Assembly: GCA_950097015.1 (NCBI GenBank) | Contig: CATNEN010000039.1 | Location: forward strand, 7,688,001-7,752,000 | Origin: Macrostomum hystrix | Lineage: Eukaryota > Animalia > Platyhelminthes | Direction of reading: 5' to 3' | Length of the DNA stretch: 64,000 nt | In this document: positions 1-64,000 of the stretch, piece by piece | Numbering within the stretch: the stretch's first letter is position 1 | Layout of the letters: each line of letters begins with the position of its first letter | The notes under the pieces: generated by a model | Told to the model about the DNA's origin: nothing | Databases searched by the model: none | The model's input: the letters and a program-made list of their open reading frames with translations, nothing else | Position numbers and translations under genes: made by a program

Positions 1-118
1 GCATTACCAAGCATCGAAGGAGTAAAATGATCTTTTTATGCAACAAGTACTTCAAAGAGAATTAAATCGAAACAGCTGATCGCTAATAACAGCTGAATAA
101 CCGTCACTAATAAACGAG

Positions 119-3100
119 TCAGTGAGTCACGATTTCACCGTACCATTGCGGCGGCGCTCGCGGCCTTGAGCTCACTCGGATCGCTGTCTGGGCTGGCTGC
201 TGCTGTCTCGCTGGGTCTGCCGCCGTCGCCGCCTCCGCGGCTGTCCCGGCTGCGCTGGGAGCCGGCGCTGGCCAGTGCGGCAGCGCTCCGGCTGGCCGCG
301 GTACCCGGACGCAGTTGTCGACGTGCCAGCGGGAGCCATCGCTGAGGATGACGGTGGTCGCGCTCGCAATCCGGGAGATCTGCCGTGGCTCGGACAGGTG
401 GCTGCTCAGCTTGCCGCGGGCGAACGGCCGCTTCACGCGCACCCAGTCGCCGACTATGAACGTGGGCGGCGGCCTCCGGGTCGTGTTGAGCTGATCGAAA
501 ACGCGCTGCTGCCTCCGCTTGATGCTGGCCGCCAGTCTGTGCCGCGCTGTTGTCCTTGGCTGCAGAGCTGTCAACGGGGTGCTGATCTTCCGGCCTGTCA
601 TGAGCTCCGCCGGTGACACTCCAGTCAGTGCATGTGGGGTGGCCCTGTACGACCACAGCAGCGTCTTCACCGCGTCCTTGAAGTCGTAGCCCTCCTCTAG
701 GTGCGTCTTTAGGCCGTCCTTGAGAAAACGGTTGAAGCGCTCTACGGCCGCGTTGCCCTGGGGGTGGTCGTGCGGTGACTGCCGGTGCCGGATGCCGCAG
801 CGCTGAAGAAAATCCTCGAAATCGCCGGACACGAACTGCGGACCTCCGTCTGTTTTAATGCTCTTCGGCAGGCCCCAGCGGCTAAACCACGTTGTCAGGG
901 CGTCGATGACATCCGCGCTTGTGACAGTCGACATGCAGGCAGCCTCCGGCCACTTTGAATGCAAATCGTACAGCACCAGGATGAAGCGACAGGAGTTCGG
1001 TGCAGAGTGCAGCTCCCCGAAGATGTCGAGCTGGAGTTCCTCCCATGGACGCGTCGGCCACTTCGTAGGGGTCAGGACCGTCTTGGGTGGCTTAAAGTTC
1101 TTCTCGCTAAGCAGGCAGGCCTCGCAATGTCGCACAAATTCCTCGATATGCTGATCGATTTGCGGCCACCAGACTGCGTCCCGGCAATGCTGCTTCATTT
1201 TGCTCACGCCGAGGTGCCCGAAATGCGCCAGCTGCAGCGTCTTCTCCCTCAGGGATGCGGGGATTACTGCTCGGGTGCCGTTGGCCAGGCACTTGCCGTC
1301 ATTCCAGAGCGCCAGTTGCGTCCGCATCCTCCAGAACGGCTGCAGCTCCGGCTTCAGCTGCTTGATGGAGTTAGGCCACCCCTGGAGCGTCATTGTGACC
1401 GCATCATTGATCACCGGGTCCTGCAGGGATGCCTCGGCCAGTTCGCTTGGACTGACAATCTCCAGCGCGCCCGACAGCAGTACGGCATTCACTTTGAGCT
1501 CGGTCGAGTCCTCTTCGCTTTGCCTTGGACATTTTGCTCCGAGAGCGCCGTGGCGCGACAAAAAATCTGGCACGATGTTCTTCTTGCCAGGAACGTGGCA
1601 GACTTGGAAGTCGTACGCGAGCAGGCGGTCGGCCCATCGATGAAGCCGCAGAGGCCGGTGGCCGCTGCCTTGAGCCGTCAGCAGCGTCGTCAGAGCCTGG
1701 TGGTCCGTGTGCAGCTCGAATCTCCGGCCGAACAGGAAATAGTGCCATCTCTCGCACGCGAAGATGCACGCGAGAGCCTCTCTCTCTGATGCGGAGTACT
1801 TGCGCTCGGTCGCTGACAGGGTCCTTGACTCGAAAGCGACTGGTCTTCGAACCCCGGCGCTGTCGTCTTGAATCAGCACGGCCCCCAGAGCGTGCGCGGA
1901 GCTGTCGCAGGCCACGATGATCTTGTCGTCGGGACTGAAGAATCGCAAGCATGTTGGGGACACCACCATCTTCTTGAGCCTCCAAAAGGCCTTTTGGCAA
2001 TCTGTTGTCCAGTTCCAGGGCTGCTCTTTGCGAAGTAGCAGCAGCAGCGGCTCGGCGATGTCGGACAAGTTGTGCAGAAAGTTGGAATAGAATTTAACCA
2101 TTCCCAGAAATGAGGCCACTGCCTCGGCGTTCTGGGGCTCCGGCACCGCCTCGATGTCTTCAACGTTAGACTGCATCGGCTGAAGTCCTCTCGCGGAGAC
2201 GATGTAGCCGAGGAACTGCACTGTCTCTGCAGCCCACTGGCACTTTGAGGCGTTGAGCGTGACGCCATGGGCGAGTAGCTTGTCCAGCACTGTCGTGAGC
2301 CGCCGCAGGTGCTCCGCCTCGTTGGCAGCGTGCACCACTATGTCGTCGATGTAGTGCAGCGTCCCGGAACAGCCATGGAGAATCTTGCTGAGAACTTTCT
2401 GGAAGGCCGCCGGGGCGCTGTTTAGGCCATAGCATACGCGCTTGTACCGGTACAGCCCTTTCTCCGTAATGAAGGCCGTTAAGTCCCGCCTATCTTCTGC
2501 TAGCTCCAACTGCAGATACGAAGAATTTAAATCCAGCTTAGTGAACACGGTCGAGCCCTTGAACTCCGTTGTCAGCTCCTCGAATGTCGGCAGCGGCTGC
2601 TTATCCGGAACTATGGCCTTGTTTGGGCACCTGAGGTCATTGCAGACCCTGATTTTGCCATCAGGCTTCGGGACGATCACCAGGTTCGAAATCCACTCTG
2701 AAGCCTGGATCTCCTCGATGATGTCATCCTCCAGCAGCTGGTCAATCTCCGCCTGGACTTTGTCTTTGATGCTAAGTGGGATGCGGCGAAGCGATTGCGC
2801 CACCGGGGGCACGGCGGGGTTCAGCCTGGGCGGGTGCTCGAATCCTCGGATCCGCCCGAGTCCCTGCGTCAGTGGCTTGAAGCGCTCGGCCAGCCAGACC
2901 GGTAGCTCTGCCGTTTTTTCGACTGTGCGCACGAGGTCGCCGTCCTTGTCCACCACCTGGAAGCTGAGGTGCTGCATCAGATCCGTTCCCATGATGTCGG
3001 AGCCTTGCCGTACCACGGTAAAGCAGAAAAATGGCACCAGCTGGCCGCGATAGCTGACGGACAGCACCGCCTCGCCGACGACATCGATTGCCTTGCCGTT

Positions 3101-4114
3101 GTACGCGATGAGTTTCTTGGTCGACGGCTGGAGTGGCGACCGGTTTCCGAGCTTCCTGAAGGTCCTCTCTGACAGGATGGACACCTTGGCTCCCGAGTCT
3201 ACAAGCAGATTCAGCCAGATGCCATGCACCTTCAGCCGGCAGCGGATGTCGGGACTGGCGGCGCCGCGCACCATGTACACGGCTTGGCCGCTCTCGTCCA
3301 TGACCTCGGCGACCTTGGCGCCCTGCGACCTGCACATCCGGCCGAAATGGTTCGCCTTCCCGCAGACATGACAACTCTTGCCTTCAGCTGGACACCGGGC
3401 TCGTCTGTTGTGCCCGCCTCCGCACTTGGAGCATGACTCTCGATCTGGTCGCCCTTGTCCTGTGTTCTTCCTGTCTGGTTGTAGTCGGACTCTCTTCACC
3501 TCTTCTTCCAGCTGTGCTCCGGCCGCGGCTGCGCCTTCCGTCTCTATCGCGCTGGCCTCAGCGATGCTGGTCTCCCATTGCTGGCTCAGCGTCACTGCCT
3601 TCTGCAGCGTCAGGCCGTCCTCGATCAGCAAGCGCTCTCGAATTCGCCTGTCGCTGACCTTCTCCACGATCTGGTCGCGGATCATTTCTTCCATCATGTC
3701 GCGGAACTCACATGAGCCAGCCAGAGCATACAGAGCCGCCACGAAGTCCGCAATCTTTTCACCCGGACGCTGACTGCGCTGCCGAAACTTGTGGCGCTCC
3801 GCCACCACGTTGACTTTGGGTCCGAACTGCTCGTCCAGAATCGCGACTGTCGCCGCGAGTTCTGTCGGACTCGGCCTCTTCGTTGCTGCCACAGCCGCAA
3901 AGACTCGCTGCCCTTCCGCGCCAAGGCAGTGCAGCAACAGCGCGCGCCGCCTAGCTTCCGGCAAAGTGTCGTAGCCGGCCGCAAGTAAGTAGTTCTCAAA
4001 GAGGGCCTTCCACTCTTTCCACGGCCTCGCCGGTCGGCCCGGCTGCGGCAGGAATTGATCCGGCGGCGATACGCTGATCCGCGGCGCTTCTGCTGAGTTG
4101 CTGTCACTCGTCAT
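119..4114 (-). CDS. Ty3/Gypsy (Mag-like) Gag-Pol polyprotein, intact single ORF
   Basis: 1331-aa ORF with zinc knuckles (CSKCGGGH..C, CHVCGKANHFGRMC), protease VDSGA, RT (KLDL..SYLQ, YIDD), RNase H (CDSS, TDH) and an HHCC/DDE integrase, in Gypsy order PR-RT-RH-IN. Confidence 0.95.
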   Translation of the reverse strand: MTSDSNSAEAPRISVSPPDQFLPQPGRPARPWKEWKALFENYLLAAGYDTLPEARRRALLLHCLGAEGQRVFAAVAATKRPSPTELAATVAILDEQFGPKVNVVAERHKFRQRSQRPGEKIADFVAALYALAGSCEFRDMMEEMIRDQIVEKVSDRRIRERLLIEDGLTLQKAVTLSQQWETSIAEASAIETEGAAAAGAQLEEEVKRVRLQPDRKNTGQGRPDRESCSKCGGGHNRRARCPAEGKSCHVCGKANHFGRMCRSQGAKVAEVMDESGQAVYMVRGAASPDIRCRLKVHGIWLNLLVDSGAKVSILSERTFRKLGNRSPLQPSTKKLIAYNGKAIDVVGEAVLSVSYRGQLVPFFCFTVVRQGSDIMGTDLMQHLSFQVVDKDGDLVRTVEKTAELPVWLAERFKPLTQGLGRIRGFEHPPRLNPAVPPVAQSLRRIPLSIKDKVQAEIDQLLEDDIIEEIQASEWISNLVIVPKPDGKIRVCNDLRCPNKAIVPDKQPLPTFEELTTEFKGSTVFTKLDLNSSYLQLELAEDRRDLTAFITEKGLYRYKRVCYGLNSAPAAFQKVLSKILHGCSGTLHYIDDIVVHAANEAEHLRRLTTVLDKLLAHGVTLNASKCQWAAETVQFLGYIVSARGLQPMQSNVEDIEAVPEPQNAEAVASFLGMVKFYSNFLHNLSDIAEPLLLLLRKEQPWNWTTDCQKAFWRLKKMVVSPTCLRFFSPDDKIIVACDSSAHALGAVLIQDDSAGVRRPVAFESRTLSATERKYSASEREALACIFACERWHYFLFGRRFELHTDHQALTTLLTAQGSGHRPLRLHRWADRLLAYDFQVCHVPGKKNIVPDFLSRHGALGAKCPRQSEEDSTELKVNAVLLSGALEIVSPSELAEASLQDPVINDAVTMTLQGWPNSIKQLKPELQPFWRMRTQLALWNDGKCLANGTRAVIPASLREKTLQLAHFGHLGVSKMKQHCRDAVWWPQIDQHIEEFVRHCEACLLSEKNFKPPKTVLTPTKWPTRPWEELQLDIFGELHSAPNSCRFILVLYDLHSKWPEAACMSTVTSADVIDALTTWFSRWGLPKSIKTDGGPQFVSGDFEDFLQRCGIRHRQSPHDHPQGNAAVERFNRFLKDGLKTHLEEGYDFKDAVKTLLWSYRATPHALTGVSPAELMTGRKISTPLTALQPRTTARHRLAASIKRRQQRVFDQLNTTRRPPPTFIVGDWVRVKRPFARGKLSSHLSEPRQISRIASATTVILSDGSRWHVDNCVRVPRPAGALPHWPAPAPSAAGTAAEAATAADPARQQQPAQTAIRVSSRPRAPPQWYGEIVTH

Positions 4115-5077
4115 GTTTCAGTTTGCACTTTTGCAGTTTGGCGCTGTTGTTTACGCTTGTCTTTACTTCGAGTGAATTAAGAAGCGAAGCGAGTTGAAGT
4201 CATGCAATTAATTGAATCTTCGCAGCAAGAACCCGTTCATACGGCCAAACCTCAAACGAGACAGAGAGCGCAATGGGGGATGACTCACAAAGGCCCAGAG
4301 GGCCAGACATTATATTTGAACTTAACACTAGCGGCTAGAGAGAAGCGATCGATAGTAAGGATAGGGTTAAACCCCGCCTCAGATGTACATAGGCAGACAA
4401 AGGAAAGCGACGAAAGGGGGGTTGGGGTACATTCGTGGAGAGTAGCAGGGGCAGGGGGAAGGAGGGGGTGCAGCGATAAAGAAAAGAGAGACACAATCAG
4501 AGCAAGTACAAACAAGTCGCGTAACCAAAAGTCGCTACACTCCCCCAAATGACAAAGACTTTGTCATTTCGAGCTCGAACTAAGCATGAATCAATTGAAC
4601 AAGGGCAACGGAACAAAAAAACGACAATTTTGAGAGACTGAAAGGGACACAAGTACGAGCATTGACGAAAAATAAATGTTTCCTCCACGAAGATTAAGCA
4701 ATGACCTACGATTTTACGAGTAGATAAATTAGTTGGCCAAAAATTAACAAAACTGACAACGACCTAGCCGACAGAAATTATATTGAAATTTACGTTACAA
4801 GTACGTTCACGAGTCACGAGTCCCTCATTAACATATTGAATGATGATATGATAATTTGCAACCGAGTTGTGACGCAAAAAATAAATGACTGAATGATAAC
4901 TACCGGGTACAAATGAGGGTCAGGGAAGCAAAAAAGGGTAAGTGAATGAGAACAGATGGAAACGCGATAACAAGAGTCGAGAACAAAAAATGAGCAAAAA
5001 TTATCAAGGTAGCTGATCTCGCACCAATGAACAGAACAGAAAGATTTAGAGAAACAGAGATCCGAGACGGAGACGGA

Positions 5078-8000
5078 TTAGATGCACAATTCAAGAGGAA
5101 TGAGAGCTTGGACAGGCCGTCTGATGCGCTCAGCCCCCCGAGAGCCCCTTTCCTTCGCCAGACGTACAACTGCGGAACGAACGGCACCATCTCGACCCTC
5201 ACGGACAGACTCTACCACACCCATCTTCCATTGCAGTCTTGGCTGATGCGGCTCTCCCTGAACCAAAACGACGTCTCCGGGTTTTGCAACTGGTCCTCCT
5301 CCATGCGACTTGAGCGCTTTCTCACGCAGGGCGGTGACATATGACGTTTTCCATACATCCCAAAAAACATTCAACGCTCTTCTGAGATGTTTGAGTCGAG
5401 CTGGCAATGGCAGGACGTTGGCGATACGGTTCGACGAGAGAGTTGGCTCCTGAGTCAACCGAGTTCCGAAGAGAAAGTGCGCAGGCGTCAATACGTCGTT
5501 GATCTCATCCGCCGACACATACATAAGTGGTCGACTGTTCACCACAGATTCCATTTCGATAACCGAAGTTGATAGCTCATCGAATGTTAGCAGAGCTTTG
5601 CCAATGCTCTTTTTCAATCCATCCTTAACGATTCCAACGAGTCTTTCCCAAAATCCGCCCCACCACGGGGCCTTCTCCGGAATGAACTCCCAAGAGATTT
5701 TCTTGTTAGCACAGAATGATTGAACTTCATAGCTGGTGCTAGCTCCAAGAATATTCGCGGCAGCCTTGAACGTCTTGGCATTGTCACTGATGATGGAAGG
5801 TATTCCGCGACGACTGACAAAACGACGTAATCCATTCAAGAACTGCGATGCGGTCATGTCAGGAATCAGTTCCAGATGCACTGCGCGAGTCGATGAGCAT
5901 GTGAGAAGTAGAATGTACGCCTTCCGAGAGTCACAACCATCCTCCCCCGTCCGATAGAATATCGGACCACAGTAGTCCACGCCGACTGATTGAAAGGGTC
6001 GGATGTCGGAAAGGCGAAACTCAGGTAGCTGAGAGATCTGAGGTACAACGTATGAGCGTCCTTGTACCTTCCTACACACCACACACTTCGATAGTTCTTG
6101 CTTAGTTCGTTGACGTCCCTTCAGAATCCAATATTTTTCACGAACTTTACTAAGCGTTGAGGCAACTCCCCCGTGAGCAACGGACTGATGAGCTTGTCGA
6201 ATAATGAGCTGCTCCAAGTGACTGTGGCGAGGTACTAAGATAGGATTATTAACTTCGAAGGACAGTGCGGAGATACGACCTTGTGAACGCAAAAGTCCCT
6301 TATCATCTAACCACAGATTCAAGTTCCTGTTCAGATGTGTTGCAGCAGAGCTACGCCGAATGTGATCGATTTCCTTTGAAAACGATTCCCTTTGACTTGA
6401 CCTTACCAATAGGATTTCTGCATCAGTCAACTCTTCGGCGGTCACCGTCCTTGATCTATTGACTAACGATTGAGCTCGAGCACTCCGTAGGTTGCGGACA
6501 AATCTTTGTACCCATGCTAGGACGCGTAAAACTCTCGAATAGTTCGAAAACTTGCCGATGTCAATGATTAAAGAGATACGATCGACGTTCTTAGATTCCA
6601 TGGGCTGTTCAGCGACTGTTGATAGTGCTTCTGCAGAGTTATGATCTTCCGCGACTGCGCTCGAATGCTTATCTTCAGACGAAACTGGGTAGATGCCTGA
6701 TCGAAGAAATTCGGGACCACTAAACCACACCTTGTTTTTCTGTAGCTGCCCTGGAAGACAGCCTCGAGATGGCAGGTCGGCGGGGTTCAGTTCCCCGGGA
6801 ACATGTCGCCACTCGGACGTTGACGTGAGAGTCCGGATCTCCTTAACGCGGTTTTGAACGAAAACTTGGCGAAGCTTGTCGGTGTTGGTGATCCACTGCA
6901 GAGTTGTCTTGCTGTCTGTCCAGAGATAACGCGTCATGCTGGGAAATTGCAAAGACACCGTGCGTATTAGACGAGCTAAGATTAGGGCTCCTAGCAGTTC
7001 TAGTCTAGCGATGCTAAGATTTGATAGCGGTGCCACGCGCGTTTTGGCCTGAATTAAATGCGTTGAAACGTTGTTTGTTTCCGACCGGGCCTGAATGTAG
7101 ACACAGGCAGCGTAAGCAGATTCGCTTGCATCACAGAATCCATGTAATTCCATTCGAACTGGCTCCGAATCGAGATCGGCGAAAAGGTAGCGAGGAACTT
7201 CGAAGCGTGAGCTCGACAACGACTGTAACCAACGGTTCCAACTCTCGGCGATATCTGGCGGAAGTTCGTCGTCCCAACCCGACTTGCGAACACACAGTTT
7301 CTGTAGCATCACCTTGACAACAGTCAAAGAGGGTGACAAGATTCCTAACGGATCGTACACAGACGCAAGTACTCCTAGCATCGACCTCTTGGTTGAAGAG
7401 GATCCGTTGACGTGGGTAACTAGTTCAGAAAACTGCATGACGAATGTGTCCCTGACCGAGTCCCAGTGGAGTCCAAGCACTTTTTCTGTATGACCAACAT
7501 CCTGATCGGGTAGCGAGCTGTTGAACGAATCTGAGTTGGATTTCCACTGTTGCATATTCATGCCAGCCAGGTTGAAGATATTTTTTGCATCTTTGTAGAG
7601 ATTGAATGCGTCACTTAGAGATTTACAGCTTGTCACTAAATTGTCGACGTACAAGTCTTTGCGAATAATCTCAGCGGCGAGTGGAAAATTATTCTTCTGG
7701 CTATCAATGTGTTGAAGGACCGTAGCTCTCAAGACACCAGGAGAGCAAGTAAGACCGAACGGCAATCTACAGAAGCGATAGTGAAAAACCTTGTCCGACT
7801 CACTCGGGTTAGTCCACAGAAATCTCAGATAGTCTCTGTCCTCACTATCGATGGCAATCTGCAAGAAGGCCTTTTCTATGTCTCCTATGATGGCGATCAG
7901 ATGTTTGCGAAATCTCATCAGAATTTCTGGGATCAGAGGTACATCAGTCGGACCAGCTTGAAGAAGATCATTGATTGAGAAGTCGCCTGTTCGAAGTCTG

Positions 8001-10411
8001 GCAGATCCATCAAACACAATACGTATCTTTGTGTGCTCACTGTCTGACTTTATGACGTGGTGATGAGGCATATAATGACAAGTGTTCTTGCCAAGATCTT
8101 TCTCGGGCACCTTCTCGATTATGCCAGAAGCTTCCTGTTCCGAAATGATTCCGCTATACTTTGTCAGAGTCTCTGGATCCTTCCTCAGAGCACGAGTTGT
8201 GGACGACAGTCTACTGTACGCCATGTCGAAGTGATCATCCAACGGCACTGAGCCTTCTGGGTATTTCCATGGTAGACTGACGCTGTACCGACCGTTCTCG
8301 AGCCTTGGATTACAGATAAACGAACCCTCCGTGGAATCATCCTTTTGCTCACTGATCCCTAGTGCTTCAAGTCGCCAGAATGAAGAGAGGTCACACTTCG
8401 ACGAGTCAGTTGTGACAAAGGCATCATCAGGAGTAGCGCAGCACAAGGTCTGAGCCGTACTACAATCAGCTGAATCTTCGGAAACGATAGGCTCATCCTT
8501 GGCTGACCCATCGATCGCTAGAGGACCACAGAGAAGGAATCCTAGCTTAGAGGAAATGGCGACTGGTCCTGAGGTGCCACGAATCACGTTGTCGCCTACA
8601 ATTTGGAAGTATTGATCTGAGCCTACGAGGATCGAGATTGGAGTACTGATGTCACGTGGGTCATATGGATCCGCTAGGTCTACATCACGAAGGTGTTGAA
8701 ACGAATTGACGATAACTGAAGTCTGAGGCTGACAGATCTGCTTTACGACATTAGCTTCCAGTCTGATGATCTCCATGGAGTCAACCTTGCGAATGTGGAA
8801 TTTCACTCTTGAAGAGTTCACCGTCGTAGCGATTCCAGAAAAGGCAGAGACTTTCAAACTTTCCTCGGCAAACCGTTCAAACTGGAGCAAGTCGCATACG
8901 TCTTCTCGAATATACGACCGATTGCTTGCGGTATCCAGCAGAACCCTCACCAGCAGTTCTCGACGTCCGTCAGGAGCAATCAGAATTGCCTTTGCAACTG
9001 GAAGAGCGACAGCGGGGTTACGATTGATGAACATGGAGAGAGCAAAGTTTCCTTCCGTTGAAACCACAGATTCAGGTTCACTCTGTGCCGCGTTCGTACT
9101 CCCAGTCTGCACCTGCCGAATGACGTCCTTCTTCGCATTGGCAAAGGTCTTGTTCTGGACCGCGCCACTCTTGACTGTCGAATCGATACTCTTTGCTTTC
9201 ATTTTGAAGCCCGACCCCTGTCCATCTGACAGGCCACAATTGCAGATGCTGACATGGTGAGCGCCTGAACAGTTTCTGCATCGCCGGGAATCATGACACG
9301 TCCTTGATGAATGACCTGACCTGAGGCACCGAAAGCAACGCTGCTCCTTCTTCAGAAATTCGATTCGAGCATCCACCGAGACCAACTTCGAACACTTCTC
9401 AGATGTATGGTCCGAGCCACAGTACGTACAAAAGATCTTCATGACAGCTTGTCGATCATTTCGTGACTGCACGGTTAACGTTGCAAGCGAAGACTTTGGT
9501 TGAAGGCAATGTCGACTGGCTTCTGAGTTGCTCGATTTCTTACCGCCCACTGCTGCGTTCTCTCGAACTTGAATTTCCGTCTGTAGAAACTCCAGCAGAA
9601 CAGCCATGTTGTTGATTTCTTTCTTCGACAGGCTCGCGCACTTCATTAGGTCGAGACGAAATTCATTTGGACACTTACGAAGCAGATTAGGCAACAGCAA
9701 TGCCTCATAAGCCGACGACATTACTCCCTGAACTTCCAAGCTTCGAACGGCAGCAGCTATGTCATCGTGAAACGAACGTAAGCCTGCTAATGACACCTCT
9801 GATAGGTGAATATCTGACAGTTGGTTCATTAGACTTCGAATTACCAGATCTGATTTACCAAAGCGTTGATGTAGAAGATCGATAGCTACCTTGTAATTAG
9901 CTGAAGTAACACTTAGTCCACGAATGCAGGACTTGGCTGATTCAGAGAGCGAATCCAAGAGGTAATTAAACTTGTCGATGTCCGATAGCTGATTATTCGA
10001 ATCGATTGACGAGGAGAACTGATCCCAATACGTTTGCCATGACGTCACCGTGCCGTCAAATGTAGGGATATGACGTTTCGGCAGTTTGACCTGAGGTCCA
10101 GATGTTACAGACTTAGTCGCATTTGATAATGATTTCTCTAACAATCTGACGTACTTCCGACACCTGAATGCATACTCATCAGCTTCTTCTTGTTCACGAC
10201 TCAGCTTTTCCTCTTCCATCTGACTCTGAATGTCCAGGTCCAATTCCTCCATCAATCCCAGTTTCTGCTTCAGAGTATCAATGCATGCTTCCGCTTCAGC
10301 GTTTATTTTGTCATCACGTCCACTTCCAGCTGACAGCCACTTCTCTGCTCGATTTATGGTCTTTGTCACAACGGACCGAATGGCCGCTCTCTTTCTGATG
10401 GCTTCATCCAT
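5078..10411 (-). CDS. BEL/Pao Gag-Pol polyprotein, intact
   Basis: 1777-aa ORF: Pao-type gag (IPTFDG..W..YWDQF), three Cys/His knuckles, protease LLDTAS, RT (DIEKAF, RLPFGL, YVDN), RNase H (LHGFCDAS, IARLEL, WTDS), integrase (VDYCGP, SDNA, PWWGGFWER). Confidence 0.95.
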   Translation of the reverse strand: MDEAIRKRAAIRSVVTKTINRAEKWLSAGSGRDDKINAEAEACIDTLKQKLGLMEELDLDIQSQMEEEKLSREQEEADEYAFRCRKYVRLLEKSLSNATKSVTSGPQVKLPKRHIPTFDGTVTSWQTYWDQFSSSIDSNNQLSDIDKFNYLLDSLSESAKSCIRGLSVTSANYKVAIDLLHQRFGKSDLVIRSLMNQLSDIHLSEVSLAGLRSFHDDIAAAVRSLEVQGVMSSAYEALLLPNLLRKCPNEFRLDLMKCASLSKKEINNMAVLLEFLQTEIQVRENAAVGGKKSSNSEASRHCLQPKSSLATLTVQSRNDRQAVMKIFCTYCGSDHTSEKCSKLVSVDARIEFLKKEQRCFRCLRSGHSSRTCHDSRRCRNCSGAHHVSICNCGLSDGQGSGFKMKAKSIDSTVKSGAVQNKTFANAKKDVIRQVQTGSTNAAQSEPESVVSTEGNFALSMFINRNPAVALPVAKAILIAPDGRRELLVRVLLDTASNRSYIREDVCDLLQFERFAEESLKVSAFSGIATTVNSSRVKFHIRKVDSMEIIRLEANVVKQICQPQTSVIVNSFQHLRDVDLADPYDPRDISTPISILVGSDQYFQIVGDNVIRGTSGPVAISSKLGFLLCGPLAIDGSAKDEPIVSEDSADCSTAQTLCCATPDDAFVTTDSSKCDLSSFWRLEALGISEQKDDSTEGSFICNPRLENGRYSVSLPWKYPEGSVPLDDHFDMAYSRLSSTTRALRKDPETLTKYSGIISEQEASGIIEKVPEKDLGKNTCHYMPHHHVIKSDSEHTKIRIVFDGSARLRTGDFSINDLLQAGPTDVPLIPEILMRFRKHLIAIIGDIEKAFLQIAIDSEDRDYLRFLWTNPSESDKVFHYRFCRLPFGLTCSPGVLRATVLQHIDSQKNNFPLAAEIIRKDLYVDNLVTSCKSLSDAFNLYKDAKNIFNLAGMNMQQWKSNSDSFNSSLPDQDVGHTEKVLGLHWDSVRDTFVMQFSELVTHVNGSSSTKRSMLGVLASVYDPLGILSPSLTVVKVMLQKLCVRKSGWDDELPPDIAESWNRWLQSLSSSRFEVPRYLFADLDSEPVRMELHGFCDASESAYAACVYIQARSETNNVSTHLIQAKTRVAPLSNLSIARLELLGALILARLIRTVSLQFPSMTRYLWTDSKTTLQWITNTDKLRQVFVQNRVKEIRTLTSTSEWRHVPGELNPADLPSRGCLPGQLQKNKVWFSGPEFLRSGIYPVSSEDKHSSAVAEDHNSAEALSTVAEQPMESKNVDRISLIIDIGKFSNYSRVLRVLAWVQRFVRNLRSARAQSLVNRSRTVTAEELTDAEILLVRSSQRESFSKEIDHIRRSSAATHLNRNLNLWLDDKGLLRSQGRISALSFEVNNPILVPRHSHLEQLIIRQAHQSVAHGGVASTLSKVREKYWILKGRQRTKQELSKCVVCRKVQGRSYVVPQISQLPEFRLSDIRPFQSVGVDYCGPIFYRTGEDGCDSRKAYILLLTCSSTRAVHLELIPDMTASQFLNGLRRFVSRRGIPSIISDNAKTFKAAANILGASTSYEVQSFCANKKISWEFIPEKAPWWGGFWERLVGIVKDGLKKSIGKALLTFDELSTSVIEMESVVNSRPLMYVSADEINDVLTPAHFLFGTRLTQEPTLSSNRIANVLPLPARLKHLRRALNVFWDVWKTSYVTALREKALKSHGGGPVAKPGDVVLVQGEPHQPRLQWKMGVVESVREGRDGAVRSAVVRLAKERGSRGAERIRRPVQALIPLELCI

Positions 10412-10769
10412 TGACCACCTTGGCGAAAGTGCGTCTGGCTAAGATCGGAACCCCAAGGAGAAGAGCGCAACGGATGCCGCAAGCGGATACAGCAAGACCT
10501 TGAAGTGGTGAAGAAAAAAAGGCAGAGAAAGACTCAAAGGACAGAGAAAGCAACAGAAGAATTTTAGCTTTGAGATGCGTGAAGAACAAAATAACAATAA
10601 GAGCAAAAACACACGTTTGAGTTACAAGATAACGAGAAACCGCGTAAAAAATAACGCCAGCGAGTACAGATGATAAATATAGGATTGCGATCAGTAAAAT
10701 ATATTATTACTTATCTCGACAGTTCAGTTAATTGATGAGACAGTCACGAAATAGGGAGACAGACACCAG

Positions 10770-10927
10770 CCGGTATGCGAGGGAGCGAGCGAGGCCGGCA
10801 GGCGTGAGCCAGTAGACGGGAGAGCGAACGAAGCCGGCAGGCAGGTGAAGAAGCGAGCGAGGCCGGCAGCAGACGAAGAGGCGAGCGAGACCGGCAGCAT
10901 ACAAAGAGGTGAGCGAGACCGTCGGCA
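10770..10927. repeat. Degenerate tandem repeats in the BEL 5' UTR
   Basis: About 5 imperfect copies of GAGCGAGCGAGGCCGGCAG. Confidence 0.6.
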
Positions 10928-11629
10928 ACTTCGACCGAATCGATGAGAATACGACTGACGACTTACTTTTCTAGAGGGCTTATTTTCGTTCGGGCGCCAT
11001 GTCTTTACTTCGAGTGAATTAAGAAGCGAAGCGAGTTGAAGTCATGCAATTAATTGAATCTTCGCAGCAAGAACCCGTTCATACGGCCAAACCTCAAACG
11101 AGACAGAGAGCGCAATGGGGGATGACTCACAAAGGCCCAGAGGGCCAGACATTATATTTGAACTTAACACTAGCGGCTAGAGAGAAGCGATCGATAGTAA
11201 GGATAGGGTTAAACCCCGCCTCAGATGTACATAGGCAGACAAAGGAAAGCGACGAAAGGGGGGTTGGGGTACATTCGTGGAGAGTAGCAGGGGCAGGGGG
11301 AAGGAGGGGGTGCAGCGATAAAGAAAAGAGAGACACAATCAGAGCAAGTACAAACAAGTCGCGTAACCAAAAGTCGCTACAACGCTTGGCTTGGCAGGCT
11401 TGCAGTCACTTCACTTCAGTCTACTCCGACCCCGGCTTATTGGGGTGGGTGTTCGCTTGAGCTTGCGATGCCAATGTTGTATATGAATAGTAGCGAGTCA
11501 GCCAAGTTAGTATCCGAAACTTTCACGCCAAGTTGGCTCTCAGTATTTGGACTATATATATTCTGCGCCAATCGATATCAGAGGTGTACATGTACGAACT
11601 ATGTACGTGCATTAATCAACTGCACAACA

Positions 11630-11880
11630 ACACCTTCCATCAAATTAAGCAGGAGGAGGGCGAACTGGTGTCGGCGTACCCGAGACGGTTGCGACTGGCT
11701 GCTGAGAACTGTGAGTTCACCGATCTCAACGAGAGACTCAGAGATCAGTTCGTCTTCGGACTGTCAAATAAGGACATCGTTCGAAAGCTGCTCTCCGAGA
11801 AAATGACAGACCTTAATTGGGAGAGGTTACCGTCCGTGGCAAGCGCATGTGAAGCCGTAACCCGCGGTGAAGGACAGATG
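11630..11880 (+). pseudogene. Older Gypsy gag fragment that served as the insertion target
   Basis: FHQIKQEEGE.VSAY..RLR.AAENCEF..LNERLRDQFVFGL matches the gag motif of the 119-4114 ORF (FRQRSQRPGE..ADF..AL..LA.SCEF...IRDQIV) and begins directly at the LTR end. Confidence 0.75.
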
Positions 11881-12167
11881 AAGGTCAATCACGTCCTACT
11901 GATCAGAAAGACAATACCACAGGAAAGGCCCATGCCCGAGACGCAGCGACTCGGGTTTCACCCATTGTTTTTGTTATTAACAATTCAAGCTGCAAACCTA
12001 TTCATGACTTTTGCTACAGTTCAGTTTATCTGAAAGCCCTTTGAATTGACAGCACAATTGAGACGCGGCTGACAAAACAGTTTTCGCTTTCCATCTCTAT
12101 GAAAGAAATTGATTTTTCATCAATTTCATAAAATTATTTTCATAAAAAGATTTCATAAAAATATTGA

Positions 12168-14422
12168 AGCCTTGTCTAACAGATCAAAGCCTTCTCTAAC
12201 AGATCAAAGCCTTCTCTAACAGGTCAAAGCCTTGTCTAACAGATCAAAGCCTTCTCTAACAGATCAAAGCCTTGTCTAACAGATCAAAGCCTTGTCTAAC
12301 AGATCAAAGCCTTGTCTAACAGATCAAAGCCTTGTCTAACAGATCAAAGCTTCGTCTAACAGATCAAAGCCTTCTCTAACAGATCAAAGCCTCGTCTAAC
12401 AGATCAAAGCCTCGTCTAACAGATCAAAGCCTCGTCTAACAGATCAAAGCCTTCTCTAACAGATCAAAGCCTTGTCTAACAGGTCAAAGCCTTCTCTAAC
12501 AGATCAAAGCCTTGTCTAACAGATCAAAGCTTCGTCTAACAGATCAAAGCCTTCTCTAACAGATCAAAGCCTCGTCTAACAGATCAAAGCCTCGTCTAAC
12601 AAATCAAAGCCTTGTCTAACAGATCAAAGCCTTCTCTAACAGATCAAAGCCTTGTCTAACAGATCAAAGCCTTGTCTAACAGATCAAAGCCTTGTCTAAC
12701 AGATCAAAGCCTTGTCTAACAGATCAAAGCCTTGTCTAACAGATCAAAGCCTTGTCTAACAGATCAAAGCTTCGTCTAACAGATCAAAGCCTTCTCTAAC
12801 AGATCAAAGCCTCGTCTAACAGATCAAAGCCTCGTCTAACAGATCAAAGCCTCGTCTAACAGATCAAAGCCTTCTCTAACAGATCAAAGCCTTGTCTAAC
12901 AGGTCAAAGCCTTCTCTAACAGATCAAAGCCTTGTCTAACAGATCAAAGCTTCGTCTAACAGATCAAAGCCTTCTCTAACAGATCAAAGCCTTGTCTAAC
13001 AGATCAAAGCTTCGTCTAACAGATCAAAGCGTTCTCTAACAGATCAAAGCCTTCTCTAACAGATCAAAGCCTTGTCTAACAGATCAAAGCCTTGTCTAAC
13101 AGATCAAAGCCTTCTCTAACAGATCAAAGCCTTCTCTAACAGATCAAAGCCTTGTCTAACAGATCAAAGCCTTGTCTAACAGATCAAAGCTTCGTCTAAC
13201 AGATCAAAGCCTTCTCTAACAGATCAAAGCCTTCTCTAACAGATCAAAGCCTTCTCTAACAGATCAAAGCCTTGTCTAACAGATCAAAGCCTTGTCTAAC
13301 AGATCAAAGCCTTGTCTAACAGATCAAAGCTTCGTCTAACAGATCAAAGCCTTGTCTAACAGATCAAAGCCTTCTCTAACAGATCAGAGCCTTCTCTAAC
13401 AGATCAAAGCCTTCTCTAACAGGTCAAAGCCTTCTCTAACAGATCAAAGCCTCGTCTAACAGATCAAAGCCTTCTCTAACAGATCAAAGCCTTCTCTAAC
13501 AGATCAAAGCCTCGTCTAACAGATCAAAGCCTTGTCTAACAGATCAAAGCCTTCTCTAACAGATCAGAGCCTTGTCTAACAGATCAAAGCCTTCTCTAAC
13601 AGATCAAAGCCTTGTCTAACAGATCAGAGCCTTCTCTAACAGATCAAAGCCTTCTCTAACAGATCAAAGCCTTCTCTTACAGATCAAAGCCTTGTCTAAC
13701 AGATCAAAGCCTTGTCTAACAGATCAAAGCCTTCTCTAACAGATCAAAGCCTTCTCTAACAGATCAGAGCCTTCTCTAACAGATCAAAGCCTTCTCTAAC
13801 AGGTCAAAGCCTTCTCTAACAGATCAAAGCCTCGTCTAACAGATCAAAGCCTTCTCTAACAGATCAAAGCCTTCTCTAACAGATCAAAGCCTCGTCTAAC
13901 AGATCAAAGCCTTGTCTAACAGATCAAAGCCTTCTCTAACAGATCAGAGCCTTGTCTAACAGATCAAAGCCTTCTCTAACAGATCAAAGCCTTGTCTAAC
14001 AGATCAGAGCCTTCTCTAACAGATCAAAGCCTTCTCTAACAGATCAAAGCCTTCTCTTACAGATCAAAGCCTTGTCTAACAGATCAAAGCCTTGTCTAAC
14101 AGATCAAAGCCTTGTCTAACAGATCAAAGCCTTGTCTAACAGATCAAAGCCTTCTCTAACAGATCAAAGCCTTCTCTAACAGATCAAAGCCTTGTCTAAC
14201 AGATCAAAGCCTTCTCTAACAGATCAAAGCCTTCTCTAACAGATCAAAGCCTTGTCTAACAGATCAAAGCCTTCTCTAACAGATCAGAGCCTTCTCTAAC
14301 AGATCAAAGCCTTGTCTAACAGATCAAAGCCTTGTCTAACAGATCACAACCTTATCTAACAGATCAAAGCCTTGTCTAACAGATCAAAGCCTTGTCTAAC
14401 AGATCACAACCTTATCTAACAG
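12168..14422. repeat. 20-bp satellite (AGATCAAAGCCTT[G/C]TCTAAC), about 112 copies
   Basis: Uninterrupted 20-bp period with variant units and higher-order duplications. Confidence 0.98.
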
Positions 14423-15026
14423 TTTGAACTCTATAATAAAGCAAAAAATAGTTTTAAATCATAGATAAAGGACTGTTCCGTCAATTTCCTTTCTCATTTT
14501 TCCGCGATCAGAAATGTACTGAGAATCCAACAGCAAAAAAAACAGCAAAAGAGTTTACGACATCAAGGGTCAATGAGAAGTTAGGAATGTCGCTTTAAAA
14601 TCGAATAAAAAAACACAAGTGGAAGACATAAAAAAGGAAAGTAAAGTTTATGATACTTTTGCTGACAGAGCCTACATTATTGATGCATGCTAGATAAGCA
14701 AACTATTCAAAATTCATAGAAAAGCACAGAACAGCTGACTAATATTTGTCTCAGATAAGTCCGTAAAGTCATAAACACAGGAAAAAGTGAGATTTGAACC
14801 GTCTCAATTAGGGGCTCAGCTGTTTAAAAAGACTCAAATTCAGTGCGATAGAAAACTGATGAACCTACGACAATCCATTTGCATTAACGAGATTAGATTG
14901 CTACTATGTGAAGCAATTAGACCGATTTTGCATCGCGCAATCAATTTTAAGAGGGCCGCGGGCCCGGCCCTCGATAAGCCTCTGGGCTTTCGCAAGACCT
15001 GCTTGCGAAACCAAAATATTTACAAT

Positions 15027-15401
<375 letters not shown>

Positions 15402-18400
15402 TTAAGAGTCGGGAGTGAGCAGTCCCTGGTCTCCGTTACCGGCAGTTCCTGAACGCAAATCCAGCTTTCTGGGCCGCCACGAGTCCTCATCCTGCATCTG
15501 CCTTTTGCCCGCCTTCGGGACCTCCGCATCGCCTTTGCTAGCCTCGTCCTCGCTGACCCGGTCCTCCTCCTCATTCTTCTTCTTCTTCTTCTTCTTCTTC
15601 TTGTCGTCATCGCTGCCCTTGTCATCCTTTGGTTTCTTCTTCTTGTCATTCTTGTCGTCATCGCTGCCCTTGTCATCCTTTGGTTTCTTCTTCTTGTCCT
15701 TCTTGTCGTCATCGCTGCCCTTGTCATCCTTTGGTTTCTTCTTCTTGTCCTTCTTGTCGTCATCGCTGCCCTTGTCCTCCTTTGGTTTCTTCTTCTTGTC
15801 CTTCTTGTCGTCATCGCTGCCCTTGTCATCCTTTGGTTTCTTCTTCTTGTCCTTCTTGTCGTCATCGCTGCCCTTGTCCTCCTTTGGTTTCTTCTTCTTG
15901 TCCTTCTTCTTTTTGTCTTTTTTCTTCTTTCCGTCGGCTTTAGCGTCGTCTTCAGCCGAATCTTCGGCTGCGGCGGCTGCGGCGGCGGCGGCTTGCCAAA
16001 GAGCAGCCGGTGTCTGAGTAGTGGACTCAGAGAGTGCCCTCTGTGTGTTGTGTTGCGGCAAGCGTTGCTGTGATTCAGAATTAGATTTCCAAAACAAAGA
16101 CCAACTCACCGCAGTGACGTGAAGCGACCTGGTCGTGCTTAGCAGTGTGGCTGAGGCGGTGAGTCCTCCAGCTCGTTCAGGAGAGCCGGCGCAGCCGGTG
16201 GCTTGAATTGAGGACCTCAACGGCCGACCTGAGTGCACTTGGACAACGCTGCGCATGCTGAAAGCAGGGAAAGCATTTCAGCTGACTACTGGGACATTCT
16301 AGCAAAAAACAGGGCCTCTTAACAGTAGGAAGATTACGGGGTATTTGAAATACCCACTGCCTAATTCACGATAGCTCCCAAACCAAAAGACCGATTATCG
16401 GAAAAGACCACCATCTGAATCAAAGTTTTCCGTCTTTGTGATGAACTAAGTTTCAAAGCTGTCCGACGTCAGCATTGCCGAGATATTCCTCGATTCTTGT
16501 GTTGTACCCAGGGCCCGAAGAAACGGCATGGGGGGACAGCTGGGGCAACCCCGTTCCCGTCAGCCTGATCCCTTGACGACGCCGCGAAAGTTCGCCGGCG
16601 CCGCCGCCCTGAGACCTGCGAGAGTTTGCGAGAGTTCACTCCGAGTGCCCACGCGACGCCCGGAAGAAACGGAAGCACACTCACGAGTTAGCCGGAGTCA
16701 GAGCTTGGGTGTATATTTGGTTGTATTGCAGTTCTATCGATTTAGCGCACTGATGACGTGAGGACTTCGGACAAAAACAGGGGGGTTGGGCCAGCTGTGG
16801 CACGCATGCAGCACTTTAAATATGCTGTGGGGCAGAGAAAGGAGGGGCAGGGACAGTGGGACAAACCGGCCCAGCCAATCGCTGGGGCTAGGGCAGGGGC
16901 ACGAAGGAACGGGGAGGGTAGAAAAAATAAAAAGGCAGGCCAATCGCAGGGCCGCAGAAGCAGGGAGGAGAGAAAAGGAGGGGCGGGCCGCGCCAGGGGT
17001 TGGAGCATAAGACCCTAACCCGGCGGAGCTTAGAGCAAAAGACCAGAGAGAGAAAGAGAGAGAAAACTGGCACAGGCCTCGGGGGGAGGTTTGGGCACAA
17101 ACGGGAGTACGACGTTTGCTTGCGGGAAGTTTGCTTGCCGAAGTTTGCTTGCCGAAGTTTGCATGCGGCACCTTAGCTTGCCGAACTTTGCTTCCTGCCT
17201 GTTTGCTTGCTTGCGAAGTTGGTGAGTAAATGATTGCTACAGAATGTTTGCAAGCGCTTATCAGCGGCAATGCCGTAAACTCACTCACAGTAAGCTTTCG
17301 AACTAGCCTTGGATTTGTACACGAAGGATTTAGTATAATAGAAGGATAATAGCAGCATAAATTGTAGCAGTTCCTGATTTCAGCACGATCGAACAGATAA
17401 CGAATAAGATAGTGGTGGTAATAACAGACAGTGCTATGAGCTAACTACAAGACGAATTCGTCTAGATCTGGTAACTCCAAATACGCTCGTATATACGCTC
17501 GTAAAATTCTTGTAAGCAAATTTCATAGACCCGGCACGCACAACACTTGTCGGAGACCCTGGTGATAAGGACATCTAACATTTCTCTGAATGAACCTCTT
17601 ATGGCGAATCCATATTGGTTCCAAAAAAGAAAGGTTCAACACTTTAATCAATCTAAAATAGACAACAACAATAGCCAACAACAATAGCCAACATTGTTCC
17701 ATGATTAAATTTTATGAGCAGAGAAACTATGCCTACATTCGTGGTTTTTTTTGCCACCTGATACCCCGACGAGAATCTTTGAATATCTCGACGATGCCGA
17801 TGTTTCGTGACTCTGGAAATTGCTTCATCGGATAGAGCAGAATATTTTAGCCCGTGTTCCGCATTTTCATGACGACTGGTTGAATATTTTTTAAGATACT
17901 GAAAAAATTTAAATGTTGCTGTCTGCAGTACCCCTGTGGTCTTTCTACTGTGAAAGCACTTCATGCCACTGAGGCCACTGACGTGTTCCTCGCGGGCGGC
18001 TCCCTCTTCCGCGAGTCCATTCGCTCAATGTCGCGATTGTCCAGCACGTTAAACCGATGCGTCGCCGCGGCTGCCGAGCCCGGGCCTCCGCTGAACTGCC
18101 AGGGCGCCTGCATCAGCGGCAGCTGTCTACGGCGGGCGGTCTCCAGCCGGGACTGTCGATCAGCTTCGACAGCGGCGTCCTGCCGACGCGCAGTCTCCAG
18201 GAGTCGACCGCGCTCTTGCAGGGCTACGCCGTCGTGCTGATGGTGGGGATGTTGTCAGTGGGATATTTTTTGCATATTGAGGGAGGATATTTTAGTACAC
18301 GAGACGTTTGCATGAGCTCGTAGAAACAATATTTCAAAATATTTATCTCTAATAAACCATAAATCATATTCAGCTAGTTATTTGGCGCGGATATTCCGCT

Positions 18401-20037
18401 ACACGCTCGAATTTTAGTCAGCAGCAGCTGCTACTTTATGTGACAGAAAAGTGGCGACACAGGAGTCAATATTTTCTTGTATCCTTTTAAGCTTTTGCGC
18501 TATCTTTCAGGAAGAAACGTATACTAAAGAAGCTATCTAAATAACTATACCTAAATTATATGGACCATACGACCTCGCTGTGACAAAAGAAGAGTATTAA
18601 AAATGTAACTAGTATCTTTTTTCTTTTTTACACAATATAAAATGCGAAAGATGCTACTGTGAGTAAAAACTTGCGCAACATTCCAAGCAACATATTAAAT
18701 TAATCTAATCTGCATTTAACTGCTGAAATTCGAATCTGAATTATAGTTTTTTGCCTGTTCGAAACCTGTCAGACAGTCTGTATCAAACCTGTCAGACAGT
18801 CTGTATCAAACCTGTCAGACATCTTTTGATCAACCAAAGACTCACCTGCAAGCTGACCAGATTTTCCATGTAGAGCCTCTTGTAGACACCGGCGGGCAGC
18901 AGGGCTGCCCCGGTCCAGCGCATTGTGCGCTCGATGTCATGGTGACCCTCGGCAGGCAGCAGCCAGCGCAGCCGGTTGCACTTTGGCAGCCAGATTTCGT
19001 TCGACTCCGATAGCCAATTCCAGTGCCAGTTAACCTAATTGAGACCAAGATTTACAACTGGATCTTGGATAACAGGATAAAACTGATGGAGGAAATTCAA
19101 GTCAATGAGGTCCAACCTGACCGCTGCGGCACAGACTCCGCGGATCGAGATAGGAAAGAATTTTCAAACTCAACCGACGCGGCAGAGCCTCAGCCGGATC
19201 GACGCGCAGCTGAGGCACAGACCGGCGGGTTCGCTGGTGCAGAAAGTCAGACTCGTCCTGACTAAAGTCCTCCAGCATCTCATGGAGTAGGAAGCGCCGC
19301 TGAGCTGGACTCCAATTGGTAAACTTTAATGAGTTTTTAGATTTTAAACGTTAATTACTTGTCGATTTAGGTATAGCAAAAACATAACTTTCGGTTAATT
19401 TTTTTAAATAATTTACGTGCATATATAAATGTGGATACTAAAATTTTAATTTCTAACAAAGATTAGTTTTTGTTTTGATTAATTTTTAACAAACAAAGAT
19501 AGGCCTAGCACAGTTTCTCCTGTGTAAGTTATTCTCTTACGCTTCTTATTCTCTTATGCTAAACATTTATCTACACGGAAAAGGTAAAATTGAAGAGCTA
19601 ATTAACCAAATATTTATTCGGTTGTAAGTAAAAAGTAAAAACATAAGCTAAAATATTTATTTTATCTACTCGAAATGAACCAATAATAATTGTATTGTTT
19701 GCTTTTTTTAGTAATGGCAATTGCAATTCTAAAACTTACCCATTTCATCACAAGTCCACATCTCTCTTGAAACATCTGAAAGTCAAATGAAATTTTATTT
19801 TTGTATAACATATTTTGGAAACAAGCAAAAGCAGAGTTTTCCACCGTGAGAATTTTGTTATTCAATTAATTTTTTAACATTTTTTACGTGGTAATTTTTC
19901 TCAATGCTAAAAACTACGATATAAATAGTATAATAAGCTAGCGCAGCAAATAATCAACTCACAATTATATCGGCTTCATTTCTTCCTAGTGAGTTCGACG
20001 TGCGATGCGCTGTGGTTCTTCGACCCAAAGAGCTCAT
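15402..20037 (-). CDS. FBXO16: F-box only protein 16-like; 7 exons: 20037-19963, 19775-19740, 19323-19117, 19034-18846, 18236-17983, 16257-16110, 16067-15402
   Basis: All introns are GT..AG with consistent phases. Spliced protein: MFQERCGLVMKW-FTNWSPAQRR...LPRRLSLKILSYLDPRSLCRSGQ-VNWHWNWLSESNEIWLPKCNRLRW...PW...RFNVLDN, matching the FBXO16/ECT2L-type F-box (LDPRSLCR, W..KC.R..W, RFNYLDN). Exons 2-5 are strong; exon 1 and the last two exons rest on phase fit. Confidence 0.82.
15575..15930 (-). repeat. 51-bp coding tandem repeat (PK[D/E]DKGSDDDKKDKKKK) x6
   Basis: Visible in the DNA and in the 15402-16256 ORF. Confidence 0.9.
16500..17545 (-). mobile_element. Solo LTR (1046 bp) in an FBXO16-like intron
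   Basis: TGTTGT...ACAACA ends and 4-bp TSD CTTG (16496-16499, 17546-17549). It splits a dispersed repeat that is contiguous at about 23700. CCAAT boxes and a TATA-like motif on the minus strand. Confidence 0.8.
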
Positions 20038-21018
20038 TTTGTCCTGTTGGTACAAAAAGTACGATTTGGACTTATCTAGAATTCTCACATCACCATGGAA
20101 AACAGTTAAGGATTAAAAGAATCGATGTTGTGAAACTGAAATACATCAGAGAAGCACATATAATGATTTTCATTTTAAAGTAATATAAAATAATTAAATA
20201 AAACGTTTTTTAGTTTATACTCTACGCTGTCCTTCTTAATGTAACAAAAAATATTAAAATGCTCTTTTATGTTTGTTATATGTAAGAAGTAGTTTCAATA
20301 CTCCGGAAATATTTATATCCTTGACACGTATAATGTCGATTCCAGGAGAATAAAAGGGCTGAAAATCGGATTCAGTAAACAAAATATATACGGTATATAA
20401 TATATATCAGTATAGATTTTTTAAAATATAATATATACGTTTCATTTTACTCTTACTGGCATATTGGACCTTATACTAGCAATAAATTGAGGTATAGCAA
20501 AATAATAAAACTATATTTATTATTTTGCTACGACCGTTAAAATATAAGTACCAAAGTCAAAAAAAATTAAAACGACAGCACTATGTAGTCAGATAATAAT
20601 GGCGATGCAAGAATTTAGTCTGCACCCAAAGGAGAGGCATTATTCATTAGGTGTCGAAAGCGTCCAAACTGAATTTCTTAAAAATTTAGCGGCACGTGCT
20701 CAGGTGTAATATGATCGAATGATAGTGCTACAAACGCAAAAAAACCACGTTGACTTGCAGAAAAATAATTGAAAAATGTTTTTTAAGAATTATAATCAAA
20801 TAAATGCATAGAATCGATCTCGAAATATTTGTCGTACCATCGAGTTTAACTGTGCTCAAGGGGCTAACTACGATTATAGGTTCTGAGAGGTTCTTAATAA
20901 TTGTTACCCATATGTTTATCCATTAGTTTACTTGTCATTGCCACGGTTGAACACAAAGGGGCAAATAAAAAAGTTTTATTTAAACACCGCAATTTAAAAC
21001 GTAGAAATATCGTATCTA

Positions 21019-21727
21019 TGTGGTGCCGGTGTCTCTGGCCTTGTGGTTTTGTTAGGCCTTCCTCACCCAACGCCGTCTTGGCTGCCCGGTGCCCGGTGCC
21101 GCCATCTGATTGGCTGGGCGCGGGCATTGTGTGCCTATCCTACCCCAGCCCTGCGTGGCTTTGCCCTCACGCCAATCAGCTCTGCGTAGCTTTGCCCGTC
21201 CACCCGTCCAGCGCGTACAACCCTACCCCCCCCAGCGCGCTGTAGGCTTTGTTTGTGCTCCGCCCCTGTCTGCCCCCTTGTCAGCCCTTAAGGTATCGTT
21301 TTCGGCCCGGGCCAAGCCTCCCCCCCCCTTGCGAACTTTAAAAGATCGTGCCGTAAAGACGGTCTCTTACTGCGAAGGCTCAATTTATTGCATAGCGAAG
21401 TGATTATTGAATAGTGATTCCGAGTGCATGGTTTATTAAAGTGCAAAAATTGTCGACAAATACATTCAGCGTCATCCTGCCATCCTATCGTGCGTCCCGA
21501 CCGGTAAGCACTGTATTTGTGTCTGTCCTTTCGGGGTGCCAGGTCCGCACGGAGTACTGTAATAATCTTAGAAGTACTGTGTGAGCGTCCTAACGCCACC
21601 AGTCCCTGACTGCAACAGAGCGTCCTAACGCCTGGTTCAGTGATTGATAATATTTTACTTAATAGGGCTGTGGGCCGGGGATCTCAAACCGACCACTGTC
21701 ACTACAAATTGGCGCCCGAACGGGGAC
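21019..21727 (+). mobile_element. 5' LTR (about 690 bp) plus tRNA-Lys PBS of a truncated LTR retrotransposon
   Basis: TGTGGTG (21019) to CACTACA (21706) near-inverted ends. PBS TGGCGCCCGAACGGGGAC (21710-21727) matches the tRNA-Lys(UUU) 3' complement at 17/18. CCAAT boxes and ATTAAA (21435). The left boundary is less certain. Confidence 0.8.
21351..21394 (+). other. Spliced-leader (SL) exon-like sequence embedded in the LTR
   Basis: CCGTAAAGACGGTCTCTTACTGCGAAGGCTCAATTTATTGCATA differs at 2/44 positions from the Macrostomum lignano SL as I recall it (...GAAGACTCAATTTATTGCATG). No GT donor follows. Confidence 0.8.
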
Positions 21728-21754
21728 ACGGTCCCTCATTACCGATAGCAACTA

Positions 21755-22606
21755 CTCAGCAGGACAGAAGGCCGCGTTAGGCGCGCACGCTGGTACAGGG
21801 ACTCGGTTGTCTCGCTGCCAGGGCCGCGGCGGGCGCCGAAAGCGGCGCGAACTAGGGCCGCATGCGCCGCGTCGAGCTGCGCCTCGAGCGCCCCGGTCAT
21901 CGTCCAGGTCTCAGCATTGTACAAGAGGGCGGTCTCGACAACCGCCTGGAACAGCTGGGACCTGGCGCCGTTCGACAGGGCCTCGGAGAGTAGCACCGCC
22001 CGCACAGAACGGTAGGCGGCCCAGGCCTTGCCGCGTCGTCTCGCCAGGTCGTCGCCCACGTCAGGCACCAGTCCGCCGAGGTAGACGAACTGACGGCACT
22101 TCGGGAGCACGGTCCCGGGGCCGTCACCGTCTCTTAGTCGAATCTCGGCAGGTAGGTTTTGCGGCACCGTCAGCACCTCGGTCTTCATGGCGTTGATAGC
22201 GAGGCCGACCCTCGCCGCCGCCGCAGTCAGGCCATCCAGCAGCCGTTGGGCGCCTTCGGCCGTCGTAGACAGCAGGGCAAGGTCGTCCGCGTAGCCGAGG
22301 ACAGACAACTTCTTCTCCGGGTGCCGTCGACTAGTGCGTCTTTGAAGCAGAAAACCGTCCTCTGCAGTCGGCAGGCCGGTCCTGAGCACCCAGTCCATCA
22401 CCAGCACGAAAAGAAAAGGCGCCAGGGTGTCACCCTGCAGCACTCCGGAGGTAGTGCTGAAAAGGTCCGACGGTCCGTCTGGCGTCGCTACCACAGCGGT
22501 GGTGTCCTGATACAGTGCCATGATGGCGGAGATCAGCTGCTGCGGTATGTTGTAGGCACGGAGCACGTGAGGCAGCGCGCCGCGGGCCACCGAGTCGAAA
22601 GCTTTG
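21755..22606 (-). mobile_element. RTE-clade LINE fragment (reverse transcriptase)
   Basis: KAFDSV, GVLQGDTLAPFLF, GYADD, FVYLG, LLYNAETW motifs; truncated at both ends. Confidence 0.9.
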
Positions 22607-23152
22607 AGAGCCTGTACATGTACATGGAGTACATGTAGATGTTATATGTGAGCTGGCTAAAATTGTTATACAATTATATGTACAGTGTTGTAATTGAAGC
22701 AAAGTGAACCTCCATCACTGTTTTTTTGTAAGCTGAAAACAGAGCTCATTATAATAATGTTGAATGTACGCCCGTACTTCCCGTATAGTTTAGTGTTATA
22801 TATGCAGGTCCAAGAGTTGCAAAGCCTCGCAAAGCCTGTAGCGAGCAAATATATTCAAGCAATTAGTTTGCCTACCACTGAGAAACAACACGAGTGGGAC
22901 TAAAATACATTTTATAGATGTCGATTTTTGTGAAACAATCAAACAATATTTTGCCGCGTTGATCCAATGGGGTAGAGCTAGACATGTTGCTCATTAGCAC
23001 AACTGCAATTAGTCCTTGTATTTACTACCAAGGACTAATTACTAACTCAAGCTAAGTAGGGACGGGACACTTTAGATAGGTCATTTATAAAGCCTTTTTT
23101 CAATATGAATTTCTAACTTTTTGATTAGCTACTTTTTATAAAGAATTTCCGA

Positions 23153-23445
23153 GGTTGCAGCCTAGGATGGAGCGTCGGACTCACGACTCGAAGGTCGGGG
23201 GTTCGATTCCCGACTCCAATGGAACAATCTGTGTCTTTTAGCAAGACACAACTCTGCATTGCTTCAGTTCACTCAGCTGCTAAATTGGCACTCAGAATTA
23301 GCTGGGGTAATTTAGAGTGAGTGTGGCGTCTCCACAGTCCATGGACTGAACAGCTGTACGCATGCAGCCTTCAGATGCACCGCGCAATAGCTACGGCTGT
23401 GCTGTTTGTTTGCTGCACATCTGGCCCGATTGGCAGGTGACACCT
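23153..23445 (+). mobile_element. tRNA-derived SINE (same family as 30287)
   Basis: B box GGTTCGATTCC, degenerate A box, body colinear with 30287-30582. Confidence 0.85.
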
Positions 23446-23529
23446 CCTGATGTCGAGCTAGCCTTGTAACTTGTTTTTTTACTTACGGTGGCACATTTGC
23501 TGATGACCTGGTGATTTAAGCCGTAACGC

Positions 23530-23735
23530 TAAAAAGATCACGCTATTCCGCCCAGGGGAAGACCACGGGGAAGTATTTGAAATACCCGCTGCCTACTTCA
23601 CGACAGCTCCCAAACCGAATGACCGAGCTTCTTGAAAGGACAATCTTTTCCGACGAACTAATTTCAAAGCCGTCTGACGTCAGCATCGTCAAGATATCTA
23701 GCGATTCTCGTCGAAGACCCTGGTGACAATGACAA
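23530..23735 (+). repeat. Dispersed repeat of about 250 bp; other copies at 16310-16499 plus 17546-17580, 26798-26895, and on the minus strand at about 17720-17945 and 62085-62190
   Basis: Shared blocks GAAATACCCGCTGCC..TCACGA[C/T]AGCTCCCAAACC and GACGTCAGCAT...GACCCTGGTGA; class not determined. Confidence 0.7.
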
Positions 23736-24123
23736 ACATAGTGTATATATAGTCTGCAATATGGGTTTCACGATGAACTTTTGTGAGCTGAAAAAGCATG
23801 CCTATATTGATGTTTTTCGTCACCAGACACCGCGACGATAATCGTGTCGTCGTGCGGTGCGTCGGTCGTACGTCCAGTACAATTAGCGAAATGGGTGGCA
23901 TCGCTCACCCTCACGGGACCGCCCTGCAGCTAAGCCCAATGTTCCTTGTTAACTACCTTGCTCAGATTGGTTCACCTGTTTTTCACCAATTGTCACGCTC
24001 ATTAGCTAACAACTCTGAGTAACGCTAGCACATCTACTGCAGCAGTTATTAGCTCACGAACCGACGAACTATTTCATTGCTTGTAAATCCAGTAGAAAAA
24101 AAGTAATCACTTTCAAAGGAAAC

Positions 24124-25470
24124 ATGTCAGCAGTTAACAATGCAGGAAATTCTCGCTGCTGTCTCAGCAGAGAGGAGAGATGCGTCATCATTCGCGACTG
24201 GCCCCTGATCGATGCAAAAAGAGACGAAGTGGCTGTGCACCTGTTTCTCAGGTAACATTTATAATTCTTTCTCAGTTTGAAGAAATATTTTTTATGAGGG
24301 CCAACACCTGGAACGGAAAGTAAGGGCAGATGCACATACCTCAGATGCCTGTGTACACATCAGTGTACCTGTGTTGTGGTGCGTGTGTACATATCTGTGT
24401 GTCAGTGTGTCAGTGTGTACATATCTGTGTGTCAGTGCACATATTCCTATCTAGTACAGTATTCATACAGCGCAATCTACACGTACAATAATATTGTTCA
24501 CTTGACCAATCGAGGACTTTCGAGTTGAACCCGGCTGCTCAGGAGCTGTTCCCCAGGTTCAGCGGACTCAGCAGGCAAAGCTTGCTTGAGCTGCCCGCCC
24601 TGCGTGCTCACGGCCTGCGCGTGCTCAGCGTCCTGGGAGCCGCTGTGCGGGACCTGGCCGATGCGGAGGCTGGCGGGGGAGCCGATGAGCACGAATGCTA
24701 CGACAGCGGCATCGACCCTGAGGTGCCCAGCATGATCGGAAAATCCCACGCCGAGATGGGGGTCCGACGGGAGCATTTTGAGGTGACTATAGCTTTTACC
24801 TGACATCTTAATATCCGAAATCAAAATTAGTCTGCACAATGCCCGAACTTATTTAATCCAAAATCTCAATTATATTCCCAGACCCAGTAATTCCCAAATA
24901 TCAACAATCCCCGACTGATATAATCCCTAATTTCAATAATCAATCACTGATTTAATCCCAGATCTCAATAATCCCTAACTGATTTAATACCAGATCGAAA
25001 ATAATCCCCAACTGATTTAATCCCAGATCTCGATAATCCCTGACTATATAATCCCAAACTGATTTAATCCCAGATCTGAACAATTCCAAACAGATTAAAT
25101 CCCAGTTCTCAATCCCTAATTGATTTGAATCCCAAATATTCTCAGTCTTCCTACCATCTCACCAAATGAGCCAGTGGATCTGAAATGACAAAGGAACAAC
25201 TGAATGCTAGAAATTGAGAAAGCTATTTAAGCGGGCATTGAATTCAGAGGGCATTGAATACTTTGATTTGCTTCAACCAACGTCTTTACATGTTAATACA
25301 TTTTAACTGCTCACTACTATTGACCGGAAATTCACTTCACGCAGAGCATGCGAGCAGGCTTGCTGGAAACCCTGGACAATGTTCTGCAATCCAGCACGCC
25401 AGAGAAGTTAGCCTGGATGAAACTGGTAGACAAACTGCTCACAATTGTGATATCACAGGGTGTGAGCTAG
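24124..25470 (+). CDS. Single-domain globin; exons 24124-24251, 24515-24782, 25345-25470
   Basis: Spliced protein has A-helix W, CD1 Phe (ELFPRF), E7 His (LRAHGLRV), F8 His (IGKSH), GVRREHFE and H-helix AWMKL. Introns fall at the canonical B12.2 and G7.0 positions. The exon-2 acceptor is GAG. Confidence 0.88.
24850..25140. repeat. Degenerate minisatellite (about 30-bp units) in globin intron 2
   Basis: Recurrent ACTGATTTAATCCCAGATCTCAATAATCCC-like units. Confidence 0.7.
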
Positions 25471-26947
25471 GAGCATAAATCAAGAGTGACATTCGACACC
25501 AATTTAGATGAGCTTCACAAATCAACGGGCCTTGCACTCTCGCTGCGTGAACATTGTTTCAGTTATCTGATTAATAACAGGTCATTGAGAAGTCACCCTT
25601 TTGGCATCGATGATTGGTCGAAACTTCTTGACCAATGAAATTTTTATCGAACTGAATTCTTCATGTTTGGGCCCTGTATCGACACAATCGCAACTTTTGC
25701 GAACACGTACACTGGGAGCTGAGCCGATTGGCTGGATCTTCTGCTCTTCATTCTGATCCTATCTCTCATCCCTGCGTGGCTCTTCCCCCTGAGGTGGGGG
25801 TTTTACTGCCTATCAGTTCTACCCCCGCCGCGCTCGCTGATTGGCTGGCGGGGTGTTTTTGTTTCTTTCCAAGACAGCCACTGCGAAGAATAAATAAATG
25901 AAAAAGCATTGGCTTAAAGTTATTTTGGCTTTTATCCGTAATTCAACGTTCTGAAAAGCACAATAAAGCAAATACTATATAAGAATTGGTCTGTTATTTT
26001 CAAGAACAACAAAATTGGTCACTTGACAATCAATGAGAGGATTTTGCAATGGGTAAAGGTTTTATTTCGCGATATATAAATGAGAACAGGAAAGAATGTG
26101 CTATACCATCAATAATAAATATATGAGTACGTGCATCAATATATTGAAAGCAAGGTTAATACAGGTTGCAACATTTTAACACAAAAGTTTGTAAAAGACA
26201 AAACTAAAACTGACTCGCTAAAAACAAATACTAGATCAAAAGTGCGCCAAAATCTAAGAGAATGATACTGGCAAAAAACTTTGAACTGACTCTCAGATTT
26301 CAGATTTTTGAAAGATCAATCAAGATTGTCCATTGCTTATCAACACACCCAGAAGCTCAGACTTGGGAATGAGGATTCGTGCATCAGCTGATAGAGGCTT
26401 ATTAACAAATAAAACATAATTCACAGATTTTTGACTAGTTGAAAAGCTGAAACCAACTGTGACTATCAAGCCTCACTATCAGAGAGGTAGTGGAGGATTT
26501 ACATTCGACTGGAAAAATGCATGAGACAAATACATTAACAAGTATTTTTTATTTAATGACTAAATTTACTCTTGTAAAATGTACGGTCCGTGGGGTAAGG
26601 GGATGACACTTCTGGCAATTTTTCTGTAAGTGCATCTTTCAGCGCACACCATCCCGTTGAATTGCAATCCCCATTTCATAACAAAAGTTTGAGACAAATA
26701 AAGTTACTTGCATTAAACTGTAAAACAATTCTTCGTATTATACTTTAAGTGTACAACTCCGATTTCATTAAAAGTAGAAAGACCACACTTAAAAATAGAA
26801 ATACCCGCTGCCCATCTCACGGTAGCTCCCAAACCGAATGACCGACTTTCGTGAAAGTCCACCAAATTGATCAACATTTTCCGTCTTATCTCATGTCCCC
26901 CAGAGGTATTTCTACTGTTAGGAAACTTTCAAAAAATATAAGTTACT

Positions 26948-28527
26948 CTACCTGTCCGAGTCCGCCATTGCTGCTTCCGAAGCTGAAGATCCAATACCTT
27001 CCGCTTCGTCCGCACTGCTGCTGCTGCTGCTGCAGTTGGCATCAGTTGCAGTTGAATGCTTCTGCTGATTGTCAGCACTGCTAGCAGGGACAGACTGGTC
27101 CACAATGGTGTAGAAGAGCCTCAGCGGCCCCTTCCTCCGCCAGGAATAAACATAGGCAATGTCCATCACGGAATAATCGGAGTTCAGGCAGTCCTCGGTG
27201 TAGAAAATGGACACAGTCAGGTGGGGCGGCAGGCTAAGCTTCAGGCGCAGAAAGCTACACAGGTGGCCGACAGTTAGGCAGGCAGGTGTGAGCAGGTAGC
27301 AGGGCCGTTTGAGATCTACGCAGTCCGAGCGAAGGCCGCAATCGTTGGCTAGGCGCGAAGTGTCCACCAGTTCTAGCGATACGGACAGTGTCTCGCCATC
27401 GTCAACAACATCGCCTGGATGATTGAGCTCGCCGCGGCTCTCCGGGCCCAGGGCGGTGTCACGACTCGGGTGGGCTTGGTAAAACTCGCGCCTGAAAGAA
27501 TTCAGCGTTAAATTCTGGATACACACTCCAGCGATCAACTCGTAGAAATAGCTCAGAGCCTGATAATCCAGGATATGTTGGGAATAGCTCAGAGCCTGAT
27601 AATCCAGGATCTGTTGGGAATAGCTCAGAGCCTGATAATCCAGGATCTGTTGGGAATAGCTCAGAGCCTGATAATCCAGGATCTGTTGGGAATAGCTCAA
27701 AGCCTGATAATCCAGGATCAGTTGGGAATAGCTCAAAGCCTGATAATCCAGGATCTGTTGGGAATAGCTCAAAGCCTGATAATCCAGGATCTGTTGGGAA
27801 TAGCTCAGAGCCTGATAATCCAGGATCTGTTGGGAATAGCTCAAAGCCTGATAATCCAGGATCTGTTGGGAATAGCTCAGAGCCTGATAATCCAGGATCT
27901 GTTGGGAATAGCTCAGAGCCTGATAATCCAGGATATGTTGGGAATAGCTCAGAGCCTGATAATCCAGGATCTGTTGGGAATAGCTCAGAGCCTGATAATC
28001 CAGGATCAGTTGGGAATAGCTCAGAGCCTGATAATCCAGGATCTGTTGGGAATAGCTCAAAGCCTGGATCCAAAGCCTGGAGCTAAATCCAGGACCTGTT
28101 GGGAATAGCTCAAAGCCTGATAATCCAGGATCTGTTGGGAATAGCTCAGAGCCTGATAATCCAGGATCTGTTGGGAATAGCTCAGAGCCTGATAATCCAG
28201 GATCAGTTGGGAATAGCTCAAAGCCTGATAGTCAAGACTCACATACCTCCTAGACATCTCGGATTTGAACAGCCCAGGCACAATTTTGTACACCAGCGAC
28301 TGGAGACTGCGGTCAGCTTTGATAGCCTTCCTAGGATCAGTTTTGTGTAGCAGAATGTCACACACGGGGCAGTACTTGCTCAGTGATAAGTGACGCAACA
28401 GACAAGAGCGGCAGAAGGAGTGCAGGCACTCAACAATGGTTGTGGCATCTATGAAGTAGCCAGCGCACAGTGGGCAAGTGATGTGCGGGTTCAGCTGACT
28501 TAGCTGCATTTTAACTATGCGATGCAT
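26948..28527 (-). CDS. BMI1: Polycomb group RING finger protein (BMI1/PCGF2/4, Psc-like); exons 28527-28247 and 27491-26948
   Basis: RING ([31 protein letters not shown]...CPVC), [13 protein letters not shown], splice junction EMSRR|REFYQAHP (BMI1 has EMKRRRDFYAAHP), RAWUL domain (..[19 protein letters not shown]). Phase-2 GT..AG intron. The 3' end could splice further. Confidence 0.9.
27547..28230. repeat. 36-bp minisatellite filling the BMI1-like intron (about 19 copies)
   Basis: GGAATAGCTCAGAGCCTGATAATCCAGGATCTGTTG units, with one irregular junction near 28065-28090. Confidence 0.95.
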
Positions 28528-30086
28528 GACTGGCTGACTGAGTTGCTGAAACTGGATTTAAAGCAAAGCTGGATAACAAATATGTGCAGTATGTACCTAT
28601 GTACTTAATTCTAAATGTGTGAATAGTATTGATCATTGCATCTCTTCAACAGTAGTACTATTGAGTCATTTATGCCCATTTTTATACTAAGGGGGAAACA
28701 TGAATTTTTTGGCAGTGCCTGAATGCTAACAGCATTGGGTGTGACTGATTGGTTTACAGATCAGACAATGGTATAGTAAAGTATAGTGAAACAAAAAGGG
28801 GAAAGATCTAAAAAGTGATGATCTGCTAAACTTCCTAAAATAAATAAATGCTTCATAGACCCTCAGTTCATTATATTAGGCCTAGGACTATTAATATACT
28901 AAAATACAAATAGATACGAACTAAGACTAACTTCCAAAGTTCTATTTTGGAATGTAAATTATAGCTTATTGCTAGCTTAGTAGCTAGCAGAACTGCTACT
29001 GAATTGGTTGAACATCTTTTTAACTGTCCTATTGTTGTGTCCAGACTGACCCCAGCTAGGCCTAGTCTATGGGCTTAGGCCTGTTTGGCCATCAACTTTG
29101 TCAACCAGTTTCTCCAGAGCACTAGTAATAGCTCCTTCAAGCCACATAGCATGGGTTACTACATGCACACAATCAACCTTTGGGAAAAACCCACATAATG
29201 AGTATGTGACATCAGGGTTCCCACATAGGGCCTATTCAGTAGGCCTACCACATGAGTAGAGAAAAACCCAATATATGGGAACTTGGTAAGCAAATTAAAG
29301 TTTGTATACATGTATAACTAAAATTATTCATAACTTATTGTTTAAAAAGTCTGCCATATCCATATACTTACAAGTAGGCCTAGTCCTGGCTGTATTCATT
29401 GCTAAGATAGAACTCATAGGCCTAACAAAAAAGTTATGTTAGCGTTAGGCCTATATTGAAATAACATTTTATTAACTATTTATATAACTAATTTACATAA
29501 CATCTATAATTATATTTACATTTTACACTTAGGCCTATAATGCCATTGTATATCAAAGCATCATAATGCCAAGCCTTACTATACTGAGGCTTGAGGGAAA
29601 AGCCCTTGTGCACACATTTGTGATATTTTCCCAATACATGCAGGAGCAGGATGGGCAGGCCTCGTGAAACTAGGAGCTGGGTCCGACGTCCGAGGGCTTG
29701 CAGGTCGGTTAAAAGTTTAGTAACAATTTCCTTAATTGGGTCTAGGTCGCAGCTGCATGATTCGGTCAATCGGTTGGGTGATTTGAAAATTTTAATAGGC
29801 CTAGACTATACGTAGTGGCCGGCCAGCAAAGTATTCAAGTCTAGGCTGCGCTTTATTTATTAGGCCTACATATAAGTATAATCGGGTTTAACCTAGTCAA
29901 TTAATAATTAATTATAAGTAATGATCTTCAGTTTTTTATTTTAAATCGATCTTTAACCTAACCATTTTCTCCGTTACATAAGTTCTGATAAATAGCTGTT
30001 AAACACACGATACCATAGCAGGTCAATCGAATCGGTTAACTGGACAAATAACAACTAGGCCTACCTTATTAATATATAGTATAATT

Positions 30087-30110
30087 TTCAAAACGTGAAT
30101 TCCCGCCAAA
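30087..30110 (-). promoter_or_regulatory. Candidate E2F site plus CHR-like element upstream of the BMI1-like gene
   Basis: Minus strand TTTGGCGGGAA followed 7 nt later by TTTGAA, then a possible donor AAG|GTAGGC at about 30064. Motif match only. Confidence 0.3.
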
Positions 30111-30286
30111 CTCATTTCTCCCGTTTTTATCATTTGTTTGTCTGCATTGTGTCACCCAACGAAGTGCTTCAATTTTTGCTAGAAATAGCTTTAGAAATTT
30201 CGCCCTGTTCCTTGGTGTCTAAAAGGAGCAAAAGTTGAAAGGCAGAGAAGTGTCAAAGTGTTTAATTGTTCTTATTCAGAGAGAAA

Positions 30287-30582
30287 GGTTGTAGCCTAGT
30301 GGTTAGGGCGTCGGACTCACGACTTGAAGGTCGGGGGTTCGATTCCCGACTCCATTAGGACAATTTGCGTGCTTTAGCAAGACACTTAACTCTGCATTGC
30401 TTCAGTTCACCCAGCTGTTAAATGGGTACCAGCATCAGTTGGGATAATTTAAGGTGGGTGTGGCGTCCCCCCAGTCCGTGGACTGAACAGCTGTACGCAG
30501 CCTTCAAATGCGCCGCGCAATAGCGGCGGCTGTGCTGTCGGCTGCACATCTGACCCAAATGGGGCAGGTGTAATAAAAAAAA
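30287..30582 (+). mobile_element. Full-length tRNA(Val-like)-derived SINE with Deu/Nin-like core
   Basis: A box TAGCCTAGTGG, B box GGTTCGATTCC, core CACCCAGCTGTTAAATGGGTACC, A-rich tail, 11-bp TSD TCAGAGAGAAA (30276-30286, 30583-30593). Confidence 0.88.
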
Positions 30583-30694
30583 TCAGAGAGAAAAAGGTTT
30601 GTGATTCCATATAAGCCAGTGAATGTTCGAAATAATAAAGAAGGATCGAGATATTTATCAAAAGCAGGATAGTTTAACAACTGAAGGAGTAGAG

Positions 30695-31358
30695 TGTGAC
30701 GATTAAAATGACGAAGACCGAAGTCAGTGGCGGCGGCAATTAGAGTTCAATTCAGTCTAGAGTCAAGTCAATTATGTGGTGTAGCGGTAGCACTTTATTA
30801 TCTGGGTGCACTGGGATGCACGACAAGCAGAGAGGAAAGTAAGGTGCAGGAACTCAACAATAGTAATAGCAATGACGACACGGCGAGGCAAAGATAGCAA
30901 ATAGTGCTCGAAGCTAGGACAGACAAGGGGGACAAACCGGCAGTGAAGTGGACAAGTGGACGAGACGATGACACCAGAACAAGTCTAGACCAGAGAAGAG
31001 AGACCAAGTGGGGCGCGAGCGGGCCTAAAGCCCTTAGTTAAATAAGCTTAGTAAACTGCAGAACAGGGCGATCGATAACTCTCGAAACTGGCCCCAGCCA
31101 ATGAGCGTGTAAGTATACTGGTCTGGGCAGACGACAATTAGACATTAGCAAAACCAAGCTGTGGCAGTGCGATGTGCTCTAACTCCTACTAACAGTAACA
31201 CTCAAAGAATTACAGCTTAACCATACGAAACTGAGAAATGGATGAAAACCAGATAACATCAGTAAAACGGCCCTAGTTAGTACACACGTAAATTAGCTAT
31301 GTAAATTAACACGTAAATTAAATTGCTAGGGGCGCTTTCAACAAGTGACAACGTCACA
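30695..31358. mobile_element. Solo LTR (664 bp)
   Basis: TGTGACG...CGTCACA inverted ends and 4-bp TSD AGAG on both sides. Confidence 0.75.
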
Positions 31359-32635
31359 AGAGGATAAATCCCGATTGGTGGATTAGCACTGTGTGCATAG
31401 TACATAGCCAGTCTATGAAGTATAACTATAAGTCATTGGACAAAGGAAATTAAGAATTATTTCAAAAGGGTCAATTTAAGGAAAAAGTGAGTTATTAATA
31501 TTAGTAAGAGAGCCCTACAATAAATTTATTTATTCTCCTGACCATCTCCTTGCGTGGAAAAGTAACGTATTTTTATGTGTTATTTGAATCTATGTCATTT
31601 TATAATGTATCATGCGTTCCAGCAATTTACCTCGTAATTATTAAGTTATGCTGTCAGTAGTGCTTTCCCTCCTTCAGCGATACTTATTGTACGTACTCTA
31701 CTACTTTTGTTTACCCGTAAAATAAATATGCGCGCAGTTCAGCTCTTGGATGCATTTCTTGCGTATGCATCCCACCGACGACATTATCGAACTGGGCGGG
31801 ACACGTTGAGCCACAGCACTGCGGCAGTCAGAAGGAACACTAGCATTGCAAGTAAGCTTTGACTAATTCAGAAGTTGAAGCTACTGAATCTTCAGATCTT
31901 TTCAGTTATTGGAGGATCAAGCTTCTTCTTCGTCGGATCTTTTGTTTTCTGTCTGGTTGTTTTACCCGCCGTTCTGTTCTCGTAAATTTTCTAGCAAAAA
32001 TCCTCCATGCGTGGACTATACTTTTTATGCCTATGCAATATGCCTAAATACGCAATTCAATTGTTCTTCATATGGGCCTTCTTTGAGACTTTTAAGTATA
32101 ATAAAATACTGCTTTTGTTTGATTTTCACAAAAAACTCATTTGTGAAGAATCACGACTGCATGGTCCTAGTCGTTTACGGGGAGTACAGTTTTTACAACA
32201 AAGCAAAGCTAAACGATCGATGTAACAAAAATCATTATCTGAAATTTTAGGCTAATTCAGAGTCGAAAGCCATTTTTGAGGTCCCGCCATCACAAATGCC
32301 CTGTTGATCAAATTGCTCAGAAGCTACTTCGCTTTAGGCTTTTTCGCCCACACACGATTCATCCACCCCAAACGGCAAGGAAAGTGCCGCAACATAACTC
32401 ACTTCTTACCCCTATTACCAACGAAAGTCAGTGACTAGTAACCGTTCTTAAAATAACCTTCAGACAGCTGTCTTGCATGGCTCGGTAATCACATTCCAAC
32501 TGTTGGTTCTTAAGAGTTCTTCATAAGAGAAACTATTTTTAAGTCATCAAATTTTATCTATATATTTTAACTGAATGTTCGCTTTCACTGGAAAATTTTA
32601 AGGGCTAAAATTTACGAGACTGAAGACAACCACAA

Positions 32636-33395
32636 ATGAGATCAATCACGGAGTGTTTGCTGCTGAACCTGCTGTTGCTTAGCAGCTTGCCGCTCCTGAC
32701 AGTGCGGGCTCAGTGCCCCGCACCTTTCCTCCTCGAAGCGGACAGGTGTGTGTACGTGAACACCTCGCAGATTTATAGCTGGTGCTCAGCCAACCGGTTG
32801 TGTGCATCCATGGGAGCCGAGCTCATAAACTCGTACAGCTCGCTGCAGTTGATCAACAGCATGCCGAGCTTTGCCTGCCGTTGCAAACTGTGGTTCGGCG
32901 TGACTGACTTGGCGGACGAGAGAGGCACCAGTAGATCTGGCTGGCATCTCGTCAATGGAAACGGAATTCTGTCTCTCCAAAACTCGCTCTGGTTCTTTCA
33001 AATGCCAAATGACAACGGCAATCAGGACTGCATCAACACCTCGAAGTTCGCAAACATTCAGCTCGTAGACTTAAGCTGCTCTCAAGAACACGCATGGCGC
33101 TAACCCGGCTCGGACAATGACCAGCGCTTACTGGCTGCTGACAGCTTTCAAGCGCACCAGCTACAACCCCAGCACTGAGTACTGCTACTCTGACGTGCAG
33201 CAGGTGGGCGGTGTCATCCAGTGCGTTGCTGCAGCCATGCGCTCTGGTGGCTACTGCAGACACGTGCTGTTCAAGCGCAAGCTGAAACTGTGCCGCCTGC
33301 TGGAGTTCACCGACGCTCAGGTCGAGGAGGAGATTGAGAACAGCGCCGACTGGGTGAAATTTAGGGTTTCTCAGTCGCTGCCAAGTCCTGTCTGA
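32636..33395 (+). pseudogene. C-type lectin + Cys-rich (PAN/apple-like) gene, copy A1, frameshifted
   Basis: Paralogue of 42072-42863. About 20 nt are missing near 33078, removing the last CTLD Cys and shifting the frame (stop at 33103). The C-terminal module continues in another frame. Confidence 0.85.
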
Positions 33396-33932
33396 GCTGG
33401 GCTGTCGTGTCGCCTGTGCACTGTTTCGGCTCCTAAGAAATCTAAAATGGTTGGCACGCAACTCACGCAATGGAATGAACAAAGTTAAATACTTTTAACA
33501 AAGACTTCGTCAGACGGATCGAAAGTTAAAACTAATAAACTGAATTAAGATTGTGAAAATATAATCGATCGAATAAAAAACTGCATAAGAAGCTTTATCA
33601 GATAGAGGGTATTTCTCAGTAAAATTTTGCGAGTTGTCGAGATTGCTTATATAGCTGTATTTGATGGCTAACTTTTGATTTCATGCAGTTTTTGTTCTAC
33701 GAATCGACATTGACATTTGAGGTAAACCATGCTAGAGGATCTACTGGCAAAAATATCCAAGTTGATAAAAAGCCAACCAAAGTGGATAATTCTAAGTTGA
33801 ACTCTCCAATGGCCATATACTATATAATAAATCATCAAGTAGATAACTTAAAACCAAGTTATTACGAATTACGAAAAAAATAAATGTCAATTCAAAACGA
33901 TTCATATTTTGTGACGTTTGGTTGCTTTTTTA

Positions 33933-35760
33933 CTGTAATTCTCTAGAATTTTGATGGCTTGTATCAATTTGATTGGCATTTTAGTCTATAGTAGAGTGTA
34001 GTTCTATGGCAGTGGCTGCTACCTGCAGTGAATTGGGATTCTCAACGTGATTGACTCGACTTGGCTGACAAAAGCAATATTGGTTTTGTCAGCCTAACTG
34101 AGAATAAAGCCACCCAAAATGAGAATCCTGCCTATGCGCTGACTGCGAAGGGCCTGGCTGCGTGCAGCCTTAGTCTTTGGGCCATAGACAATAAAGGACA
34201 AGCCAAGTGATAAAAAGCCATCCAATTTGAGAATCCTGCCTACGCTGAATACGAAGGGCCTAGCTGCGTCCAGCCTAGTCCATGAGCCATAGACTATAAA
34301 GATAAGCAAAGTGATAAAAAGGCATCCAATGTGAGTATCGATCGCTTTTTCTCTTCCCCCCAGCTCTCTCCACTCCTCCAAGCGCAACTCCCCCATCACT
34401 GCTTCTCCATCACCCACAGTCTCGTTGCTTTCTTGCCTATTTATCTAACACCTAGAATTAACAGAGTACAGTCTTCACCACTGCAATAAAAATGCCCGCC
34501 TCATCTGTGGACCGCCAGCGACTCATCGCGGCCATTGAAAATGGAAGCTCACTAAGGGAAGCAGCAGCCGTCCTGCAACTGCCTGTCTCAACTGCCTATA
34601 GAATTGCCCATCAGCATCGCCTAAAAGGAAGAACTGAGGCGCTTCCCCGAGGTGGTCAACGACTTCTTAAAGTTGATGATGAAATGCGGCAATTTCTGAA
34701 CCAGAAGCTGCAAGAGAACCCCCTCTTAACGTTAAAAGAGATGGCCAACTACATGGTTGTAGCATGATATCAAGGCCGTGCTATCAGGGGTCGCCCTGTT
34801 AAGCGGACTGTGACGACACAAAGAGGCCCAAACGTGACCGTCTGCATGGCTATCTGCGCAGAGTTTGGCCTGGTGCACTCGACCGTGCAGCGGGGTGGTC
34901 AGACGCTGGTTCGCTTCCAGGAGTTCATCAACTTCTTGGCAGAGCGATGCAATGAGCTCGATGCCGATGGAAGCTGGCTGGTTGTGATGGACGGCCCGCA
35001 CTTCCACAGGGGAGCCAGGGTGCCGGAGCAACTACAAGAGAAGATCTCGATTCGCATCCTGCCGCCATACTCACACTTTCTCAACCCATCGGAACTGGCC
35101 AGCAGTGCGCTGAAGGCACGAATCAAAAGCCGCCTGGCAGACGCTGGACTAGTCACCGAGGAGGCCGTTGCTCCAGATGGCGTTAACAAAGAGGAGTGGC
35201 GATTCATGCTGTTAGAGAGGGAGGCGCGCGAAGCGATTGACGACACAGTCACTGCTGGGAAGGCTGCCGCGTGGGACCTGCATTGCAGACGACTCTTTGG
35301 GCAGTGTATTGAGGGACGGCTATTTTAACTCTTTACTTTACTGTATTGTATTTGTATCATCCTGTGTGTTCCTGTTTCCGTTATTCCGTTCAAGCTATTG
35401 GCTAGTCAAATGGCTCAGAAGGTATAAAAATAAAAGAATACGACGCATAGACCAATCAATTCTCATTTTGGATGGCTTTTTATCACTTGGCTTGTCCTTT
35501 ATTGTCTATGGCCCAAAGACTAAGGCTGCACGCAGCCAGGCCCTTCGCAGTCAGCGCATAGGCAGGATTCTCATTTTGGGTGGCTTTATTCTCAGTTAGG
35601 CTGACAAAACCAATATTGCTTTTGTCAGCCAAGTCGAGTCAATCACGTTGAGAATCCCAATTCACTGCAGGTAGCAGCCACTGCCATAGAACTACACTCT
35701 ACTATAGACTAAAATGCCAATCAAATTGATACAAGCCATCAAAATTCTAGAGAATTACAG
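33933..35760 (+). mobile_element. Tc1/IS630-superfamily DNA transposon with about 300-bp TIRs; internally deleted transposase (34492-35328)
   Basis: TA|CTGTAATTCTCTAG...CTAGAGAATTACAG|TA; HTH N-terminus; VVMDGPHFH...LPPYSHFLNPSE; the first catalytic D region is missing. Confidence 0.92.
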
Positions 35761-36644
35761 TAACTTCTTCGGAAGTTTCGAAGCCCAAATTTCCCTATAA
35801 AGAAGATATTTTAGCCGATTGGCTACGCATCCTGTCCAGAGAAGTGGGATTTTCAACCCAGACAACATTCGCTAGTCTCTTCTTGGCACTTCATTGAATC
35901 GGATTTTATCACCGACTAGATCAGGACAAGAATTAATTAATGCACATCGCCATAGCGAAGGCAGAAACGGCATCACTCGCTTGGGCAGAATTTTGAGCAC
36001 TGCAAAAATTGTCTACGGTCTGCCTTAATAAATCATCCCTCACTCTGAAATCGTAGCTCGGTGAAAATGTTGACGGCACAGCAAATACATTTAAATATAA
36101 ACACAGCAACCAATTAGCTACAAATCTTTCAAGAATTCAATTGTCTCAAATCAATTCAGCTCAAGACAAAAAGTCTAGTATTGCGCTGCTTTCACCGCTG
36201 ATTTGGCTAGCTGAAAAAACTGCATCGCAGAGTTTTCCTAATTTTAGAAGCAGAATTTTCGCAAAAAATCTATTTCAGCTCAAAGGGAACCCTACAAAGG
36301 CCCTTCCCCGCAACAAATGAATTTTCGCAAAAAAACTATTTGAGCTCAAAGGGGACCCTACAAAGGCCCTTCCCAGCAACAAATGAATTTTCAAGAGGAA
36401 AGCAATAATAGCTTATATATATATCACTAAAAGTAGACAAAACTCAGGGGAGCGACGAAATTTATGACAATCGATAAAAAACAATATGCGAAAGGAACAG
36501 AAACACAATGAAGCGCAATCTTTTTTTTCAGACTATAAACAGCATGAGACCACGCCGAGCAACACTCTTCAAGATATTAAAGCTGGTGGATAGTCTAACC
36601 AGAAGGCATTGTTCTAAAGACAAGTCAGAACATTTTTGGACACC

Positions 36645-37415
36645 ATGAGCCGATCGACATTGATGCTGTGCCTTCTGACCGTCTTGCCGCTGGTGGCAGT
36701 GCGGGCTCAGTGTCCCGACCCGTTCAGAATTGAGGCCAACAGGTGCATATTCGTAAACATGTCGCAGAGGCTGACCTGGTGCTCGGCCAACAGGTATTGT
36801 GTGTCGATCGGAGGCGAGCTCCTGAACTCGTACAGCTCACTGAAGCTGCTAAAGACTATGCCGAGTGTCCAGCAGTGCGGCTGCCAGATTTGGATCGGAG
36901 TGAGCGACCTGGCTGATGAGAGATTTGCTGACCGAGCTGGATGGCAGCAGGTGAATTATAACGGCATTCTAGCCCTGGACAACACCATATGGTACTCCAA
37001 TATGCCGAACAACAATGGAAACCAGGACTGCCTGCATAATTCCAACCTCATCATCAGTGATCTAATTGATAATTTCTGCTCTTTCAAAAAAACATTTATT
37101 TGCGAATGGCGGAATTCAACTTCGCAAAGCCGGTCTCAAAATAGCTTGCTCTGGCAGAGGACTGTCTTCAAGTGCACCAGCTACAACCCCAGCACTGAGT
37201 ACTGCTACTCTGACGTGCAGCAGGTGGGCGGTGTCATCCAGTGCGTTGCTGCAGCCATGCGCTCTGGTGGCTACTGCAGACACGTGCTGTTCAACCGCAA
37301 GCTGAAACTGTGCCGCCTGCTGGAGTTCACCGACGCTCAGGTCGAGGAGGAGATCGAGAACAGCGCCGACTGGGTGAAATTTATGGTTTCTCAGTCGCTG
37401 CCAAGTCCTGTCTGA
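36645..37415 (+). CDS. Secreted C-type lectin + Cys-rich C-terminal module, copy B1 (intronless)
   Basis: Signal peptide, CP..F...C, W..A..YC...G.EL, IWIG, W...MPNN...QDC, C...K.FICE. Confidence 0.88.
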   Translation: MSRSTLMLCLLTVLPLVAVRAQCPDPFRIEANRCIFVNMSQRLTWCSANRYCVSIGGELLNSYSSLKLLKTMPSVQQCGCQIWIGVSDLADERFADRAGWQQVNYNGILALDNTIWYSNMPNNNGNQDCLHNSNLIISDLIDNFCSFKKTFICEWRNSTSQSRSQNSLLWQRTVFKCTSYNPSTEYCYSDVQQVGGVIQCVAAAMRSGGYCRHVLFNRKLKLCRLLEFTDAQVEEEIENSADWVKFMVSQSLPSPV

Positions 37416-37679
37416 GCTGTCTGATCTATAGCTTTTCCTGCAGCACATAATTTATTGCGCACTGCATTAACTAATTGAAGTTGTTGAGTAGACTGTGATG
37501 CGACTGAAGCATGTTAAAAATACAAGAAGCAAAAAGCTTGGGAGTTATAGTTGAAAAGCAGTAAAGGATGAATTTTAATTTGAAAGACGTCTGCCTTCTA
37601 TTTGACTTTGTCTACAGTTTGGTTCTTTTGGACTGCGTCTTTGACGCAAGCAGTACACATCACAGAATAATACATTATT

Positions 37680-37830
37680 CCTTGTACAAGCGAGCGCGAC
37701 TGACACGGCCTTTCGACTTGTTGCGACAGCGGCGCCTACGTCTGGACGTCTGGCTGGACACGAGATCAGTGCTGAAGCCCACTGCTCCGTGCTGCTGCGG
37801 GAAGTGCCGCAGCGAGCGCGCAGGCGCGGA
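37680..37830 (+). mobile_element. Degenerate RTE LINE 3' fragment
   Basis: YKRARLTRP..LLRQRRLRL resembles the end of the 21755-22606 RTE (YQRARLTRPSVLL). Confidence 0.55.
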
Positions 37831-38424
37831 CAGGACGGTCAACATGCTACAATGATCTACTTTTTTCTGACATGTCGCGGCACCGAGACGAGGCATTTTC
37901 CGAGTGCCGGCTAGTACCGCGGCGCTTATTAAAACAGATTTTTATTTTATTTTTTCAGACATTTTTTGGCTTTGCAGAGTGCTACGTCGACATAACTAAG
38001 TTTTCAGCTTCAGTAAAGAAAAAGAAATGTTAGGTTTGTTGATTTTAAGCTGATATGCTTGCAGGTGACATAATTTCGGCGTGACATACACGCAAGGTTT
38101 GTATGAATTCAGGGTGCCAAGATTTCCAGGTGACATGCTTTCGTAGTGAAATGTTTGCAAGGTGACATGATTGCACGGCGATTGTATTGTTGGCAAGATG
38201 CGTTGCGAGAATCGCAGCAAGCATTCCCAGTTAAATAGCTGGGTGAGTTTTTTTGGTTTTCCGACTGTTACCAGTGGGGTTGAAACGAAAACTAGTTAGA
38301 GACTCATTAAAAGCATTCTACGAGTACATAACCATTCTCCTTACATGCCAAGGCAAAAGAAATACTTCAAAGAAATACAAGAAATACTTCATACAAGAAT
38401 ACATTTTAGTCGCGATATCATGCT

Positions 38425-38985
38425 TGGCCTATGAGGCCTACAAGAGAGGATTGGAATGGCCTACGAGAGAGGATTGGAATGGCCTACGAGAGAGGATTGG
38501 AATGGCCTACGAGAGAGGATTGGAATGGCCTACGAGAGAGGATTGGAATGGCCAACGAGAGAGGATTGGAATGGCCTACGAGAGAGGATTGGAATGGCCT
38601 ACGAGAGAGGATTGGAATGGCCTACGAGAGAGGATTGGAATGGCCTACGAGAGAGGATTAGAATGGCCTACGAGAGAGGATTGGAATGGCCTACAAGAGA
38701 GGATTGGAATGGCCTACAAGAGAGGATTGGAATGGCCTACGAGAGAGGATTGGAATGGCCTACGAGAGAGGATTGGAATGGCCTACAAGAGAGGATTGGA
38801 ATGGCCTACAAGAGAGGAGAGAGGATTGGAATGGCCTACGAGAGAGGATTGGAATGGCCTACAAGAGAGGATTGGAATGGCCTACGAGAGAGGATTGGAA
38901 TGGCCTACGAGAGAGGATTGGAATGGCCTACGAGAGAGGATTGGAATGGCCTGCGAGAGAGGATTGGAATGGCCTGCGAGAGAGG
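38425..38985. repeat. 23-bp minisatellite (GAGAGGATTGGAATGGCCTACGA), about 24 copies
   Basis: Directly visible. Confidence 0.97.
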
Positions 38986-39061
38986 CGAGGATGGTGAGGA
39001 GGCAGGTAAGATGCTGAAGCTCGCTCCAAGGCCAACGGTCCAGACAACCAGAGAACGAGAT

Positions 39062-39463
39062 AGTAATAATAATATAATAATAATTGACACTAGACCCAAG
39101 GGCCAGTGCAGGTGTTGTGTGTCAGGCACACTAGCAGGTGGGGACTGCACAACTATTGTACTCCCCGGCTCTCTCGGACACCGGTTGACAGCCGCGTGTC
39201 AGCAATGGAATTTATTTTTCCAAACATATCGGCAGCATCCAAACCCCACAGAATTGCCGCACAGAACTGCTTTATTCCACGCCAGCCGGAATTATTATTA
39301 CCCGACAAAATGTCGGTACTCATTTGCAGCTGAGTAGACTGTGTGCACATCAGGGCAAAGCAGCTTGCCAAAGGCTGCACGAATAGTTCTAGACTAGGTC
39401 GGGAGTCGAACCCAGGACCATCTGATCCAGAGTCCGACACCTTACTGACTGAGCTATCCGCCC
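39062..39463 (-). mobile_element. Second tRNA(Gln-like)-derived SINE family with Deu/Nin-like core
   Basis: Minus strand A box TAGCTCAGTCAG, B box GGTTCGACTCC, core CTACTCAGCTGCAAATGAGTACC, (TTA)-rich tail. Confidence 0.75.
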
Positions 39464-40129
39464 TCAATAAGAGATAATAAGACGAACATCAGGGCTCAAT
39501 GCCCGGCCCGGGACCCGGGCAGGGGACGCTGGGGCACACGCAAAGCCAGCGCGTGCACAATGCAGAGACGCGGAAATGGGAGGTGGGCTATAAGTCCAGA
39601 CGTGCACCAGAGGAGGTATAGGATCACTCCAACCTCAAAGTCAGAGCCAGAGTCACGCCCAAACGCACTAACACGCTAATACAATAACATGAGAGAGCAG
39701 ATGATAAACCCGCTGCTAAAAATAGACATTTTGGGCCCCCGGCACAAAACTTTGTTCTCCATTTAATTATAAGAAACGAAAGTTAAAAAGTCTTCTAACT
39801 AGATGGATAGAGACACGCAAGAGCTAATGATTTCTTCCCCAGACGCGCTCGCGAAACATAAGGAAGGGCAGGTGGCTGTGGTCTGGGGGATGAGACCCAG
39901 CGCCTGCAAGTCAGCTACAAAGCAGTCAGTCAGCGTCACAGTTCGCCCTTGGCCTCGGTGCTTCCGCTCCGTCGGCTAGTGCAGGATGAAGCGCCGTAAA
40001 GTTGGATCGGCTCCAAGGCCGCGCGCGGAAAAGGCGCACCTTCAGGCTGTCCCTTGCGGCGACCAGGCCTGATTCCCCCTGTCAGAGACGATGGGGAATC
40101 AGGCTAGTGATCCGAGCCTGATTCCCCAT

Positions 40130-40540
40130 CATTGCTAGTCTCATCATTAGTCTCTATTATGGCTTGTGATCCGAGGTACCGGAATCGCTCACACACGGCG
40201 ATGACGTCTCCATTGTGCAGCGCAAGTGCCGGGGGCAGTATCAGACCCCACATGCAGCACCTATGTCTCGCGCGCGTTGACCATCAGCCCAGCCCCGGAG
40301 CTTTCTACACATAGCTGAGAAAGAGCGTGTTGGTTAGCAGCTGGGTCACGACAGAGGAGCACTTGAGGAGGCAGCGGAACAGCAGGGGTCGGAAGCTTTG
40401 GCGTGGGACCAGCATGTAGCTGGCGTCCTCATGAAGGAAGCGGCGCTGCACATAATCCATGACCATTATTATAAAGAGGCAGGAGATCCAGCGGGTTGCC
40501 CTGCAGGACGCCAAAGGTTGTGCTGAACTCCACGTGCCAT
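40130..40540 (-). mobile_element. Highly degenerate RTE LINE RT fragment
   Basis: GVLQG, LFIIMVMDYV and FRYLG remnants with frameshifts. Confidence 0.6.
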
Positions 40541-41434
40541 CGCTTGTCTAGACAAATGCCCTGGAATCGCTGTACTGGTATATCTACAAACTTATGCCGT
40601 CCATGCACTTCTGTTAAAGAAAATATTGCGTATTAAGTCATAATTGAGAGATATCCGCTCTTCTGTCTGAGCGCATATTACGTTGACTTTGCTAATGAAG
40701 AGGGCCACTGGAGAAAAATGGAGAAAAATGTCCACTTTGCTTGCGTGTCATGTGCCTTTGCGTCTCACAGAGCCTAGCTGACCCTACATCCTGAACAGAT
40801 TGTACATAACCGGCCACGTAAAGCTGTATCATGAACTGACTACACACTCTAATCTTGCTAATTGCCAGGCCGTGGAAGGTACACTTGGCCATTTGATATA
40901 ACAAAATAACTTTGAAAAGTCACTGGCGACCGAATTTTATCCGCTTGTTTATAGCTTTTACTCTGTTTAGATTAATTTGACACCTGCATGCTAAAAGCGA
41001 TTAGTGGTAATTTTATTGGTCAAAATAGTATTGACAAAATAGTGTATTTAATGACACAGGAAAGCACAGAGTTAACAGAAAGTTTTGTGGACTTCATCGA
41101 AAGCATACTTAAAGCTAGATAAAAAGCCACTGCCCAGATCTGGGCAGTGGGCCTCGAGGCCCATAGTTAGAATCCAAAAACACAATAGCTATTCTCCTTT
41201 CGAGAGCGAAGTGATTTCAGTCACAGTTTTAATTTTCTCTTTAAATTTCAATATAGTTCATTTTTTGTTTTCATGCCTTTGTTTATTTAAAATATTTTAT
41301 TCACCTAAAATGTATCTTATGCATGCTACTGTTTCTCAATCGCCTTTTTTAATCGAATTGTTCAGACTCAAAAATCAAATAAAAAAAATCAGCACCCAAT
41401 CGGCGTGCGCACCTCAATAATAATAATAATAAAA

Positions 41435-41473
<39 letters not shown>

Positions 41474-42071
41474 TTAAATACTCGTACTCAAAACAGAAGA
41501 CGTCAGTATACAATGAGCTAACTGAAAGAAGTCTTCTTGCAATACATAGTTTCTAACTGTGTTGAAACTGATGATACGACTACTTCTGTTCTTCGGAAAC
41601 TCTTATTCCCCCTTTATACCTAAAAGGGACAAAGATTAGCTAAAATTTAGATTTTAAATAGCAGAACAGAAAAAACCGGGTATCTAAATGAAATATTTAG
41701 GACGAAAATTCCTCCAGGAAAAAATAATTTCTTTCCAACCATCGATTTAGATCAATTCATTCATTTTATTGCTATTGGCTTTGCAGTCGTCTCCAAAAAA
41801 GTATAACGCAGTCAAACATCAAAGGAAACTGCCGCTACATGGCCACTTTTTGCCCACTAATTCATTTAGAAGTCAGTAAACGTTCTTAAAATAACTTTCA
41901 GACAGTTGTCTTGCATGGTTCGATAATCACATCCCAACTGTTGGTTTTTAACAGTTCTTTAAATTTTATCTATAAATTCTATAATATATATAAACCAGAA
42001 TGCTCGCTTTTATTAGGAAATTTTAAGACCTAAAATTTCAGTCAAATTTATGAGACCCAAGACAGCCACAA

Positions 42072-42863
42072 ATGAGATCAATCACAGAGTGTTTGCTGCT
42101 GAACTTGCTGTTGCTTAGCAACTTGCCGCTCTTGACAGTGCGGGCTCAGTGCCCCGCACCATTTCGCATCGAGGCGGGCAAGTGTGTGTACGTGGAGACC
42201 TTGCAGATCTACAACTGGTGCTCAGCCAACCGGTTGTGTGCATCCATGGGAGCCGAGCTCATCAACTCGTACAGCTCGCTGCAGTTGATCAACAGAATGC
42301 CGAGCATTTTCTGCGGTTGCAAAATGTGGTTCGGCGTGACTGACTTGGCGGACGAGAGAGGCACCAGTAGATCTGGCTGGCATCTCACCAATGGAAACGG
42401 AATTCTGCCTCTGAACGACTCGCTCTGGTCCTACGGAAAGCCAAACGACAAAGGGAATCAGGACTGCATCAACAACTTGAAGGTCACCTTGGAGTTTTCA
42501 GACATTCTGTTTATAGACCTACAATGTTCAGAATTTCGCGGAGCCGTCTGCGAGTACACGCATGGCGCTAACCCGGCTCGGACAATGTCCAGCGCCAATT
42601 GGCTGCTGACAGCTTTCAAGCGCACCAGCTACAACCCCAGCACTGAGTACTGCTACTCTGACGTGCAGCAGGTTGACAGTGTCATCGAGTGCGTTGCTGC
42701 AGCCATGAGCTCTGGTGGCTACTGCAGACACGTGCTGTTCAACCGCAAGCTGAAACTGTGCCGCCTGCTGGAGTTCACCGACGCTCAGGTCGAGGAGGAG
42801 ATTGAGAACAGCGCCGACTGGGTGAAATTTAGGGTTTCTCAGTCGCTGCCAAGTCTTGTCTGA
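42072..42863 (+). CDS. Secreted C-type lectin + Cys-rich C-terminal module, copy A2 (intronless, intact)
   Basis: Signal peptide, MWFG, W..GKPND...QDC, C.....AVCE. The upstream 250 bp is homologous to that of A1. Confidence 0.88.
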   Translation: MRSITECLLLNLLLLSNLPLLTVRAQCPAPFRIEAGKCVYVETLQIYNWCSANRLCASMGAELINSYSSLQLINRMPSIFCGCKMWFGVTDLADERGTSRSGWHLTNGNGILPLNDSLWSYGKPNDKGNQDCINNLKVTLEFSDILFIDLQCSEFRGAVCEYTHGANPARTMSSANWLLTAFKRTSYNPSTEYCYSDVQQVDSVIECVAAAMSSGGYCRHVLFNRKLKLCRLLEFTDAQVEEEIENSADWVKFRVSQSLPSLV

Positions 42864-43785
42864 GCTGGGCTGTCGTGTCGCCTGAGCATGTTCTGGCTCC
42901 CAAGAAATATTCACATGCAACTCACTCAATGCAATGAATGAAGCAGATTTTTTAGCACGATTTAGTGAAACTGATACTACTATGAAACTAATAACTTGAA
43001 TTCAAAGAAAATAAGAAAAAATAATAAGCATTCCGCAAGCAGTTGTCTTAATTGGCAGCATTTGTCAGCTAACTTCTTAATTCAGGCAGCTCGCTGCTCA
43101 TGACTTGGAGAATCGAGGAAAACAAGATATTGGTTTATTAGCACAAAATAACGGCTTAATAAGTATTAAGACTGGTAATTACCCTGTTTTAAATGGACCG
43201 CGTACTGATGACACGAAAGGCCGCATTCTGTAAAAAGCACATTTATTATAATTACCACAGTCGTCGTTTTGGCTATGGCCATAGCCAAAATAACTAGAGT
43301 ATAGGGGCCAACGATCCTAAAACACTTTTGGATCTGTTTTTAGGATCTTTGAGAGGGACTTTTTGAACCTAGCTCACGATCTAGTCTGCTTCTTAGATCT
43401 GATCTGGTTCAAGCACGTACCCAAGGCAAACATTTTGTCATATATAATCCGATCCAAGGAATCTAATGAAATCTACTAAATCAAGAGACCATTTTATATG
43501 GTTTGAAGCTAACAAAAGCTAGATAACACTAAATGCTTATGGTGAAGAGCCAACACAAAGCGTCTGATGTTCGCTTCTCGTAGATAAGTATAAGATAAAC
43601 CCCTCTTGAATTCGTTTCTTGGCCTAGACGGTTGTAGTAAAGTAGTAAAGTAGTAAAGTAGCGGGCTCGGAATGCATTCCTGCCCGCTCCAACTCATTCC
43701 TGCCCGGCACTTTTGTCTATAGGTAAAATCGAGTTGTCAAGCTGCGTTTTTTGAAGAAGCCTAGAGAAGTCAGACAGAGAGGGTA

Positions 43786-45118
43786 CACTCAGCAACAGTC
43801 AAAAGTTCCACCCCTATCGCGCCTAGTCAGAGATAACTTCTCGCTCACAATTCAACCCGCGAGTTACGCAACTACGCCGCGAGGAGGGAAGGGTGATTGA
43901 ATCAATAATAACAAAATCACAAGTTCTTTTTTATGCAATATGCAGTTAGAATCGCAATGCTTAATACCGCGTGTGGGATCTCCTCGCACGCAGAAGAGCG
44001 GCGACTCTGCGGGGCATCCCCAAGATGAGGCGGCGCAGAAAGTCCTGGGGAAGTTGCTGCCAAGCGTTTGCAATGGCGTGACGCAGCTCCGCAACATTCT
44101 GTGGTGCATTCTCTTTTCGAGTGCTGCGCTTTAGAAAGTCCCAGACATGCTCGATTGGATTCATGTCTGGGGACCGGGAAGGCCAGCGCAGAGTGCGGAT
44201 CTGTAGCTGCTCTTTCACTTGACCAACAGCATCGGCTCGATGTGGCGGCGCGTTATCATCCTGGAGAATGCAGTTGCCAACTCCTCCGAAAGCAGCGTCG
44301 GCAGGAACCGAGTCTGCAGAAGATCTGCATAGCTATTAGCGTTCACGTTGGCATCCAGGGAGACGATATCCGTCCTTGAATGTAGCGAGATGCCGGCCCA
44401 AACGTGCACTGAGGCAGCCTGGCTCTCAGCGCGCTGTACATGCTGTTGCAGCATCTCCTGCCGCGGTTCTCGCCAAACGCGGGTGCGACCATCTGCTTGG
44501 AAAAGTCGGAACCGGCTCTCGTCAGTGAAAACAACGCGTCGCCACTGCTGCTGCCTCCAGTGGACGCGCTGCATCGCCCACCGCTCTCGGCTGGCGATGT
44601 GGGCAAGACTGAGTCGAGGCCGCTTGCGCATCTTGCGAGAGCGCAAGCTCTGCTTCCTGCTCTGCTTCTTTCACCCCACATCAGACGGAGCAGGGTGGCT
44701 GGCAGGGTGGGAGTTCGCCTTACTATTTGCAGCAGACGGCGATTTGCTCTGGCTGTTGAGCCACGGAGATCAAGGCGCTGACAGCCTTTCGCAGCGTGTT
44801 CCACGCTGCCAGTCTCACGGGACTTTGTCAGCAGTTTTAAAATTGCTTCCAAATCTGCGAGCAACTTCGCTGATGGACACACCGACTTCCAGGATTCCAA
44901 CAGCACGCCATCGTTCAGCATTAGCCATTTGCCGGATCATATTTTAAATCGTGTGTGTGGATTAGACTGAAAATTTTGACTTTTAAAGTTACGCAGTTTT
45001 GCACCATTACACAGACCCAAGCCCCCCAAGTGACAATAAGCTTCGCTGCGTGTCGCAAGCTGCGTCAAGAAAAACTCCATCTCGCTTGGAGGGCGGAACT
45101 TTTGACTGTTGCTGAGTA
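43786..45118 (-). mobile_element. Tc1 (DD34E-type) transposon with short TIRs; frameshifted transposase (44940-43961)
   Basis: TA-flanked TIR of about 27 bp (ACTCAGCAACAGTCAAAAGTTCC); FTDESRF, QDDNA..H and WPSRSPDMNPIEHVW lie in different frames. Confidence 0.92.
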
Positions 45119-45340
45119 TATTTAATAGAGAAGAAATTCCTAAACATTTTTAACTTGCAAAGAATTGCCACTCTGACGATTGTACAGGGCATCGGAATGA
45201 CGCAGCAACAAGAAGAAGAGAAGCGGAAACAACTGATTTCTAACGCACTCACTGTTGCTCTGAATGGTGATCTTCTGCCGGAAGATGCTTCCTCTTCAAA
45301 ACGTGCCGTAATCGTTGAACCGTCGACTGTAGCTACGGCG

Positions 45341-45947
45341 GCGGGGTGAGTGGGTCAGCGGCTAATGTCGCTGCCTCACTTTCCTATGGTCGCTGGTTCG
45401 TTCCTCCCTCCAAGTCACGATTATTTCGGGGCTTAGTTCGAGGTTAGAAGTTTGTAGTTTAGTAGTGACTCGCAAACTTAGTAGTTTGCGAAGTAGTGAC
45501 TTGCGGAGATGTACCTTATTCTGTGCAACCAAAGCTAATTTAAAATAGCTTAACCCCGCCTTCTGCATGCCTGCTTGTTTGTGTTTGTTTGTGCGTTGGG
45601 CCGGGTGTGAGGCGTTGTATGGGGGTGGGGCGGGTGTGCACCAGCCATGCGTGCTCTGAGCGGCGAGGTTTCACCAGCCGTCTGGGCGCGTGGCTTGGTC
45701 CTCTCGTCCCTACCCTTCAAGCATCTAAGTCCTCCCTGGTTTGGTCTATGCGTGTGCGGGCCTGGGGTGAGAGACACTCCGGCTGCCGCCCCCATCCCCG
45801 CTTGGCTTGCGGCTGTGAGGTGCCTGTGTCCAGGGGTCCAGATGGCGCGATGGGCGACTCCCGCCTAGTTCGCTGGCCTGGGGGCATGCCGTTCCTGCGC
45901 TTGTGCGTCAAGTGCCCCAGGCCCCCTGCAATTAAGTAAGTAAGTAA
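45341..45947 (+). mobile_element. Non-coding non-LTR retroelement with (TAAG)n tail, probably RTE-mobilised
   Basis: TAAGTAAGTAAGTAAG tail; 12-bp TSD GTAG[C/T]TACGGCG (45329-45340, 45948-45959). Confidence 0.65.
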
Positions 45948-45975
45948 GTAGTTACGGCGCCTGTTAACACGGAAA

Positions 45976-46665
45976 GCCTATACCGTAGCAGCCTAACGCA
46001 GCAGCCTATACCGCAGCAGCCTAACGCAGCAGCCTATACCGCAGCAGCCTAACGCAGCAGCCTATTACCGGAGCAGCCTAACGCAGCAGCCTATTACCGG
46101 AGCAGCCTAACGCAGCAGCCTATACCGCAGCAGCCTAACGCAGCAGCCTATACCGCAGCAGCCTAACGCAGCAGCCTATACCGCAGCAGCCTAACGCAGC
46201 AGCCTATACCGCAGCAGCCTAACGCAGCAGCCTAACGCAGCAGCCTAACGCAGCAGCCTAACGCAGCAGCCTAACGCAGCAGCCTAACGCAGCAGCCTAT
46301 ACCGCAGCAGCCTAACGCAGCAGCCTATACCGCAGCAGCCTAACGCAGCAGCCTATACCGCAGCAGCCTAACGCAGCAGCCTAACGCAGCAGCCTAACGC
46401 AGCAGCCTAACGCAGCAGCCTAACGCAGCAGCCTAACGCAGCAGCCTATACCGCAGCAGCCTAACGCAGCAGCCTATTACCGGAGCAGCCTAACGCAGCA
46501 GCCTATGCCGCAGCAGCCTAACGCAGCAGCCTATACCGCAGCAGCCTAACGCAGCAGCCTATACCGCAGCAGCCTAACGCAGCAGCCTATTACCGGAGCA
46601 GCCTAACGCAGCAGCCTATACCGCAGCAGCCTAACGCAGCAGCCTAACGCAGCAGCCTAACGCAC
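45976..46665. repeat. Mixed 13/15/16-bp minisatellite (CGCAGCAGCCTAA / CGCAGCAGCCTATAC)
   Basis: Directly visible. Confidence 0.95.
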
Positions 46666-47319
46666 TGCCGAAAAGGATGGAATTCGACTAAATTCGACTA
46701 ACATTTAAGGATGTCAGCTTTTGTCGATGGACTCAGAATGGACAGATATTTTTTAGTGTTTCCTTATGTTTCTTGTTTGCAAACGGAGAAGTAAAAATAT
46801 GAGAATTAATACTGTATTGTCATTGTTAATGCTAATAATAAAATTTTCATCCAAAAAGGTTTGCCATAGCCCATAGGCAAAAAAAATCTCGGGCACACAC
46901 AGACAATTTCGTAGGCCGTGCGCCCGCAAAATCATGGGACAACAAAGAGGCATCCGTGGCCCGGTCGAGCGGGAAAAAAGCTTTTGTTTCCTGGGGGCAA
47001 ATAAATGCAAAGCTTTAATGCATAGACTGCGTTGGCGGGCGAACGGAAATTCATATTATTCGTCCTGAACAAATAATGTTTTAACATACAACCATAGACT
47101 TATATACAAATCCCGGCAGTGCCACCAGGACGAAGGCGAGCCCATAGACGCGCCAGGCTCTGGAGTGCCTCTGGGGCCTGCCGTTTCGAGGCCCTGCGGT
47201 AGACGCTCATTAGGGACCAAATCGTCGCCAGCTGCCGCAGCGAGTCACTAACAAATAAAGAGACTGCTGATCGTCCCGAACATCAGCTCGAACATCAGAG
47301 AAATAGGCAGCCATCGTGT

Positions 47320-47877
47320 CGAAGGTGGCATCAGAAGAAGTGGCGCGCCTAATTCAGCGCGAGCTGCAGGCCGGCTCAAAGTGCATTCGATGCCGGCCGG
47401 CCTGGCCACAGGAGGACATCAAGGCAAGCGATGCAGCAGCTGCAGCAAGCTCAACGACCTCGCCAGGGCCTGCCTCAGCGCCCTCAGCAGCCAGAACAAG
47501 ACCAGCCCGACGAGCCGCCCGCCATCTAGCCCGCCGTTCTCTGCAAGCTGAGCAGCAAGGACGACAGCGCAAAGTTCCCCATCCGCATCAACGGAAAGCA
47601 AACCCGCACACTGATTGATAGCGGGGCGAGCTGCATCGTCCTGGACATGCAAACGTTTCGCAGAATCTGCAGCCCCGGCCGACCACTGACGCCATCCAGC
47701 ACCAGGGTGCTCGCGCTCGGCACTAGCCAGCCGCTGGAGGTGACCAGCCAGGTCCAGCTGCCCGTATGCCAGCTCGCAGCAACTTTCATAATCATCAGCA
47801 GCATCTGCACTCCAATCCTTGGCAGAGTTTTCAGCACGAGGCTCGGCATGAAACCACACCGAAGGCGAGACCGCTGA
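47320..47877 (+). pseudogene. Degenerate LTR-retrotransposon gag-protease remnant
   Basis: PIRINGKQTRTLIDSGASCIVLD (retropepsin DSG) at about 47578-47645, preceded by a broken CxxC. Confidence 0.7.
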
Positions 47878-48987
47878 AGCCGACGGAGCTGCCGGAGTCA
47901 CCCTGGCTTGAGCGGTCTTTGTCAGCATCCAGGTTTTCGCATCGTAAAACGAAGACTAAGGAGCCCGGCACCACAAGGTCACGCCGCTTTAACCACATGC
48001 CAACGGAGCTACATAAAAATGAAACCTGAGACTCAACAGAGCCATCCGTGCAGCCATAGCTCAAGGCAGAGACTTGACGGCGGCTTTCGAAGAGTGCCTG
48101 GCAGGCGAAACGCCACACTGCGCCACCGGGGTGGCCCCGACCAACTTCACCCAGCTGCCAGAGCGACGTTTTTAGAGGCCGGCTTTCCGAAGTTGACTTC
48201 CGAAAAGTTCAAGCTCTCGGGCTCAATGAAAAGACTAAACCCCGAAAATTCCCAATTGTTATTTCGAATGAAGCTTTACTGAGGAGCAGAGCACGGAGTG
48301 TTGTCGCACGATGTGAATAATGGGTTCGACAGTTGTTGAGTTCTGTCTTCGCGAATTCTCGGCCTAGAGATTTAAGCAAGAAGAAACACATTTTGAGCAG
48401 CATTGTAATCTCGATTGCTTTCATGACTCTCGCTGATTGGTTGTTCCGTAGACTAATGACAATAATTTACCTAAAGGGAGCATGAAGCGACTTGGGTGGC
48501 TTATTGGCCAGAAGTATGGCGCAAAAGCATTTTTTGCACCCCACTGCTATTCTTGGATTTCATTGGATTCATAATGAAAGACAAAGATTTGCTTTGGCTT
48601 GTATCTAATTTACATGACAATTACGAGATCTGCAAACTGAGACCTGGGTGAGCTTATATTTCTAGACCTTATTTAGCTTTTGCTTCTGCTTTTGATAATA
48701 GAGCTTTGTATTTCTATTTTTGTTCACAGAAATAAGGTCCTTATACTTAAAAAATACAGACAATTATGAAAATTTCTTTGGGACTGCTTTAACTGAATTT
48801 TATTAAATTTATTTTTCTAATTTTATTGGCATACTAAATTCTGTTTACGAGTATCAGTATTAACATTGGACCTGTTTACCGAGAATAGTGGTTTGAAAAC
48901 TCAACTTCTTTCAATGCATTTCTTGAGTTCTACGCGAATATTTCTTTGGAGCCAGAAAATGCTCAGGCGACACGATCATAGACCAGC

Positions 48988-49758
48988 TCAGACAGGACTT
49001 GGCAGCGACTGAGAAACCATAAATTTCACCCAGTCGGCGCTGTTCTCGATCTCCTCCTCGACCTGAGCGTCGGTGAACTCCAGCAGGCGGCACAGTTTCA
49101 GCTTGCGGTTGAACAGCACGTGTCTGCTGCTGCTACCAGAGCGCATGGCTGCAGCAACGCACTGGATGACACCGCCCACCTGCTGCACGTCAGAGTAGCA
49201 GTACTCAGTGCTGGGGTTGTAGCTGGTGCACTTGAAGACAGTCCTCTGCCAGAGCAAGCTATTTTGAGACCGGCTTTGCGAAGTTGAATTCCGCCATTCG
49301 CAAATAAATGTTTTTTTGAAAGAGCAGAAATTATCAATTAGATCACTGATGATGAGGTTGGAATTATGCAGGCAGTCCTGGTTTCCATTGTTGTTCGGCA
49401 TATTGGAGTACCATATGGTGTTGTCCAGGGCTAGAATGCCGTTATAATTCACCTGCTGCCATCCAGCTCGGTCAGCAAATCTCTCATCAGCCAGGTCGCT
49501 CACTCCGATCCAAATCTGGCAGCCGCACTGCTGGACACTCGGCATAGTCTTTAGCAGCTTCAGTGAGCTGTACGAGTTCAGGAGCTCGCCTCCGATCGAC
49601 ACACAATACCTGTTGGCCGAGCACCAGGTCAGCCTCTGCGACATGTCCACGAATATGCACCTGTTGGCCTCGAATCTGAACGGGTCGGGACACTGAGCCC
49701 GCACTGCCCCCAGCGGCAAGACGGTCAGAAGGCACAGCATCAATGTCGATCGGCTCAT
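48988..49758 (-). CDS. Secreted C-type lectin + Cys-rich module, copy B2 (inverted duplicate of B1)
   Basis: Nearly identical to 36645-37415; GGYCRH is changed to GSSSRH. The duplication includes about 560 bp of upstream DNA (to about 50323). Confidence 0.88.
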   Translation of the reverse strand: MSRSTLMLCLLTVLPLGAVRAQCPDPFRFEANRCIFVDMSQRLTWCSANRYCVSIGGELLNSYSSLKLLKTMPSVQQCGCQIWIGVSDLADERFADRAGWQQVNYNGILALDNTIWYSNMPNNNGNQDCLHNSNLIISDLIDNFCSFKKTFICEWRNSTSQSRSQNSLLWQRTVFKCTSYNPSTEYCYSDVQQVGGVIQCVAAAMRSGSSSRHVLFNRKLKLCRLLEFTDAQVEEEIENSADWVKFMVSQSLPSPV

Positions 49759-50639
49759 GGTGTCCAAAAATGTTCTGACTTGTCTTTAGAACAATGCCTT
49801 CTGGTTAGACTATCCAGCTTTAATATCTTGAAAAGTGTTGCTCGGCGTGGTCTCATGCTGTTTATAGTCTGAAAAAATGATTGCGCTTCATTGTGTTTCT
49901 GTTCCTTTCGCATATTGTTTTTCATCGATTGTCATAAATTTCGTCGCTCCCATGAGTTTTGTCTACTTTTAGTGATATATATATAAGCTATTATTGCTTT
50001 CCTCTTGAACATTCATTTGTTGCGGGGAAGGGCCTTTGTAGGGTCCCCTTTGATCTGAAATTGATTTTTCGCGAAAATTCAGCTTCTAAATTAAGGAAAA
50101 CACTGCGATGCAGTTTTTTTCAGCTAGCCAAATCAGCGGTGAAAGCAGCGTTTTTCCTTTGATGTCGGAGCAGCGCAATGCTTGACTCTTTGTCTTGAGC
50201 TGAATTGATTTGAGACAATTGAATTCTTGAAAGATTTGTAGCTAATTGGTTGCTGTGTTTATATTTAAATGTATTTGCTGTGCCGTCAGCATTTTCACCG
50301 AGCTACGATTTCAGAGTGAGGGACGAGGTAGATGTAGGCAGAGCTTTTACTTCGTTCCGTTAACAAGGACGGTTTTGCATATGATGAAATATGCTCAAGC
50401 ACTAGACTGCCTGGATTAAAATCCTTCCATTTTTCGAAATTTGGGATTTCGTAAACTTGGGTTTATGGAAATAAAGCTCTACAGAGGATTGATTTTGTGT
50501 CACACCATCAGAATGATTGGTTTAATAGTTGGTTTTGAAGTCTCCGCGTGCTCTTGGCCTATAAATATAGGCAAGAAAAAACGATGTCATAATTACTGTC
50601 AAGACGCAGATGGTCTTGTCCATAGACAATATATAGATA

Positions 50640-53600
50640 TGTCTATGGTTTCGAGGGCTGAAACGGCAAAATTCGCGGGCCATAATAATTTCATTTCGGC
50701 CCGCTCCAGATGCAGGGCTAGGCAGGTTTAGGCAGACAAAATTCCCGGGCCCGCTGCGAGGCTGAGTACAAATTGGGTGTGTGGGCGAAGCCATACGAGT
50801 AGACAAGTTTTTCGAGAATCTGAATCCTGTTATCTGAGCTCTTTCAGTTCTGATTTTCATTCTCATTTAACAATCATTCAAGTCTTTGCAGTTCTTCTGC
50901 TCGCTTTGCAAGCCAACATGCTAAATTTAGCAAGAATTGCCGAGGGAGAAATCGCCAGGCTCGAACGGCAGGAATATGAGTTCGTCTCTCGGCTGTCGAT
51001 GAGCCCAGATGCGCCTGGCGTAATCAACCAATACACTGGAGTTTCACTGGAGGACAGTGAATTTCTGGATAAATTTTTGACTGAGCTAGACTCCGAGGAG
51101 GTCACTAGCATGGACACAACACTGGTGGAGCTGGATCAAGCTGATTTGGCCTTGATTTAAAAGGTGGAGGAGGACTCCAAATCTGCCGCAACCGTGGCCC
51201 AGACGAAACTGCACGTTTCTTGCCTGAAATATTTTCTTCGGGGGAGAAATCTACCGGATGAAATCGAAACAATGCCGCTGCGGTATGTGGATAGTTTTTT
51301 GCGACTGTGGTATGTGAACCTCAAGATTGTTGATCAAGATGGCGAGCGCTATTACGCTCCCGAAACGTTGCGCTGTTTTCGAGCGAGTATTCATCGCTAC
51401 CTTCGGGATGTTCGTGGAACAAACTTGATCGGAGATGACGTAGTAAGATCGCCGTAGTACACCATTTTACCATCAATTTTGAACAACGAAAACTTCAATA
51501 GTGACAAACTCCGATTCAAATTCGACAGTTAGCGGCAAGGCACGTCAAAGCTACATTCAATTTTGACACAGTCAACTTCAATTTTGAAAAGGTCCGATTT
51601 AGCCCATGCGCGAGCCAAATCCTCACTCCTCAAGTTGTCTAAAACTCTGATTCAATTTTGACACAGCGAACGACAAAAGTTACACTCTATGGTAAATTCT
51701 CCTGAATATCCGCTTCAATTTTATCAACTCCACTTCAATATAGACAGTCTACGTCCAATCTTGACGGACTTTTCATGACTATACAGTACATGAACCATCG
51801 GGAGCTTTTGCCATAAACGAAATGGTCTTGTCCAGGGTAAAAGCTAGATGAGAGCCTTCTCTTCTCCGTGTCACTCTAGTTTAATCCGCCACCTTGACTC
51901 GCTTCCGTTCCGTCCTTATTTTTATACTCCATAACTTAGAAAATTTAAATGATCGACGAGGACGTGGAATCGTTTCTGGAAGAAGAAGGTTCGGAGTCAA
52001 CCGACGATCCGATTGACGAAGAGCAGCAGCCGGAACAAAGAAGAAACCAGTCAGTTTCTGTTCAGGACCGACAGCGCCTAATTACAGCTCATGAGAACGG
52101 AGAGGACTTCGTACACCTTGCGATCCAACTGGGGATAAAGAGGACCACTGCTTATGCCATTGTTCGGACCGGCAGAGCTGAGAAGAAAGCAAAGGGAGGT
52201 GCGAAGCATTCAAAGTGGGACAACGAAATGCAACGCTTTCTGTGCGCAATCGTCCAGCACAACCCAGTCTACAACCCATTCTTGACACCGGTAGAGAACG
52301 CCATCTCTTGCTGGAAGGCAGCTCTGAAGCAGCGTTTGGCTAGGATCCAAGCTGACTTCATCCAGCCCACAGCAGAGCAGCTCGCAGGGCGGACACTGGT
52401 GGCCTACAGACGTGACATCCTGTTCCGTGAAGTGGACTACACAGTCAATAGCGTCTCGGCCGAGAAGTGCGCGCACTGGTTCAACCTGTGCTATTCGTAC
52501 GTTGCACGCTGCCTGGCCTCAGAGCCGGTTGAGAGCTAGAGGCAATGAGGGACTTAATGACCTAAAAAGACGTGTTCGGACCCGTTCTACGTTAAATAAA
52601 TGTTAACTGGTGTTTTTTTAATGAAGGCTTTACGTGAGGAAATGGGACGAATATATCCAACACTCCACCATTTACGCTCCACCGACCACCTTTCTGTCTT
52701 ACCAGTCCGTCGAAATTGGACGTAGACTGTCTATATTGAAGTGGAGTTGATAAAATTGAAGCGGATATTCAGGAGAATTTACCATAGAGTGTAACTTTTG
52801 TCGTTCGCTGTGTCAAAATTGAATCAGAGTTTTAGACAACTTGAGGAGTGAGGATTTGGCTCGCGCATGGGCTAAATCGGACCTTTTCAAAATTGAAGTT
52901 GACTGTGTCAAAATTGAATGTAGCTTTGACGTGCCTTGCCGCTAACTGTCGAATTTGAATCGGAGTTTGTCACTATTGAAGTTTTCGTTGTTCAAAATTG
53001 AGGGTAAAATGGTGTAATCAAACGTACAACGGCATGCTGCGTTTGAGCTGCAAGCATCGCAAGCGGATAATTGGCGACAGCTTTGGGTATCGGGCTATCA
53101 CCGCTAGCGATATGGACAAGCTGTGCGGGTACTTTGATAAAAGTAATCCGCAGAAGCTTCAAGACGAGATCTTCTTTTTGGTTATGTACCACTTTGGCTT
53201 CCGTGGCAGAGAGTCGATCCGAGCTCTGAAGAAGTCAGACCTGATTGTCTCGTCAGAGAACGTCGTCAAGTGTATCGATCTGGTCAAGGATGGAGCTGAG
53301 AAAACCATCAACGAGAGGGATTGGACGGACGGCAAACAGATTCGTCTTTTCGCAACCGACGATGCCCGATGCCCTGTTGCAGCCGTGGAGACGTACCTAT
53401 CTCAGGTTCCGCAGCAGGTCAGTGTGCTTTTTCCGAAACCTCTCATGATCAAACCTGGATCAGAAAATTGGTACTCCTCAACCTGCGTTCTTGGCAAGAA
53501 CATGATAAACGAGATGATGAAGAAAATTTCTGAGCGTGCCGGACTGAGCCGAGTCTACACCAACCATTGCGTCAGAACTACGACCTTGACGAACCTGGCT

Positions 53601-54139
53601 GAAGCTGGTCATTCCGTGAAAGAAATCAAGGCTGTTACAGGTCAGTAGCGCGCTAAATATGAAAAAATGTATCGTCTTTCACATAACTTAAGATCCTAGA
53701 TTTATTCTCCCGCTTATTTGTAGGCCATCGCCGCGATTAATCCGTCGGCCGGTACACAAAACGCATTTCTGAGAAGAGGAAGATCCAGGTGTCTCGCAGT
53801 CTTGTACTATAAACGGCAGGTTTGTACCACGAGACTACAACGTCAAAGGTGCTTGCAATCGAACGCCGTGAATCAGAGACCAACGAGTCTGGTCCGTCGC
53901 GCAACCCAATCGCAACTTTGGAGAAGGATAGTGCTAAAATTAGCTTGTTCTTGTGACTGTATGAAAGCGGTGAATAGCTATAAGAGTATAAGCAGTGGAC
54001 GAATTGCTTAGTGTGTCCTTGGTAGTAATATTAATGACAAAACCTACGTTCAATCGATCTATAGTTTATCAATGGTTAAATGTGTTAAATATACGTTACA
54101 TATCCGTTTAATTTTCTAGCACAAATTCGGCCATAGACT
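50640..54139 (+). mobile_element. Crypton-type tyrosine-recombinase DNA transposon, inactivated
   Basis: Pieces at 50918-51457, 53016-53640 and 53724-53812 give YAPETLRCFRASIHRYL, FGFRGRE (catalytic R), CPV, YTNHCVR (HxxR) and, across an 83-nt GT..AG intron (53641-53723), TGHRRD*SVGRY (H and Y). In-frame stops and a Tc1 insertion are present. Ends are inferred from GTCTATGG/CCATAGAC. Confidence 0.82.
51460..53014 (+). mobile_element. Tc1/IS630-superfamily element with about 310-bp TIRs inserted in the Crypton recombinase; internally deleted transposase ORF 51949-52539
   Basis: TA|CACCATTTTACC...GGTAAAATGGTG|TA; HTH fused directly to YNPFLTPVE, with the DD region missing. Confidence 0.92.
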
Positions 54140-54171
54140 ACGAATTCCGGGGCAGCACACTGACGATTATA

Positions 54172-54891
54172 CCTTTTAACAGTGTTGTTGGGCATAAGTG
54201 AAATTTATCAAGTCCAAGTGCTCCTACCACTGAGCGAAGTGAGTTTGATTTAGTCGCTTCAATTAGCTTGCAGCCAATAGACGGTGAATTCAATATAGTC
54301 GTTTTTAGCGCGCGCAACGAGATCGTGACTTTTATTTAGTCAAAGTGAAATGAATACGGTCAACGAGATCGTAAACTTTCATGAAAGGCGCAAAAACACA
54401 TAAGATGTGTAAGATGTTCACGCTCGCATTCTGGAGCGTGAACTGGAAGACTGTATGAGCGCAGTTACACAGCTGCACTGCGAAGCCTGGCACCGAGAAA
54501 GTCTGCGCTATGTACCGCGCTGCATAGCCATGGAGGACATCGTTGCCTAATTGAACACTGAACAGTTTTGTTTGCCTGACGGTCACTAGTTGTGTGCTGC
54601 CATTGCATCTTACACCTTACATCTTACACCTTACATCTTACATCTTACATCTTACACATCTTATGTGTTTTTGCGCCTTTCATGAAAGTTTACGATCTCG
54701 TTGACCGTATTCATTTCACTTTGACTAAATAAAAGTCACGATCTCGTTGCGCGCGCTAAAAACGACTATATTGAATTCACCGTCTATGGCTGCAAGCTAA
54801 TTGAAGCGACTAAATCAAACTTACTTCGCTCAGTGGTAGGAGCACTTGGACTAGATAAATTTCACTTATGCCCAACAACACTGTTAAAAGG
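54172..54891. mobile_element. MITE / foldback element with about 240-bp TIRs
   Basis: TATA|CCTTTTAACAGTG...CACTGTTAAAAGG|TATA; near-perfect arms and a non-coding spacer with ACATCTT repeats. Confidence 0.88.
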
Positions 54892-56264
54892 TATATTTCC
54901 ATGATATTGCCCGCTATATCTAGACACAATAGACGTTTATCCCCCACTTGACCCGGCCATATAGCTTAGGAAGACGACGTTGTCGCGGCCGTTGTAGTGT
55001 TGATTAAAGTGTTGCTTTATTAGTTGTTTGACCGTGGCATCGCCTTCGTTGGTCGGCTCTGTCTGCGTGGACATGATTTCATTTGCCGGTTGCTCACTTC
55101 TGTACCGCGGCTGTGTAGAGCAGAATTTGTCGCCTTGAGCTTCGTTGGAGATGCCCATGGCCGTCAGGTTGAGCCTTGCTTGTAGCGACTAAGCTAAGCC
55201 AGCAATTGTTTGTGAGCTAGAAGGGTATAACCTGCCCTCTACTAGGGCGAGTGGCCTTGATATTTTTGTCGATCGAAAGTTGCGACCACAGATCCTACAC
55301 CAGCTAAGGATCTTTGGTTTGCATATTCTTCTTAGACACAGCTTTTTTCAACCGAGTGAAACAATCGTGCAGCACAACCGACATTCTGTGTGGGATCGAT
55401 TATAATTAAAACTCGACCAATTTTTTGCATTGAGTTGACACATTTAGTGTTTTTGTGATCCGTAGTTTTGACTCAATCTCGCGATGAGACCTTTGGCGCG
55501 CGCAGTTTACATAGTAGAATGTGCATTCTTAACGACTTTCTATGCATTTTTCTGTATAGAGCATAGATTTCCATAGATTGTCTATGGTCCGATCGCCTTC
55601 ACGCAATGTGTCCTTGGTTAAAATGACCTTGAATGCGTGGATGCGGCATTAAGAAATTTCGAATGCACTTTTATATTTAGTCGGTAAATTTAAGGGCCAC
55701 ACCTCACAGTATATAAACGTAAGGCGTTGACTTCACTTTTCCAGTTAAGGCTAAAGTCACCATGACTTAGGCCATGACTTAGGCCTTGGCACAGTTATCT
55801 CTGGTCGGTATTGGCATTTTGAAGTTTCTAACAGACTGCATTAGATATTGGCTTTAGTTTCACAAAGTACTGTTTGGGCTCTCGGCTCCGATAATGACGT
55901 ACCTTATCAGTGTGGGTTTTTCGAGTATAGAGCTATTTTTATTTAACATTTTGCGTACCCAATTCACAAGTTTAGACTGTGTTAAACTGCTGCTGTGTTA
56001 AAATGGGACGAAGATATATTCAAACAATTGCACAATCGCACTTAACTTTACCTTTTCGTCTATTTTCTCTGGTAACCAATGGCTACTGGTAACAAACTCT
56101 TGTACCGCGGCGCTTATCAAAACAGATTTTTTTCTTCCAACGACACCTTTTCTAAGTTTATTTCAGAACTTTGGTTGTGCAGACTGCTACGTCAACATAA
56201 CTTAAACTTTTGCTTCAGTAGAGAAATAAACATTTTAGGATTATAAATTAATTCATCTTGGCAT

Positions 56265-56996
56265 AATTGCAGAGTGACGTGATCGCATGGTGACGTAATC
56301 GCATGGTGACATGATTGCATGGTGACATGATTGCATGGTGACATGATCGCATTGTGACATGATTGCATGGTGACATGATTGCATGGTGACATGATTGCAT
56401 GGTGACATGATCGCATTGTGACATGATTGCATGGTGACATGATTGCATGGTAACATGATTGCATGGTGACATGATTGCATGGTGACATGATTGCATGGTG
56501 ACATGATTGCATGGTGACATGATTGCATGGTGACATGATTGCATGGTGACATGATCGCATTGTGACATGATTGCATGGTGACATGATTGCATGGTGACAT
56601 GATTGCATGGTAACATGATTGCATGGTAACATGATTGCATGGTGACATGATTGCATGGTGACATGATCGCATTGTGACATGATTGCATGGTGACATGATC
56701 GCATTGTGACATGATTGCATGGTGACATGATTGCATGGTGACATGATTGCATGGTGACATGATTGCATGGTGACATGATCGCATGGTGACATGATTGCAT
56801 GGTGACATGATTGCATGGTGACATGATTGCATGGTGACATGATCGCATTGTGACATGATTGCATGGTGACATGATTGCATGGTAACATGATTGCATGGTG
56901 ACATGATTGCATGGTGACATGATCGCATGGTGACATGATTGCATGGTGACATGATTGCATGGTGACATGATTGCATGGTGACATGATCGCATGGTA
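56265..56996. repeat. 16-bp minisatellite (CATGGTGACATGATTG), about 45 copies
   Basis: Directly visible. Confidence 0.97.
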
Positions 56997-57431
56997 GCGA
57001 CCAAGGACTATTAGTCCTTGCTAGCGACATCACAGGAGTCGCGAGACACGCAGAGACCCAGACAAGCATTTTCATATAGTTTCAAATGTCTCACATAAGA
57101 TAAAAGGCGACCGCCATTCGTGCAAATTTATCGAATTGCATGATCACACAACTAGCAAAGCTAAGCGGTGCAGCTACTGTTCAACTCGCAGACGAAACTA
57201 ATGCAGCACTATTTTCTCACCATAAATTTCAGCTAAATTGCTTTTAGAAGCATTTTCTATAGCTTACCAGCTTACAAGTGTAACACTTACAATCAGGACT
57301 ATGAGAGAAAAAAACTGGGGAGCTCAGCTAACCACGTGACATGGTAAGAGACTTGATGCTCAGCACGGAATCGAACCGATCGCGCCGTAGCTTGAGATTC
57401 TTTAACACAAAATCTAAGTTTTTTGCGCCGT

Positions 57432-58730
57432 TGCTAAAACCGCAGCAACAATCCTAGCTAGAATCGCAGCAACAATCCTAGTTAGAATCGCAGCAACAAT
57501 CCTAGCTAGAATCGCAGCAACAATCCTAGCTAGAATCGCAGCAACAATCCTAGCTAGAATCGCAGCAACAATCCTAGCTAGAATCGCAGCAACAATCCTA
57601 GCTAGAATCGCAGCAACAATCCTAGCTAGAATCGCAGCAACAATCCTAGCTAGAATCGCAGCAAAATATGCAGCTAGAATCGCAGCAAAATATGCAGCTA
57701 GAATCGCAGCAAAATATGCAGCTAGAATCGCAGCAACAATCCTAGCTAGAATCGCAGCAACAATCCTAGCTAGAATCGCAGCAACAATCCTAGCTAGAAT
57801 CGCAGCAACAATCCTAGCTAGAATCGCAGCAACAATCCTAGCTAGAATCGCAGCAACAATCCTAGCTAGAATCGCAGCAACAATCCTAGCTAGAATCGCA
57901 GCAAAATATGCAGCTAGAATCGCAGCAAAATATGCAGCTAGAATCGCAGCAAGATTCGCAGCTAGAATCGCAGCAAAATATGCAGCTAGAATCGCAGCAA
58001 GATTCGCAGCTAGAATCACAGCAAAATATGCAGCTAGAATCGCAGCAAAATATGCAGCTAGAATCGCAGCAAAATATGCAGCTAGAATCGCAGCAACAAT
58101 CCTAGCTAGAATCGCAGCAACAATCCTAGCTAGAATCGCAGCAACAATCCTAGCTAGAATCGCAGCAACAATCCTAGCTAGAATCGCAGCAAAATATGCA
58201 GCTAGAATCGCAGCAAAATATGCAGCTAGAATCGCAGCAAGATTCGCAGCTAGAATCACAGCAAAATATGCAGCTAGAATCGCAGCAAAATATGCAGCTA
58301 GAATCGCAGCAAAATATGCAGCTAGAATCGCAGCAAGATATGCAGCTAGAATCGCAGTAAAATATGCAGCTAGAATCGCAGCAAAATATACGCAGCTAGA
58401 ATCGCAGCAAGATTCGCAGCTAGAATCGCAGCAAAATATACGCAGCTAGAATCGCAGCAAGATTCGCAGCTAGAATCGCAGTAAAATATGCAGCTAGAAT
58501 CGCAGCAAGATTCGCAGCTAGAATCGCAGTAAAATATGCAGCTAGAATCGCAGCAAGATATGCAGCTAGAATCGCAGTAAAATATGCAGCTAGAATCGCA
58601 GCAAAATATACGCAGCTAGAATCGCAGCAAGATTCGCAGCTAGAATCGCAGTAAAATATGCAGCTAGAATCGCAGCAAGATTCGCAGCTAGAATCGCAGT
58701 AAAATATGCAGCTAGAATCGCAGCAAAATG
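57432..58730. repeat. 24-bp minisatellite GCTAGAATCGCAGCAA + (CAATCCTA / AATATGCA / GATTCGCA)
   Basis: Directly visible; the variants occur in blocks. Confidence 0.97.
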
Positions 58731-59442
58731 CATGCAGTGTAGCTGCTAGATACTTCGAAGTATTTTGGCATAGACAGTGTTAAGCACACAGCACATGCTA
58801 CATTGCACATGTTTCCTAAAATTCTGTCTGATCATCGGGCTGAACTTGATTTGTCCCCGGCGCAAATAAGAACATCTGCAGGCCTGAGAAGCTCTGACAG
58901 CATCTACGCATTAAATTACTGCGTCACGGCACGCAACTAGAACCAAGTCTACTGTCGAACAATTATTTATTTTATTTAAAAGTCCACATTTTTATCTTCG
59001 AACCGAGTTGAACTCGCCTAAAAAAGTTCGAGTACACCTAAACTGTACAGGTAATAGCCAGGGACAACTAAAACTAATCGGGCGAACGTTTTAACGATAC
59101 TAGGTCGCGATACTAAGCAACAATAGACTTGTCCCCTGTAAAAGCGTTAACCTTTAAGCAAAAAAGAGAGCGCTATATAGATAAGGCTAGCTGGTTGGTT
59201 TAGGTAAGCTCAGGTAAGTTGCCTTATTGCATGGATCTGTACATAGGTGCCAGGCGTCAGCATTAGTAAATATGCTAACAGGTAGACGCAGATATATAAA
59301 CTCGCTATCTTAACCGAACTTACTAGCTACACAGATAAGCTACTTAGCATAAAAAAGGTGAGAGAATCACGTGAAAAAAACTATTTTCTTTCTAGATTAG
59401 CGCCCAGGGCGAGACTTTGAAGTTAGAAGAAGAAAATTTCAA

Positions 59443-59443
59443 T

Positions 59444-59481
<38 letters not shown>

Positions 59482-59631
59482 CAGCATCAACATCAGCAGC
59501 AGCATCAGCATCAACATCAGCAGCAGCATCAGCATCAACATCAGCAGCAGCAGCAGCATCAGCATCAACATCAGCAGCAGCATCAGCATCAACATCAGCA
59601 GCAGCATCAGCATCAGCAGCAGCAGTAGCAA
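59443..59631. repeat. CAG/CAT/CAA compound microsatellite
   Basis: Directly visible. Confidence 0.95.
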
Positions 59632-60385
59632 CGATGCCAATCTCTAATCAAGTATTGCCAATGGTGAGTATATCCGATCTCACATAAAACTGATGCAAAT
59701 GTGAAGGTAGTGAATTTCTGTTCAATATTGCAAGCCAAATAGACAAGCTTTCCATACTACATTTCCTCACATTGTCATATAGTCAAGCCTAGATTAATGC
59801 TAGTCGTAATGGCTGCACTACACCACGCTTACTTACCCAAGACATTGGAATCAAAATGGTGTTAACAGTAACTTTCAACGGAAAATGATGCAAATGTTGC
59901 GTAACGTCACCTTGAGAACATTCAGACACATTAAGAGTTTTCAGAACTGTTTGTCCATTACACATTAGCACTTACCCCTGTGAGTCACGTCTAAAACTGG
60001 AATGTGCACCCGTCAAAATGGCAATTGGCGTACATTCGCTGCTGAACCCAGAACATCCACTTGTGCGTTTTGCAAAACACTCGAACTGGGATCGACCACT
60101 TGCGCTTGCTCACTGGTTGACGGCATGGCCAGATTGTCACTCACAGCGGATACAACGGTCCGGTCGCGCTTCCTGGACAGAGAGCGACGGACGGTGGACT
60201 CGACCATCTGGTCGCGAGTGGACCGCGGTAAGGATTCCAGCTCAACGACATTCATCGCACTTGACAAGTCAGCGATTTCCTGCAACTCATCTGTTGCCGC
60301 ACCGTCCACACCCAACTCAGACGATGTAAGGAAGTCGATGAATTCGGTCGGCGATCATAGTCAATGGCCTTATTGTTGTGTATGC

Positions 60386-61939
60386 TATAACAGGAAAGTT
60401 TTGCCTTCCTGTTACCTTCTGCCACAGCAACAGAGAGATAAACGCTCCACGGGCCAGAGGCCCGTTTCTGTGTGGACTCCGGAGTCACATGAAAAGCGGC
60501 AGCCAAGCTCTGCCTCTCGCTTCCAGTGTATTTAAATTCAAGCAGCGCGCACAACAGAGGCAGAATGGGGAGAGAGGGAGAAACGCTGGGAGATTGCTAA
60601 CACAGTGGCAGCTGTTTCTTTGTCCCACACGCACACGCTCCCCAGCGAACGCTCGCCGAACTTCTTCCTCACATTCCTGGGCCGTATCGATCCACGGACG
60701 ACTCGTCGTGTACGCGAATCATGTGAGCCATGCAAATACAATGTTCTGAAGCGTATTTGCAAGGCTTACATATACCCCCGTTTTTCTAACTGACACTCCT
60801 GTCAGTGCTTTGGCAGTCTGGATCGCGTTCTTCTTGAATTGCCCTGATGATGACGTTGTCTCGGGGTGACACGACGCGTAGTTCCGTACCAGCCAGTTCG
60901 CTTGCCGAAAATTTGAGGGAGATAAAATTCTAGTCAGCAGCTTCTGTTCAGTTTAGGCCGAGTTTTCATCCAAGTTGCTTCAGATGAGCCGTGCGATCCC
61001 GATTTGGTCTTCTTATTGCAGCAATTGTCCTGGCCTGCACCCACTGTCCACAGCCTCTTCGGACTTGCTGGGTTGCAGCTCAGGCTTCTCTTCGAGCATT
61101 TGCAGTCGAATTGGTTAATCGGTGAAGCTCACCTGCTTCACGTAGGGCATGTCTTTTGTGCATGCAAATTTAGTGTCAGTGAGTAACTATAGCTCGTAGG
61201 CCAAAACACGATTAGAGCCACTGCGACCGCTTTTGTTTTCCATTGTCACATGCTGCCGTAGTCTGACCAAATCCAAAACTAGTAGAGCATTTGAGGTTAA
61301 CTTGCAGTTTTTTGTCCAGGTTGATGGTCGTGAATTGTAGATAGTTACTGCCAGTACTGAATTGTAGATAGTTACTGATCAGTTGCTGGTACGTTGACTG
61401 CGTCGCATAGCTTTTTCTGCTGATGTTACGTTCGTTCTGTTCGTTTCTCTCTGAAGCCGTTGCAGGAATCTGGTGTCTAGCGGTGTAGGAACCTTTAGGC
61501 AATCACCCGTCGTTGAAAAAGGCGAAAAGGGTGACTCTCTCTCAGGGAACCACGTATAACAGGAAAGTTTTGCCTTCCTGTTACCTTCTGCCACAGCAAC
61601 AGAGAGATAAACGCTCCACGGGCCAGAGGCCCGTTTCTGTGTGGACTCCGGAGTCACATGAAAAGCGGCAGCCAAGCTCTGCCTCTCGCTTCCAGTGTAT
61701 TTAAATTCAAGCAGCGCGCACAACAGAGGCAGAATGGGGAGAGAGGGAGAAACGCTGGGAGATTGCTAACACAGTGGCAGCTGTTTCTTTGTCCCACACG
61801 CACACGCTCCCCAGCGAACGCTCGCCGAACTTCTTCCTCACATTCCTGGGCCGTATCGATCCACGGACGACTCGTCGTGTACGCGAATCATGTGAGCCAT
61901 GCAAATACAATGTTCTGAAGCGTATTTGCAAGGCTTACA
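60386..61939 (-). mobile_element. Non-autonomous miniature LTR retrotransposon (TRIM-like), 1554 bp
   Basis: Apparently identical 385-bp direct repeats (60386-60770, 61555-61939), 5-bp TSD TATGC, PBS TGGTTCCCTGA (tRNA-Glu complement, minus, ending about 61552), PPT AAAAACGGGGG, and a 784-bp interior with no long ORF. Confidence 0.9.
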
Positions 61940-62265
61940 TATGCGGCTAGCATGCCGCCTAGAGTGCAAGCGCACGTGGCGCGTTGTGATTGGCTGGGGG
62001 GTTTACTGTCTGCCCCAGACCGGTCTAGGCCGGGGTGGGGGGTTGGTTGTTGCCGTAGCTCAATTAGTTCACCATAGTTCACCGGAAAAGTTTATTTCAG
62101 ATGTGGAATTTCACGAAAACTGGTCATTTAGTTTGTGAGCTATCGTGAAATATGCCGTGGTCTTTCCCCAAGCTAAAAATAGCGTTGTCTTTCTTCTGTT
62201 AATGCATTCCTTGGTCAACACAACGATCGAAATTTGAGCTCAGCTACCAATTTTACTTTAATCAG

Positions 62266-62913
62266 GTCGAGCAGGGTGAGTCCAAGCAGCAGCCCGAGTC
62301 AGTTGAAGATTCGAGCCCCTCGGAGGATGCACTGGTCAAGTCTCCGTCGATACGTGACGATGAGCGCATTGCTGTGGAAGTTGACGAGGAGCTCAGCGAA
62401 GAAATGATCGAGTTTAACCAGGAGGAGTTTGACGATCTGGAGTACGCCGCGGAAGGCGGATGCGCGAAGAGAGTTGATGGCTGCATGCACGGCTTCCAGA
62501 GTAAACTGTCTGCCGCCACGCCGGTGATAAAGTACATCCTGATTGCCCTGCTTGTGGCTGGATATTTCGCCTACTTCGGCTACGCAATGCACTGCAAATT
62601 CGGCGACGAAGGCAGCCTCCGGCTGCTCTGGCTGACCTGCACCGTTGTCTTCTTTGTCGGCGTTTACTTCTTCAAGAGATTCTGGGGCGAGAAGTTCTAC
62701 AATGCCGTGCTGGCAGCTCCCGCTGACGCCTGCAGCCGCTTCATTGACAGGCACTCCACCTTGGTGTACATTGTGGGAACAGTGGCGTTTCTCATCTATT
62801 TCTTCGGAGTCATCATCGGCATCGGCAGTCAGAACAGCGGCAATTTGATCTCCGGCATCGGGGTCATCAGCATCATCCTCATCACGCTGATTCTTTCAGC
62901 CCATCCAACCAGG
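62266..62913 (+). CDS. Exon of an SLC28/CNT concentrative nucleoside transporter (N-terminal TM region); probable start ATG at 59661-59663; gene continues to the right
   Basis: 648-nt open exon between TTTAATCAG| and |GTGAGT. TM segments and NLISGIGV..II.I..ILS.HP.R(V) match the CNT N-terminal motif. An upstream ATG|GTGAGT is phase compatible. Confidence 0.75.
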
Positions 62914-63469
62914 GTGAGTTGGTCTATGGGGGACAATCCGTCATCCTCATCCTGATCAATCCATGATCCTTCAGGGCATCTATATGAGCCACTGATCCAT
63001 AAGGGCATATTTTTATAGCACCAATTTTCTTCAGCGTGTCGGTCATTAATGATTACTTATCATCTAAATGATGAGTCATTGCTTTATGCGATCATTGATC
63101 ATAAAAATCATCGAACTTATTTTTAGTGTTTTGTGTGGTCTTATCATTTGATAAGGCTGATGAAGTAAAGTACATCAAGCAGTGCCTCCCACGTATTTCT
63201 CTGTCCTATATGGGATTTGACAGGAGCTTTATCACACCCACACCGCGAAATAAATGCAGTGCTCTATTTTATCGAATTCACCCATTCCGGATGTCCTGGA
63301 TACACTTACAGATATACCCTCATCTGTGGCATCCATAATCATACTTACAATGAGCATATAACTGCCTCACAGACTGTCTGAAAGTCTTACGTAAGACCAA
63401 GCAGTCTAAAATTTTACGGGTAATTTACATAATCGTGTCCACGAGCTTAACGTCCTGTCTAACACCCTG

Positions 63470-64000
63470 AATAACAGTCTAATATAGTGTACAGTCTTAA
63501 ACGTGTCTAACAGTCTAAAATCATGTCTAGCAGTTTAACATCATGTCTAGCAGTCTAACATCATGTCTAACAGTCTAACATCATATTGAGCATTCTAACA
63601 TCATGTCTAGCAGTTTCACATCATGTCTAGCAGTCTAACATCATGTCTAGCAGTCTAACATCATGTCTAACAGTCTAACATCATGTCTAGCAGTCTAACA
63701 TCATGTCTAACAGTCTAACATCATGTCTAGCAGTCTAACATCATGTCTAACAGTCTAACATCATGTCTAACAGTCTAACATCATGTCTAACAGTCTAAAA
63801 TCATGTCTAGCAGTCTAACATCATGTCTAACAGTCTAACATCATATTGAGCATTCTAACATCATGTCTAGCAGTTTCACATCATGTCTAGCAGTCTAACA
63901 TCATGTCTAGCAGTTTAACATCATGTCTAACAGTCTAACATCATGTCTAACAGTCTAACATCATGTCTAGCAGTCTAACATCATATTTAGCAGTCTAACA
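63470..64000. repeat. 20-bp satellite (TCATGTCTA[A/G]CAGTCTAACA), running off the window end
   Basis: Directly visible. Confidence 0.96.

Follow-up and report, generated by a model that had tools for sequence, protein, structure and literature searches.

How did the host's own spliced leader come to lie inside the long terminal repeat (LTR) of a flatworm retrotransposon, and does it have a role there? We addressed this question at a locus of Macrostomum hystrix, in a stretch of 64,000 nt (contig CATNEN010000039.1, positions 7,688,001 to 7,752,000), which is called the window below and whose positions are counted from its first base. The preliminary description of this DNA, made from the letters alone, had pointed to a 44-mer resembling the spliced leader (SL) of Macrostomum lignano in the middle of an LTR, and we located this 44-mer at 21351-21394 on the + strand, in the sense orientation of the element as claimed. 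It occurs once in the window and gave 0 matches in 100 shuffles. The window was scanned with nhmmer using a profile of a small set of five natural 45-nt SL variants, and the segment was detected with E = 5e-17. The results showed that 21350-21395 on the + strand is a complete copy of the host 45-nt SL exon, hereafter the relic, with 44 bases identical to the genuine exon plus one inserted A. The single substitution, A to G at 21378, falls on SL position 29, and the inserted A lies at 21394, before the terminal G at 21395, where it destroys the ATG and creates a TAG. The identity of the segment and the loss of its AUG had thus been recognized correctly from the start, but the 42/44 match with two substitutions reported then is one substitution and one inserted A relative to an exon of 45 nt.

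To place the relic among the SL copies of its host, we searched the M. hystrix assembly, whose 42 contigs amount to 220,453,370 bp (Table 1 of PMC10468722). The published SL of M. lignano is a 35-mer (PMC8629364), and this 35-mer is present unchanged in the M. hystrix SL and genome. Searching genome-wide with the SL core and allowing up to 2 mismatches gave 77 matches, 18 of which are arrayed on contigs C15, C17 and C42, repeat every 11.6-11.7 kb and continue past the exon as ...GCATG|GTAAGACACCG.... One array unit holds 18S, 5.8S and 28S rRNA by Rfam, indicating that the SL RNA gene sits in the rDNA spacer, and the genes lie ~2.3 kb upstream of the 18S gene on the same strand (L066, G000:C17:97000-106999). 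The SL RNA gene folds into three stem-loops with an Sm-like site, AUAUUUUUAG (z = -3.6), and its donor is GTAAG. A further SL-gene-like copy with a different 5' flank was seen at C1:16047913. Fifty-eight copies within 2 mismatches are not SL RNA genes, and at least 34 of these 58 belong to Gypsy and BEL/Pao LTR groups.

We then compared four sets of sequences, namely the SL RNA gene, the Gypsy LTR, the BEL/Pao LTR and unrelated dispersed copies. In all four the likeness begins at one G, that of GCCGTAAAGA, and all four diverge again at the splice donor, indicating that the mature exon is 45 nt long; its first base is the G corresponding to 21350, one base before the earlier 44-mer. The similarity of the relic to the SL RNA gene starts at the +1 G and ends at the GT donor. 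Sequence comparison found none of the upstream promoter, intron, hairpins or Sm-like site of the SL gene shared with the LTR. Since nothing beyond the exon is shared with the gene, the source of the relic was a spliced RNA and not SL gene DNA.

The relic lies in a 688-bp LTR, TGTGG...CTACA, at 21019..21706 on the + strand, which is the 5' LTR of a truncated Ty3/Gypsy element of the young subfamily A1. The TG..CA limits proposed earlier are backed by the 4-bp target-site duplications of sister copies, and the tRNA-Lys primer binding site (PBS) was borne out as well. This site, TGGCGCCCGAACGGGGAC at 21710..21727 on the + strand, follows a 3-nt spacer, AAT, and is an 18/18 complement of the 3' terminus, CCA included, of three identical tRNA genes, whose anticodon loop CTTTTAA identifies them as tRNA-Lys(UUU). 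The limits of U3, R and U5 are presumptive. The presumed U3, 21019..21349, contains a CCAAT-type GATTGG box at 21108-21113, a CCAAT box at 21172-21176 and a TATA-like CTTTAAAAG at 21336-21344, all on the + strand and conserved across A1-A4, and these blocks together form a putative promoter. After the relic, the rest of the presumed R, 21396..21460, holds an ATTAAA poly(A) signal, read from the sequence, at 21435-21440, downstream of the relic as had been described. The presumed U5, taken from the LTR alignment, covers 21461..21706 and ends in CA. Beyond the PBS the element retains a last 27 nt of its leader (21728..21754, + strand), where it ends. In a blastn comparison with the window, a full-length copy matched only 21019-21754, with gag, pol and the 3' LTR missing, so that the window Gypsy copy is a dead fragment of 5' LTR plus PBS. 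A GC-rich reverse-transcriptase fragment of non-LTR type, with a YADD box and a partial Pfam RVT_1 match (21739..22590, minus strand), abuts the truncation point; it showed no similarity to Gypsy pol and is not part of the element.

The structure of the family was established from its other copies. At least 20 further LTRs of the genome match the window LTR at 96-98% identity. Five LTR pairs 7-9 kb apart represent full-length elements, one of them a near-identical segmental duplicate of another. Target-site duplications of 4 bp were found for the five full-length copies and for many solo LTRs; the window copy has its 5' LTR only. In the full-length element L061, gag is 302 aa long and has a CCHC knuckle, and pol, of 1,471 aa, runs from protease through reverse transcriptase and RNase H to integrase; this gag and the pol order assign the family to Ty3/Gypsy. 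Its Pfam domains follow as zf-CCHC, Asp_protease, RVT_1, RT_RNaseH, Integrase_H2C2 and rve, none of which was found in the window fragment. In full-length copies the polypurine tract AGGAGGGGAGGA adjoins the 3' LTR. Very recent activity of the family is indicated by its LTR pairs, which show only 0-2 mismatches over ~690 nt, and by the open frames of gag and pol.

Several minor features of these copies were also recorded. At the start of pol, a 60-nt tandem repeat encodes a Q/H-rich stretch (L061 2420-2680). A candidate third reading frame of L061 (6841-7476, 211 aa) was rejected as a gene, being the translation of a tandem repeat that occupies 6823-7476 between pol and the 3' LTR. The regions C8:3484327-3493176 and C8:3499991-3508840 (G000) contain two full-length Gypsy copies with their flanks and differ at 2 of 8,850 nt, which points to a segment of ~15.7 kb that was duplicated recently, or else to duplication in the assembly. 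The LTRs at C14:826237 and C10:571350 share flanks and may be haplotigs.

The distribution of the relic was followed in comparisons that were all made between natural copies. The relic was present at the same position in 21/21 young A1 LTRs listed, including both LTRs of the five full-length elements. All 21 carry the derived G and the inserted A, and most show a further T to G change; a one-off insertion, the outcome that would have spoken against the preliminary description, was not what we found. The older subfamilies A2-A4, with LTR identities to A1 of 88-91% for A2, ~75-87% for A3 and ~80% for A4, also contain the relic at the same position, and nearly all copies have the derived G at SL position 29. 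The same position and the shared derived G indicate one old capture followed by inheritance as DNA. A2 and A3 keep an intact junction, ...GCATG|CGAAGTG, as expected for an SL joined to an exon, and because the older subfamilies still read ...TTGCATG|CGAAGTG, the second change in the relic is an insertion. The two most abundant subfamilies no longer have the terminal AUG, A1 owing to the inserted A and A4 because it reads ...GCATA, and it is kept only in the rarer A2 and A3. No sister LTR lacking the SL, from which the ancestral acceptor site could be reconstructed, was found, and a search for a host-gene source of the stretch just 3' of the SL gave no genomic match confined to that stretch.

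The preliminary description had seen only one such copy in the window, which is true of the Gypsy family but not overall, as two more SL relics lie in an intact BEL/Pao element at 4158-11381 on the minus strand. This element has a 1,777-aa gag-pol ORF (5078-10411), LTRs at 4158-4539 and 11000-11381 that align without differences, a PBS at 10988-10999 and one diverged SL relic in each LTR, at 4201-4245 and 11043-11087, all on the minus strand. The LTRs of its family are 370-390 bp long, and the domains found were Peptidase_A17, DUF1759 and DUF5641. The BEL/Pao LTR has only the SL in common with the Gypsy LTR, and its relic, which keeps the ATG, lies 49 nt before the LTR end. It is a capture independent of the Gypsy one, in a second superfamily. 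The BEL/Pao relic is canonical in one subfamily and has 8/45 changes in another, compared with ~14% over the whole LTR, indicating that this SL has been conserved no more strongly than the LTR around it. The nearest TATA-like box in this family lies ~62-68 nt upstream of the SL.

Other repeats of the window were noted alongside. A 1,331-aa ORF of another Gypsy-type element (119-4114, minus strand), with reverse transcriptase, RNase H, integrase and a weak PNMA-like gag match, adjoins the BEL/Pao element. A tandem array of a 20-nt unit, with more than 110 copies at 92-98% identity, occupies 12027-14300 and is C-rich on the + strand (GC skew -0.33). Inverted repeats pair 36587-37419 with 48984-49816 (833 nt, 99%) and 33131-33403 and 42600-42871 with 48980-49252 (~270 nt, 93-95%), and these large inverted repeats suggest further repeated elements in opposite orientations.

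Our main reading, to which we give a probability of roughly 80%, is that the relic is a heritable fossil of SL trans-splicing: an element RNA acquired the SL by trans-splicing, reverse transcription turned it into DNA, and the leader was from then on a fixed part of the LTR. The preliminary description had proposed the same origin, and the exon-exact bounds, the position throughout the family, the presence in both LTRs, the derived changes and the independent capture in a second superfamily support it well, if indirectly. In the history that we infer, the RNA of an ancestral Ty3/Gypsy element would have been joined to the host 45-nt SL by trans-splicing, the acceptor lying in the 5' LTR, and reverse transcriptase would have copied this trans-spliced RNA up to the capped 5' end. 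An irregular first-strand transfer, non-homologous or guided by microhomology, would then have lodged the SL copy downstream of the core promoter and ahead of the remainder of R, and plus-strand synthesis would have carried it into both LTRs. From then on it would have passed down at least four subfamilies like any other LTR DNA, without being re-acquired in each replication cycle. In canonical first-strand transfer the copy of a 5'-terminal SL would be left as an unpaired 3' flap and cannot be brought into the LTR, and a rare irregular event must therefore be assumed, at least twice in the M. hystrix genome. Since the 5' end of the RNA is the template for R in the progeny, trans-splicing in every cycle would restore the canonical SL, contrary to the changes that the copies have kept.

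To judge what the relic may do at present, we considered its place in the LTR together with RNA data. The relic lies between the conserved TATA-like box and the poly(A) signal, near the U3/R boundary, at the expected beginning of R. The start of the TATA-like box is only 13 nt upstream of the relic, and with the usual distance of ~30 nt from TATA to start, transcription is predicted to begin near SL position 17-21. Judged from this layout, the relic probably lies at or just inside the start of R and would be transcribed, wholly or partly, as the 5' end of the element RNA. The RNA data were assembled Logan contigs from four runs of one study, which resolve no RNA starts, ends or trans-splicing. 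These contigs behave as RNA, in that a neighbouring host exon stops at its splice junction and SL words are ~10^5 deep. In the four runs, 60-71% of the words of the element were present, and contigs extended across the whole element. Contigs of U3 had a depth of 14-59 compared with 4-15 for U5 and the interior taken together and 5-7 for the interior of the element. The 5-10 times greater depth of U3 over U5 is consistent with the family being transcribed and with polyadenylation 3' of the relic. The only long contig spanning the relic keeps the inserted A. Candidate joints from the SL to the element (877->2432/2611/2647) end in CC, CT or AA and none in AG; they were rejected as chance 22-24-nt matches of host SL-mRNAs to the 60-nt Q/H-rich pol repeat, and none of the contigs joined a genuine SL to present-day element RNA.

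Conservation was then compared along the LTR. Identity of the relic between subfamilies is 85.5%, within the top 6% of all 46-nt windows, and the flanking windows reach 60% and 51%. In pairwise comparisons between subfamilies, identity is 80-92% for the relic, 80-94% for the proximal U3, 38-84% for the next 78 nt and 52-95% for U5, and the rest of the presumed R is the least conserved stretch. In A4, AATAAA follows directly after the SL and the sequence just downstream has been replaced. The measure covers 46 columns in nine natural copies only, and with so few columns behind it, this island of conservation hints at constraint on the relic. Its slower evolution than the flanks suggests that it may now be part of something the element needs, such as the start-site region, the 5' leader or the homology of R. 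We also applied a four-gamete test, aimed at mapping R from recombinant LTRs, to 27 informative sites in 14 independent A1 LTRs; incompatibilities occurred along U3 too, and no block boundary was found at the SL. In the presumed R, no RNA structure was found beyond the small 5' hairpin of the SL (z = +1.4).

Two other accounts concern how the SL came to be, or is kept, where it is. Of the 46 positions 45 match the SL exon, as they would if the segment were an SL RNA gene, a pseudogene or SL-gene DNA gained by recombination or by insertion into an SL gene, as with the site-specific retrotransposons of trypanosomatids, but we assign this account almost no probability. The preliminary description had already set aside an SL RNA gene for want of a GT donor and an Sm site, and rightly so: directly after the relic the LTR reads ...GCATAG|CGAAGTG, with no GT donor, whereas the gene reads ...GCATG|GTAAGACACC and goes on through two more hairpins and the Sm-like site. 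No Sm-like site with stem-loops II and III was found 3' of the relic in the LTR, and an Rfam search of the LTR found no RNA family. There is no shared upstream sequence either, the rDNA repeat that houses the genuine genes is on other contigs, and the segment is internal to the LTR and has been copied along with it. The SL could also be a working R, with element RNAs trans-spliced anew in each cycle at CATAG|CG (21391-21397) and the SL pairing with its 3' LTR copy in first-strand transfer, which would free the element from the need for a precise promoter. The A inserted in A1 does make a pyrimidine-rich, acceptor-like site, ...TTTATTGCATAG, exactly at the ancestral SL/exon junction. However, neither the derived G nor the inserted A has been lost from any of the 21 young copies listed, the two LTRs of each pair are identical (0-2 mismatches), the sole long contig over the site retains the inserted A, and no AG stands at the junction in A2-A4 or in the BEL/Pao family, all of which makes such a cycle very unlikely.

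Two further accounts, and one that denies the relic any role, concern what the captured SL does. Transcription of the LTR might start at the first base of the SL, yielding RNAs that resemble trans-spliced host mRNAs in translation, export or 'self' recognition. Such mimicry would agree with the place of the SL copy, which the conserved TATA-like box directly precedes and the poly(A) signal follows, with the lower conservation of both its flanks, and with the independent capture of a full-length SL by two superfamilies. We nevertheless consider it improbable, as a start near SL position 17-21 would leave only about half of the leader transcribed, the leader is not intact, its terminal AUG being lost in A1 and A4, and the BEL/Pao family has its nearest TATA-like box ~62-68 nt from the SL. 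A Pol II transcript of an LTR carries an m7G cap, so a leader encoded in DNA is expected with m7G and not with trimethylguanosine. The SL RNA cap is trimethylguanosine (PMC8629364). We are equally doubtful that LTR retrotransposons of Macrostomum have repeatedly co-opted the SL exon as a selected start-site or 5'-leader module, their RNAs being treated like trans-spliced host mRNAs in translation, export and small-RNA 'self' licensing; if they have, the independent Gypsy and BEL/Pao captures together with the conserved island would be the signature. That the relic is a neutral passenger without a role, its conservation a sampling effect of a short segment, is a more tenable alternative, though still not a likely one. 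The comparison over 46 columns only, a BEL/Pao relic that diverges as fast as its LTR and the lack of special RNA structure in the presumed R (z = +1.4) all speak for it. Against it, the Gypsy relic ranks in the top 6% of windows with both flanks much less conserved, and it has persisted through four subfamilies while the adjoining downstream sequence was replaced in A4.

The reading of the relic as a fossil of trans-splicing, captured by reverse transcription, was finally set against known systems. SLACS, CZAR and CRE are site-specific non-LTR retrotransposons that insert into the SL RNA genes of trypanosomatids. They have the link between a retroelement and the SL in common with the present case, but they insert into SL genes and are not known to have an SL copy in a terminal repeat. 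The genuine Macrostomum SL RNA gene (PMC8629364, and the M. hystrix genome) shares the exon with the LTR, and its GTAAG donor, three stem-loops, Sm-like site and rDNA location are absent from the LTR. In Caenorhabditis elegans, the Ty3/Gypsy element Cer1 makes an SL1 trans-spliced RNA (PMC3315495), so that the first step of the proposed origin, trans-splicing of a Gypsy-type element RNA, occurs in nature. In Cer1, however, only a 2.4-kb subgenomic RNA is trans-spliced and the 8-kb genomic RNA is not, and no SL copy has been reported in its LTR. Dinoflagellate retrogenes carry relict SLs (Slamovits and Keeling 2008, as cited in PMC12582326; PMC12014239), and there too, as these accounts describe it, a DNA-encoded SL copy marks a reverse-transcribed trans-spliced RNA. 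The carriers described in them are retrogenes of the host whose relics stand 5'-terminally in the retrocopy, often after serial re-splicing, whereas the carrier in M. hystrix is an autonomous LTR retrotransposon whose relic is internal to the LTR and needs an irregular strand transfer.

The closest precedent comes from parasitic flatworms, in which 597 loci with partial SL sequences were tied to mobile elements, primarily LTR and LINE, and given the same explanation (PMC12582326). Those loci likewise show similarity to the SL exon only, inside flatworm retroelements. They are treated in one paragraph, as loci discarded during SL-gene annotation, with partial leaders, in parasitic species, and with no LTR position, family analysis or free-living species. 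The M. hystrix leader, by comparison, is complete, lies between a TATA-like box and a poly(A) signal, occurs in both LTRs and in four subfamilies, and is relatively conserved. The SL goes unmentioned in a survey of LTR retrotransposons from M. lignano (PMC12801592). What is added here are the exact 45-nt bounds, a single capture common to four Gypsy subfamilies, the inserted A, the conserved island and two captures in one window.

If the relic arose as proposed, RNAs of LTR retrotransposons in a free-living flatworm were substrates of SL trans-splicing, and the leader could enter the genome and be passed on within the LTR. Such relics would mark where the RNAs of ancestral elements began, since the SL is a tag of host origin that is dated and whose 5' end is known, and they could be used in studying the trans-splicing of mobile elements, retroposition rates and the evolution of LTR promoters. 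Should their conservation reflect function, a host RNA-processing signal would have been co-opted by mobile elements. The relics are also a trap for annotation, as they mimic SL RNA genes and trans-splice sites and may misplace SL-containing RNA-seq reads.

Apart from those placed in the two LTR groups, the copies that are not SL RNA genes include 24 dispersed ones, among them C1:19308502 and C1:19312657. These two SL copies lie 4,155 bp apart on the same strand and carry the same two changes, and the pair looks like a third SL-bearing LTR element.
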